The notes under the pieces: model-generated
What the model was told of the DNA's origin: nothing
What the model saw: the letters and a program-made list of their open reading frames with translations, nothing else
Database searches by the model: none
NCBI RefSeq assembly: GCF_044704955.1
Contig: NC_091987.1
Span: 188,852,001-188,916,000, forward strand
Origin: Pristiophorus japonicus
Lineage: Eukaryota
Direction of reading: 5' to 3'
Length of the DNA stretch: 64,000 nucleotides
Shown: one piece after another, positions 1 to 64,000 of the stretch
Position numbering within the stretch: position 1 is the first letter of the stretch
How the letters are laid out: the number at the start of each line of letters is the position of its first letter
Program-made: the position numbers and the translations under genes

Positions 1-890
1 TAATAACAAGTAAAACACTAGGCAATTTGCGAAGATTGTTTTCTTCATATGGCCTTCCAGAAGAAATTGTGTCTGATAATGAGTTGCAATTTAGTTCAGA
101 AGAAGTTTGCATAGCTCATGAGCAGAAATGGTGTGAAACATACCAAAGTTCCACCATACCACCCTGCTTCAAATGGTGCAGCAGAGCGCAACAGTTGCAT
201 GTCCTCATCAAGCAACTGTTGGAAACAAATACAAGGAAACGGCAGTTGTCATTGGACCACAAACTAGAAAATATTCTAATTCCTTTTCGTAGTACTCATA
301 CAACTAGTGGTAGAACACCAGCAGAATTGTTTCTCAAACGACAGCCACAAACCAGGTTCTCAATGTTAAAGCCAAACTTGGCACAGTCAGTAGAAGAGAA
401 ACAATCAAGACAGAAAGAGAATCATGACAGAGTAAGGGAGAGAAGTGTGAAATTGAATCAGAAGATTAGAGTGAAGAACCATCACCATAAATGGTTAAAG
501 TGGTTACCAGGAAGAATAGTGAAGATATGTGGCCCTCGCACATATTTGATCAAGATCGTGAAAAGGTTAGGTTTGTTCACATTGATCATATTTTGCCTAC
601 AGATGTGGAAGTTGAAAGTTGTGATGATTCGATTATTTCTGATAAGTCAGATAGTCTTGTTACAAGTAGTGCACCAGTAGAAAATCCTACATCAGGTGTA
701 CTAGAAACAAGTCCACAAGAAAGTCAGAATTTAAGTCTGAGTCTGAGTTAGGCAGACAAATAGTCTGAAATTGTAGAGACTCCAAATGTAGATCAAGGTA
801 AGCCCTTGGAGAAAAACTCTCCTCAGGCTCAGCCTAAAATGAGTCTAAGTCTCAAAACAAGATTGGTAAGTTCTGTTCAAGAACTTCAAG
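1..890 (+). mobile_element. Gypsy-type LTR retrotransposon integrase C-terminal remnant (frameshifted, cut by window edge)
   Basis: ORF 27-680 reads FSSYGLPEEIVSDN and later TTSGRTPAELF, KWLPG, GPRTY; another frame gives PPYHPASNGAAER. These are integrase core and GPY/F-region motifs. Confidence 0.85.
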
Positions 891-899
891 ACTACAAAA

Positions 900-3800
900 G
901 AAGCACCAACCAGCGTCAAGAGCGGGAGAATTCGGGACTACAAAAGGAGCTAGCTGTGAGCAGCACAAACGGACCCATAAGGGGAGAGAAAAATAAAGAG
1001 TGACAAGAGTGACTTCACCAGAAACCAGGTCGGTGATTGGTGAGTATTTTTCTCTCTTTTTTTTTCTACACTTGGACAGTGGTTTAACTTAAGAGCGGGG
1101 TTTACAGATTAAAACTATACACAGATAATTCAAAATCCAAAACTTCAAAATGTAAAACTTGAAAAATGAATTAATTAAATAAATACATTAGAGATGGCAG
1201 GGGAGGCGATGTGTTACTGCTGCAGCATGTGGGAGCTGATGGACACCAGTTTGATCCACGGCCACCACATCTGCAGTAAATGTTGTCTGCTCGAGGAATT
1301 TTGGCTCCGTGTTGATGAGCTGGAGACCAAGCTTCCAACACTGCGACACATCAGGGATGGGGAGCGTTACCTGGATGGTGTGTTCCAGCAGTCAGTCACA
1401 CCCCTTAGGTTAAATAATTCAAATTAATCTGTGCTCAGGAACAGGAGGGTGTGACTGCGAGTGAGGCAGGTATGGGGACCCAGAAGGTAGCATTGGCGGA
1501 GCCTCAGCCCTTGCTCTTGTCCAACAGGTACGAGATTCTTGCTCCCTGTGGTGGACGAAAGCATGGGTTATGGACATCACCTCTGGGCTGATGGGGAACT
1601 TGGAGTGGGAGGAGAAGTATCCAGTTGTCGTGGTCCATATAGGTACCAATAACAAAGAAAGAAGTTCTGCTGAGTGAGTATGATTAGCTAGGGGCTAAAT
1701 TAAAAAGCAGAACCACAAATGTATGTGATGCAAACTGTCTTTGCAGCTTATTGTATTGGTGCCCATCATGCTCAGTATGCCACAGTAAGGTGTTCTTTTC
1801 CATATTGATGGTGTGGAGGGCGAGGGGAAGATGCCCACTCGAGGGGTATTTCTCTGACGGGGTACTGCAAACAATGTGAAGCCACACATGAGTTAATTAA
1901 TTCAAATTTGTTCCATGGTCAGGGACAGGAGGGTGTGACTATGAGTGAGGCAGTTATGGGGACCTAGGATGTCGTGATGGAGGAGCCTCAAGCCTTGCTC
2001 CTGTCCAACAGGTACAAGATTCTTGCTCCCTGTGTGGACAAGGACAGGGACTGCAGGGAGGATGAGCAAACTGACCACAGCACCGTGGTACAGGAGGCCA
2101 TTCAAGTTGGGGGAGTAAAAATAAATTTGGTAATGGTAGGGGACGGTATAGTTAGGGGGATAGATACTGTTCTCAGCAGCCGTGAGCGGGAGTTCCGAAG
2201 GCTGTGTTGCCTGATTGGTGCCTTGGTTAAGGACATCTCCTCTGTGCTGGAGAGGAACTTGGAGTGGGAGAGGAAAGATCCAGTTGTTGTGGTCCATGTA
2301 GGTACCAACAAAATAGGTAGGACAAAGAAAGAGGTTCTACTGGGGGAGTATGAGCAGCTAGGGGCTAAATTAAAAAACAGAACCACAAAGGTAATAATTC
2401 TGGATTACTACCTGAGCCACAAGAAAATTTGCATAGGGTAAATAAGATCAGAGAGATTGGCACGTGACTCAAAGATTGGTGTGGGTGAAATGGGTTTTGA
2501 TTCTTGGGGCACTGGCATCAGTTCTGGGATAAGAGGGGGCTGTTCCGTTCGGGCGTGCTTCATTTGAATCAGGCTGGGACCAGTGCCCTGGTGAATCGAA
2601 TAACTAGGGCTGTAGATAGGGCTTTAAACTAATTAGTGAGGGGTGGGGGTGGGCTGGGGAGGGTGCAGGTGAGCGAAAATTTAAAAAGTCCAAAAGAAAG
2701 GAGAAGGCAATAGTGCAGGATAGCATTGGGGGTAATGATATCCAGAGTGTGACAGGAAGGGACAGAGCATATAAACATAAGAGTACATCAGAAAGTGGGG
2801 TCAGAGTAGGGAAAAATGGTAAAAAGACAAAATTAAAATCTTTTTATCTGAATGCATGCAGCATTCGTAACAAGATAGATGAATTGAGAACACAAATAAA
2901 AATAAATTGGTATGATCTGATTGCCATTGCTGAGACATGGTTGCAAGATGACCAAGGCTGGGAACTGAATATTCAAGGGTATTTGACATTTCGGGAAGGA
3001 TTGGCAGAAAGGAAAAGGAGGTGGGGTAGCTCTGGTAATAAAGGATGAGATCAGTGCAGTAGTGAGAGATGATACTGGCTCAGAAGATCAAGATGTAGAA
3101 TCAGTTTGGGTGGAGATAAGAAATAATAAGGGAAAGAAGTCACTGGTGGGACTTCTAGGCCCCCTAACAGCAGCTACATTGTAGGACAGAGTATAAATCA
3201 AGAAGTAATAGAGGCTTGTAAGAAAGGTATAGCAATAATCATGGGTGATTTTAATCTTCATATTGATTGGACAAATCAAATTGACCAAGGTAGCCTTGAG
3301 GAAGAGTTCGTAGAGTATATGTGGGATGGTTCTTAGAACAATACATTGTAGAACCAACCAGGTAGCAGACTATTTTAGATCTGGTAATGTATAATGGACT
3401 GGATTAATTAATAATCTCATAATAAAGGATCCTCTTGGGAAGAGTGATCATAGCATGGTTGAATTTCAAATTCAGTTTGAAGGTGAGAAAGCAAGGTCTC
3501 AAACTAGTGTCTTGAACATAAATAAATACAATTACAAATGTATGAAGGCAGAGTTGGCTAAAGTGGAATGGGAAAATAGTTTAAAGGGTAAGACAGTAGA
3601 TGAGCAGTGGCAAACATTTAAGGAGATATTTCATAACGCTCAGCAAAGATATATTCCAGTGAGAAAGAAAGACTCTAAAGGAAGGATGAACCATTCGTGG
3701 CTAACTACGGAAGTAAAGGATGGTATCAAATTGAAAACAATGGCATACAATGTTGCGAAGAACAGTGGAAGGCCAGATGATTGGGAAATTTTTAGAAACT

Positions 3801-6402
3801 AGTAAATGACGACTAAAAAAATGATAAAGACAGAGAAGATAGCATGAGAATAAACTAGCAAGAAATATCAAAACAGACAGTAATAGCTCATGCAATTATA
3901 GAAAATGGAAGAGAGTAGCTAAAGTAAATGTTGGTCCCTTAAAGAATGAGACTGGGGAATTAATAATGGGGAACAGGGAAATGGCAGAGACTTTGAACAA
4001 ATATTTTGTATTGGTCTTCATAGTAGAAGACATGAAAAACATTCCAATAATGGATAATCATGGGGCTATAGGGAGGGAGGAACTTAAAACAATCACTATC
4101 ACTAAAGATAAAGTACTCAGTAAAATAATGGGACTAAAGATGGATGTCCCCTGGACCTGATGGCTTACATCCTAGGGTCTTAAAAGAAGTGGCTGTAGAG
4201 ATAGTGGATATATTGGTTGTAATCTACCAAAATTCCCTGGATTCTGGTGAGGTTCCAGCACATTGGAAAACTGCAAATATAATATCCTTATTTAAAAAAG
4301 GAGGCAGACAGAAAGCAGGAAACTATAGACCAGTTAGCTTAACATCTGTCATTGGGAAAATGCTGTAGTCCATTATTGTAGTAGCGAAAACCAGGGGAAA
4401 AGTAATTTGGTAAAATTAAAACATACAGCAAGAAAGGCTTAGTGTGTTCATTGAGGAATAGCTGAGTCCCACATTCCAGCAGTTAGGCTGAAATAAAGAA
4501 CAACATGCTCACAAGGGGCCAGGACTAAGGTCACAGAATGCTCTGGAAAGATAACAGTCCTGAGAGTGCAAACAAGATAAATGTAGACAGCTCACAGAAA
4601 TAACGAGATGATGCCACCATGTTCAAGTCACACGAGATAGCAGAAACAACGCCTCTTTGAGGTGAGGATAGCCAGATGTATTTGTGAGGAACACTAGTCT
4701 GAGAATTAAAACCTGGGAACAAGTTCACAGAGATGTAGCACGTAATCCATAGGGGACTTCTCCAGCAACAGTGGCCATAACTGAATGCACCAATTAAATC
4801 ATTAGAAATTACTGTAACCAATGAAATTATTGTAACTGTAGTACCCAATGAAATCACTGTAACTGTATTAACCAATGTATTAGTAGCAGATGGGCGGGGA
4901 CTGGTGGAAAATAACCAATAGAACACTTCCCCGCATAGTTTCATTATTTTGACTGTATTCTGAATGTATAAATGTAACCGCACAGGCTGTTCTAGGAGAC
5001 CGGTTATTAGAGCATCCAGTAGGGGTACTGATGCAACCAGTTCTCCCTTGATTAAACAGGTTTTTAATAAACAATTATTTTCTCTATATATGGGCCTTTG
5101 TGTCGAGTGTTATATTTTTAATACTCCCCAACAATTATTAAGAAAGCAATAGCAGGATATTTGGAAAAGCAGAGTCAGCATGGTTTTATGAAAGGAAAAT
5201 CATGTTTGACAAATTTGCTGGAGCGCTTTGAGGATGTAACGAGCAGGGTGGATAAGGGGGAATCAGTGGATGTGGTATATGTGGATTTCCAGAAGGCATT
5301 TGATAAGGTGCCACATAAAAGGTTACTGTACAAGATAAAAGGTCACGAGGTTGGGGGTAATATATTAGCATGGATAGCGGATTGGCTAACTAACTGAAAA
5401 CAGAGAGTTGGGATAAATGGGTCATTTTCCAGTTGGCAAACGATAACTTGTGGGGTGCCACAGGGATTGGTGCTGGGGCCTCAACTATTCACAATCTATA
5501 TTAATGACTTGGATGAAAGGACTGAGTGTAATGTAGCTGATGATACAAAGATGGGTGGGAAAGCAAGTTGTGAGGAGGACACAAAAAAACTTCAAAGTGT
5601 GAGGTTATCCACTTTGGCAGGAAAAATAAAAAAGCAAATTATCATTTAAATGGAGAGAAATTACAAAATGCTGCAGTACAGAGGGACCTGGGGAATCCTT
5701 GTGCATGAAACACAGAAAGTTAGTATGCAGGTACAGCAAGTAATCAGGAAGTAAAATGGAATGTTGGCCTTTATTGCAAGGGGATGGATTATAAAAGCAG
5801 AGAAGTCCTGCTACAACTGTACAGGATATTGGTGAGGCCACACCTAGAGTACTGCGTACAGTTTTGGTCTCTTTTTTTAAGGAGGGATATACTTGCATTG
5901 GAGGCAGTTCCGAGAAGGTTCACTAGGTTGATTCCTGAGATGAAGAGGTTGACTTATGAAGAAAGGTTGAGCAGGTTGGGCCTGTACTCATTAGAGTTTA
6001 GAAGAATGAGAGGTGATCTTACTGAAACATATAAGATAATGAGGGGGCTCAACAAGGTAGATGTAGAGAGGATGTTTCCCCTCATGGGGGAATCTAGAGC
6101 TAGGGGGGAATGGTTTCAGAATAAGCCTATTTAAAACAGATGTGGAGGATTTTCTTCTCTCAGTTGGTTGTAAATCTGTGGAATTCTCTGCCCCTGAGAG
6201 CTGAGAAGGCTGGGTCATTGAATATATTTAAGGTGGAGATAAACAGATTTTTGAATGATAGGGGAGTTTAGGGAACGGGCAGGGAAGTAGAGCTGAGCCC
6301 AAGATCAGATCAGCCATGATCTTATTGAATGGCAGAGCAGGCTCGAGGGGCCAAATGGCCTACTCCTGCTCCTATTTCTTATATTCCTTATGTTTCTTAT
6401 GT
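900..6402 (+). mobile_element. Near full-length decayed CR1-clade LINE (HER1-like): ORF1 zinc finger plus SGNH esterase, ORF2 APE-RT, 3' tail
   Basis: ORF1: CYCCSMWE..ICSKC (1194-1427) and VGDGIVRG..VVVHVGTN (1974-2441). ORF2 fragments: YLNACSIRNK, SPGPDGLHPRVLKE, QHGFMKGKSCLTNL, DFQKAFDKVPH, PQGLVLGP, RPHLEYCVQFW. Tail ggcctactcctgctcctatttctt at about 6357-6400. Many stops and frameshifts. Confidence 0.92.
4377..5133 (+). mobile_element. Solo LTR (757 bp) inserted in CR1 ORF2
   Basis: TG...CA ends; 5-bp TSD ATTAT at 4372-4376 and 5134-5138; CR1 sequence rejoins across it; TATAAA 4967-4972; AATAAA 5066-5071. Confidence 0.85.
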
Positions 6403-6579
6403 AATGCAACTACTGACGTATTTACACTAAAACGTCAAGGCACATGATGAAAGTCTCTGTTAAGGAGCCATCTTGTAAAGTGTGGTTGTGTTAGTGACGT
6501 CGTAAAGATATCACATGCAGAAGGTGGGAGTGCTGTTTTGGGATGGGGAGCAAAGGGAGACACAGCATTACCCTGATTT

Positions 6580-6710
6580 TATGATGGAAGGAAGGTCATT
6601 GATGAAGCATTTGACGATGGTCGGGTTGAAGACATTCCCTGAGGAACTCCTGCAGTGATATCCTGGGGCTGTTATGATTGGCTGATGATAACCAGGACTA
6701 TCTTTCTTTG
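6580..6710 (-). mobile_element. Short fragment of a second CR1-clade family (RT region)
   Basis: Reverse complement resembles the gcaggagttcct...ccaaccatcttcatcaacgaccttccttccatcataagg segment at about 42510-42580. Confidence 0.6.
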
Positions 6711-7760
6711 GAGAGGATGAATGGCTTGCAGTTGATATTTTGAGGAGGAAAGGAGACCATTGATATTAGCTAGCATGGAGGCTACAAAAGGGACTTGAGT
6801 GATCAGGAGTTCGGTGGTGATGTAAAAAGGAGCCTGGGGTTGTCTTTGCCACTTATGGGTGGGAACTTGATGTGTGAAGAGAGAAGCTAAGGGAGAACAC
6901 ATGGCAGAAGTCATGGGATAGCCAAAGGTCGAAAGCAGTTTGAATCTGTGCCCTTGGTTGGTTGAGCCGATAGTTGTCAGTGATATGTGGTAAATAGTTA
7001 CCACCAGAAACATCCAGCCGAGCATTCAGAATGGCATAAAATCCATTTAGAAGTACAGGTACTGAGCTCAAAATTCAATTTTCTTCCTAGGAGATATCAT
7101 CTCTACAATTTACAGATCTTCATCTATTGAGCATTAATGCATTGAAGTGTGAGATCTACACGCACCTGTTTATAGAAGAAAAATACATTGTCAATGTGAC
7201 AATAAGCCATGTGGCCCTCAAATAAATGAGCCTGTCATTAGTTGGTGTTATGTATACGATGCAGATCAGTTCCACAGCTGTGTTTGATGATGTCAGTCCG
7301 ATACTTTCATCTGGTATTGTTTCCTATCTGGGTTCTGCTATTGTGGTTTTTGGATTTACCAAGAATCAGAGCATCGTCTGAATAGTTAAAGCTGAATTCC
7401 CTACCCGACTGAATCTTTTAGTAAATTTATTTTCGCTCAAAGTGAATCTGTGATATAAATTAAATACATTTGCATGGCCTTAATGCAAAAATCTGGAGCA
7501 TATATGTTGGTAATTTGATAATGTAAGGGGATATGACTGCAAGCTGAAGGGAGAAAATAGGTCTGGCCTCGGGTTTTTCTCCACATCAGCCATCTTGTCA
7601 AATCCCACATTCCTGCTCACTCGCCTTTAGTATTCTTTTTCAAGCAACTATATAACCGAGTGATTAAACAACTCATGTTGGCGTGAAACAACACAGGCAT
7701 AAAAGCTTCTGCCCAAATAGCGCAAATGGAGGAGGCACAGTTAAGAATATAAAACATAAT

Positions 7761-8347
7761 GGGCTGGATTTTAGGCGAAAATAGAGATGGGTCGGAAAAG
7801 ATACCGGCTGGGAATAGTCTGCGCTTTGCTAAGGAATTTTCAGCATCTGGGCCCTTTGTCAGGGGGCGCAGCGCAAAGGGAGGTTTTGTACACTTTTCGT
7901 GCCGCAAAAATGGGTAACTCGCAAACTAAATTGCCGGACCATATGCACTCCGAGAGAGGCCGAGGGAAGAAACCTTTAAAAAAAACACAAAAATATTCCT
8001 AAAACATTGCCCACGCCACCACAACACAAATCGCTAAAAAAATTAAAAGAACAAACACTTGCACTTACCTTCCTCACTGCCACCGGCTATGCTGGACCTC
8101 ACTGATTTCCCAGGCGGTCATTGCGTGGCGTACTTCCGGGCGGACGTGTCATGGAAAAGTCCAAACTCCTGCCGGTGTCGCAACGAGAGGCGTTGCACAC
8201 CCGTAGCAGCTCTTTCCGGGGGTGTTGCTCAGCTGCCGCCGCAAAACCAGACCGGAGGATCACGACGGGGCGCTGAAGACCTGAATGCCACCTTTCACGC
8301 TGCACCGGGGCAAAACCCGGAGCGCAAAGGACCAGAAAATCCAGCCC
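7761..8347. mobile_element. MITE / non-autonomous DNA transposon (Harbinger-like TIRs)
   Basis: Perfect 12-bp TIR GGGCTGGATTTT (7761-7772) / AAAATCCAGCCC (8336-8347); CpG-rich body; inserted in the terminal microsatellite of a CR1 tail. Confidence 0.8.
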
Positions 8348-8812
8348 AAGAAATAGGAGCAGGAGTAGGCAATATGGCCCCTCCAGCCTGCTTCACCATT
8401 CAGTAAGATCATGGCTGAACTTCTACACCAACTCCACTTTCCCACACTATCCTCATATCCCTTGATTCCTTTAGTTCCCAAAAATCGATCGATCTCAGTC
8501 TTGATTATACTCATTGACTGAGCATCCACAGTCCTCTGGGGTAGAGAATGCCAAGGATTCTCTGAGTGAAGAGATTTCTCCTCATCTCCGTCCTAAATGG
8601 CTGACAGCTTATCCTGAGACTATGATCCCTAGTTTTAGATGCTCCAGCCAGGAGAAACAGCCTTTCAGCATTGAAACATAGAACATTCTTAGAGGGTAGA
8701 TGCTGAAAGGCTGTTTCCCCTGGCGAGTGAGTCTAGAAATAAGGGTCATATCCCTTTGCAGTCTCTTTGCATCCTCCTCACAGCTTGCTTTCCCACCTAG
8801 CTTTGTATCAGT
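8348..8812 (-). mobile_element. CR1 (HER1-like) 3' fragment with internal inverted segment
   Basis: aagaaataggagcaggagtaggc is the reverse complement of the CR1 tail at 6357-6380; a sense-orientation CR1 segment sits at 8672-8750. Confidence 0.8.
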
Positions 8813-8814
8813 AA

Positions 8815-11800
8815 GTTGGTATGTTGCCTCCTTGGTGTTTCTGCGGATGCAGACATGATTCCAGGATGGTATGTTGCCTCCCTGATGTTAGCCGCTGGAG
8901 AACATTCTGAGGGGGGAGGGTGAACAGCCAGAGGACATGGTCCATATCGGTATCAACGACATAGGTTGTCCTGTAGGCAGATTTTAAGGAGCTAGAAAAA
9001 AGATTAAAAAGGACCTCAAAGGTAGTAATCTCCAGATTACTCCCGATGCCATGAGCTAGTGAGATAAAAATAGGAGGATAGAGCAGATGAATGCATGGCT
9101 AGAGAGATTGTGCGGGAGGGAGGGCTTTAGATTCCTGGGACATTAGGATCAGTTCTTGGGGAGGTAGGATCTGTACAGGCCAGACTGTTTGCACCTCAAC
9201 AGAGCCAGGATCAATATCCTCATAGGGGTGGGTGGTGGTGGGGGTGGGGGGGTGGGGGTTGCTAGTGCTGTTGGGGAGGGTTTAAACTAATTTGGCAGGG
9301 GTGTGGGCACCAGCATGTAGCATTAGAATGGAGAAACAAAGTGCACAATGGATTGGGATAGACTAGAGTAAGCTATTAGATGGGATCAAGACTAAGAGAG
9401 AATACAAGAAGGTCTAAGATGGGTTTACAGTGCATGTGTGTAATTGGACAAAGCGTGCTAAATAAGGTTGGTGAGCTGTAGGCACAAATAACCACATGGG
9501 AATATGATGCTGTGGCAATAACGGAGGCCTCTCTCAAAAAAGGGCAGGTTTGGCTTTAAATATTCCTTGATATAAGGTGTTCAGGAAAGATAGGGAAGGC
9601 AAGAAAGGAAATGGGATGACTGTATTCGTTAAGGAGAATATTACAGTGCTGGAGTGAGAGGATATACTGGAGGGGTCAAAAACAGAATCTATTTGGTTAG
9701 AGTTATGAAACAATAGAGTGCCATTACACTACTAGGTATTTTGTATAGGCCGCCAACTGGTTGGAAGGATATAGAGGAGCAAATTTGCAGGGACATCACA
9801 GAGAGGTGCAAGAACTATAGAGTAGTGATAATGGGGGACTTCAACGATCCTAATGTAGACTGAGAAAGTAATACTGTAAAGGGCAGAAAGCGGGAAGAAT
9901 TTCTGAAGTGTGTTCAGGAGAACTTTCTTGATCAGTACGTTTCTGACCCAATGAGGAAAGTGACATTGCTGGATCTGGTTCTGGGGAATGAGATGGGTCA
10001 AGTAGAGCAAGTGTCAGTCGGGGAACATTTAGAAAACAGTGATCATAGTATCATAAGGTTCAGATTAGCTATGGAAAAGGACATGGAGCAATCTAGAGTA
10101 AAAATAATTAATTGGAGGAAGGCCAATTTCAGTGAGTTCAGAATGGATCTGGCCCGGGTAAATTGGCAGGCAAAACTGTAATCGAACAATGGGCTGCCTT
10201 TAAAAAGGAGATGGGTGGGGTACAGTCAAAGTACATTTCTATGAGGGGGAAAGGTAGGGCCACCAAAGTCAGAGCTCCCTAGATGATGAAAGAGAGAGAG
10301 AGTAAGATGAAGCAGAAAAAGAGCGCATATGATAGATGTCAGGTTGGGAATACGTGAGAATCAGAGGGAAAGTGAATAGAAAAGTAAGAGGGTAAAGAGA
10401 GAGTATGAGAATATATTGGAGCTAACATAAAAGGGAATTCAAAAGTCTTCTGTAGGGATATAAATAATAAATGGGTAGTAAGAGGAGAGGTGGGGCCGAT
10501 TAGGGACCAAAAAGGAGACCTTCATGGAAGCAGAGGGCATGGCTGAGGTACTAAATGAATACCTTGCATCTGTCTTCACCAAGGAAGAAGCTGCTGCCAA
10601 AGTCATAGTGAAAGAAGAGGAAGTGGAGATACTGGATGGGATAAAAATTGATAAAGAGTTGGTAATAGAAAGGTTGTCTGTACTTAAAGTAGATAAGTCA
10701 CCAGGACTGGATGGAATGCATCCTAGGATGCTGAGGGAAGTTAAGGTGGTAATTGTGGCAGTACTGACCATAATCTTCCAATCCTCCTTATATACAGGTG
10801 TGGTGCCAGAGGACTGGAGAATTGCAAATGTTCCATCCTTGTTCAAAAGAGGATGCAAGGATAAACCCAGCAACTACAGGCCAGTTTAACCTCAGAAGTG
10901 GGGAAGCTTTTAGAAACGATAATCAGGGGCAAAATTATCAGTCACTTGGACAAGTGTGGATTAATTAAGGAAAGCCAGCTCGGAATTTGTTAAAGGCAAA
11001 TCATGTTTAACTAACTTGAGTGAGTTTTTTGATGAGGTAACAGAGAGGGTTGATGAGATCAATGCAGTTGACGTGATGTACATGGACTTCCAAAAGGCAT
11101 TTGATAAAGTGCCACATAATAGGCTTGCCAGCAAAGTTGAAGCCCATGGAATAAAAGGGACTGTTGTTATATAAGTGATAGGAAACAGAGAGTAGTGATA
11201 AACGGTTGTTTTTCAGACTGGAGGAAAGTATACAGTGGTGTTCCCCAGGGGTCGGTACTAGGACCACTGTTTTTCTTGATGTGTATTAATGACTTGAACT
11301 TGGGTGTACAGGGCACAATCTCAAAATTTGCAGATGACACAAAACTCCACAGCGTGAGTGCGACGTCAGGAGCGGGTTCCCTGCCCGGAAGTCAGTCTGA
11401 TTGACAGCTGGCTTGCAGTTGTGAGGGGAACTCGGAGAAGGAGGCCGCAGCAACAGGTAAGTGCTGGGCCCAGGATAGTGGGGGGGGAACAAAGCTCAGG
11501 GTGTGGGGTCTGATCTTCCGGGGGTCGGGGGGGAGGTTCAATCCCCGGGCCGCGTCATGATCCTGGGGGAGTGTTTCATGCCCGGGGGAGTGTCTGATCC
11601 TTGCGGTGGGGGCTGGGGCAGGGTCAGGTTCCCAAACCCAGGGAGGGCCACGCTGCTGGTGGAGGCGTTTGGGGGGCCTGGAGGAAGCAATTTTGCTCCT
11701 CCCTGTCCACAAGCATTGTTCCCGAGGCTGAGGCCGCCTCATTGCAGCCACTGGGAATCCTAAGCCCCGGGATCCCCGGCCGCCTGCAGTAAAACCTGCA

Positions 11801-12376
11801 AAGCAGGTTAAAGTCGAGGCTTTAGGCCTCATTAACATATATAATTTGCCAACCCGCCTCATTTAGGAAAGATGTGAAGGCCTTAGAGAGGGTGCAGAAA
11901 AGATTTACGGCAATGTTTCGAGAGATGAGGGATGTCAGTTACATGGATAGACTGGAGAAGCTGGGGTTGTTCTCCTCAAAGCTGATAAGGTTAAGAGAAG
12001 ATTTGACAGAGGTGTTCAAAATCATGAGGGGACTAGAAAGCGTAGATAAAGAGAAACTGTTCTCACTGGCAGTAGGGTCGAGAACCAGAGGACACAGATT
12101 TAAGGTGATTGGCAAAAGAGCCAAAGGCGACATGAGGAAAAACATTTTTACGCAGGAAGTGGTTAGGATCTGAAATGAACGGCCTGAAAGGGTGGTGGAG
12201 GCAGATTCAATCGTGGCTTTCAAAAGGGAGTTGGATAAGTACCTGAGGAAAAAAATTGCAGGGCTACAGAGAAAAGGCAGAAGAGTGGGACTAGCTAAGT
12301 TGCTCTTGCAGAGAGCCGACATGGGCTCAACGGACCGAATTGCCTCCTTCTGTGCTGTAACCGATCTATGATTCTC
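8815..12376 (+). mobile_element. Decayed CR1 LINE (ORF1 esterase end, ORF2, 3' tail)
   Basis: LLDLVLGNE..SDH (9951), DKSPGLDGMHPRMLRE..NYRPV (10524), GVPQGSVLGP..KFADDTKL (11195), LERVQKRFT (11874); tail ctgtgctgtaaccgatctatgattct. Confidence 0.9.
11347..11862. mobile_element. GC-rich MITE-family fragment interrupting CR1 ORF2
   Basis: Abrupt CpG/G-rich segment right after FADDTKL; CR1 resumes near 11863 with some ORF2 missing; no clear TIRs. Confidence 0.5.
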
Positions 12377-12389
12377 TCTTTCTCTCTCT

Positions 12390-13162
12390 TAGGCAGTCCC
12401 TCGCAGTCGAGGATGACTTGCTTCCACACTAAAAATGAGTTCTCAGGTGACTGATGAGTCCAATGTGGGACTTACAGTCTCTGTCACAGGTGGGGCAGAT
12501 GGGGGTTGGAGGGAAGGGTGGGTGGGGGGCTTGGGTTGTCGTGTGCTCCTTCCGCTGTTTGCGCTTGGCTTCCGCTTGCTCCCGGCAAAGAGACCCGAAG
12601 TGTACAGCATCTTCCCAGATGCTTCTCCTCCACTTTGAGCGGTCTTGGGCCAGGGATTCCCAGGTATCGGTGGGGATGTTGTACTTTTTCAAGGGTGCCC
12701 TTGAAGCGTTTCCTCCGCTCACCTGGGGCTCGCTTGCCATGTCGGAGCGTTTGTTTTGGGAGTCTCGTATCGGGCATGCGGACGATATGGCCCATCCATC
12801 GAAGCTGATTGAGCGTGGTCAATGCTTCGATGATGGGGATGTTGGCATGAACAAGGACACTGACGGTGGTGCGCCTATCCTGCCAATGGAGTTGCAGGAT
12901 CTTGCAGAGGCAGCATTGGTGGTACTTCTCCAGTGTTTTGAGATGCCTGCTGTACATGGTCCATGTCTCTGAGCCATATAAGAGGGCAGATATACTGCTC
13001 TGTAGACCATGAGCTTGGTGCCGAGTTTGAGGTCCTGATCTTCAAACACACTCTTCCTCAGGCAACCGAATGCTGCACTGGCACACTGAGGGTGTTGGAC
13101 CTCGTCATCAATGTCTGCCCTTGTTGACAGTTGGTTCCCAAGATATGGAAAATGGTCCTACG
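12390..13162 (-). mobile_element. RTE-clade LINE, 5'-truncated
   Basis: ORFs 12484-12957 and 12429-12740: LRWMGHIVRMPDTRLPKQ and C-terminal CPTCDRDCKSHIGLISHLRTH; RTE tail aggcagtccctcg..gaggatgacttgcttccac. Confidence 0.9.
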
Positions 13163-13171
13163 GAGCATGGA

Positions 13172-13405
13172 GAATGATTCTATGATTCTATCATCACCAA
13201 ACTTGGATATATTCCACTCAGACTCCTCATCTAAGTCATTGATATAGATTGTAAATAGCTGAGGCCTAGGCACTGATACTTGCAGCACTCCACTAGTTAC
13301 AGCCTGCCATCCCGAAAATGATTTTTTCCTCCTCTCTGTTTTCTGTGCGTTAACCAAAACTCAATTCATAATATATTACCCGCACTCCCATGTGCCCTAA
13401 TTGTG
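13172..13405 (-). mobile_element. CR1 RT fragment
   Basis: ORF 13058-13357: WQAVTSGVLQ..QLFTIYINDLDE..ISKFGDD. Confidence 0.8.
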
Positions 13406-14229
13406 TGTTAACATTGGAGCTGCTGAAGACTGTTCACATTGACTATTACAAAGAGTAACAGATTCCTATTTGAAATTCCCTTGCTTTGTCAAACCAGAAT
13501 TTTTCTTACCTAATTTCTCCCCTTTTTGAAAGCATTGCGTCTTTGTCAGAATACTTTATCACGTGCCCACATGGCCATTGCACAAGAGTGAGCACAGACT
13601 GTGGGTGTCAATGGGCTAATTTATCACAGGGAACATTTACAAGAGAGCTCAATCAATTCATCACAACCTAACAATGCTATGCTAAAGTTATGCACAAGGT
13701 GGAGCTGTGGTAGTTGACATAGGGACAGCACCATTAGGCTGCAGGTATACTGTGACTTTGGGCCAATACAAAGCAGTTTTAGATGTGCGTTGATGCCAAT
13801 GTGGTCAGCTCACAATCCGACCCCAGAGTGCAGTAAAGACAAGTGGTGTGAAAGTCTGATCAGATAGCCATCTCGCATGCTTTGAGTTCACACAGACGAC
13901 ATGGTGAGAAGTCACACTTGAAAGGTGCCATACCATCTATCAGATAGTGCAAAAGCATGGTATGGAGTCCTTTTAGGGTTATGAGGAAGTTGATGCTCTC
14001 AACCAGCCTTGATAACATTCAAAACCAGAGGGTGGGGTGGATACATGCATCACACTCCACAGGTACTGGCCTGAAACTGCTCTTTGCAGGATTACTGCAG
14101 TCTTAGTGCTTTCACAAGGGCAGGGGAGTGTCATGTGTGTGTAGCTTAAGCAAGGATAATAATGCACACATGCTTCTGAGCAATTTAATTGATGCAATTT
14201 TAGGAAGTGGCGGGGGCGGGGGCGGGGGC

Positions 14230-14730
14230 ATCATCATAGGCAGTCCCTCGGAATCAAAGAAGACTTGCTTCCACTCCTAAAGTGAGCTCTTTGGTGGCTG
14301 AACAGTCCAACACAGGTGGGACAGACATTCGTCGGGGGAAGGGCTGGGTGGGACTGATTTGCCGCAGTCTCCTTCCACTGCCTGCGCCTGACCTCTTCAC
14401 GCTCACAGCGTTGAGACTCGAAGAGCCTAGGGCGGTCTTCGGCCAGGTTCTCCCAGGTGTCAGTGGTGATGTCGCACTTTATCAGGGAGGCTTTGAGGGT
14501 GTCCTTGTAACGTTTCCGCTGCCCACTTTTGGCTCGGTTGCTATGAAGGAGCTCTGCGTAGAGCAATTGCTTTGGGAGTCTCGTGTCTGGCATGTGAACT
14601 ATGTGGCCTGCCCAGCGAAGCTGATCGAGTGCGGTTAGTGTTTCAATGCTGGGGCTGTTAGCCTGGGCGAGGACACTGATGTTGGTGCGTCTGTCCTCCC
14701 AGAGGATTTGCAGGATCTTGCGGAGACATG
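14230..14730 (-). mobile_element. RTE-clade LINE 3' fragment
   Basis: ORF 14234-14593: MPDTRLPKQLLYAEL..RKRYKDTLKASL..CPTC; (CAT)n tail at 14230-14238. Confidence 0.9.
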
Positions 14731-14732
14731 AG

Positions 14733-15103
14733 TGGTTATGTTACTGGACCAGTAATCCAGAGGCCTGGTCTAATGATCTGGAGACATGAGTTCAAATCCC
14801 ACCACGGCAGCTGGGGAATTTAAATTCAGTTAATTAAATAAACCTGGAATCAAAAGCTAGTACCAGTAATGGTGAAACTCCTGGAATGTGGTTAAAAACC
14901 CATCTGCTTCACTAATGTCCTTTGGGGAAGGAAATCTGCCGCCCTTACCCGGTCTGGCCTACATGTCCCACAGCAATGTAGTTGACTCTTAACAGCCCTC
15001 TCAAACGGCCTAGCAAGGCACTCAGTTGTCTCAAGGGCAATTAGGGATGGGCAATAAATGCTGGCCTTGGCAACGACGTTCACATCCCATGAAGGAATTA
15101 AAA
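14733..15103 (+). mobile_element. tRNA-derived SINE with CR1-type 3' tail
   Basis: B-box GAGTTCAAATCCC at about 14788-14800; 3' end attagggatgggcaataaatgctggcc matches the reverse complement of the LINE end at 16722-16790; further copies on the minus strand. Confidence 0.8.
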
Positions 15104-15189
15104 ATGTGTGCAGGTAGAAAATAACAACTGTGTTTGTGGGACGCACAATAATTTGAAGCAGCACAAACCGTGTTTGTAAAACTTGTGAC

Positions 15190-15600
15190 ACAACCACACT
15201 ACTCTAACTAAAGTGACATTTGAGGTATTTCCAAAGCAACGTTCAGAACTCCAGGCCAGCATCCATGATGCAGAAATTGTCTTGGATACCACGGCAGGAT
15301 TCGGTTCTATTTGAGCCAGGCTCTCAGATCGTATCTTTCTTTACACAGATTCTTGTCTGGTAGAACTTAGCAGAACAGTTACTCAGAAAAAAAAACTTTT
15401 TTCGCTTTCCACGTAACTTCCTCCCTGACTGTGGCAAACGCCATGGCATTTCGCATTTTCTGCCGTCTCGGTGTGAAATGCAGGTCATTTACTGGGCGGA
15501 GCGGCCGCACTGCTGCCGAGCATACACTGAGAAACAAACTTGTAACTGGTTACAGGTCTCCAGTTGAAACAGCTTTAGAAACATTCGGGAACAGTGAAAG
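15190..15600 (+). promoter_or_regulatory. Putative promoter/5'UTR of the IgSF receptor gene
   Basis: AACCACA (RUNX) 15192-15198; TTTCGCTTTCC (IRF-E/ISRE core) 15400-15410; ACTTCCTC (PU.1/Ets) 15416-15423; GGGCGG 15494-15499; locally CpG-rich unique DNA just upstream of the leader ATG. Confidence 0.55.
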
Positions 15601-15649
15601 ATGCAACTCTTGCTGAAACTGCTTTTAATTTTACAGACAGGAGTTCAAG
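15601..15649 (+). CDS. IgSF receptor exon 1: signal peptide MQLLLKLLLILQTGVQ(G)
   Basis: ATG, hydrophobic leader, consensus donor AAG|GTAAGT, phase 1, in frame with exon 2. Confidence 0.85.
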
Positions 15650-16309
15650 GTAAGTTACTCTGAGCGGGAGAGTTGTTCAATAACGTGGCGTTGGGATGTG
15701 GATGTTTACAGGTATTCTATCCCCTTTTAGAACTCTTCGGTTTTTGAATAGTTGAGGAACTGCAGAGTCTAAGCGAGAAAGCCGTGTCATTTGGACACTA
15801 GATTAAGATCACTGTCACGTTGGTTGGGTTAAGTCTCTATATAACTGATATTTAGATGGAGATACTGTTTTGTGTATTATTGATTGTGAATCCTCACACT
15901 GATATAAGGCTCGGATTATTTAAAGTTGTGCAGATCTTGGGTAAAAGTAGATCATTCACTGAACAGTGTTCAAAGTGATGGCAGCTACTTCACAGAACTG
16001 GAAACAAAGATCTCCCATAGATTATTATGGCGACATCCTGATCAGTCTGTGACAGTTTGTGTAGAATAAAACAAATTCAAAACAGTTAAAAAATATTACT
16101 GCAGTACATCAGGTCTCAAACGATCTCATAGTTTAGAATGAAGTCTGAAACAGACAAATATTTTTTTTTAATCTTTAGATTAGATCCAATAGGAAGGATA
16201 TCTCAAATTCAGCACTGTTTAAATTGAGTTTTTGATGTTCCCCATTTATGTTGAAAGAATGACTAAATGGCCCCAAATTGAAAATGACAAACTTATTTTA
16301 TTCCATCAG

Positions 16310-16657
16310 GTATCCCGCTGATTGAGGGGGTGACCCAGCCGCGTCTGGTCAGTGTCCGGAAAGGAGAGTCAATCACAATAAACTGTACATTTATTCAAAA
16401 TGGAAGCGATGGTGACTGGGTCTGGGCATACTGGTACAGGAGTTCTCCAGGGGCGTCTGATATTGTTTTTCAAGATAATTTCCCGACCTGCATTCCTAAC
16501 ATTACTCGGGGTGTTTTGAGGCGCTGTGTTTCATTACTGAAGATTGCAAATGTTTCTTTTCATCACTCTGACAATAATTATACATGCGTGGTGAAGGCAC
16601 CGTCAAGCTACCCACCAGTGGAGAGAAAGGGACAAGGAACACGGATACAGATTTATG
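16310..16657 (+). CDS. IgSF receptor exon 2: VJ-type V-set Ig domain
   Basis: Acceptor ttattttattccatcag; VTQP, B-strand C (INCTF), C-strand W (YWYR), F-strand YTC, J-like KGQGTRIQIY; donor G|GTAAAG; phase 1/1. Confidence 0.93.
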
Positions 16658-16721
16658 GTAAAGTGTTGCATATCTTGTAATAAGTAGAAAGACAGTGGCT
16701 TTTTATAGATCTGCAGGTACG

Positions 16722-17540
16722 TTTTTTTTATTCGTTCATGGTATTTCGGTGTCGCTGGTAAGGCCAGTGTTTATTGCCGGTCCCTAATCACGCCACCTTG
16801 AACCACTGCAGTCCTTGTGGTGAAGGTACTCCCGCAGTGCTGTTAGTTCCAGGATCTTGATCCAGCGATGATGAAGGAACGCGATATGCTTCTAAGTCAG
16901 GATGGTGTGTAACTTGGAGGGGAATTTGCAGGTGATGGTGTTCCCATGCGCCTACTGCACTTGTCCTTCTAGGCGATAGAGGTCGCGGGTTTGGCAGGTT
17001 CTGCCGAAGAAGCCTTGACGAGTTGCTGTAGTGCATCTTGTAGATGGTGCACACTGCAGTCACGGTATGCCAGTGGCGGAGAGAGTGAATGTATAAGGTG
17101 GTGGATGGGGTGCCAATCAAGCGAGCTGTTTTGTCCTGGATGGTGTCGAGCTTCTTGAGTGTTGTTGGAGCTGCATTCATCCAGGCCATCACGCTCTTGA
17201 CTTGTGCCTTGTAGATGGTGGAAAGGCTTTGGGGAGTCAGGAGGTGAGACACTCGCTGCAGAATACCCAGCCTCTGACCTGCTCTTGTTCCCACAGTATT
17301 TATGTGGCTGGTCCAGTTAAGTTTTTGGTCAATGGTGACCCCCTAGAATGTTGATGGTGGGGGATTCAGCAATGGTAATGCTGTTGAATGTCATTGGCGG
17401 CGGTTAGACTCTCGTTTGTTAGAGATAGTCATTGCCTGGCAGTTATGTGGCTCGAATGTTACTTGCCACTTATCAGCCTAAGCTTGAATGTCATCCAGGT
17501 CTTGCTGCATGCAGGTGTGGACTGCTTCATTACCTGAATT
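16722..17540 (-). mobile_element. CR1-clade LINE (second family) 3' portion in intron 2
   Basis: ORF 16788-17294: RAGQRLGILQRVSHLLTPQSLSTIYKAQV..LDTIQDK; tail shared with the SINE at 14733. Confidence 0.85.
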
Positions 17541-17852
17541 ATGGTTGGAATTGCATTTGCACCAAACCATTTATGGGAACATACACTATTAACAAGCACA
17601 CTCAATGTAGAACCAGGTTATTTATGTGAATTGTATTGTTACCTCGAAGAATGCAACAGGTAAATCAGCGCTCATGTTTTGAATGATGTTCTCTGTTGGT
17701 TTGTGATGACTTGCCGTTCAGAGTCAATAGTGAGGTATGAATGCCATCACTGAAGTGACTTTTGTATCTCCTTCACTTTCATTGCCTATTGCAGTTATAC
17801 CACAAGATAATTAGTTTTACAATTTCTTAAAGCACAACTCTTTAAGATTATA

Positions 17853-18445
17853 GGGATTGAAATTCGTTATGACCAGGCAGGCATTAGGCGCTGCCTCAAA
17901 TTCCTAAATTCCGTTTTTACTCCCAAAGATGAGAGAGCAGCGCTAAAAAGTAGCGTTGCACACTCATCCTCAGGCGGGAGCTCAGGAGGCCGACTGAATT
18001 TCCCGACGGGAAGCTGCCGCCATGCTAGAAAAAACACGTGAAGGAAAAAAAATAACTAAAACTTCTCTGATCCATACACACACTTCCCCACTCTTAAAAC
18101 TAAAGAAAATATGCAAAAATAAATAAAGAGAAAAACTTACCTTCCTGGGCGACTCCGCCCAAGATCCACTCTTTTACGACCACTTTTTCCTAGCTGTGCG
18201 GCCGCCTCCTGTTACGGCACCATACAAAGCAAATGTCGCAATAGAGACATCAAAGAGGCATTGTACGCTGGATGATGTCACCTCGCGGGTGGCGTTGGCT
18301 GGCGCAGCGTTACCTCTTGGTGCCAAAGAGGTGACTCAATTTAGGACGAGGCGTCAACGCCACTTACCGTCGAAGGTAGGCCTTTGCCGTCTGTTAGCCG
18401 CCTAGCACCAGTGCTAACGGGGAGCGTTATCTAGCGGATTTCTGT
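17853..18445. mobile_element. Degenerate Harbinger-like MITE
   Basis: Starts GGGATTGAAATTCG; CpG-rich body organised like 7761-8347 (A-rich tract, then ACTTACCT); right TIR decayed. Confidence 0.55.
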
Positions 18446-18493
18446 TTTACTTGTTTACGTTACCCCCATGCTCAGTTACCTTTTTGAGACATT

Positions 18494-20763
18494 GGGCTAG
18501 AAATTGCACTTCGCCCCGATTGGGGGCGGTAATCTCGTCTGGCACGGAAGAACACAAGAACAAAGAACACAAGAAGTAAGAGCAGGAGTAGGCCATAATG
18601 CCCCTTGAGCCTGCTCCGCCATTCAATACGATCATGACTGATCTGATCATGGACTCAGGTCCGCTTCACTGCCCGCTCCCCATAACCCCTTATTCCTTTA
18701 CCGGTTAAGAAACTGCCTATCTCTGTCTCAAATTTATTCAATGACCCAGCTTCCACAGCTCTCTGAGGCAGCGAATTCCACGGATTTACAACCTTCTGAG
18801 AGAAGAAATTCCTCCTCATTTCAGTTTAAAATGGGCGGCCTGTTATTCTAAGATTATGCCCCCGAGTTCTAGTCTCCCCTATCAGTGGAAACATCCTCTC
18901 TGCATCCACCTTGTCAAGCCTCCACACAATCTATACGTTTTGATAAGATCACCTCTCATTTTCTGAATTCCAATGAGTAGAGGCCCAACCTACTCAACCT
19001 TTCCTCATAAGTCAACCCCCTCATCCCCGGAATCAACCAAGTGAACCTTCTCTGAACTGCCTCCAAAGCAAGTATATCCTTTCTTAAATATGGAAACCAA
19101 AACTGTACGCAGTATTCCAGGTGTGGCCTCACCAATAACCTGTATAACTGTAGCAAGACTTCCCTGCTTTTATACTCCATCCCCTTTGCAATAAAGGCCA
19201 AGATTCCATATGCCTCCCTGATCACTTGCTGTACCTGCATACTAACCTTTTGTGTTTCATGCACCAGGACCCCCAGGTCCTGCTGTACTGCAGCACTTTG
19301 TAATATTTCTCCATTTAAATAATAACTTGCTCTTTGATTTTTTTCGGCCAAAGTGCATAACCTCACACTTTCCAACATTATATTCCATCTGCCAAAATTT
19401 TGCCCATTCACTTAGCCTGTCTATATCCTTTTGCAGGTTTTTGTGTCCTCCTCACGCATTGCTTTTCCTCCCATCTTTGTATCGTCAGCAAACTTGGCTA
19501 CCTTACACTCGGTCCCTTCATCAAAGTCATTAATATAGATTGTAAATAGTTGGGATCCCAGCACTGATCCCTGCGGCACCCTACTAGTTACTGATTGCCA
19601 ACCTGAGAATGAACCATTTATCCCGACTCTCTGTTTTCTGTTAGTTAGCCAATCCTCTATCCATGCTAAAATATTAACCCCAACCCGTGAACTTTTATCT
19701 TGTGCAGTAACCTTTTATGTGGCACCTTGTCAGATTCCTTCTGAAAGTCCAAATACACCAAATCCATTGATTCCCCTTTATCCAGCCTGTTCATTACATC
19801 CTCAAACAATTCCAGCAAATTTGTCAAACATGACTTCCCCTTCATAAATCCATGCTGACTCTGCCTGAGTGCATCAATCTTTTCCAAATGTCCTGCTACT
19901 GCTTGTTTAATAGTGGACTCCAACATTTTCCCAACCACAGATGTTAGGCTAACTGGCCTATAGTTTCCTGCTTTTTGTCTGCCTCCTTTTTTAAATAGTG
20001 GTGTTACATTTGCAGTTTTCCAATCTGCTGGGACCTCCCCAGAATCCATGGAATTTTGGTAAATTACAACCAATGCATCCACAATCCCTGCCACTACTTC
20101 TCTTAGGATGCAAGCCATCAGGTCCAGGGGATTTCTGCGCCTTTAGTCCAATTATCTTACTGAGTACCACCTCCTTAGTGATTGTGATCGTGTTAAGTTC
20201 CTCCTCCCACCAAAGCCTCTTGACGATCCACTGTTGGGATATTTTTAGTGTTCTCTACAGTAAAGACTGATACAAAATATTTGTTCAGAGTTTCTGCCAA
20301 CTCCATGTTCCCCATCACTAATTCCCCGGTCTCGACCCCTAAGGAACTAACATTTACTTTAACCACTCTTTTCCTTTTTATATACCTATAGAAACTCACT
20401 ATCTTAATTTATATTTCATGCTAGTTTACTTTCATAGTCTATCTTCCCTTTCTTAATCATTTTTTAGTCATTCTTTGCTGGCTTTTAAAAGCTTCCCCAA
20501 TCTTCTGTCCTCCCACTAGTTTTGACCAATATGTATGCCCTTGTTTTTAATTGGATACCGTCCTTTATTTTTCTTGAGAGTTGTGAAATATCTCCTTAAA
20601 TGTACGCCATTGTTCATCAACCTTCCTTCACTTTAATCCCACTCCCGATGCGGAATTGGGCCGTACGCCCCTCAAAGGAAGCGGAGCGCTGTCTCTGGCA
20701 CTGGCACTGGCACTCTGCCCCAGCGGCACTAACGGGGCTATAAAAAGGGCCAATTTCACTCCC
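18494..20763. mobile_element. Harbinger-like MITE split by a CR1 insertion
   Basis: Left end GGGCTAGAAATTGC, right end CCAATTTCACTCCC; CpG-rich flanks on both sides of the CR1. Confidence 0.55.
18549..20636 (-). mobile_element. CR1 (HER1-like) LINE, 5'-truncated
   Basis: ORFs 18956-19411, 19666-20118 and 20193-20399 carry RT-region motifs; (aagaacac)n tail at 18549-18575; similar to the element at 900-6402. Confidence 0.93.
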
Positions 20764-21579
20764 TTTGTCTCCTAATGCCTTGCAGTTCCACTTAATATTC
20801 TAAATACTTAGAGTTGTTCCATTATATAATCAATAATATCAAATTAATAATCCAATAAAATGGAAAAAAAACCCTGCAACTGTTGAAAACATACAGCAGG
20901 TCAGTTAGCATCTGTAAAGAGAAGAGCTAGTTTAATGTTTTGGTTGGACCCCATGATCAAAACTCAAAACGAAGTCATATAATCAACAGATGATAACTAA
21001 AATGGGCAAAATGTGTGATAAATAGTAGTAAAGAAATTTCAATGAATAAATCCAACAGATTTCAGAAAAATTATTTTCTGAGACTTGCGATGTAAAGAGT
21101 ACAGCTTCAGGTTGAGAGGGTTCATGCCAGGCATCACAGCTGTTGGTAGTGTCTACTTGCATCATAAAATGCTGATCCTGATACAGGACAAGCGGATCAT
21201 TAATGAATAATAACCAAGGGACGCAGTCAAAGTGCTTTATTGTGTCCCATATGCGGAGGTCATGGAATCATGAGAAACTCAGTTGTCCGAGAAAGGAATT
21301 AATTTGAATTGCATTGGCACTAACCTAATGCAGTTGATCAAAATAGCTGTGTTGATGGTAAATGGCAGTTATTCATAGATTTCTATATTTAGGCTAATTA
21401 TTTCCTTTTGAGCTTTGTATCTTGCAATGTACTATTTGGATTATATGTAATTTTCTATTAGTTATCTATTGACTCTCTGAGAAAACATTTTTTTTTGACA
21501 TTACCATATCTGTAGCATATAAACGAGTAGATTTTCCGAGCCCTCGCCAATGGTGAAGGAACTTTCACAACACATATCT

Positions 21580-22045
21580 TAAATCCCACCAAGTTCGTTC
21601 ACCTCTCACCCCTGTGCTTGCTGACCAACATTGGCTCCTGGTTCATCCCCTTGAATTTAAAATTCTCAACCTATTGTTCAAATCCCTCCATGCCTTTGTC
21701 CCTCTCTATCTCTGTAACCTCCTCCAGCCAGACAACACTCAGAGAACTCTGCGTTCTTCCAATTCTGACCTCTTGTGCATCCCCGATTTGCTCTGCCTCA
21801 CCATTGGCCGCCGTGTCTTCAGTTGCCTAGGGTCTGAGCTCTGGAAATTTCTCCCTACAGCTCTCCACCTCGCTCCTCCTGTGAAATGCCTCTTCAAACC
21901 TACCTCTTTGACCAAGCTTTTGGCCACCTGTCTTAATATCCCCTTGTATGGCTCAAAGTCAAATTTTATCTGTTAACGCTCTGTGAAGCACTTTTGGAGG
22001 TTTTGCTACATCAAAGGCGCTTTATTAATGCAAGTTTTTGTTGTT
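21580..22045 (+). mobile_element. L2-clade LINE 3' end
   Basis: ORF 21614: HWLLV..FKILNLLFKSLH..YLCNLL..RTLRSS..GRRVFSCLG..LW; tail ctgtgaagcacttttgg..aaaggcgc..aatgcaagtt. Confidence 0.85.
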
Positions 22046-22974
22046 TTACATCGGAAAATCAGCTTAATGAAATCAATGAATGAAAAATTGCTGGCAGTGG
22101 GCCCACAATGTTTGATTCACAAATGTGGGAGGTGACAAGGACCAAGCGATTTGACTTTGTCGTGTGTAAAAGAATATCACTGATGATGGTACTGAGCGAG
22201 TGGTAATTCCAAATTCAAGCTTTATTTTATTATTTACTTTATGACAATACCATTACACCTCATTCCCAATTGGTGATACCGCACTGTACACATCCATTAC
22301 CAAGAAGGCAACTGCATGACTGGCTCCCAGACTTTGGCCAGTTCATCAGTGAAAATGCCTCTCGAGACTGCATTGCAGCAGTTCCACAATGATTTTCACT
22401 CTAATGTTCTGTAGGGTTTTTGCTTTTCTTGTCCTTACTACAGTTCTTTGACTGGGATTTACAGGAACAAAATATACACGACACAAAGGTTTAGTCTCCA
22501 CCCAAAAGTATTAGTTTATTAAAACTAACAACACACGGACAAAACCCCCTGAGAGATTTGGTTGAAACTGACAACCACCAATTCCTCGGCTGTCTCTGAG
22601 GTTTACTGTCAGCCCGTTCCTTAGTTGCAGCTTGTGTCCCGAAGACTGGCTGGCTTCTGTATCTGTACTGCTGTGCTGTGCTGGGTTCAAAAATGGGTCT
22701 TCTTTATACCAAAAAACAATTTGCAATCTTGGAACCAATTTAACATGATAACCGCATCAAATGTGAACTCTTGATGGCTAATTGTTCCTCATCTGGAGTT
22801 GTTGTTCATGATTACCTTCCCAAGGTGACTTAATGGTTGGTTTTCTGGTAGCATTCATATCCGCATGGCTCAGGGTCCGGTCCATTGTCTGGGCGTACCC
22901 TGCTACCAGCCTTTCAAGAGCCACAGTTCAGAAACAATGTAACCCCTTAAGGCAAATGAATATATGAATGTTCC

Positions 22975-23222
22975 TGTAAAGTCCTGTCCCCTCAGTACAG
23001 ATTCACACGAGGCATGTATTGAAGTCAAGGTCACTCTGGACCTGCACCTTTATTTCACAGCTCTGGAATGCTGCACTTGCCTGAGACCTGTCGTTATATA
23101 CCTGTCTCTTGCAAGTGCACCCCTGGTGGTAAGGTATGCTGGTGGTTACAGGTCATATCTTATTACAGTCATGTATAGCATGTTAGGATACAGTTATATA
23201 TAATAATGTAAGATACATGACA
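22975..23222 (-). repeat. 3' LTR of the Gypsy element
   Basis: TG..CA ends; 7 mismatches in 248 bp versus the 5' LTR by manual count. Confidence 0.97.
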
Positions 23223-23249
23223 TCATCCTCCCCCAACGTCTTATTATCT

Positions 23250-26200
23250 TTATAGGTTCAGTCTCTCAAGTGGTCTACAATCTCGCGTGGAGCGTCTGAG
23301 TTGTGGTTCAGTTGTTTGCCTTGGTGTCTGTTTTTCTTTGGGTGTGGTTGCTGGTATCTTGCCAGGGCTGTCTGTTTCGATTGGTGTGATTGTTGTTGAC
23401 TCGCCTGGGCTGTCTGTTGGGATAGCCCTTTCCTCAGGTTGTTCCTTCTGTCTGTCCACCAGGTGTGGTGCGAGTTCCACATTGTAGTCTGCCTCTGGTT
23501 CCGCAGTGTTGTTGGTAAATCTGCTTTTGACTTGGTCTACATGCCTCCGGCAGGTTTTGCCATTGTCCATTCGGACTACCAGTAGCCTGTTTCCTTCCTT
23601 GTCCATTACTGCCCCTGCAAGCCATTTGGGACCCCTGCCATAGTTTAGTACAAACACTTTGTCCCCTATCTCATTCCATCTCCCCCTCGAATTTCTGTCA
23701 TGGTACTCAGTCAACTTATGGCGCTTTGCCTCAATGATTTCGTGCATGTCTGGGAGGATTAATGAAAGCCTTGTTTTTAAAGTCCTTTTCATCAACAGTT
23801 GCGCAGGGGGGATCTCAGTCCATGAGTGCGGACGAGATCTGTATGCCAGCAGCAGTTGCGACAGGCGACCCTGCAGCATGGGACCTTGGATTTTAAGCAT
23901 GCCTTGTTTAATGATTTGCACTGCTCTCTCTGCCTGGCCATTGGAGGCCGGCTTGAACGGTAACGTCTTGACGTGATTTATGCCGTGGTCAATTATAAAG
24001 TCTTGGAATTCTGCGCTGGTGAAGCACGGACTATTGTCACTGACCAATATGTCAGGGATTCCATGCGTTGCAAACATGGTTGCGAGGCTCTCCACAGTGG
24101 TGGAGGTTGTGCTCGAGTTTAAAATGGTGCATTCGATCCACTTTGAAAATGCATCTACAATTACGAGGAACATTTTGCCCATGAATGGGCCTGCATAGTC
24201 TACGTGCACCTGCGACCACGGTTTGGCAGGCCAGAGCCAGGGGCTCAGTGGAGCCTCCCTGGGGGGCATTGCCGAGTTGGGCACAAATGGTGCACCTTCG
24301 GATGCAGAGCTCCAAGTCCGCGTCAATACCAAGCCACCAGACGTGGGATCTGGCTATGGTCTTCATGAGAATGATCCCCGGGTGCTCGCGGTGGAGCTCC
24401 CGGACAAATGCCTCTCTGCCTCGCAGAGGCATGACTACTCGGCTGCCCCACACCAGGCAGTCTGCTTGTAGTGATAGCTCATGCATGCGCCTGTGAAAGG
24501 GTTTTAATTCCTCAGGGCAGGCATCGCGAGCCTCTGCCCAGTCACCGGTTAGGACACATCTTTTTACTAAGGATAACGTGGGGTCGCTGGCCGTCCAGGC
24601 TCTGATTTGGCGAGCCGTCATGGGCGAACCTGTGGACTCAAAGGCATTGATTGCCATGACTATCTCACAGTCCTGTTTGTCAGACCCTTCCGTGGTCTCC
24701 AGGGGTAGCCTGCTGAGCGCGTCGGCACAGTTGTCTGTGCCTGGTCTGTGCCTTATGGTATAATTGTAGGACGCCAGCATGAGTGCCCACCGTTGAATTC
24801 ACGTCGAGGCGTTGGCGTTTATTGCTTTGCTTTCCGATAGGAGGGACATGAGGGGATTGTTGTCGATTTCTAACGCGAACTTGGCCCCGAAAAGGTATTG
24901 GTGCATCTTTTTGACACCGTACACGCACGCGAGCGCCTCCTTCTCTACCATTCTGTACTCGTGCTCTGCCCGCGAAAGTGACCTGGAGGCATAAGCTATG
25001 GGTTGTAATTTGCCCGCACTATTGACATGTTGCAAAATGCATCCGACCCCATACGCTGACGCATCGCATGTGAAAACTAGCTTTTTACCTGGGTCAAAGA
25101 AAGTCAAAACACTGTTGGAACACAGAAGGTTGCGTGCCTTATTGAAGGCGCGTTCCTGGGTGTCCCCCCAAAACCAATCGCACCCCTTCCTGAGTAGCAC
25201 ATGGAGAGGCTCCAACAGCGTGCTTAAGTTCTGCATAAAGTTCCCAAAGTAATTGAGTAGCCCGAGAAAGGCACGCAGTTCTGAGACATTCCGGGGCCTG
25301 GGTGCCAGGCGAATTGCTTCTGTTTTGGACTCTGTTGGGCGGATTCCATCGGCGGCAATCCTTCTGCCCAAAAATTCAACCTCGGGTGCGAGAAACAGGC
25401 AGTTGGATTTCTTGACTCATAGGCCTACCCGATCCAACCGCTTTAGTACTTCCTCCAAATTACGGAGGTGGGAGTCGGTGTCCCTGCCCGTGATAAGTAT
25501 GTTGTCTTGAAATACAACTGTCCCCGGGATGAACTTGAGCAGACTCTCCATGTTGCGCTGGAATATGGCAGCTGCCGACCTGATGCCGAATGGGCATCGA
25601 TTGTACATGAAAAGGCCTTGATTTGTTGATGGTGGTGAGTAGCTTGGATTCCTCGGTCAATTCTTGCATCATATACGCAGATGTGAGGTCTAATTTTGAG
25701 AATAGTTTACCTCCAGCCAATGTGGAAAATAAGTCCTCCGCACTGGGCAGCGGGTACTGATCCTGTAGGGAGACTCTGTTTATGGTAGATTTGTAGTCCC
25801 CACAGATTCGTACGGATCCATCAGGCTTCATGACTGGGACGATGGGACTTGCCCAGTCGCTAAATTCCACAGGTGATATAATGCCTTCCCGCAGAAGCCT
25901 GTCTAGTTCGTGTTCAATCTTTTCCCTCATCACATAGGTTACAGCTCTGGCCTTGTGATGGACCGGTCTAGCATCCTGTGTGATGTAGATTTTGACTTTG
26001 ACCCCTTTGAAAGTGCCCACACCTGGCTGAAAGAGATGTTCAAATCGCTTTATAACTGTTGAGCAGGAGGTCCGTTCCTCTAATGACATGGCATGGACAT
26101 CATCCCATTTCCAGTTTAGTTTTGCCAGCCAGCTTCTCCTCAGCAGTGCTGGGGTGTCTCCGGGGACAATCCACAGGGGAAGTCGGTTCACTGTCCCTTT

Positions 26201-27434
26201 GTGTGTGACAGAGAGCATGGCGCTGCCGAGGACTGGTACGATTTCTTTGGTATAAGTCCTTAGTTTGGTGTCGACCCTTGTGAGTTTTGGTCTGTCTCTT
26301 TTATGCGGCCACAGTTGTTCAAATTGTTGAGCGCCCATGAGAGATTGACTCACACCCATATCCAGCTCCATGTTGACAGCCGTTGAGTAGGACCCTCATC
26401 ATTATAGGAGGCATCCTGTTGTAGGGGCAGCGGCCATTGATCGTGTTGACCCGCTCTACATCGGTGTCCCGGGTACTGTCCCCACCATCTCCTGGTCCGC
26501 TTTCCGACCCATCCGATTCGTATACCAGCTGAGCTGCTGTTTTTTTGCACATGCGGGCCAAATGCCCTGTATATTCACAATTTCTGCAAACAGCCTGCTG
26601 AAATCGACATCCCCTTGACTTGTGCCCACTCCCACACCTCCAGCACAGACCTGTTCCATTGTTCAAAGTGTTCCCAAAGAATGAGCTGCGTCTGGCTGAT
26701 CTCTCTTGAGCTTCTCTCAGTTTGTACTTGATTGCTCACATTGTGGGTTGATGAGGTGTGAACGACCGTTCCTGTGGCCCTTGATGGCTTCTGCCTGCTG
26801 TCGAGAGCCTGTTCTCCCAGTTTTGTCTGTGTGTGGGGGGTAGCAGCTTGTTTAGTGCTGTGAACTTTTTGTTCCGATATTTCGTTAGTTGTCGTTCCTG
26901 CATTGTAAATCAACCTCGTTTCTTCTTCCACTACCAAGAATGTCTGTGCAACCAGTGCTGCTGCCTCTAAGGTCAGGTTCTTGGTCTCTATGAGCTTTCG
27001 GAATATGTCTGCGTGGCCTATTCCTTCAATGAAAAAGTCTCTCAGCATTTCTCTCCTCAGTTCATCGGAGAACTCACATAAGCAAGCCAACCTCCGAAGT
27101 TCCCCACGACGTCAGGTATGCTCTGGCCCACACAGCGTCTGTAGTTGTAGAACCTGTGTCTGGCCATGTGTAGGCTGCTCGCTGGCTTCATGTGGTCTCT
27201 TACCAGTGTGCTCAATTCTTCAAACGACTTGTTTGCTGGTTTCTCGGGTGCCAGCAGATCCTTCATTAAAGCGTATGTTTTCGAGCCACAGCTGGTCAAG
27301 AGATCGGCTCTTCTCTTGTCTGCCTTATGGTCACCTAACCAGTCTTTGGTTACAAAGCTTTGCTGGAGCCTTTCTATAAAGTCCTCCCAATTGTCTCCCA
27401 CATTGTACTTTTCATCTGATCTGTTGTTCGCCAT
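23250..27434 (-). pseudogene. Frameshifted gag-pol polyprotein
   Basis: Gag MANNRSDEKY; knuckles CWRCGSGHKSRGC and CRNCEYTGHLARMC; protease LDMG (DTG altered); RT FQDN (second Asp to Asn); RNase H CDAS; integrase HREHPG..CTIC, HVDYAGP, SDN, AER; split over several frames. Confidence 0.93.
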
Positions 27435-27469
27435 TCTGTGGATTCTGTAATCCCGTAACCCGTCGCCAC

Positions 27470-27717
27470 TGTAAAGTCCTGTCCCCTCAGTACAGATTCA
27501 CACGAGGCATGTAGTGAAGTCAAGGTCACTCTGGACCTGCACCTTTATTTCACAGCTGTGGAATGCTGCACTTGCCTGAGACTTGTCCTTATATACCTGT
27601 CTCATGCAAGTGCACCCCTGGTGGTAAGGTATTCTGGTGGTTACAGGTCATATCTTATTACAGTCATGTATAGCATGTTAGGATACAGTTATATATAATA
27701 ATGTAAGATACAGGACA
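27470..27717 (-). repeat. 5' LTR of the Gypsy element
   Basis: TG..CA ends; adjacent to the PBS. Confidence 0.97.
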
Positions 27718-27965
27718 GTTCCTGTATCTTTTCAGACAGAAAACCATTGAAGGTGTGAACGTCTCTCTTCTGATAAATGTCCCTCATGATGTCCGATGGT
27801 TTGGCTGCAATGTAACACTGAACCCTTTCTTGCCCAGTTCTTTTTGCAAGCTGTGATGCAGTTCTAAACTTTTATATTCAGTAGTCCACTTTTTACCACT
27901 GGGGGGAGGAACGAATCCTTCATTTCCTACCCTATCTCCCTGGGGCATAGTGCCCAGCCTCTGCT

Positions 27966-28262
27966 CATCATCGTCATAGGCAATCCCTCGTGTTGAGGAT
28001 GACTTGTTTCCACGTCAAAAAGTTCACAGGTGTTTCAATGAAGGACCTAATATTCCAGGTTCCGAACCTAATCTTGAAGGGTGGAAGATGCCTGTGCGTG
28101 AATTTTTTTAACGTATGGTGGCCGTTGCACACCAGCCACCACACTGGCTTGACAGAGCTAGGTATTGGTCCAGTGGCCAGGATTAACCAAGGCGACTGGA
28201 GACCAGCTCTGCTGCACGGGCCTAGAGCGCACACATTTCGCAGTGTGGGCTGGCCTGTGCCA
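27966..28262 (-). mobile_element. Bipartite non-autonomous RTE derivative (5'UTR and ORF start fused to 3' tail)
   Basis: ORF 27974-28234 has FGTWNIRS (APE N-terminal motif) about 20 codons before RDCL*, the C-terminus of the RTE at 14234; tail matches 12390 and 14230. Confidence 0.75.
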
Positions 28263-29919
28263 CTCCCATCTTTACAGACAGGTTGTTGAGCAGAGATTTG
28301 TCCTCAGATCCAATATTTGTCATTAACGTCCATGGGAACTGAGCTGAATGCTACAGTACGCATTGCACCATTTTTCAGGCACAAAATGGGCGCAACATTG
28401 ATACTCCGTGTGTGTGTTCGGGCCACTGCTAAATTTTTCAGCCCCATTTCTCAGGTGTCCCGGGTAGCTTCTGCTAAGCAAATACTAGCTCTCCAGCTCA
28501 GGTAAGGGACTCGGTGGTTTACGGTCTCGAAAGCATCAGCTCACTCCCACCACTCCATGAATCATATTTCAGTCAAATAGGTGCAAGTAGTGGCAGACAT
28601 GCTCGATGCAAGACTTTTATTTTAAGTATTAGTAGGTAGTAACTAAAGAATCTATGTATTAATGCATGCATTCCCAGCTGATAAGATATTCAAGTGAGTT
28701 CAGCTCTTTGCCCCAAGAACTGTAATCGCAGGAACTAAGGGGAAAGAGCATAAACACACACACCTCGTATTTATGAAGTTGATCTCCACTGTAATTAAAA
28801 GAGTTCGTGCTAAAAGTAAATATTTCAACAGAGGTTTACCCATCCATAAATGTTTTGTAATAATAAATGGTCTCCAGCTTTAACATGCAAGGTCAAAAAC
28901 AGTTCTATTTGCATATAGTAAACATTCTAAATGTAGATTATGGTAAAAGTCTTATTAACAGAAGATGTATGCAACTGAATTTCCAGTCATGTCTTCAAAG
29001 TTGAATGCCACCAAAAGCTGCAAGGGCAGAATCTTCCAAGGTCAAGTAGCATTGGCGGGGCCTCATAAGCAGTTGCTGGTATATTGGAAAATTGCCGGTG
29101 CGCTCCACATGAATTTCTATCCATTGATATTAATGAGTCGAAACCAGCGGCAGTGTACTGCAGTTTTCTGATAAGCTGCCCGTTGTGTTGGGCTCTGCCT
29201 TTTGCACAAGGCATTGGAAATTGCAGTCCATGTGCCCGTTGTTGGTGTGACTGGAGCAGAACTGCAGGATGTCACATCAGAGGAACTTAACACAAAATAA
29301 CTGGTCCCGGGTAAGCATGAAGCAATGTAACAAAAGGTGACAGAAATCCACCATCTGCAGTATTCATCACACTCAATGGTAATGCACCTTATATGGACTC
29401 GGCTTCTCTTATAGTGTGTCACAGAGAAGAATCCCAATGTATAATGTTCAACATGTACTCATTCTGTTACCATTAATCCACCATTAAATTGACAATATTA
29501 CTGTTTAGTAGGTAATGTACAACATAGGACTATGTTATGCGATCAGATGATTGCTATTGAGAAATCTCAGTATAAGAACCTGATTGAACAGCTATCTAGA
29601 GTGATATTGGTATAATTCTCTTAAGTTTTGTTTCTTGATTCTTTTCATCTAAAAGACTACTTTAACTACCGATGTGACTCTATTTCATCAAAATAACAGG
29701 TGCTGCATGAAACTACGGCAAAGTATATTTTAATTTAGAATTCATTTAGCAATAAATGATTTTACATTATGATACTCAATACATGTTCAGAATAGTGGCA
29801 CTAAAAATCTCTGTTTAATGTTGCCATTCATATCTATGCACAAGATGTTAATAAATGTTCACAGAGCAGGATATGTTCTTTATGGGTTCATGCATTATGT
29901 TTTGTGCTCTCTCTCTCAG

Positions 29920-30222
29920 GACCTCCTGAAGTTTCTACTGTGGATGGTGCTTTGGTTGCTGGACGTCGGTCCAACCTGACCTGCTCTGCCAAGGGATGGT
30001 ACTCTGAGGGTATCTCCTTTACCTGGGCATGCCATGGAACAAACATCTGCACAAACGTCACCACACTGACCTCAAAAAGAACTGGTCATGGTACATCTGT
30101 TGCTACCAGCCAGCTTGAGATCGTCCCTAAAGTGAGTGACCATGGATCTGTCTGTAGCTGTCAGATCAACCATGTGACTTTCAGACAGCCAGTAATAAAT
30201 GAGATCAAACTGCATGTTATGT
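29920..30222 (+). CDS. IgSF receptor exon 3: C1-like Ig domain
   Basis: Acceptor ctctctctctcag; LTCSAKGWYSEGISFTW, GTSVATSQL, CQINH; donor T|GTGAGT; phase 1/1. Confidence 0.92.
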
Positions 30223-30759
30223 GTGAGTATAATCCTCAACATTTTAAATATTGGTTTTATTCTCTTTAATGTTAAAAATACTGACTTTAACTTTGGACTC
30301 CCTCTTATTGTTTCCTCCCTGTTCTCTGTTTACAACTGGGACATATATCTTCATCTTTGCCGTGCCTATGTAAACTATGTAACCTCTGTGTCTATTTTGG
30401 CTGCTGTTCTGGACTCAATCCCATTATTTTTATCTCCCTTTTCCTTTCTCTTTTCTTTACCCTTCTTGGACCCTTCTCTCCTGTCTCCCTCCCTGTTACC
30501 CAATCATACCTTGTTTCATTTCTGCCCTCGGGTACTTTGTTCATCCAAATCCCTACATCATCCCTTCATTATTCCTCTATTCTCCTGCTGCTCTCCCAGG
30601 CTTGAGTCCTTCTTGGATAAGCCGATAGCTTCCCTCTGTGTCTCTCTTGGCAATCTCTGGAGGGCACATCGAGGCATGTGTTGTTGCTGCCTCCACATGA
30701 GCGGCAAACCCAACTATTTCATCTTACTCTCCTGCCTACCTTCCCACCCAGCACACTTG

Positions 30760-33505
30760 CTGGGGGCTAATCCTGCCAATCTCCTTCCTGCTCAGTTCAC
30801 TCTCCCACCGCTGACCTCATGGAGTCTGCCAGCTGATCAATAATCACCACCCCTCTCCACATCTCCCTCCAAAATATCTTTTCATTTATATACAAGGCCC
30901 TTGCCATCTATGATCTTATTGTGGATGATTGCATTGATCTCATTGCTTTGACAGAAACTTGGTTCATGGATGACACCTTACCCCTTAGTGAAGCCTCTCC
31001 ATCTGGCTACACCCTCCACCACCTGCCCTGCCCAAACTCCCACAGTGGCAGTGTGGCCCCTATTACTAAATCTCACCTTGGTCTGTCCACTTACACTTCT
31101 GCCACATTTTGCCCCTCGCCTTGTTCCACTCCTCTTGCCTCTCCTTTAAAATTCTCATTCTCTACCACCCACTGAAACCCCACTCCTTTCCTCCTTCAGC
31201 TTTTGCACCAAGCAGCTTCTCATCCTTGGTGATTTCAACCTTCAGCTCAATAGCCCACCTTGGCCTTGCTCCTCTGAGTTCATTGTACTCCCTTAACCTC
31301 TCCATAAATGCTCTTCTACCCATATTCATGGCCAGCACCTCAACCTTGCCATCTCATGTAGCCTCACTGTTCTCATCATCTCAATCACAGACAAGGCCAA
31401 ATCTGATCACTTCCTTGTTTCCCTCACCACTCACATCCTCCTTCCCCTTCCAACCCTCACCTTCTGTGTCCACTCCTGAAAAAAACTTTCCCCTAAGACA
31501 TTTTAATGGCACTTTCAAACTTCCAACTGTCAAGCCTATGGGTCTCCATTTGCCACAATACTTCTGTAGCTATAGATCTGATCAATCACACCCTCAGCTA
31601 TGCCCTTGATGCCATTTTCCCCAGTACTCTCAAACACCTTGGTTGTTCCCCCGGCACAACGCCCATCTTCACTGCTTTAAATTCAAGAGAGGGGATCTCA
31701 TAGAAACATATAAAATTCTGGCGGGACTGGACAGGTTAGATGCAGGAAGAATGTTCCCGATGTTGGGGAAGTCCAGAACCAGGGGTCACAGTCTTAGGAT
31801 AAGGGGTAAGCCATTTAGGACCGAGATGAGGAGAAACTTCTTCACTCAGAGTGTTGTTAACCTGTGGAATTCTCTACTGCAGAGAGTTGTTGATGCCAGT
31901 TCGTTAGATATATTCAAGAGGGAGTTAGATATGGCCCTTACAGCTAAAGGGATCAAGGGGTATGGAGAGAAAGCAGGAAAGGCGTACTGAGGTGAATGAT
32001 CAGCCATGATCTTATTGAATGGTGGTGCAGGCTCGAAGGGCCGAATGGCCTACTCCTGCACCTATTTTCTATGTTTCTATGTTTAAGAGGCACAGAAATG
32101 AATTTATGGCACAACTGGTTTAGCCATTCATCGCTAAATCCGATGTCACCACCCTCCTCAAAAAACCACCCATGACCATGTCTTTGCAGCCTACTGTCCC
32201 CATCTTCAACCTCACTTTCCTCTCCAAAGTCCTTGAAAATGTCACTTCCCACATTGGTGCTCATCTTTCCTACAACTCCATGTTTGAACTTCTCCAATCA
32301 GGTTTACACCCCTGCCAGAGCATTGGAATGGCCCAAATCAAAGTCACAAATTACATCCTCTGTGACTGTGGACATAGTGCTACTATCTCTCCTCATCTTT
32401 CATGTCCTCTGCAGTCTGTGATACTGTCGACCACATCATGCTCCTCAAATGCCTCTCCTCCATCTTCCAGCTGAGTGGGACTGCCCTCGCCTGGTCTCAC
32501 TCTTACCTATTCAGTTGTAGCCAGAGAATCTCCTGCAAAGGCATTTCTTTTCACCCTGATACGGTTACCTCTGGCATCCTTAAGGATCTATCCTTGGGGC
32601 CCCTCCTTTTTCTCATCTACATGCTGCCCATTGCTGGCATCATCTGAAGAAATTACATCAGGTTTCACATGTATGCTGAAGGCACACAGCTCTTCTCACT
32701 CAACCCTTCCACTGCCTCTTTGTTGTCAGACTGTTTGTCTGAGATTCAGTCCTGGAAGAGCCCCAATTTCCTCCAATTAAATGTTGGAAAGGCCGATGCC
32801 ATTGCCTTTGGCTCCCACAAAACATTCTGTTCCTTCGCCACCAATTCCATCTCCTTCCCTGGTCACTGTCTCAGGCTGAATCAGGCATTTTGCATCCTGG
32901 TGCATATTTGACGCTTAGCTGAACTTCCAAACCTATATCCTCTCCATCTCAAAGACCCCCTACTTCCAACCTCGGAATATCGCCCATCTTTGCCTCTGTC
33001 TCATGTATTCTGCTGCTGAAACCCCCATCCATTCTTTTGTTACCTCCAGATTCGACTATTCCAATGCTCTCCTGGCCAGCTTCCCATTTTCCACTCCCAT
33101 AAACTTGAGAACATCAAAATCTCTGCTATACATATCTTAACCCACACCAAGTTCTACTCTCCCATCACCCTTGTGCTCACCGACCTACATTCTCTTCCAG
33201 TCCGATAACCCTCCAAGAACTCTGCATTTCTCCAAATCTGGCCTTGTACATTCCCCACTCTCCTTGCCACATCATTGGTAGCCCTGCCTTCAGCCTTCTA
33301 GGCTCTGGAATTCCCTCCCTAAACCTCTCCACCTCTCTCCTTTTAAGACACTCCTAAAAACCTAACTCTTTGACCAAGCTTTTAGTTACACTTCCTAATA
33401 TTTTCTTCATTGGCTCGGTAGCAATGTTTGTCTGATTAGACTCCTGTGAAGTGCATTGGGATATTTTCCTATCAGAAATGCGTAATGTAAATGCAAGTTG
33501 CTATT
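30760..33505 (+). mobile_element. Decayed L2 LINE in intron 3
   Basis: IDLIALTETW (30921), PIFNLTFLSKVLE (32172), DTVDHIMLL..LGPLLFLIYMLP (32402), NFLQLNVGK (32669); L2 tail at about 33440-33500. Confidence 0.85.
31690..32081 (+). mobile_element. Young CR1 (HER1-like) 3' fragment inside L2
   Basis: RGDLIETYKIL..KGYGEKAG; nearly the same as the 3' end of 38524-41455; possible TSD tt(c/t)aagag. Confidence 0.9.
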
Positions 33506-33557
33506 GTATTCACATTATTTCTATGTAAAATTAAGTGCACATTATCTTTACTGTTAG

Positions 33558-33878
33558 ATGGGCCGCAAGATCCCACAATAATGTACAGGTTGACCAAGAA
33601 TGGCAGTTACCATCCTGGGACGTGTAGCCCCATCACCGTCCCTACTAACTCATTCCTGGAACTGAGTTGCTCCGTGGACAGTAACCCAGCCTCCTCTGTG
33701 ATCTGGGTAAAGGATGGGGAGAACCACACTGAGATGTTCCAACTCGCAGCTGGATTAAATAGTTCAAAACTGAAGATAAGTCATTTCCAGCCTGAAGTTA
33801 GAGGAGTCTACTGGTGTTTGGCAAACAACAGCTATGGCCGGGGAAACGCAAGTGTTTCAATAGAAGCTGAACAGGAAG
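33558..33878 (+). CDS. IgSF receptor exon 4: C2/I-set Ig domain
   Basis: Acceptor tctttactgttag; junction gives YGP; LSCSVDSNPASSVIWVK..GVYWCLANNSYG; donor G|GTAAAT; phase 1/1. Confidence 0.92.
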
Positions 33879-34435
33879 GTAAATAGAATCTAAAAATACT
33901 CATGCAAAGATCGCAGTGTCTGTTGCAGTGGAATCACTTTTAAATAATCGGAGCGCAACTTAATTGTTTCAGGCATTTTCTCCCCTGGTCTCAAGTGGAT
34001 GAATTGTAATATTTGTTCAATTTTAAAATACACTTGTGTAGCAAATAACACATACCATTCCGAAAACATTATCAATGTTAAGCCACTTACAGATTATAGT
34101 AAATTTGTCCATGATTAATACCACTTGATTGCAGCTATAAGACCAACGATTTGCTTTTCCGTACAGCTTTTTAATGTTGGGCCAAGAAAATGGAAAATTA
34201 AAATGCTGCAGTTTTATTTATCGACAGTAGTGTACATCAGACACAAAACTTGCTTTGGAATCTGAAGAAAATAGCTGTGCTGTTGTCACAGAAAAATTAA
34301 AATATTGTATTTGTATAACATCTTTTCATGTCTTCTAGAAATATCTCCAAGCACTTCAAATACAGTAAATTGTGTTTAGGTGTGGTGACCATTTATTAAT
34401 TGTGATTTTATTATTATTTACCATCTCTTTCACAG

Positions 34436-34537
34436 GTCATTGGTATTTTTCTGTTCTGGTTCCACTCATTGCTCTCAGTGGATTTATCGCTGCGGTAACA
34501 ATATACTTTTATCTGAACTGGAAGAGGCAGTTGAAAG
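34436..34537 (+). CDS. IgSF receptor exon 5: transmembrane segment GHWYFSVLVPLIALSGFIAAVTIYFYLNWKRQLK
   Basis: Acceptor ccatctctttcacag; uncharged hydrophobic run followed by KR stop-transfer residues; donor AAG|GTAAAT; phase 1/1. Too short to appear in the ORF track. Confidence 0.9.
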
Positions 34538-34717
34538 GTAAATCTTAAAATAAATCATTGGTTGTAGGTGTTAACCTTACCATTGACATCAATAGCAAGC
34601 TGTAAAATGATGTGGTTTTCACTAGCCAGTGTGATTATACAGTCCTTTGCAGTATTGTGTTTGTACGTGTTCTTGCTTGTTGGGGTATTTTCATGTCCCA
34701 ATCTTTCTGTTACATAG

Positions 34718-34746
34718 GCTGTTCATACCAAGCTCAGGCACTATAG
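34718..34746 (+). CDS. Probable terminal cytoplasmic exon GCSYQAQAL*
   Basis: Good acceptor tctttctgttacatag; phase-1 entry; TAG 34744-34746; ATTAAA 34815-34820. Alternative tails exist (see findings). Confidence 0.45.
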
Positions 34747-35174
34747 AAGATATTTTTAAACATTCTCTGAATTTCTGGATGTCATACCAGAACTACGGTA
34801 TGCTATACCAGAAAATTAAATAATATATTGGGATTTTGATCAAGACAAAACCAAAATTATTTTTGCAGAAAATATGTAACCAATATTTTCTATTAGTTGC
34901 TGAATGGCATCCTTTCACGGTTGGATTAGGATGCAGGAGGTAAATTAACTGTACTCCAACATTTCTATCTCTGTAATACGTGTCAGTATTTGACTAGAAT
35001 TGGGACTGAAGGACATACTGAAACTAAAGGTACACAAATTACAGAGACCTGAAAGTTACATCTCAGGATCCTGAGGAAAGCTCGGGAAGTAATAGCAAAG
35101 GCTCTGACTATAATTTTCTAAAACTCATTGGGAAAGAAAGTTGTACCAGATGACTGGAGGATGAAAAAATTGAT

Positions 35175-35712
35175 GGAGTTTTGGTTTCCATATTTATGAA
35201 AGGATATACTTGCTTCGGAGGTAGTTCAGAGAAGGTTCAATAGGTTGATTCCGGAGATGAGGGGATTGACTTATGAGGAAAGGTTGAGTAGGTTGGGCTT
35301 CTACTCATTGGAATTCAGAAGAATGAGAGGTAATCTTATCGAAAAGTATAATATTATGAGAGGGCTTGACAAGGTGGATGCAGAGAGGATGTTTCCACTG
35401 ATGGGGGAGACTACAACTAGAGGGCACGATCTTAGAATAAGGGGCCGCCCATTTAAAACAGATAAGGAGAAATTTCTTCTCTCAGAGGGTTGTAAATCTG
35501 TGGAATTCGCTGCCTCAGAGAGCTGTGGAAAGTGGGACATTGAATAAATTTAAGACAAAAATAGACAGTTTCTTAAATGATAAGGGGTTATGGGGAGCGG
35601 GCAGGGAAGTGGAGCTGAGTCCATGATCAGATCAGCCATGATTTTATTGAATGGCGGAGCAGGCTCGAGGGGCAGTATGGCCTACTCCTGTTCCTATTTC
35701 TTAGGTTCTTAT
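35175..35712 (+). mobile_element. CR1 (HER1-like) 3' fragment
   Basis: ORF 35245: LTYEERLSRLG..RRMRG; tail tggcctactcctgttcctatttctt. Confidence 0.9.
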
Positions 35713-35809
35713 ACCCTTCTTCACAAAATGAGATAAACCAGGAAATTGGAGACAAGTTACACTTATTTCAGTTGTGAGTAAACTACTAGAGTCTATAACA
35801 CAGGATTAG

Positions 35810-36851
35810 GGGCTCAATTTTTCCCAACCCCTTTTTTCGGCGCACTTACCTTAAATGCGCTGACTTTGCACGCTGTAAATGGCGACGGAAAAAAGGGGCC
35901 CCATCCTGCCCGCTCAGCCGACTCTCCGGTGTCCCAGCGTGGTGTAGCTAGTGAAGTAGGGGGCGGAGCAACAGGCCAGCTCAGAAAGCACTGCCGGCAG
36001 CTGTGCGCATGCGCAGTGAAGTCTGCGCGCATGCGCAGTGAAATCTGCGCACATGCTCCTCGCCCTCCCAGCGTGTCCTGCGTGAGTAGGACTCGATGCT
36101 CGCAGCCCCTATCCCTGGCCAAAGAGACACCCCGATCTTCGCCGCACCCTATCCCCGGCCGTGTGGCCTCTCGCACCGGCTGGCCGGTGCGCTGACTTCC
36201 CGGGCTGAGGTAGGACCTCAGTTTTATTTTTTATTTATTGATGGTTGTGCTTGAGAGTTTTGATTGGGGCGGGGAGGGGGGGAAGAAAGAGTGTTTTGGG
36301 GGGCGGGAGGAAGAAAGATTGTTTTGATGGGGTGGGGGGGGGGGGAATTTAAAAAAAAACTTGATTCTGGCATAAAGGTAGGACTTCTACTTTTTATTTG
36401 TTATTGATTGATTACTTATTCCTTTTTGTGCTTTGTTTAGTGCTTTGTAAGTCTTGGTGCAGATCCTCAGCTTCCTTGTATTTTTTATTTGTTATTGAAT
36501 GCTTATTTTTGTGTTTTGTTTAGTGCTTTGTAAGTCTTGGTGCTTTAAATGTACCAACCTGCGCCGAATTCTTAACTGCCCGCAATGTTTTTCAGAGCTG
36601 GCCACATACGCTGACCTCAGTCGATTTGGAGTAAGTTTTAGCTGGCCAAAGTGGCATAAATGGCCAAAACTGGCGTAAGTGTCTGGGAACGCCCCCTTTT
36701 GGAAAAAAAAAACTGAACTAAAAAAAAACTCGTACCTAACTGACTTACTCTGGAGCAAATTTTTTGAGGAAAATGGCATTTTTTAACTTACGCCAGAAAA
36801 AAACAACTTACTCCAAAAAAATTGGAGCAAGTCATGGCCAAAATTGGGCCC
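35810..36851. mobile_element. Harbinger-like MITE
   Basis: TIR GGGCTCAATTTT / AAAATTGGGCCC; CpG-rich body with TGCGCATGCGCA 36004-36015; right part related to about 61790-62034 and 63050-63339. Confidence 0.8.
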
Positions 36852-38523
36852 AAAATTACTAACAGGAGTTAATCGGGGCCAATCGGCACAGATTTCTAAA
36901 AGGCAGGAATTGCAGTGGATACAGGTTATATGGATTTTCAAAAAGAATTCATTAAGCTGCCATATGGCAATGGCATATGTAATTGGCTGAAGGTATGGTT
37001 GGAGAGTAGGAAGCAAAGAGTATTGGTAAAAGGCTGTTTCTTGTCTGGAATGGTTTGCTGACTTGTGTCCCATCGGGATCTGTATTGGGTCACTATTATT
37101 TGCTCTATACAGAAACGATTTGGATTTAGGAATTGAGGAAATAGTATCAAAATTGGCTGATCACGTGGAATTGGAAGATATGGGAAATTGTAATCAGGAT
37201 TGTGAAATACTGCAGAATATATAGATAGGCAAACAGGATTGGTATATAGGCAGCAGATGCAATTCACTGCAGAAAAATATGAGTTAATACATTTTGGAAG
37301 TAAAAACAGAGGGAATATTTTAAATTCGAGGAGCAGGGCGATTTGCTGTGCAGAAAGATAAGCAATTTAAACCACAAGTAGATAAACTGAATCCATGGTT
37401 TTGCATCTGGAGGCATAGAATAGAAAAAGTGGTAATGTTGAACTTTTTAGTTCAGCCAAAGTTGGAGCATTGTATCTAGACAATGGAAACGGTGCAGCAA
37501 GGATTCACTAGGATGTTCGCGGGAATGAGGAATTACTGTTAGGAAGAGACTTAAGAAGATAGGGCTTGATTTTGTTTAGAGCTGAGAAGGTTAAGAGTGT
37601 CCTGAAAGAGGGTTTAACATACGGTAAATAATGAGAGATTGTCTCAACTGTTCACTGCGACAGTAACGAGAGGGCACAAAGTTTAAGATAATCACAAACG
37701 AATTGAAGTGGAAGTTAGAAAAAATGATCTTTACACGGTTGCTGCTTCGAATATGGAATTCACTGCCACAAACCATTATTGGGACAGAATCCATGAATTT
37801 TTAAAAGAAGGATAGTTGCTTGACGAAGAGGGATATTAAAGAATATGGAGAGTGAGCAGGAGAGTGGGAATAGATTATGTGGAGAAAAAACACTGGACAA
37901 ACCTAATTGGGCAAACAGTCTGTTTCTATACTGTAGCATGATCTCCATCTTTTCTATAATCAGCTTTATTTGTTTCTCAGAATAATAAATCTACGCAGTG
38001 GAATGAAAGTTTAAATTACGCAGATGCTGTTGGAAATTTTTGTTGCTGTGCGTCAAAAACTATTTAACGGCATTCCGTTGCGATTGTTTGTTGTTTTGTC
38101 AAGTTTCCTCTCTTGCTCCTCTAAAGATCCAAACACTCTGTCTTACATGCACTTCCTGTTCTCAGCGCCGTCTGTGTATAGAAATCAAAACTTAGCATCT
38201 CACAACCTCAGAACTGTGGAATGCTTTAGTGTTTCCTTTCTCCTACAATATACGGGCTTTTATAACTAAAGCGTGATATTATCTAACCACTAATTCTTGA
38301 TATTTCTCACCCTCTCTCCAACCCTTTTCAACATTAATATCCAAAACAATAGAGGTCCAAAATTACATCAGCGCATCTAAGAATGTAAACGCTGAGTGTA
38401 CAATTGGCAATTAGTAGTCAAACGCTTATTTGTATGACATCCCTCTGTCCACTACCTCAATGAAGGCATTAACTTTTGTACTTTAAATGCTATAATGTCA
38501 GTGGAAAAACAATAGACAAATGA

Positions 38524-41455
38524 ATAGAAACACAGAAAATAGGTGCAGGAGTAGGCCATTCGGCCATTCGAGGCTGCACCGCCATTCAATGAGTTCATGG
38601 CTGAACATGCAACTTCAGTACCCCATTCCTGCTTTCTCGCCATACCCCTTGATCCTCCTAGTAGTAAGGACTTCATCTAACTCCTTTTTGAATATATTTA
38701 GTGAATTGGCCTCAACAACTTTCTGTGGTAGAGAATTCCACAGGTTCACCACTCTCTGGGTGAAGAGGTTTCTCCTCATCTCGGTCCTAAATGGCTTACC
38801 CCTTATCCTTAGACTGTGACCCCTGGTTCTGGACTTCCCCAACATTGGGAACATTCTTCCTGCATCTAACCTGTCTAAACCCGTCAGAATTTTAAACGTT
38901 TCTATGAGATCCCCTCTCATTCTTCTGAACTTCAGTGAATACAAGCCCAGTTGATCCAGTCTTTCTTGATATGTCAGTCCCGCCGTCCCGGGAATCAGTC
39001 TGGTGAACCTTCGCTGCACTCCCTCAATAGCAAGAATGTCCTTCCTCAAGTTAGGAGACCAAAACTGTACACAATACTCCAGGTGTGGCCTCACCAAGGC
39101 CCTGTACAACTGTAGCAACACTTCCCTGCCCTTGTACTCAAATCCCCTCGCTATGAAGGCCAACATGCCATTTGCTTTCTTAACCGCCTGCTGTACCTGC
39201 ATGCCAACCTTCAATGACTGATGTACCATGACACCCAGGTCTCGTTGCACCTCCCCTTTTCCTAATCTGGCACCATTCAGATAGTAGTCTGTCTCTCTGT
39301 TTTTAGCACCAAAGTGGATAACCTCACATTTATCCACATTATACTTCATCTGCCATGCCTTTGCCCACTCACCTAACCTATCCAAGTCGCTCTGCAGCCT
39401 CATAGCATCCTCCTCGCAGCTCACACTGCCACCCAACTTAGTGTCATCTGCAAATTTGGAGATACTACATTTAATCCCCTTGTCTAAATCGTTGATGTAC
39501 AATGTAAACAGCTGGGGCCCCAGCACAGAACCTTGCGTTACCCCACTAGTCACTGCCTGCCATTCTGAAAAGTACCCATTTACTCTTTGCTTCCTGTCTG
39601 CCAACCAGTTCTCAATCCACGTCAGCACACTACCCCCAGTCCCATGTGCTTTAACTTTGCACATTAATCTCTTATGTGGGACCTTGTCGAAAGCCTTCTG
39701 AAAGTCCAAATACACCAAATCAACTGGTTCTCCCTTGTCCACTCTACTGGAAACATCCTCAAAAAATTCCAGAAGATTTGTCAAGCATGATTTCCCTTTC
39801 ACAAATCCATGCTGACTTGGACCTATCATGTCACCTCTTTCCAAATGCACTGCTATGACATCCTTAATAATTGATTCCATCATTTTACCCACTACCGATG
39901 TCAGACTGACCGGTCTATAATTCCCTGATTTCTCTCTCCCTCCTTTTTTAAAAAGTGGGGTTGCATTGGCTACCCTCCACTCCATAGGAACTGATCCAGA
40001 GTCTATGGAATGTTGGAAAATGACTGTCAATGCATCCACTATTTCCAAGGCCACCTCCTTAAGTAATCTGGGATGCAGTCCATCAGGCCCTGGGGATTTA
40101 TCGGCCTTCAATCCCATCAATTTCCCCAACACAATTTCCCGACTAATAAGGATTTTCCTCAGTTCCTCCTTCTTACTAGACCCTCTGACCACTTTTATAT
40201 CCGGAAGGTTGTTTGTGTCCTCCTTAGTGAATACTGAACCAAAGTACTTGTTCAATTGGTCTGCCATTTCTTTCTTCCCCGTTATGACTTCCCCTGATTC
40301 TGACTGCAGGGGACCTACGTTTGTCTTTACTAACCTTTTTCTCTTTACATATCTGTAGAAGCTTTTACAGTCCGTCTGCAAGCTTCCTCTCGTACTCTAT
40401 TTTCCCTACCCTAATCAAACCCTTTGTCCTCCTCTGCTGCGTTCTAAATTTCTCCCAGTCCCTGGCTAATTTGTATGCCACTTCCTTGGCTTTAATACTA
40501 TCCCTGATTTCCCTTGATAGCCATGGTTGAGCCACCTTCCCTTTTTTATTTTTACGCCAGACAGGGATGTACAATTGTTGTAGTTCATCCATGCGGTTTC
40601 TAAATGTCTGCCATTGCCCATCCACTGTCAACCCCTTAAGTATCATTCACTAATCGATCCTAGCCAATTCACGCCTCATACCTTCAAAGTTACCCTTCTT
40701 TAAGTTCTGGACCATGGTCTCTGAATTAACTGTTTCATTCTCCATCCTAATGTAGAATTCCACCATATTATGGTCACTCTTCCCCAAGGGACCTCGCACA
40801 ATGAGATTGCTAATTAATCCTCTCTCATTACACAACATCCAGTCTAGATGACCTCCCTCCTAGTTGGTTCCTTGACATATTGGTCTAGAAAACCATCCCT
40901 TATGCACTCCAGGAAATCCTCCTCCACCGTATTGCTTCTAGTTTGGTTAGTCCAATCTATATGCATATTACAGTCACCCATGATAACTGCTGCATCTTTA
41001 TTGCATGCACCCCTAATTTCCTGTTTGATGCCCTCCCCAACATCACTACTACTGTTTGGAGGTCTGTACACAACTCCCACTAACATTTTTTGCCCTTTGG
41101 TGTTCTGCAGCTCTACCCATTTAGATTCCACATCATCCAAGCTAATGCCCTTCCTAACTATTGCATTAATCTCCCCTTTAACCAGCAATGCTACCCCACC
41201 TCCTTTTCCTTTTATTCTATCCTTCCTGAATGTTGAATACCCATGGATGTTGAGTTCCCAGCCCTGATCATCCTGGAGCCATGTCTCTGTAATCCCAATC
41301 ACATCATACCTGTTAACATTTATTTGCAGAGTTAATTCATCCACCTTATTACGGATACTCCTTGCATTAAGACACAAAGCCTTCAGGCTTGTTTTTTTTA
41401 ACACCCTTTGTACTTTTAGAATTATGATGTCGTGTGGCCTTTTTTGTTTCTTGCC
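38524..41455 (-). mobile_element. CR1 (HER1-like) LINE, whole ORF2 region plus tail
   Basis: APE fragments (LNARSIRNK, ITETWL, VYRPP, SDH) in 40365-41464 and a 588-aa open RT-containing frame at 38615-40381; tail at about 38524-38560. Confidence 0.95.
38615..40381 (-). pseudogene. CR1 ORF2 RT portion, open but separated from APE by stop/frameshifts
   Basis: NYRPVSLTS, QHGF, DFQKAFDKV, TQGSVLGP, FADD. Confidence 0.9.
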
Positions 41456-42011
41456 TGTACACATACACTAATGTGTTAAGCATTTGTCCACTAATATCGC
41501 TAATAGTAATGTCTAGGCTTATCTCCGTGATGGATAAGCACTTGCTCTGACAGAGAGAGCAGAGATTGTATTCCTAAAAATAAATCACCTCAACTCCACA
41601 AAAACTCTTGAATTCATTTCCATCCTTTTTAGCTTGCGCTACGTAACATATCATCAGCATATTGTGTATTAAACAGAATATAAAAATATTGTAAATGGTT
41701 GAAAATATTAAAAGATTTGTGACTCACAGTTACTGAGAATTAGCTGGGTTAACAGAAAATGTTGATGCGTTCATTGCCTGTACACATTGACTCATCAACT
41801 CAAAGTGAAACAGCGTTGGAAATTGTGTGGTATTAACTATTCACTGCAAGATTCTTCTTTTTATTGTTGCACCTCTAACTGCTGATATATTAGTTCAATA
41901 TAGTAGGTCAATAGTTTATATATTTCACCAAGGTTTGAAGTAGATGTTGTGAAGTACAAAGTATTATTGGAAGAAATGTGATTTTTGAAAAAAAAGCTGG
42001 GAATATTTGAT

Positions 42012-42112
42012 GGCACAGAGCTGGGCGTGCCTGTGGGCGCAGTGCTGGGAGTGCCTGTGGGCGCAGTGCTGGGAGTGCCTGTGGGCGCAGTGCTGGGAGT
42101 GCCTGTGGGCAC
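42012..42112. repeat. 24-bp minisatellite (GGCGCAGTGCTGGGAGTGCCTGTG) x about 4.2
   Basis: Three identical units plus one divergent first unit, read directly. Confidence 0.95.
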
Positions 42113-42254
42113 TGTTAAGCAAATATTATAGCAACCCTAAATTTATTTCTGTGTAATAAGATCTCTGTTTACCATTATGTAATGCTGCTCATACACAAGG
42201 GCTTTAATATCTCTGCAAGCAGAGTGTGTTACCACTGAATATCTGGGTTCCACT

Positions 42255-43075
42255 AGAACCACTTAGTTTCAGACCTCATTACAGCCTTGGTCCAAACATG
42301 GACACAATATTTGAATTCCAGAGTGGAGGTGAGAGTGATTGCCCTTGACATCAAGGCAGAATCTGACCTGACTGTGGCATCAAGCATCCCTGGTAAAATG
42401 AAGTCAATGGGAATGAGGGGAAAACTTTTAAGTGGCTGGAGTCCTACCTGGCATAAAGGAAGATGGTTGTGGTTATTGGAGGCCAATCATCTCAACCCAA
42501 GGTCATTGCTGCAGGAGTTCCTTAAGGCAGAGTCCTAGGCCCAACCATCTTCATCAACGACCTTCCTTCCATCATAAGGTCAGAAGTGGAGCTGTTCACT
42601 GATGACTGTACAGTGTTTAGCTCCATTTATCATTCCTCAGAAAATGAAGCAGTCCATGCCCGCATGCAGTAAGACCCAGACAATATTCAGGTTTGGGCTA
42701 ATAAGTGGCAAGTAACCTTTGTGCTCTGCAAGTGCCAGGGAATGACAATCTCCAACCACCTCCTCATGACAATTAATGTCTTTACCATCGCCAAGTCCCC
42801 CACCTGGGAGTCACCATTGCCCGGAAACACAATTACACCACTTCAATTCGATGGCTACTAGAGCAGAACAGAGGCTGATATTGCCTTCCGATTCTTCAAA
42901 GCGTCTCCACCACCTACAAGGCACAAGTCAGGAGTGTGATGGAATACTCTTCACTTGCCTGGATGAGTGAGCAGTTCACTTGATCATCAGCCCATCCACC
43001 ACCTCAAACATCCACCAGTGTGTACTATCCACAGGATGCACTCTAGCAACTCGCCACAACTTGGACAGCAGCACC
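42255..43075 (+). mobile_element. CR1-clade (second family) RT fragment
   Basis: VQTWTQYLNSRVEVRVIALDIKA; downstream part parallels 16790-17540. Confidence 0.8.
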
Positions 43076-44524
43076 TTTACATCTCTGTTAATTCAGGAAT
43101 ATCAAGTTTGGTGATTCCTCAGTTAAAGCTAATAAATTAGTATACAAATAACAACTAAATGCTATTGATTGCCATTGAGAACACTTGTTCATAATGTAAT
43201 AAAATCACAATAGGATGTTCTTAACATTAAATAATTTCAAATGGTGATGTGCTTTCCTGTGCAATGTACTCAATCAGAAAAACAGCTTCTTCTCAATAAA
43301 AACTGACATTTTCAGTAAAGAGGTTTAGATTAGTGTGAGTCCATGGGTGAGTGACAGTGCTAAACTAATGGTCATTATGCAGGAGTTCCTGGATAGCTAT
43401 CAGTAATCATTTATCATATCTTGACTCAAACTGTAAGGTGTATTTCAATTGAAATATTATTAATTTTCCTCCATAAACTTTTAAAACCGGAGGATGTTGT
43501 TTTAACAGTCATTTCTGAAGACCGGGAATCCTCCTAAGTTCTGTGTACAAAACAAGGCCAAGGTCAGAGGAAATTGTGCCTGAGTTACAGCTACGTACAA
43601 TACACAGATGTGTGAGGAAACTGTATTAATGTTGATCCAATATGGGCATTGATGTGCAGCCCACGAGAGGTTGTTTAGAATATATTTGGGGAATATATAT
43701 TTTTTTTAAAAGCTCCAATTTGAAGATGTAAAGAATATTCAGTTACAGTGTTTTTTTTTTGCTAATTCACTGCGTGCTTGCTGCACTGCAGCCACGAAGG
43801 GAATAAAAAAATCATTTCATAGAACTTTGTGTTGCTTTCAAGAGAAGTCAAAGGAATTCCTGTGCTATTCTTGGACCTCAACTGTTCTTATGCAATGGGA
43901 CTTTCCAAGTTTGTGGATCAGTTTTGTTCCTGAACTATTGTCCTAACTTTGGCAGGGTGTTCCGAAATATTGAAATGTAGCACCTTTGGCTCGCCAAACC
44001 TCTCCCCAAAAATTCCATGGTTCTCCTGCCTTCTGATTATGATCTCTGTGGTGGACTATGAGACACTGTATCCCACTGCTATACCCAAGGAGTTTCTGGC
44101 CTCCCTTATTCTCTACTGAAGAACCTCTGGGTGCTCCCTCCTTCACCCTCCTGGGCCTCAGTACTGTGTGTTTAAATCTCCGATGGAGTAAAATCCAGTG
44201 GATGACAACAGCAGGATCTGAATCACCGCTTGGTCATTCAGGAGCTTTTTATATCAAAATTTTTTTTACGAAGAACAAAATGGGGTAGAAATGCCTCTTG
44301 AGCCGTAGCGGAAAATGGATATTATCACATCAGCCACCCGTATACTGAATATCGGGCGGGGCGTATAATGGGGGGGCCGGAGCAGGATTGCCTATTTCGT
44401 GTATCTAACCAAATGATTGTGCAACTCAAGAAAAATAAATTATAAAATATAAATGGGGTTTAAAACCTCATTTATAACAATGCACAGGGTCCGAGTCTCC
44501 AATTTGCTATCAAAGGAATGTCAT

Positions 44525-44975
44525 TTTTATTCGTTCACAGCATGTGGGCATCACTGGCAAAGCCAGCATTTATTGGCTATCCTAATTGAGGTGCTGGTGA
44601 TGAACCGCCTTCTTGAACCGCTGCAGTACGTGTGGTGAAGGTGCTCCCACAGTGCTGATGTTGTTGCAATGGTTTGGTACAACTGAGGGGCTCGCTAGGC
44701 CATTTTAGAGGGCAGTTAAGAGTCAACCACATTGCTGTGAGTCTGGAGTCACATATAGGCCAGACCAGGTAAGGACAGCAGATTTCCTTCCCTAAAGGAC
44801 ATTAGTGAACAAGTTGGTTTTTTTGACAATCCGGTAGTCTCATGGTCATCATCACTGATCCTATTTTTTTAAAATTCCAGATTTATTTAATTAACTGAAT
44901 TTAAATTCCCCAGCTGCCTTGGTAGGATTTGAACTCACGTCTCTGATTACTAGTCCAGTAACATAACCACTATGC
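44525..44975 (-). mobile_element. tRNA-derived SINE (family of 14733-15103)
   Basis: Reverse complement aligns with 14733-15103, including the B-box (ggatttgaactc at about 44925-44936). Confidence 0.85.
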
Positions 44976-46099
44976 CTCTCAATTTATATAATAATTTAAA
45001 ATGAAGTGTACCATACAATTTAATACTTTTCTTTTAGAAGGTGGAAGAACTCTTTCAACATAAAATAAGTATACTGTAACTTATTACACTAATTTATGAC
45101 CAAAAAAATCCCATAACGGCAAATTCAGAGATTCAAATTTTATGGGGACCCAAAGCCAAATGGGTTTCTGTCCCCCGTCTGTAATTATTGAGGCAAATAA
45201 AGAACATTTTTAATCGCAGTCGTATTTGAAAATGTGTGGTGTTGCACACGGTAAAGTGCCCCTTGTTTCCACATCACAGTGAAGCTAAGTAGCGCATGTT
45301 ATAATAGTGCCCGCCGTTCATTCAGTCTCATTTTTGCTTCCTTGCAATGAACGGTTACATAAAACCACTGACAATGAACTCTGCATAGATTGAAAAGGTT
45401 TTGCTCTTGCATTTCTTGCGCCTGTTATGTTTGGAGCAACAATTCTGTAATTTTCAGTAAAGTGGTTTACTGCAGCCTTTGTAAGTGAGAAGCAGTGTGC
45501 AGTACGAGATTGATTTTATCTCCAGCGCAGTCCTGGGTGACCACAGTAGAAATCCACAGACCTCCATCCGTGAACTATCAAGCTGTAAACCTTTATATTT
45601 TAACCATTTTTATTTCAACGTTGACTCAACTAAACATAAACCTGTTTTTCTTGTGTAAAGTTCAGCATCCCTATAGTGTTGTTTACATCACGGAAATGTT
45701 TGGAGTGAGATTTATTATCTGTGTATGTCAATATTGGTATATGAATGCGCCTGGCTCAGTAGCAGCTTGCTGGAATGTTCCATGACTAAAATTGGTTTGA
45801 AACCAAACATCTAATAATTATAAAGAAATCCTCAGAACTAGATAGATGTAACGGTAAAATTATCAACCACTCCACCAATACTTTATGAATGGAGATAGTT
45901 GATTGGAGGCAATAGTTTTTGCATCCATTGTTTATTATCACATAAATTATTTCGCATTGGTCAATATTGAACTCAAGAAGACAGTGATGTAAATAAAAGC
46001 TATTAATTTTCTGCCAATGGTCAGCCCCTCGCTCCTCTCCTCTCCTGAAACTTTGAGTCATGGCTAGAATAAGGGCCTGCAGGAGATAATTATTTTCAG

Positions 46100-46855
46100 A
46101 TACCTTTCCAGTGACTGTTCTTCATGTGTCAGCATAGATAGTGAGTGTGGACACACTGTTTGACTGTTGAGAGCATCAAGGCTGAGTCAGCTCCTGTCAT
46201 TAAATACTGAAGAAATACTTGCATTTATATAGCAGCTTTCACAATCTCAGGAAGTACCAAAATGCTTTACAGCCATTGAAGTATAATCACTGTTGTAATA
46301 TAGAAAATGAGGCAGAAAATTGCACACCGCAAACTCTCACAAAGAGCGATGTGATAATGACTAGATAATCTGTTTTGTTTATGTTGATTGAGGGATAAAT
46401 ATTGGCCAGGACATCGGGGATAACTCCCCTGCTCTTCTTCAAAATAGTGCCACGGGATATTTTACATCCACCCGAGAGAGCCTTGGTTTAACATCTCATC
46501 CAAAAGATGATACCTTTGACAGTGCAGACCTCCCTCAGTACTGCACTGGAGTGTCAGCCTAGATTGTTGTGCTCAAGTCTCTGGCATGGGACTTGAACCC
46601 ACAACCTTCTGAGTCAGATGTGAGCCCACTGAGTCATGGCTGACACTTGCCCGATGCTCTTCCATGAGTTGTTGCTCGGCAACAATCAGAAGTTTGCTCC
46701 TGACTGATTTTCTCCTCCATAACGAGGACACTATGACCTGATACCAGCACCTTGACCTAGATCAGCTAATTCAGCACAGACTGAGGATTAAATCGAATGT
46801 CCCATCTATATGGCTGATTTCCATTCTGTCTGAATGAGCTGAGCCATTGAGGGAA
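46100..46855 (-). mobile_element. Ancient SINE-like repeat split by the DeuSINE; second copy at about 50318-50900
   Basis: cagtgactgttcttcatgtgtcagc (46110) resembles aagtgaccattcttcagatgtgagc (50319); agatcagctaattcagcacagactg resembles agatcacttatgttaggcaagactg. Confidence 0.45.
46215..46647 (-). mobile_element. DeuSINE (SacSINE1/AmnSINE-like) with L2-type tail
   Basis: tRNA head with B-box (gggacttgaaccc 46589-46601); Deu-like core ggatgagatgttaaacc on the minus strand; tail matches the L2 end at about 21980-22040. Confidence 0.8.
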
Positions 46856-47661
46856 ACATCAGGAAAATGAAGCCTATTTTTCTTGAGTGCAGATTGAAAG
46901 AGTCATGCAGACATATAATTCTACGAAAAGAACTATAAAGGGGGTTCACATTAACAAAAGTTAATGATCACATTATGGTTTAACTATAAAATGACATGTA
47001 AAAGTATCACTACAAGAGCATTACAGTGCATGCTATCCACCTGTATTGAAATAACCGGTTTCATAGATTATAATGGTCAGATATCAAAGCATCGTATTGT
47101 AATGGAATACTAGTTCATTAGCTAGAAAAGTGACTGATTATAATGCACCTGTAATATACTCCTTTCACATTTCTCAAGCAACTAAGTTTCTAAAAAGGTT
47201 TAACTGATGCAAAGTTTGTGAATCCTGATACGGATACCTTTATCATGATTTCTATGAATATTGAGAAAATCCTAGTTTGTCCACAAGGGGCACAGCACAT
47301 ATAAACATAACTAAAATGGCTGTCAGCACACGGAACTCATGGCAAAGCACAATTGACTGCAGAATAACCAATTGAAGCAATTATGTGACTAAGGAAGGAA
47401 TTTGATAAAGACTGTCTGAGATATTATGTTAAAACACTTGTGATTGTTTTGTTCCATTTGTATAACTATTTGTGCTGACATATATTGTAAACTAAAGACA
47501 TTTTTGCATTTGCATATGTGCCCCAGAGCCACTTGAGTCAAAATGTGCTTAAAATAAAGTTTAAATAATTGAACACGAAGGAAAGAGAGAAAACGGTGAA
47601 CACACAATTTTTATTTTGTGAACTTTAGTACTGGCCAGCGATGAACTGAGGAAACTACATG

Positions 47662-47779
47662 GGGCGTGAAATTGGTCATGGACAGGAACACATGATTTCA
47701 AGAGAATTGACTATCAGGCACGTCGTATAACGGGCAGCAAATGCCGTTTTGCCTCCTGCCCATGTCCAGTTTCACTCCC
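47662..47779. mobile_element. 118-bp mini-MITE (foldback)
   Basis: 26-bp TIRs GGGCGTGAAATTGGTCATGGACAGGA / TCCTGCCCATGTCCAGTTTCACTCCC with 4 mismatches. Confidence 0.8.
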
Positions 47780-50374
47780 TTGTAGTTTTTCCCTGGAGAT
47801 TTTCTACCTGCAAAAAAAAATCATCTCTGTTTGTATTCACAGATAGCTTCAAATATTTAAATGAAAAACAGATCTGAGGTTATTGAACTTTCAGTATATG
47901 CATATTTTCTGTTTTTTAACACTTCAATATTAATCATGCCATGACATCTATAAGAAGTCACAGGCTTCTCCAGGATGCATTCTCCTTCTCTATGTTGGTA
48001 TCTTCCCAGAGAGGCGACTTTTTATCCTTACATTTTTTCCATTGTAATATTCATCATTTTTGGCAAGATCTCAGGTTTCCACTGAAGTATATTTTCCCCT
48101 AATCTCAGATTAAATATTTCCTTTTAACTACACGCAGATTCTCTTTCATTAAGTGAGCTACAAACTCTAGTCTCTTACAAACATATCAATCTGATCATAT
48201 GAAGCTTGTGTCCATCCTCAGACTTTAACCGTGGGCCTATATTATCTTACATTTTCTGCACATAACCTCAAGTTTCACTAACTTTTTTCTTAGACTTAAG
48301 TTATGCTGTTGTTTGTCTAATTTCTCTAAATGATACCTGCTGTTAGGTCCTTGCTTACTAGTTTTACTTCTTGATCTATCACCTCCTGTTCACCCTCTGA
48401 TTGTTCCTTCTCCATTTAATGCATCTGCTGGTACCTCCCTCCCTAGTTTCTTATTAACTTTTCCAGTTGAAATAAATTAAATTTTTTATTCTTCTTCTGA
48501 TGCATATTTAGTTTAGTCCATCTTTAAACTAACATGCCTTACAACAAAACCAATCCAAAAACTAAACTTTGTGAACAGATTTCTGCATATCAACTGTTGG
48601 ATAATATTGGTGGGAACTGCTGCGATCAATTCAAGATTAGATATATTGATGAAAATATTTTGGGTTAACTGAGTAAAGCACTGATTTATATTTTCTCATT
48701 CAAATAAGATGGTACATTATGTTGCAGATCTCAGATAAGATTATAGGAAAGACTGATAATACTGAGAACAGTAACTGCTAAAACTCACTAACATCAGTTC
48801 AGCTGATTACTCATGTTCTGCTTCTATTGCCCCCTGTGCAATTCTGCAAATGCTTCTCATATCTGGCCTATAACAAGGTCTTTACAAATAGGCCATTTGA
48901 TTTGCAGCTTTTATTTCTGTGTTTTCCAAGAGTGATCTCCACTGGCTAGCAAACAATATCGGAATCAGAATCCTGAGGAAATTTCTTGAACTGAATCTGC
49001 TTCATCAAAAAAAAATTTTAAATAGTGACATTTTTAATACTTTCCCATGCAGATAAAATGCATCATCTATTTATTCACACACTGTTTTGTCTCTGCTATG
49101 TTTCTATCATCGTTTAGGATGGGAGTGAGACTCAGAGTTCTGGTAGTGCCATGTTGCCACCTTCGAACAGTCTTACTCACTTAATTACGCACACCTTATT
49201 TCCATTCAACGTAACACTGAAAGGAACGTCTCTCCCTCAGTTTGAACAACACAAATCACTCGATGGCTCCTCCCTTCTGCCTGCATCATTACTGACTCTC
49301 TAACGACTTCAGATAAGTCATGAGCATAATTGTTCTGGTCTTCCTGTACAGCTACACAGTTAATTTGCGTCACTTTATTAACATGAAATAAAAGGATAAT
49401 ACCTTGCCCTTCTTTAACTGCGCAGATAGGATCTGACTCATAACACCCCTTAACGACACCAAAATAAAGTGGCTGGTGTAAGTTATTAATCTGTAAGGAT
49501 CTATTATTTTGCGACGTAGTCACAAGCACAGACCTACATTTGGTTTGAACAAACTGCAGTTTGGGCAACATGAACCAATATTTCCGTTTCTGTTGCTGCC
49601 GTCATCTCTGCTTAAACAATAACATTTTACAATCTGTTGCCCTGTCTGAGAATTAAGCGGATGCAAAGCGATACAAATTCTCGCAAAATGTAAAGTGATC
49701 AGCATTATCGGGAACCAATGAGTGGAGTGTGTTGAGAAAAATAACCGAGGTTTATACAGATATTAGTAGCATTGCTTGTTTCTTTCAGGGAAATAGAAGC
49801 AGGAACTTTATTCGAAGATACTGTTTGCGACATCAGTGATCAAATATTGAACACATTTGTATCATATTGCTCTCTGCCAGATCAACAGGCAATTTAATAT
49901 ATTTAAAATAAACCGGTTAGTGACCCGATTAAAGCAGAGAGTGAGAAATTTGTGACGAACATTTTATTATTTATTCTAGGGATGCTGACAAGTCAACATT
50001 TATTGCAAATGATGGTTAGCTCGGCAATTTCAGAATTAAGCAGTTAGTGTGGACTAGAGTCGGGAGACTCCCTACCCTGAAGGACATTAGTGAAAATAAA
50101 AGCTTTCAAGGACATTTTTCCACATGTCAGCCAACAAGTTACTAGATTTATTGCATTAATTTCCACAAAGTTGTGGGATTTAATCTCTTGACCTCTGGGC
50201 TGCTTGGCCAGTGCCATTCCACCATGCACCTTGAAGGATGACATCACTGTCAGCAATGCGTAGTTTTCCATCTTTAACTGGGGTTCTGGAGGCGACAGAA
50301 ACCTTCTGAACCTGGTCCAAGTGACCATTCTTCAGATGTGAGCCAGGATTATGAGGGTTTACATACTATGCTAT

Positions 50375-50553
50375 CTTAAGTATATTCAAGGCAGAAGTCG
50401 ATACATTTTTGGGAACGAAGGGTATTAATGGATAAGGGGATAGTGCGGTAAGGTGGAGTTGAGGTAGAAGATCAGTCATGATCTTGTTGAATGGCGGAGC
50501 AGGCTCGAGGGGCCGAATGGCCTACTGCTGCCCCTATTTCTTATGTTCTTATG
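50375..50553 (+). mobile_element. CR1 (HER1-like) 3' tail
   Basis: atggcggagcaggctcgaggggccgaatggcctact..tatttcttatgttcttatg. Confidence 0.9.
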
Positions 50554-51991
50554 CGACGATAGTATTGCCTACATCACAGCAGTGATGACACTTCAAAGGT
50601 ACTTCATTAGCTGCAAAGCGCATCTTAATCATTAATTTTGCATTAATCCTGACCTTATCCAAATAGCCACAGAAGCACATTTTCCAACAGGGGTTACTGC
50701 ACAGCGACTAAGATAGAAACTTGGCTGATCTTGCCCTGCGCCCCCACCCCCTCATTTCCCCAGCCCAGAAGGGCAAGGCCTGCTGTAGATTGTAAATTGC
50801 TACGCTAGCTGAGATCACTTATGTTAGGCAAGACTGGAGATCAAAACCAATCTGCCTGACTCAGCACCACGCTGGTTGCTGTACTTGCTCACCAAGCCTT
50901 TGCGGCAGCTTTAATCTTTATTCTTGTTAAATAATCAACAACTGTGGATATGTAGAGACAGGCAGAATCCAGGGGAACAGTATCAATTCAGAGATAAAGC
51001 AATAGTGTTGAGTAAGAAAACTCAGCAGTTGCTAACATACAACAAAATGATTATTTTTAATAGAAATGCTGCAGCTAGTTCGGTAGTACATCACTCCTGC
51101 AATGGCTCATCTGCTAGGCAGTTCTGAGTTTTATGAAGTACGGTATATGTGCTAATTTATTATTTTTAGAACTGACTTTCACAGAGCGAGCAGGTTTTGC
51201 ACATTTAATGAGAATGCAACCACTTTATTTTAAAGGCTGAAGCTATGTATGAAGCACATTATTCAGGGTACGACAGTGATATGCAGCCGGTTTATGTGTA
51301 GCCGTTTACTTCCGATCAGCTCGAGTGCTGACTCTGCCTCACTTTTCAATTTTGTTACCCCAGTTCCACTCTATTTCTGTGAGCCTCTCTGATGATTCTG
51401 ATTTGTCTCTGAATTGATACCTGCCCCCTTGATTCTGCCTGTCTCTACATATCTACAAGTCAGATCAGCCTTTTATTTATGAACTATAGGTTTCCTTTCC
51501 TCTTCATTTCTACTCCCTTGGTTCTCAGCCTCCCTCCTTCCTTAACCTTACCTAGTCAGGCCTAGTTGAAACAAGAGTGTGTCTGACCTGCTTTTAGCGG
51601 TACAAATAATGTATGAAAGCACAAAGCAAATGGAAGAATACATATCAAATTAAGCAATAATGCTTCTGTATTATAAACAAAAATGTGCACGTAACATTAA
51701 GTTTCCATGAAAACACACAACACAATTTATTTTTAACTGAAACAAATATATTTTACCGAACGTGTTTTTAAATCGCATTTGTTAAAAATCATTAAAACTT
51801 TTTCTTTGGCTATTTACTGTTTTTCTTAGTTTGGAATAATCCTTTGTACCCATCATGTGAAAACTGACCAGATTTCTCCATATTGCGCATCTCTAGGTTG
51901 CTCTGAGAAGGTGTTGGTGGGCATTACTCTCGCAACTGTTTGTAGAGCTGAGTGTTTGTACACTTCTGAGGGCATAAAGAGCCAATCACAT

Positions 51992-53722
51992 GGGCCGCGA
52001 GTTTACGAACTTCGGCGGGTCTGTGGCGGGCGACGTTGGTGGTGGTTCCCGAATCTGTTGTTGTTTCCATCACGGTCTCTAAAATGAATTTACCCTAATT
52101 GGGCTTGTTAAGCCCACCCAGCACATTTCCCGACCAATTAGAGGAAGCAGGTCTTTTGATGTCATTTGATAACACGTCATCAGCCGGTTTTCTTAAAGGG
52201 ACCATGGCCAACTTTATTTTGACATTGATGGTGTCAGTGTTCTACAGCATTGAGGTGCTGCAAACACTGACAAGCACTGCACAGAGGCACAGGGCTGCAC
52301 CCATGCTCTCCCGTGACTCCCTCCATATGCTTAAGGAGGGAGTCACAGCACGCAGGGAATTCCTCTTCCCTTCCTATTGGTGGAAGAGACCTCCCCAGGA
52401 GATCAACGCAGCCTGGTTGCACATTGCACAGGAGTACACAAGCAGGATGTGGTCAGGAGGACCTGCGTGCAGTGATGCAAATGTTTCAATGATCTCAGTA
52501 GATCACGAAACGTTAGTATAAAGCCACTGTCAACCTCATCCTGCTATGCCTCTCATCATATCCCCATCACTCGGCCTTCCCAACCCTACTCCTGCACATC
52601 CTTACTCACACCAACTTACCTTGAACTTCCACCCATCCCTCTATCGACATTATCATTTCTCCATCTCACTAGCCACCATCGCACTCACCCTCATCATAGT
52701 CTAATCATACCAACTAAAAACATACAAGGGTAGGCACTTGGGTGGTTTATGCAATGTTCATGTAAAGTTTCTGTTAACGTAGTGTCAAACATAAAAACCT
52801 CTATTTTCAACACTTTGTGTTCTTGGACAGATGTGTGTGCACCTTTTGGAGGTGGCTTAGTGAGTTGCAGTGAATGGTGAGTCATAACGGTGCCCACTGC
52901 AATGTGATGAGTGTGAAAGAAATGGCTTGGGCATTGTAGGGATACCTTATGGTGTTATTATGGGGTGGTGCCGACCTGGTGCATCATGTGGTGTCAAGTG
53001 AAGTAAATGTGACCATGGTGAGGCCATCCCTTGCCTCCCGGGCAGCACTGTGGTCGGGTGCTGATGCCTTGTGTCCTGTGCAGCATCAGTTGATTGCAGT
53101 GAAAGTTGGTGTTGTGTTGGTGCTGCTGGTATGCCTCACGAGGCTGGTGTTGGGGCTGATCATAGTGAGAAAGTTTCAAGGGCACCAATGCTGATGGAAT
53201 AGATGGCAGGTGAAGTAGAGATGACAGAAACGATCTGTCAATGGTGGGAGAGGTAATGAGGTCAGACCTCATGGCAACTTGTGTAAAGACTTGCAGCATC
53301 CTGAATCTGTAGTGGAAATGCAGTTTAGCGAAGCTAGTGGTTAAGTAAACATTTCTCAATCAGCTGGAACCTTTGACTTGACATTTGAAGCTGTCAACTC
53401 ATCAGCTGATTCAATGGCCGCTGACTTCCCACCTCAGCTTCACAGACGAGGTCTTGGCAAAGCAGGGAACTGGAGAGCGACCTGTCAAATCCAAAAAGCT
53501 GGGAATAAACTATTGATAAGTGACTGTGAACAAGCCATTAATGATTTTAATTGCCACCCCCGCCATTCCCTGTTGTATCTGCTCAGCGCTGGCAGACCCA
53601 ACATCTGGAAAGTCGAGTGTGCGCGTTTTGACAGTGGGTTCCTGACCGACTGTCAATCATTTTAAATTTAATAGCTGACCCGCCACCCATCCTGTCCACT
53701 GAGCAGTGGCAAAATTCTGGCC
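51992..53722. mobile_element. Decayed PIF/Harbinger-type DNA transposon with Myb/SANT remnant
   Basis: Imperfect TIRs GGGCCGCGAGTTTAC / GCAAAATTCTGGCC; + strand about 52288-52510 gives RAAPMLS..LKEGVTARREFLFP..AAWLHIAQEYTSR, a frameshift, then VVRRTCVQ*CKCFNDL. Confidence 0.7.
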
Positions 53723-53724
53723 AT

Positions 53725-53925
53725 GATGTGGATTAGAGTCACATGTTGGCCAGACCAAATCAGGCTGACAGGTTCTCTTCCCTGAAAGACATCAGTAAAC
53801 GACTTGTTTTCATTTCTGACAATGGTCACTTCATAGTCATTTTTTTGGTGCTCCTCCAAAAGTGATCAGGTTTGAACTCTAAACCCCTGGCTTGTGAAGT
53901 CCTGTACCATAACCACGACACCACT
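53725..53925 (-). mobile_element. Degenerate tRNA-SINE (family of 14733-15103)
   Basis: gagtcacatgttggccagacc..ttccctgaaagacatcagtaaac..tttgaactc. Confidence 0.6.
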
Positions 53926-54040
53926 TCTCTTTAAATATCCATCGACTGAAACCTCATGTCGGATTGTAGCATCTTTGGACAAGTAGGGCAAATGGAGCGT
54001 GTTTCAAAGGGAAAGCATTTGGTTAATAGTGATCATAAAA

Positions 54041-54490
54041 GTCCAGAATTTGCAGTCAGCAGCGAAGCAAAGGTGTTCGCTGCTGGTCACAAAGTACGTT
54101 CTGCACAAGGATCTCACAATCCCTGTGTCGAGAATTTCGGGTATTCCGAACTTCAATTCAAATCAATGAACTGTAGTGGGATCCCCTTGTGCGAGATGCT
54201 GTGATGTCAACAGGCTGTCTAACCAGCCAATCAAAATGCAGAATTCTCACAGACAGCGAGCAAGGAAGTGAATAGTAAGCTCTTAAAATTCTAACTTTTA
54301 AAATTTGTTGCCACAGCTTGTCGGCTGTGTGTGTGTGGGGGTGGGTGGAGCACAGCCCAGCCTGTTTCGGAGCTGACAATGACAGACTGCACATTCGGGA
54401 TTTTCGCATGCGCCAAATCCCAAAGTTGTGGTCCGTTTCAAAGGCGGAATGATGGCGAACGCTGTCAGTTTGCCCAACCGCAAATTAGGT
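54041..54490. mobile_element. Degenerate Harbinger-like MITE
   Basis: GTCCAGAATTTGC ... GCAAATT ends; CpG-rich body. Confidence 0.45.
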
Positions 54491-54504
54491 TTAAAGTAGT
54501 TATG

Positions 54505-55330
54505 GAAAGGGTCCAAAAAAAAAAAAAAATGAAAATACCCAACTGGAAGAGACTGGAAAATAGATTGGCGAGGAAAACAGTACATGAGTAATGGCTGGCC
54601 TTCAAGGCGGAAATAGCTCCGGTACAAACCAAACATATTCCCATAAGGATGAAAAATGGGGCATCCAAAGCCAGAGCTTCCTGGATGACAATGAAATGGA
54701 GGTTAAAATAAAAGAGGAAAAGGAGATTAATGACGAATATCAAGAATAGAATACAGTCAAAAACCAGGCAGAATACAGAGAGTGCAGGGGAAAATTGCAA
54801 AACGATACAAGAAGGGCAAAGAGAGAGAATGAGGAAAGATTAGCGGGTAACATAAAAGGGAATTCAAAAACCTTTTCTAAACATATAAAAAGTAAACGGT
54901 AGTTAAAGGAATGGTGGGAATGATTAGGGACAAATATGGACATCTTCTTGTGGAGGCAGAGGGCATGACTGAGGTACTGAGTGATTATTTTGCATCTGTC
55001 TTCACGAGGAAAAAATTAATGTTGGAGTACAGGAGGAGGGAGTGGAGATATTGGATAGGATAAAAATAGATGGAAAGGAGGTGCTAAATTGGTTGGCATC
55101 ATTTAAAGTTGACAAGTCACCCAGTCCATTTGGGATGCATGCTGTGGGAAGCTAGGATGGAGATAGCAGAAGCTCTGACTACAATCTTTCAACCCCCATT
55201 GGATATTGGAGTGGTGCCGGAGGACTGGAGGATTGCAAATGTTACACTATTGTTTAGAAATGTAGAGAGGGATAAACATGGTAACTGCAGGCCAATGAGT
55301 CCAGTGGCAGTGATGTGAAAACTACTAGAG
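54505..55330 (+). mobile_element. CR1 ORF2 fragment (family of 8815-12376)
   Basis: GVVPEDWRIANVT; nucleotide similarity to about 10190-10900; followed by a minus-strand CR1 piece at about 55340-55632. Confidence 0.8.
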
Positions 55331-56183
55331 ACAACTGGAAAGACCTTCTCCACATCTACCCTATTAAACCTTTAAAGAACTCCATCACGTCACCCCTCCT
55401 ATTTCTCCTTTTTAGAGGAACGAGCTCCAGTCTGTTCAATTTTTCTTGATGGGTATAACCTCTCCGTTCTGATATAATTCCAGAAAATCTTTTGTGCAAC
55501 TTCTCGAATGCCTCCATATCCTTTCTCTAATACGGATACCAGATCTGTTCACAGTATTGCAAGTGTGGTCTAACCAAGGTTCTATATAAGCTTAACATAG
55601 TCTCTCTGCTTTTTAAATCTATCCCTCTAGTGACTTTTACCAAACCCAGTATGAGGTATGAGCTGAATTATTGCACAGTAGCTGAAGCATTGTCGTTAAT
55701 GGCTGTATATCTTTTGATATCGATTCACCTCCCTCACACCATTAACCTCAACACCTCCTCCAAGCTAGCTCCCCCAATTATGTTGTTAATACTAACTATT
55801 TTTAAAAAATCCAAGAATACACAGAAATAGATAAATGTAAACCAAAATAATACTGAAGTTGATCAGAATTCTTTGTAACTGATTATTTTTATAAAGGCAT
55901 ACTGAGAGTGAAGCTTGGTGCAATCAGTTGTATTAACAGCCGTCTTTACATGGCTCAGTTGCAATGTTGTAACAATAGTAAGTCCCTATTTAATTAAAAG
56001 CTATGGCCCCCACAGAAGTAAGTTTTTCTTCCCTGACAGATAATGATGCAATTTCTTACAACAACCAATCCAAAGGCAAAAGGTTGAGGCCATTAAAATC
56101 AAGATTAAAAACTACTCTCCTAAAAAATAACCTTCAGAGTAAAACCCTGAGAACATGACATTCACTGTGTGGTAATTTTGAAT

Positions 56184-56848
56184 GGCCCAGAAATTCCGGC
56201 CTCCCCGGGTCCATACGGAGTGTGTACAGACCCGGGAAGGCATCGCAAAAGCCGGTTTTCAGCGCACAATGCGCATTCGCTGAAAACCGCCTTTCCCAAT
56301 CAGTCAAGCTGGAGCTTGATCGATCTTCCGCATCTCGGGTGCGAGGACATTTGCACGGGCAAGATTGTGGTATTTACCCATAGCATACATTTATAGGCAT
56401 AAGAGTTTTAAAACACACACAAACATTGTAAAATAACATTTTAAAAACACATTTTATTGTTTAAAAAACCCTCCCCACTACAGTAAGTTTATTTTAAACC
56501 ATAATTTTAAAAACATTTTTAAAAATTGGAAAAATATATATTTTTTAAATGCATAAATAACTAATTTAAATTAATAAAAATATGTTGTGTATTTTTTCTA
56601 TTTTTTATTGTTGGATTTGTGTGTTTGGGGCTGTCTCGTTCATAATAATGGGAACTCCAACTTACGGAGTTCCCATTATTATGAATGAGAACATACTATA
56701 CCTGATTGGCTGTCCAGAGCCATGTGACTCCAGCTCCAGGCATGTGCACGTCCCGACGTGCACGCGGTGCAATGCGCAAATGGCACTGGGTGGTTCGAGC
56801 AGAGGAATATCGGCGGCAGTGGGCGGTATGTTCATCAATTTCGGCCCC
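56184..56848. mobile_element. Harbinger-like MITE with internal 25-bp hairpin
   Basis: TIR GGCCCAGAAATTC / CAATTTCGGCCCC; CpG-rich ends and AT-rich centre. Confidence 0.7.
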
Positions 56849-57744
56849 TTAGTGACCTCACACTAACCATCCTTTGATATTACTTTCTCCAAATGAGGAA
56901 GAAAAATTATACAACTATTACAACTGTTAGAAGTAGAATTATCGTCTTCGTGAGAATTAGGATAAAGCTGTCATATGCTTCAAGTTCTAAATATGTTCAC
57001 TAACGTACCACAGCTGAACAATTTAAAGCATGCCTTCTAGTATCTAAATAACAAATATTTATCGGTTCTATGGAGTTCCTATTAATCCAGCAGGGCAATG
57101 ATTATGAAAAGATTACTGTGGTGTAATAAGGTGCAATAATTTAACAGAATTGAAAACAGATTAATTGAAAGAAAAAATATCAAATATTTAGAAATGTAAC
57201 TTTCAGTACTAATATATATTCAAAATATACATGTGAAGTAAAGATTACACAATAGCTTGTAGTGGAACACTTTATCTGATCAGTTCCAACTGTTAATGTT
57301 GAAGTTTTGATTTGCTAGATCTGATAGGTTGAATTTACCTTGGTGCATTTGTGGTAGAGCAGTGTTCAACGTGGAATAACTCAAAGAATTAGGGCAAATG
57401 CTTTGTTACCACTCCAATCTACTGAGAAACCAGTATTTTCACTATCTTTTTGATCAAAACGGCAGTGCTCGGGCAGCAAGTCTGCATGCTGTAAGTCTAG
57501 AAATTTATGGGATCTTGTGCATTACTAATCATTTGTCCTAAAGAGGATGCATCAAAAGCATCTGTACTTAGATGTAAAGTTTAGAAAATTAAATCTTAGT
57601 TGGAGATCAGTCAAACCATGAAATGAAGCATAAAACATCCAGAAAGGAAACCAATCCTGCCCATTGCTTCGGTTGTGCTGATAAGATCTTGGCCCAATGG
57701 CAGAGTTAGTAAGTTATCCCTGAGCAGTGACATGAACAGTATAA

Positions 57745-58683
57745 GCCCAAGTTTCCACAAGAAAAAAATTGGGCGCCCCTCCGAGCTGGGCGCCCGTTTT
57801 TCGCGCCTCAAACGGCGCCTAAAAAAATCCTCGGTATTCTCCACCTACTTACAGGTCCTCTGGCCTTCGGCGCAGCCAGCATGAGCTGTGGGGGGGGGCG
57901 GAGCCAGGTCCCGGCGCTGAAAACAGTGCCGGGACCTCTGCACATGCGTGCTACAGTCGGCACGCAAGTACAGTAGCTCCAGGCGGCGAACTGTGTGGGA
58001 GGGGCCCGAAGCACGCAGCCCCTAGCCCTGGCTGAATGGCCTCACTGGGGCTGCGTGAATGAGGCTCCTCCCACGGCCAGCTCCTGCTCCCCGCCCCCGA
58101 CAAGACCCGACACCCGGGCCCCCCCCCCCCCCAGCTGACCAGACCTGATCCGACACCCGCTCCCTCCCCCAACCCCCCCCCCGCCGACCAGACCCGACCC
58201 GACACCCGTTCCCCCCCCTCGCCCTGACCCAAGACCCGAGACCCGCTTCCCCCCCCCCCGCCCCGACACCTGCTCCCCGACCTGAGACCCGCTCTCCCCC
58301 CCCCCCCCGACTGACCCGACCCGACCCGCGCTCCTGTTCCCCGACCTGCCCCCCCTCTCTCTTTCCCCCCCCTCTCTCTTCCCCCCCCCTCTCTCTTCCC
58401 CCCCCCTCTCTCTTCCCCCCCCCTCTCTCTTCCCCCCCCTCTCTCTTCCCCCCCTCTCTCTTCCCCCCCTCTCTCTTCCCCCCCTCTCTCTTCCCCCCCC
58501 CTCTCTTCCCCCCCTCTCTCTTCCCCCCCCTCTCTCTTCCCCCCCCTCTCTCTCTCCCCCCCGCTCTCTCTCCCCCCCCGCTCTCTCTCCCCCCCCGCTC
58601 TCTCCCTCCCCTCTCTCTTCCACCCCCCCCGCTCCCTCCCTCCCTCCCTCCCTCCCTCCCTCCCTCTCCCTCCCTCCCTCCCT
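57745..58683. mobile_element. Harbinger-like MITE left half, ending in a C/T-rich array and the gap
   Basis: Starts GCCCAAGTTTC; about 57850-58070 closely parallels 59610-59830. Confidence 0.75.
58350..58683. repeat. Polypyrimidine array (about CTCTCTCTTCCCCCC)n then (CTCC)n
   Basis: Read directly. Confidence 0.95.
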
Positions 58684-58883
58684 NNNNNNNNNNNNNNNNN
58701 NNNNNNNNNNNNNNNNNNNNNNNNNNNNNNNNNNNNNNNNNNNNNNNNNNNNNNNNNNNNNNNNNNNNNNNNNNNNNNNNNNNNNNNNNNNNNNNNNNNN
58801 NNNNNNNNNNNNNNNNNNNNNNNNNNNNNNNNNNNNNNNNNNNNNNNNNNNNNNNNNNNNNNNNNNNNNNNNNNNNNNNNNNN
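58684..58883. other. Assembly gap (200 N)
   Basis: Run of N. Confidence 1.
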
Positions 58884-59501
58884 GCTTTCAAATTCCTCGG
58901 CTGCATTTTCTAGGTATCGCATTTTGTGCAGAAAGAGCCATTTCCCCTCGGTTGACAATCCGTTTCCTCTGGCCCAAGAACCTGCCCTTATAGAGAGCAG
59001 CAAGTACAACTGAAACAGCTGATCCATTTTCACTCGTGTACTCCTGCCACAACTCTGGTGGGATTGTGCTGGAAGATTATTAGAAATACGCCAAGATACC
59101 AAGGCAACAAAGGCGGTAGTGAATCACCTCTCCTGGAAAGGGGCATTGGGCACTCTTTACCCTTACGCTGGGTGGCAGCTGCACCTGTGTTTCTGGGCTG
59201 GTGGTTGCCCGAGATGGGATGGGCAGCTGCCAGCCCCATGCGCATATAGTGCACTCCCACTGAGCCAGCAATGGGATTCAGCAAGAGGGGGCTTCACAGC
59301 ACAGATTGCAGCCCGTCTAAGTATTCGTTCATCTCTCGCCATATGTGGGACACTGCTGACACATAATGGGTGCTGCACTTCAGAAACAATTTATCGTGGG
59401 AAGTACTTTAAAATATTTCAGCATTGTAACAAACTAGATAAATACTTTTTTGTTGTTAACGGAGAGGGAAGGCTTGTTGAAAATTCAGACGTAGGTCCTA
59501 T

Positions 59502-62034
59502 GGGCCCAAGTTTCGGGCCGCGCCTAAAACGGCACAGCCCGGACCTGGACGCCCGTTTTTCGCGCCAGAAAGTGCGCCTAAAAAAAACTTACCTATTCTC
59601 CGGCTCCCTGCAGGTCTTCTGCAGCCGGGCGCAGCGCAGCACAAGCTGCAGGGGGCGGAGCCAGGTCCCTGCGCTGAAAACAGTGCCGGGACCTCTGCAC
59701 ATGCGTGCTACAGTGGGCACGCATGTGCAGTAGCTCCAGGCGCCCAAAACTGTGGGAGGGGCCCGAAGCACGCAGCCCCTAGCCCTGGCCGAATGGCCTC
59801 ACTGGGGCTGTGTGCATAAGGCTCCTCCCACCAGACCGGACCCGACCCGAGACCCCTGCTCCCCGCCCCCCCCCGGACCTCCGCGACTCTCTCTTTCCCC
59901 CCCCCCCCCCGACTCTCTCTTTCCCCCCCCCCCCCCCCGACCTCAGCGACTCTCTCTTTCCTCCCCCCCCATCCGGACCTCTGTGACTCTCTCTCTTTCC
60001 CCCACACCCCCCCCCGACCTCCGCGACTCCCCCGAGACCCGATGCCACCTACCTGTAAATCCAGCCCAAGGTCTTGGGCNNNNNNNNNNNNNNNNNNNNN
60101 NNNNNNNNNNNNNNNNNNNNNNNNNNNNNNNNNNNNNNNNNNNNNNNNNNNNNNNNNNNNNNNNNNNNNNNNNNNNNNNNNNNNNNNNNNNNNNNNNNNN
60201 NNNNNNNNNNNNNNNNNNNNNNNNNNNNNNNNNNNNNNNNNNNNNNNNNNNNNNNNNNNNNNNNNNNNNNNNNNNNNNNNNNNNNNNNNNNNNNNNNNNN
60301 NNNNNNNNNNNNNNNNNNNNNNNNNNNNNNNNNNNNNNNNNNNNTCTCTNNNNNNNNNNNNNNNNNNNNNNNNNNNNNNNNNNNNNNNNNNNNNNNNNNN
60401 NNNNNNNNNNNNNNNNNNNNNNNNNNNNNNNNNNNNNNNNNNNNNNNNNNNNNNNNNNNNNNNNNNNNNNNNNNNNNNNNNNNNNNNNNNNNNNNNNNNN
60501 NNNNNNNNNNNNNNNNNNNNNNNNNNNNNNNNNNNNNNNNNNNNNNNNNNNNNNNNNNNNNNNNNNNNNNNNNNNNNNNNNNNNNNNNNNNNNNNNNNNN
60601 NNNNNNNNNNNNNNNNNNNNNNNNNNNNNNNNNNNNNNNNNNNNNNNNNNNNNNNNNNNNNNNNNNNNNNNNNNNNNNNNNNNNNNNNNNNNNNNNNNNN
60701 NNNNNNNNNNNNNNNNNNNNNNNNNNNNNNNNNNNNNNNNNNNNNNNNNNNNNNNNNNNNNNNNNNNNNNNNNNNNNNNNNNNNNNNNNNNNNNNNNNNN
60801 NNNNNNNNNNNNNNNNNNNNNNNNNNNNNNNNNNNNNNNNNNNNNNNNNNNNNNNNNNNNNNNNNNNNNNNNNNNNNNNNNNNNNNNNNNNNNNNNNNNN
60901 NNNNNNNNNNNNNNNNNNNNNNNNNNNNNNNNNNNNNNNNNNNNNNNNNNNNNNNNNNNNNNNNNNNNNNNNNNNNNNNNNNNNNNNNNNNNNNNNNNNN
61001 NNNNNNNNNNNNNNNNNNNNNNNNNNNNNNNNNNNNNNNNNNNNNNNNNNNNNNNNNNNNNNNNNNNNNNNNNNNNNNNNNNNNNNNNNNNNNNNNNNNN
61101 NNNNNNNNNNNNNNNNNNNNNNNNNNNNNNNNNNNNNNNNNNNNNNNNNNNNNNNNNNNNNNNNNNNNNNNNNNNNNNNNNNNNNNNNNNNNNNNNNNNN
61201 NNNNNNNNNNNNNNNNNNNNNNNNNNNNNNNNNNNNNNNNNNNNNNNNNNNNNNNNNNNNNNNNNNNNNNNNNNNNNNNNNNNNNNNNNNNNNNNNNNNN
61301 NNNNNNNTCCCTCCCTTCTCCCCCTCTCCCCTTCTCCCCATCCCCCTTCTCCCCCTTCTCCCCCTCCCTCTCCCCCTCCCACCCCACTTCTCCCCCTCCC
61401 CTCACTGTCAGAAACACAGACACTGACAGACAGAGAGTGAGAGACACACATACACAGACAGACAGATAGAGACACTGACAGAGACACACTGGGGGGCCGT
61501 CCCAGCACACTGTTGGAGGACTCCCGGTGCTGCAGTCGGTAAGTAGAAAATGTTTGTTTTATTGATTTTTTTAAAAAAAAATTATTTCTTATTAATTTTT
61601 TTGATTGATTTATTGGTTGATTTATTGATGTATTTATAATTTATTATTGATGATGGCTCTTTATTTGTAAAACTGAAGTGTTTAATGTTTGTAAACTTCC
61701 CTTTAAACCCTAGCACCCCATTCCCTACGCCTAATTTGTAACCTGCGTCTGATTTTCTAAAGTGTAGACAAGGTTTTTTCGAACGTACAAAAATCTTCAC
61801 TTACTCCATTCTAAGTTAATTTGGAGTAAGTTTTCACTGCCGAAACTTTGAAAACAGGCGTAAGTGGCCGGACACGCCCCCTTTTGGAAAAAAAAATTCT
61901 GTTCCAAAGTGAAACTGTTCCAACTGACTAGAACTGGAGCAAACTAAATGCCGACAATTTAAATTTCTAAGATACTCCGTTCTACACCAGTTGCTCCAAA
62001 AAATCTGGAGCAACCAAGGCCGAATCTTGGGCCC
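59502..62034. mobile_element. Harbinger-like MITE spanning an N-run
   Basis: TIR GGGCCCAAGTTTCGGGCC / GGCCGAATCTTGGGCCC. Confidence 0.75.
60080..61307. other. Undetermined sequence (N) within low-complexity MITE centre
   Basis: N run with a 5-nt island tctct at 60345-60349. Confidence 1.
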
Positions 62035-62291
62035 TTTGTCATGATGTAGTACTGTGTGCTTTCAGCAATTTTTTAGTTTTCATTTCATAGCTCCTGCAAC
62101 TGTAGAATTTTGTTTCTCCAATTGCCCCCATTTTCTTGACTTTTTCCTTTGTGTCATCTTACCAACATGTTTATTTGCTCTTCCTTTGTTCTTTTAATGC
62201 CTTTCCATTGCCTCACTGAGATGACCTTTTTACATCGTTGGATCGTTTTCTATTCAGCAGTTTGTATTTAACCCATTAATACCCTCTCTAT

Positions 62292-63339
62292 GGACCCAAA
62301 CTTGGTCCACGTGTTTTTTCGGCGCACACACGTGAGATGCGCCGATTTCCTAGGATCAAAACAGCGGCAAAAAGATGTCCCCGGATTCTGGTCCCTTGGT
62401 TGACTCTCCGGGGGCTTGGCACGGCGTGACGAGTCCATTGGGGGGCGGAGCTAGGGCCTTGCACCTAAAAGAGTGCCGGCAGCTGTTCACATGCGCAGTA
62501 GAGCGTTTGTGCATGCGCAGTAGCTCCTCCCATGATGATGTGATGGGTCCCGCCCCTATCTCGGGCCGAGTGGTCTGCTGCACAGGCCGGCCTGCTGCCT
62601 TCCCCGCGCTGAGACTACAAAAAACAGGTTGGTGCGGGGAGACTTTTGATTGGGGGGGGGGGCGGAAGAGAAGGAGAGTTTGATCCAGAGGGGAGGAGAG
62701 AGAGGAGAGTTTTGATGGCGGGGGCCAGGGGAGAGAGGAGAATTTTAATGGGGTGGGAGGAGGAAGTGATAACTGTGTAGCCAGTAATTTTAATGAGCTT
62801 ACTCAAGACTTTCCTTAACCCTGTTGATGAAAATACTTTCCTACGAGCAGGAGGTACTTCTATTTTTTATTTGGATATTTTGAAAAAATTATGTAAATAT
62901 ATTTTGTCTCTTTACTTTTATTTTTGTAGTTTAAGCTTACATAAATGCTTGTTGTATAGTAAATTAACTTTGCGAAGTTTGTCAGTCCTGTATAGCTGTT
63001 TGATCCTATTCACATTCTTTAGTCAATTCATTAAGTACCTTCCTACGCTGATTTCTTAACTATCTGCAAGGGTTTTCTGTGCGGCCACAAGAGGCCACAT
63101 ACGCTGGCCTAAGTTAGTTTGGAGCAACTATTAGCTGTCCAAACTGGCTTAAATGGCCAAAATGGGCATAGGTGGCTGGTAACGCCCCCTTTTGAACAAA
63201 ACAAAATAATACTAAAAAAATCCCAACTAATTCATTTACACTGGCGCAAATTGAATGTGCAAAATGGGCATTTTTAAGATACTCCAGAAAAATCAAGTTG
63301 CTCCCTAAAAAATAGAGCAACTCCTTGGAAATTTTGGAG
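62292..63339. mobile_element. Harbinger-like MITE (family of 35810-36851)
   Basis: Body parallels 35810-36851; flanked by TAT on both sides (62289-62291, 63340-63342). Confidence 0.75.
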
Positions 63340-63394
63340 TATTTGTTGTTTCTTGTCTTTCCCGTTTCTAACCCGACTAAAATACTTGCCAATC

Positions 63395-63532
63395 TATCGG
63401 GTTTCAGTTCAGATGAAGGGTTACACCCAAAACACTAACTTGCCTTTTCTCTGCCTTGATGTAGATTAGCGTGCTGTATATTACCAGCATTTTTTGTTTT
63501 TGTTCCAGATTTTGAGCATTTGCAGTTTTTTT
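63395..63532 (+). mobile_element. Penelope-like element terminal repeat remnant (probably extends to about 62045, split by the MITE)
   Basis: ttcagatgaagggttacacccaaaac..ccagcattttttgtttttgttccagat..gcatttgcag; a minus-strand relative lies at about 20860-20960. Confidence 0.55.
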
Positions 63533-64000
63533 AAATAAATAAAAGCATTATTTATTCTATTTTTATAACATAGCTATAAAAATTACCATAAATCAGCATG
63601 CAACATAATTGCATGACTGGAAGGTGATGAGAAACCAGTCTTGTTAACTGTATTATCAGATAACTAGTATTGAAAAAAGGGGAAGGATGCACAACAGTGT
63701 AGATCTTGAATTTTTCTCATGTTGGTCAAATTAGAATAAAATATCTTGTAAGCTGCAGTTAGAAAAGCAGAGTGATTACATTAATATTTATAGGTCTAAC
63801 TCATTATAAGGATATTAGTGAATAATATGTATCAGTTCCCAACTTGCACGTATACTTTCTGTAGCCTGTTGTAATATTTATGAGATATCCTTACTGTGTC
63901 TCTTGTGCTGTACTTCCAGCATGTTTATGCATAAATTTGGGCTTGCAATAACTCTTTGTGAAGGTATATGGGAAAACATGGGTGACAGCCACAACTTCTG

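What the first reader, a model, noticed from the sequence alone, without database searches (positions are those of the whole stretch)
15601..34746. Non-rearranging VJ-C1-C2/I transmembrane receptor gene spread over 19 kb of transposon-filled introns
Seen: five exons with canonical splice sites, all phase 1, join into an uninterrupted 374-codon frame (leader, V, C1-like, C2/I, TM) with 12 N-glycosylation sequons. The V exon already contains the J-like GQGT G-strand, and I found no RSS next to it. Known: germline VJ domains occur in the NKp30/CD28/CD28H/IGSF6/NITR/SIRP group, and C1 domains are largely limited to Ig, TCR, MHC, tapasin, SIRP and some B7/nectin-like proteins. Inference: VJ plus C1 plus a Siglec/CD22-like CSVDSNP domain matches no mammalian gene I recognise. 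It may be a chondrichthyan-lineage immune receptor with an antigen-receptor-like VJ-C1 core.
Basis: partly seen in the sequence, partly recalled or inferred. Interest (0 to 1): 0.8.

Follow-up and report, generated by a model that had tools for sequence, protein, structure and literature searches.

The report
Sawshark light-chain-like inhibitory receptor gene
This is the front part of a real, already predicted Japanese sawshark gene for a cell-surface receptor whose outer end resembles a ready-made antibody light chain. Databases label it a sialic-acid lectin, which the sequence does not support.

Summary
The five exons are real. They match at 100% a public predicted protein of Pristiophorus japonicus (492 aa, auto-named "sialic acid-binding Ig-like lectin 14").

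A 126-residue cytoplasmic tail with three tyrosine motifs (TVYAIV, VPYADI, SEYSAI) has no match in the window. The 29-nt end piece at 34718-34746 is unsupported.

- **Domain 1** is a germline-joined VJ domain most like Ig lambda V.
- **Domain 2** is C1-set by sequence; the fold search cannot separate C1 from C1-like.
- **Domain 3** is I-set, of the MAG/CD22 type.

The family is not limited to cartilaginous fish. I found it in 15 shark and ray species, in sturgeon and paddlefish, and in Arapaima. I found no tetrapod member; the nearest named tetrapod proteins are SIRP-like.

It fails the Siglec V-domain test and the SIRP and UrIg architecture tests. The best reading is an inhibitory, non-rearranging VJ-C1-I receptor, possibly paired with a tail-less paralogue.

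Five paper searches found no description of the family. Earlier scan notes report other non-rearranging VJ receptor families elsewhere in this genome, but not this gene.

The parts
15601..15649 (+). Exon 1: start codon and most of the signal peptide (MQLLLKLLLILQTGVQ + 1 base), a split leader in phase 1. The public model ends it at 15642.
   Evidence: The leader is 100% identical to the Heterodontus protein P0160. P0189 residues 1-14 map to 15601-15642.
16310..16657 (+). Exon 2: germline-joined VJ domain with a canonical B-F cysteine pair, WYRSSPG (FR2-like), an extra invariant cysteine pair (PTC...RRC) and the J-like KGQGTRIQIY. The public model uses an alternative acceptor at 16327.
   Evidence: Pfam V-set 27.2 bits. 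PDB phmmer: the best 60 of 1758 are all antibody or VNAR V domains, mostly lambda. The model (pLDDT 88.8) has only antibody, TCR and nanobody V domains among the 44 rows shown, ranks 1-50. No RSS.
16658..29919 (.). Intron 2 (13.3 kb), filled with transposon remains: minus-strand LTR-retrotransposon gag/protease/RT/integrase-like ORFs at about 23250-27434 and LINE reverse-transcriptase fragments at about 18956-20118.
   Evidence: ORF translations, read by eye. No family scan was run on them.
29920..30222 (+). Exon 3: C1-set domain (B-strand C, C-strand W, F-strand C-Q-I-N-H). It contains an internal donor, CCTAAA|GTGAGT, at 30131|30132.
   Evidence: Pfam C1-set 34.4 bits against C2-set_2 27.2. 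PDB hits are UrIg2, Ig, SIRPgamma d3, IgNAR C1 and MHC II. C, Q and H are invariant in 16 of 16 family rows. The internal donor is used in X2 record 9.
33558..33878 (+). Exon 4: I-set/C2 domain (LELSCSVDSNP...GVYWCLANNSYG).
   Evidence: Pfam Ig_3 44 bits and I-set 42 bits. PDB hits are titin, DSCAM, neurofascin, MAG and CD22. Spliced contigs of run X2 begin exactly at the acceptor (33558) and end exactly at the donor (33878).
34436..34537 (+). Exon 5: transmembrane helix plus NWKRQLK. It has no charged residue in the helix and an open phase-1 donor.
   Evidence: It is 100% identical to P0189 residues 333-366 and 67% identical to the Heptranchias long form.
34596..34717 (+). Uncertain: an open phase-1 reading (ASCKMMWFSLASVIIQSFAVLCLYVFLLVGVFSCPNLSVT-stop). 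It weakly resembles the hydrophobic C-terminal exon of the tail-less paralogues P0166 and P0165. It may be an alternative or decayed terminal exon.
   Evidence: Frame listing. The tblastn match at 34628-34681 has E 3.3 only. X2 has contig depth 12.2 in bin 34600-34799, but the contig rows were not shown.
34718..34746 (+). It is not supported as an exon.
   Evidence: It is present as an ORF but is absent from P0189 and from the other family proteins whose sequences I read.

Best explanation
Window 15601-34537 holds the first five exons (leader, VJ, C1, I-set, TM) of a Pristiophorus japonicus gene. The gene is publicly predicted as a 492-aa type I membrane protein.

**Family.** It belongs to an old fish family of non-rearranging receptors, seen in elasmobranchs, sturgeon and paddlefish, and at least one teleost. 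These receptors combine a light-chain-like VJ-C1 outer half with an I-set stalk domain, a TM helix and a tail carrying three conserved tyrosine motifs: T-x-Y-A-x-V, V-[SP]-Y-A-D-I and S-E-Y-S-x-[IV].

**Inferred mechanism (not shown).** The V domain binds an unknown ligand. Src-family kinases phosphorylate the ITIM/ITSM-type tyrosines. SH2 phosphatases (SHP-1/2) are recruited and damp activation.

**Paralogue.** A close paralogue in the same species (P0166) has a nearly identical D2 and D3, a more divergent V and a tail-less hydrophobic C-terminus. It may serve as a paired or decoy partner.

**Missing part.** The tail exons lie outside the window.
For: **Gene model.**
- Canonical sites and open frames.
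- 100% match to P0189.
- Collinear orthologues: V 45-60% identical, D2 50-80%, D3 42-73%.
- Spliced contigs of run X2 stop exactly at the E3 acceptor, the E4 acceptor and the E4 donor.

**Domains.**
- Pfam scores.
- A profile of 16 family proteins aligns V plus D2 in one collinear stretch with lambda light chains (positions 23-218), UrIg2 (31-229) and SIRPalpha (23-221).
- The V model matches only antibody, TCR and nanobody V domains among the rows shown.
- G-x-G-T, the F-strand C-Q-x-x-H and an extra cysteine pair in V are conserved across the family.

**Tail.** All 14 of 14 elasmobranch long forms carry [TI][IV]YAxV and V[SP]YADI, and 13 of 14 carry S[EV]YSxx. Sturgeon and paddlefish keep VPYADI and SEYAVI.

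**Family range.**
- 15 of the 17 hits to P0006 are elasmobranch members.
- Acipenseriform proteins match the profile over positions 3-467 at 220-230 bits. V-C1-C1 proteins reach at most 64 bits in one stretch.
- The tree puts 24 family rows apart from 3 V-C1-C1 rows at 100/100. Within it there is a batoid clade (99/97) and a less well supported shark clade (83/89).
Against: - I saw no transcript of the window's own copy. The X2 contigs carry the residues of the paralogue P0166, and the runs are of unrecorded kind.
- The only assembled E3-E4 joint uses an internal donor that breaks the frame.
- The inhibitory function rests on motif resemblance alone.
- Language-model features put the whole protein nearest to MAG, CD22 and Siglec clusters, score 0.96.
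- Foldseek does not separate D2 from Siglec or nectin D2.
- I did not see the tail exons, so I cannot show that this copy's 3' part is intact.
Confidence: 0.78

Rival explanations
1. It is a true Siglec (MAG/CD22/CD33-related family): a sialic-acid-binding lectin with an inhibitory tail, as the public names say.
For: - Automatic names: Siglec-8, -12, -13 and -14, MAG-like and sialoadhesin-like.
- The Atlas feature search gives MAG, CD22 and Siglec-6/10 clusters at 0.96.
- D2 plus D3 aligns collinearly with MAG (129-337) and Siglec-8 (165-340).
- D3 is of the MAG/CD22 type.
- The tail pair x-Y-A-D-I and S-E-Y-S-x-x-R recalls the CD33-type ITIM plus ITIM-like pair. That comparison is from memory, not tested.
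Against: - No Siglec appears among the 60 best solved relatives shown for the V exon, nor among the 44 Foldseek rows shown, ranks 1-50.
- The Siglec alignments start only at D2.
- The V domain keeps the canonical B-F cysteines, and no arginine is invariant in V across 16 family rows.
- D2 scores higher as C1-set in 6 of the 7 sequences scanned, and its solved relatives are C1 domains.
Confidence: 0.08
2. It is the fish counterpart (orthologue or co-orthologue) of tetrapod SIRP, in which the membrane-proximal C1 domain was replaced by an I-set domain.
For: - SIRPalpha aligns from V through the first C1 domain (profile 23-221, E 2e-20), and SIRPgamma d3 matches D2.
- The nearest named tetrapod hits of the paddlefish member are SIRP-like proteins, 29% identical over 31% of the query.
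- The Atlas structure search lists a SIRPalpha-like cluster at TM 0.47.
- VJ plus C1 plus an ITIM tail is SIRPalpha's logic. That is from memory.
Against: - Domain 3 is I-set, not C1.
- Identity to SIRP-like proteins is 22-38%, and for the shark members it is no higher than to other V-C1n proteins.
- The window V exon gave no blastp hit at E 0.1 or below to the three reptile SIRP- or NCR3LG1-like proteins, while D2 did.
- Those proteins fall outside the family at 100/100.
Confidence: 0.1
3. It is a nectin/PVR/CADM-type adhesion molecule (V, C1-like, C2 architecture).
For: - The domain order is the same.
- D2 also passes the CD80-like C2-set_2 model (27.2 bits).
- Nectin-1 D2 appears among the Foldseek hits.
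- The Atlas structure rows include CADM4, nectin-3 and nectin-4 at TM 0.43-0.49.
Against: - No nectin, PVR or CADM chain appears among the 60 rows shown for the V or D2 sequence searches or for the family profile search.
- The tail carries ITIM/ITSM-type tyrosines and ends in ..QDLRTA. That is not a nectin- or CADM-type C-terminal motif, a comparison made from memory.
- TM scores under 0.5 are weak.
Confidence: 0.03
4. The window copy is an unexpressed or decaying duplicate, and only the paralogue P0166 is used.
For: - The spliced contigs seen carry P0166 residues at 4 of 4 listed non-synonymous differences.
- No tail exon lies in 29 kb downstream.
- The introns are heavily invaded by transposons.
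Against: - All five exons are open with canonical sites.
- A public model includes a full tail.
- Run X1 holds 0.55 of the exact 31-letter words sampled from this copy's V exon, and it has depth over E5, which the P0166 model lacks.
Confidence: 0.06

Closest known systems
SIRPalpha (signal-regulatory protein alpha; solved ectodomain 2wng)
   Same: A non-rearranging V domain with a J-like G-x-G-T strand, followed by a C1-set domain. The V-C1 pair aligns collinearly. It is a type I membrane protein with ITIM-type tyrosines; the SIRP tail is recalled, not tested.
   Different: The third domain here is I-set, not C1. Identity is low (22-29%). The extra cysteine pair in V is family-specific. No CD47 link is known, and orthology was not shown.
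UrIg / UrIg2 of elasmobranchs (PMC12227049, section 7 read; solved 9dmx)
   Same: A germline VJ exon with a split leader and no rearrangement. UrIg2 is the best solved relative of D2 (E 5.6e-12), and its V-C1 pair is collinear with the family profile (31-229). Both are found in sharks and rays.
   Different: According to the paper, UrIg2 has nine C1 domains in nurse shark and forms disulfide-linked dimers. This family has one C1 domain, then an I-set domain and an ITIM/ITSM-type tail. Linkage to the MHC or to the antigen-receptor complex was not examined here.
Ig lambda light chain (V-J-C1)
   Same: The closest sequence and fold matches for the V domain, including an FR2-like WY..PG and a G-x-G-T strand. 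V plus C1 is collinear over about 195 residues.
   Different: V and J are fused in the germline and there is no RSS. The protein is membrane-anchored, with an extra I-set domain and a signalling tail.
Siglecs (MAG, CD22, CD33-related)
   Same: An I-set/C2 stalk domain of the same type, tail tyrosine motifs of similar look, the public names, and nearest-neighbour status in language-model features.
   Different: The V domain is of antigen-receptor type, with canonical cysteines and no invariant arginine. D2 is C1-set by sequence.

Membership tests
Siglec | N-terminal V-set domain of Siglec type, with an essential sialic-acid-binding arginine and an atypical cysteine pattern (features recalled from memory) | tested here: not met
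   No arginine is invariant in V among 16 family rows, and the canonical B and F cysteines are invariant. V's best 60 solved sequence relatives and the 44 Foldseek rows shown (ranks 1-50) are antibody, TCR or VNAR V domains, with no Siglec. Siglec alignments begin at D2.
Siglec | C2-set domains follow the V domain | tested here: inconclusive
   D3 is I-set/C2. D2 scores C1-set 34.4 against C2-set_2 27.2, and C1-set is higher in 5 of 6 relatives. Foldseek ranks MAG, CD22 and CD33 D2 close to MHC II beta-2.
Siglec | Binds sialylated glycans | not testable with these tools
   Needs a glycan array or a cell-binding assay.
SIRP | V(J)-type N-terminal domain followed by two C1-set domains | tested here: not met
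   The V with G-x-G-T and the first C1 are met. The third domain is I-set/Ig_3 with no C1-set hit.
SIRP | Orthology or synteny with the SIRP locus; CD47 binding | not tested
Reptile SIRP-like proteins fall outside the family at 100/100.
UrIg/UrIg2 | Non-rearranging VJ exon with a split leader | tested here: met
   A single V exon ends in KGQGTRIQIY, the leader is split in phase 1, and there is no RSS.
UrIg/UrIg2 | A chain of several C1 domains after the V domain (three or more; nine in nurse shark UrIg2 per PMC12227049) | tested here: not met
   One C1-set domain, then I-set, then TM.
UrIg/UrIg2 | Linkage to the MHC (UrIg) or to the IgH/TCR-alpha-delta complex (UrIg2) | not tested
Nectin/PVR/CADM | V, C1-like and C2 domains with family-level sequence similarity and an adhesion-type tail | tested here: not met
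   The architecture is met. No nectin, PVR or CADM chain appears in the 60 rows shown. The tail carries ITIM/ITSM-type motifs.
Rearranging Ig/TCR | Separate V and J segments flanked by RSS | tested here: not met
   V and the J-like strand sit in one exon. No heptamer/nonamer pair lies next to it.
ITIM-bearing inhibitory IgSF receptors (functional class) | Cytoplasmic [ILVS]-x-Y-x-x-[ILV] motifs, conserved, and no charged TM residue | tested here: met
   P0189 carries TVYAIV, VPYADI and SEYSAI. These are conserved in 13-14 of 14 elasmobranch long forms. The TM exon has no K, R, D or E within the helix. Phosphatase binding was not tested.

The most novel reading that the evidence does not exclude
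This family is a third surviving lineage of germline-joined, light-chain-like VJ-C1 genes, beside UrIg/UrIg2 and SIRP. It dates to the jawed-vertebrate ancestor, survives in cartilaginous and early-branching ray-finned fishes, and has been lost or changed beyond recognition in tetrapods. Its VJ-C1 half would be a relic of the pre-RAG antigen-receptor precursor, joined by exon shuffling to a Siglec-type stalk and inhibitory tail. That would make it a direct link between antigen-receptor ancestry and the Siglec/SIRP class of inhibitory receptors.
Probability: 0.2. Interest if true: 0.7.

Novelty: new variant of a known kind. Interest (0 to 1): 0.45.

Why it matters
Non-rearranging VJ-C1 genes are the main material for reconstructing how antibodies and T-cell receptors arose before the RAG transposon split a V exon (PMC12227049, PMC10751288).

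This family adds a conserved VJ-C1 gene with a lambda-like V domain. It sits in databases under lectin or adhesion names across 15 elasmobranch species, sturgeons and a teleost, and it carries a clear inhibitory-type tail.

It gives comparative immunologists a named set of sequences to place in V and C1 phylogenies. It also gives them a candidate paired receptor (long inhibitory form and tail-less form) to test in sharks.

The gene itself is already predicted, and its kind is familiar. The gain is a corrected reading, not a new principle.

Tried and rejected
**Paralogues and neighbours.** I looked for paralogous exons in the window and found none (tblastn). ORF lists of both flanks showed only transposon-like ORFs and masked stretches, with no neighbouring gene.

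**Tail exons.**
- A splice-aware scan for ITIM-bearing exons downstream of E5 found nothing convincing.
- tblastn with the tails of four orthologues and with P0189 itself found nothing below E 0.001.
- One hit, at 63762-63884 (E 0.007-0.05), contains stop codons, and I treat it as noise.

**C-terminal exon of P0166/P0165.** Only a weak match appeared, E 3.3 at 34628-34681.

**Fold test of C1 against C2.** Foldseek on the D2 model (pLDDT 77.8) was ambiguous. The two VIA-align libraries were not installed.

**Literature.** Five searches found no paper on this family:
- UrIg with shark
- PRARP / antigen receptor precursor
- Siglec / elasmobranch / ITIM / C1-set
- SIRP / shark / nonrearranging / VJ domain
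- Siglecs / shark / CD33-related

What I saw of each paper:
- PMC12227049: the outline and section 7.
- PMC10751288: passages found by term search.
- All other papers: the search listing only.
- Fu et al. 2019 (PRARP) and Flajnik et al. 2023 (UrIg): seen only as reference entries.

Table S1 and figures S1-S2 of PMC12227049 could list further VJ-C1 genes and so bear on the novelty claim.

**Not done.**
Exons were searched one by one.
- Whole-protein steps used natural stored proteins returned by the tools, including P0189, the public product of this gene.

Full report
**Observation.** The five exons exist as described.
- I read the sequence, translated each exon in frame and recomputed the borders.
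- The exons are E1 15601-15649, E2 16310-16657, E3 29920-30222, E4 33558-33878 and E5 34436-34537.
- All have AG/GT sites and all are phase 1. They sum to 1123 nt (374 codons plus one base) and carry 12 N-glycosylation sequons.
- The V exon ends in ...VERKGQGTRIQIY. A scan of both strands for heptamer/nonamer pairs found nothing in or beside it.
- The window holds no second copy of any of these exons. Its flanks show only transposon-like ORFs and masked N stretches, which I left alone.

**Identity of the gene.**
- An exhaustive HMMER search with the D2 exon alone gave 273 proteins at E 0.001 or below. Among them was a small set of single-stretch hits of 380-494 aa with D2 at residues of about 135-233.
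- These carry automatic names such as "myelin-associated glycoprotein-like", "sialic acid-binding Ig-like lectin 12/13", "sialoadhesin-like" and "uncharacterized".
- A word search with the whale-shark member returned 17 proteins, 15 of them elasmobranch members.
- Exon-by-exon blastp showed the closest to be a Pristiophorus japonicus protein, P0166: V 88.7%, D2 99%, D3 94.3%.
- P0166's 90% cluster holds a second sawshark protein, P0189 (492 aa, "sialic acid-binding Ig-like lectin 14").
- tblastn of P0189 on the window gives 100% identity over E1, E2 and E5 and over the exon-encoded parts of its E3 and E4 alignments. So P0189 is this gene's public product, and the window is Japanese sawshark. 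Earlier scan notes on other pieces of this genome name the same species.
- The public model joins E1 to E2 at 15642|16327.

- The frame is still open at the E5 donor.
- P0189 continues for 126 residues and contains TVYAIV, VPYADI and SEYSAI.
- Neither this tail nor the tails of four orthologues match anything in the 29 kb downstream. The tail exons therefore lie beyond the window, or in masked sequence that I did not examine.

**Domains.**
- *V.* Pfam V-set scores 27.2 bits. The 60 best solved relatives shown, of 1758, are all antibody or VNAR V domains, mostly lambda. The alignments cover FR2 (WY..PG) and the G-x-G-T strand. A model built with 17 relatives (pLDDT 88.8) matched only antibody, TCR and nanobody V domains in the rows shown, though at modest TM scores of 0.5-0.63.
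- *D2.* C1-set scores 34.4 bits against 27.2 for C2-set_2, and C1-set is higher in 5 of 6 relatives scanned. Its solved relatives are UrIg2 (E 5.6e-12), Ig constant domains, SIRPgamma d3, IgNAR C1 and MHC II beta-2. No Siglec, nectin or CD80 is among the 60 shown. The F-strand C-Q-x-x-H is invariant in 16 of 16 rows. Foldseek on the D2 model (pLDDT 77.8) is ambiguous: MHC II beta-2, Rst D2, MAG D2, CD22 D2, IgNAR C1 and nectin-1 D2 all fall at about E 1e-5.
- *D3.* It is I-set/Ig_3 (42-44 bits), with titin, DSCAM, neurofascin, MAG and CD22 as solved relatives.
- *Whole family profile.* V plus D2 aligns in one stretch with lambda light chains, UrIg2 and SIRPalpha. D2 plus D3 aligns with MAG and Siglec-8.

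**Family range.**
- Members occur in 11 shark and 4 batoid species.
- Paddlefish and sturgeon proteins match a profile of 12 elasmobranch long forms over nearly its whole length in one stretch (220-230 bits). V-C1-C1 proteins reach at most 64 bits in one stretch. The fish proteins keep the extra V cysteine pair, VPYADI and SEYAVI.
- An Arapaima protein ("hemicentin-2-like") and several unnamed proteins also fit.
- In a 27-row tree the 24 family rows separate from 3 V-C1-C1 rows at 100/100. The elasmobranch clade (100/99) splits into batoids (99/97) and sharks (83/89). The deeper branches are unresolved, and the tool warned of long branches.
- I saw no chimaera or tetrapod member, which does not prove absence. 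The nearest named tetrapod proteins are SIRP-like, 29% identical over 31% of the query.

**Paralogues.**
- In the tree, the window's long form is sister to the sawshark short form P0166 (100/100). The two Heptranchias forms are also sisters (95/95).
- The short forms end in a hydrophobic stretch with no tail. V differs more than D2 between the partners: 59% against 85% in Heptranchias, and 89% against 99% in sawshark.
- This looks like a paired or decoy arrangement. A GPI anchor for the short form is my inference only.

**Expression.**
- No run on record as RNA holds the V exon. Two runs of unrecorded kind hold 0.55 and 0.34 of its sampled words.
- Laid on 29800-35799, run X2 gave spliced contigs.
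- Record 9 covers 29919-30131 and then 33558-33718, and 120 of its letters lie upstream of the E3 acceptor. Record 14 ends exactly at 33878.
- These contigs support the E3 acceptor and both E4 borders.
- They carry the P0166 residues at all 4 listed non-synonymous differences, so they come from the paralogue or from another haplotype.
- The E3-E4 joint uses an internal donor at 30131|30132, which shifts the frame and gives a stop after 7 codons.
- The canonical 30222 donor rests on the protein models only.

**Against my reading.**
- The Atlas feature search places P0189 nearest to MAG, CD22 and Siglec clusters (0.96).
- Its structure search lists CADM4, a SIRPalpha-like cluster and nectin-3 at TM 0.45-0.49.
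- The inhibitory function is inferred from motifs.

**Verdict.** This is a real, publicly predicted gene whose automatic lectin name is not supported by its V domain. It is a non-rearranging VJ-C1-I receptor with an inhibitory-type tail, and it belongs to an old fish family that I found in no paper.

Noticed in passing
window 30122-30140: An internal consensus donor (CCTAAA|GTGAGT) inside the C1 exon is used in the only assembled E3-E4 contig (run X2, record 9). It removes 91 nt, shifts the frame and gives a stop after 7 codons of E4. It may be a regulated unproductive splice or a minor form.
   Followed up: partly
window 34596-34717: A hydrophobic open reading in phase 1 lies just after the TM exon. 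It weakly resembles the C-terminal exon of the tail-less paralogues P0166 and P0165. Run X2 has contig depth 12.2 in bin 34600-34799 but none over E5, and the contig rows were not shown, so the cause is unexplained.
   Followed up: partly
window 23250-27434 (minus strand): A string of long ORFs with integrase-, RT/RNase H-, protease- and gag-like translations: a fairly young LTR retrotransposon inside intron 2. LINE RT fragments lie at about 18956-20118 and a 588-aa RT ORF at 38615-40381.
   Followed up: no
window 58684-58883, 60080-60344, 60350-61307: Stretches of N flanked by G/C-rich simple repeats (the GC fraction of the 58001-60000 bin is 0.565).
   Followed up: no
stored protein P0154 (Hemiscyllium ocellatum, 610 aa): The epaulette shark member carries two tandem copies of the V domain, with residues 19-131 nearly repeated at 134-246. 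The V exon has therefore been duplicated in that lineage, or in that gene model.
   Followed up: no
stored proteins P0001, P0003, P0004: Large unnamed proteins made of a V domain and 5-10 C1-set repeats occur in white shark ('titin-like'), a stingray and a tree frog ('uncharacterized'). They are the next-best relatives of D2 and may be UrIg2-like genes under misleading names.
   Followed up: no
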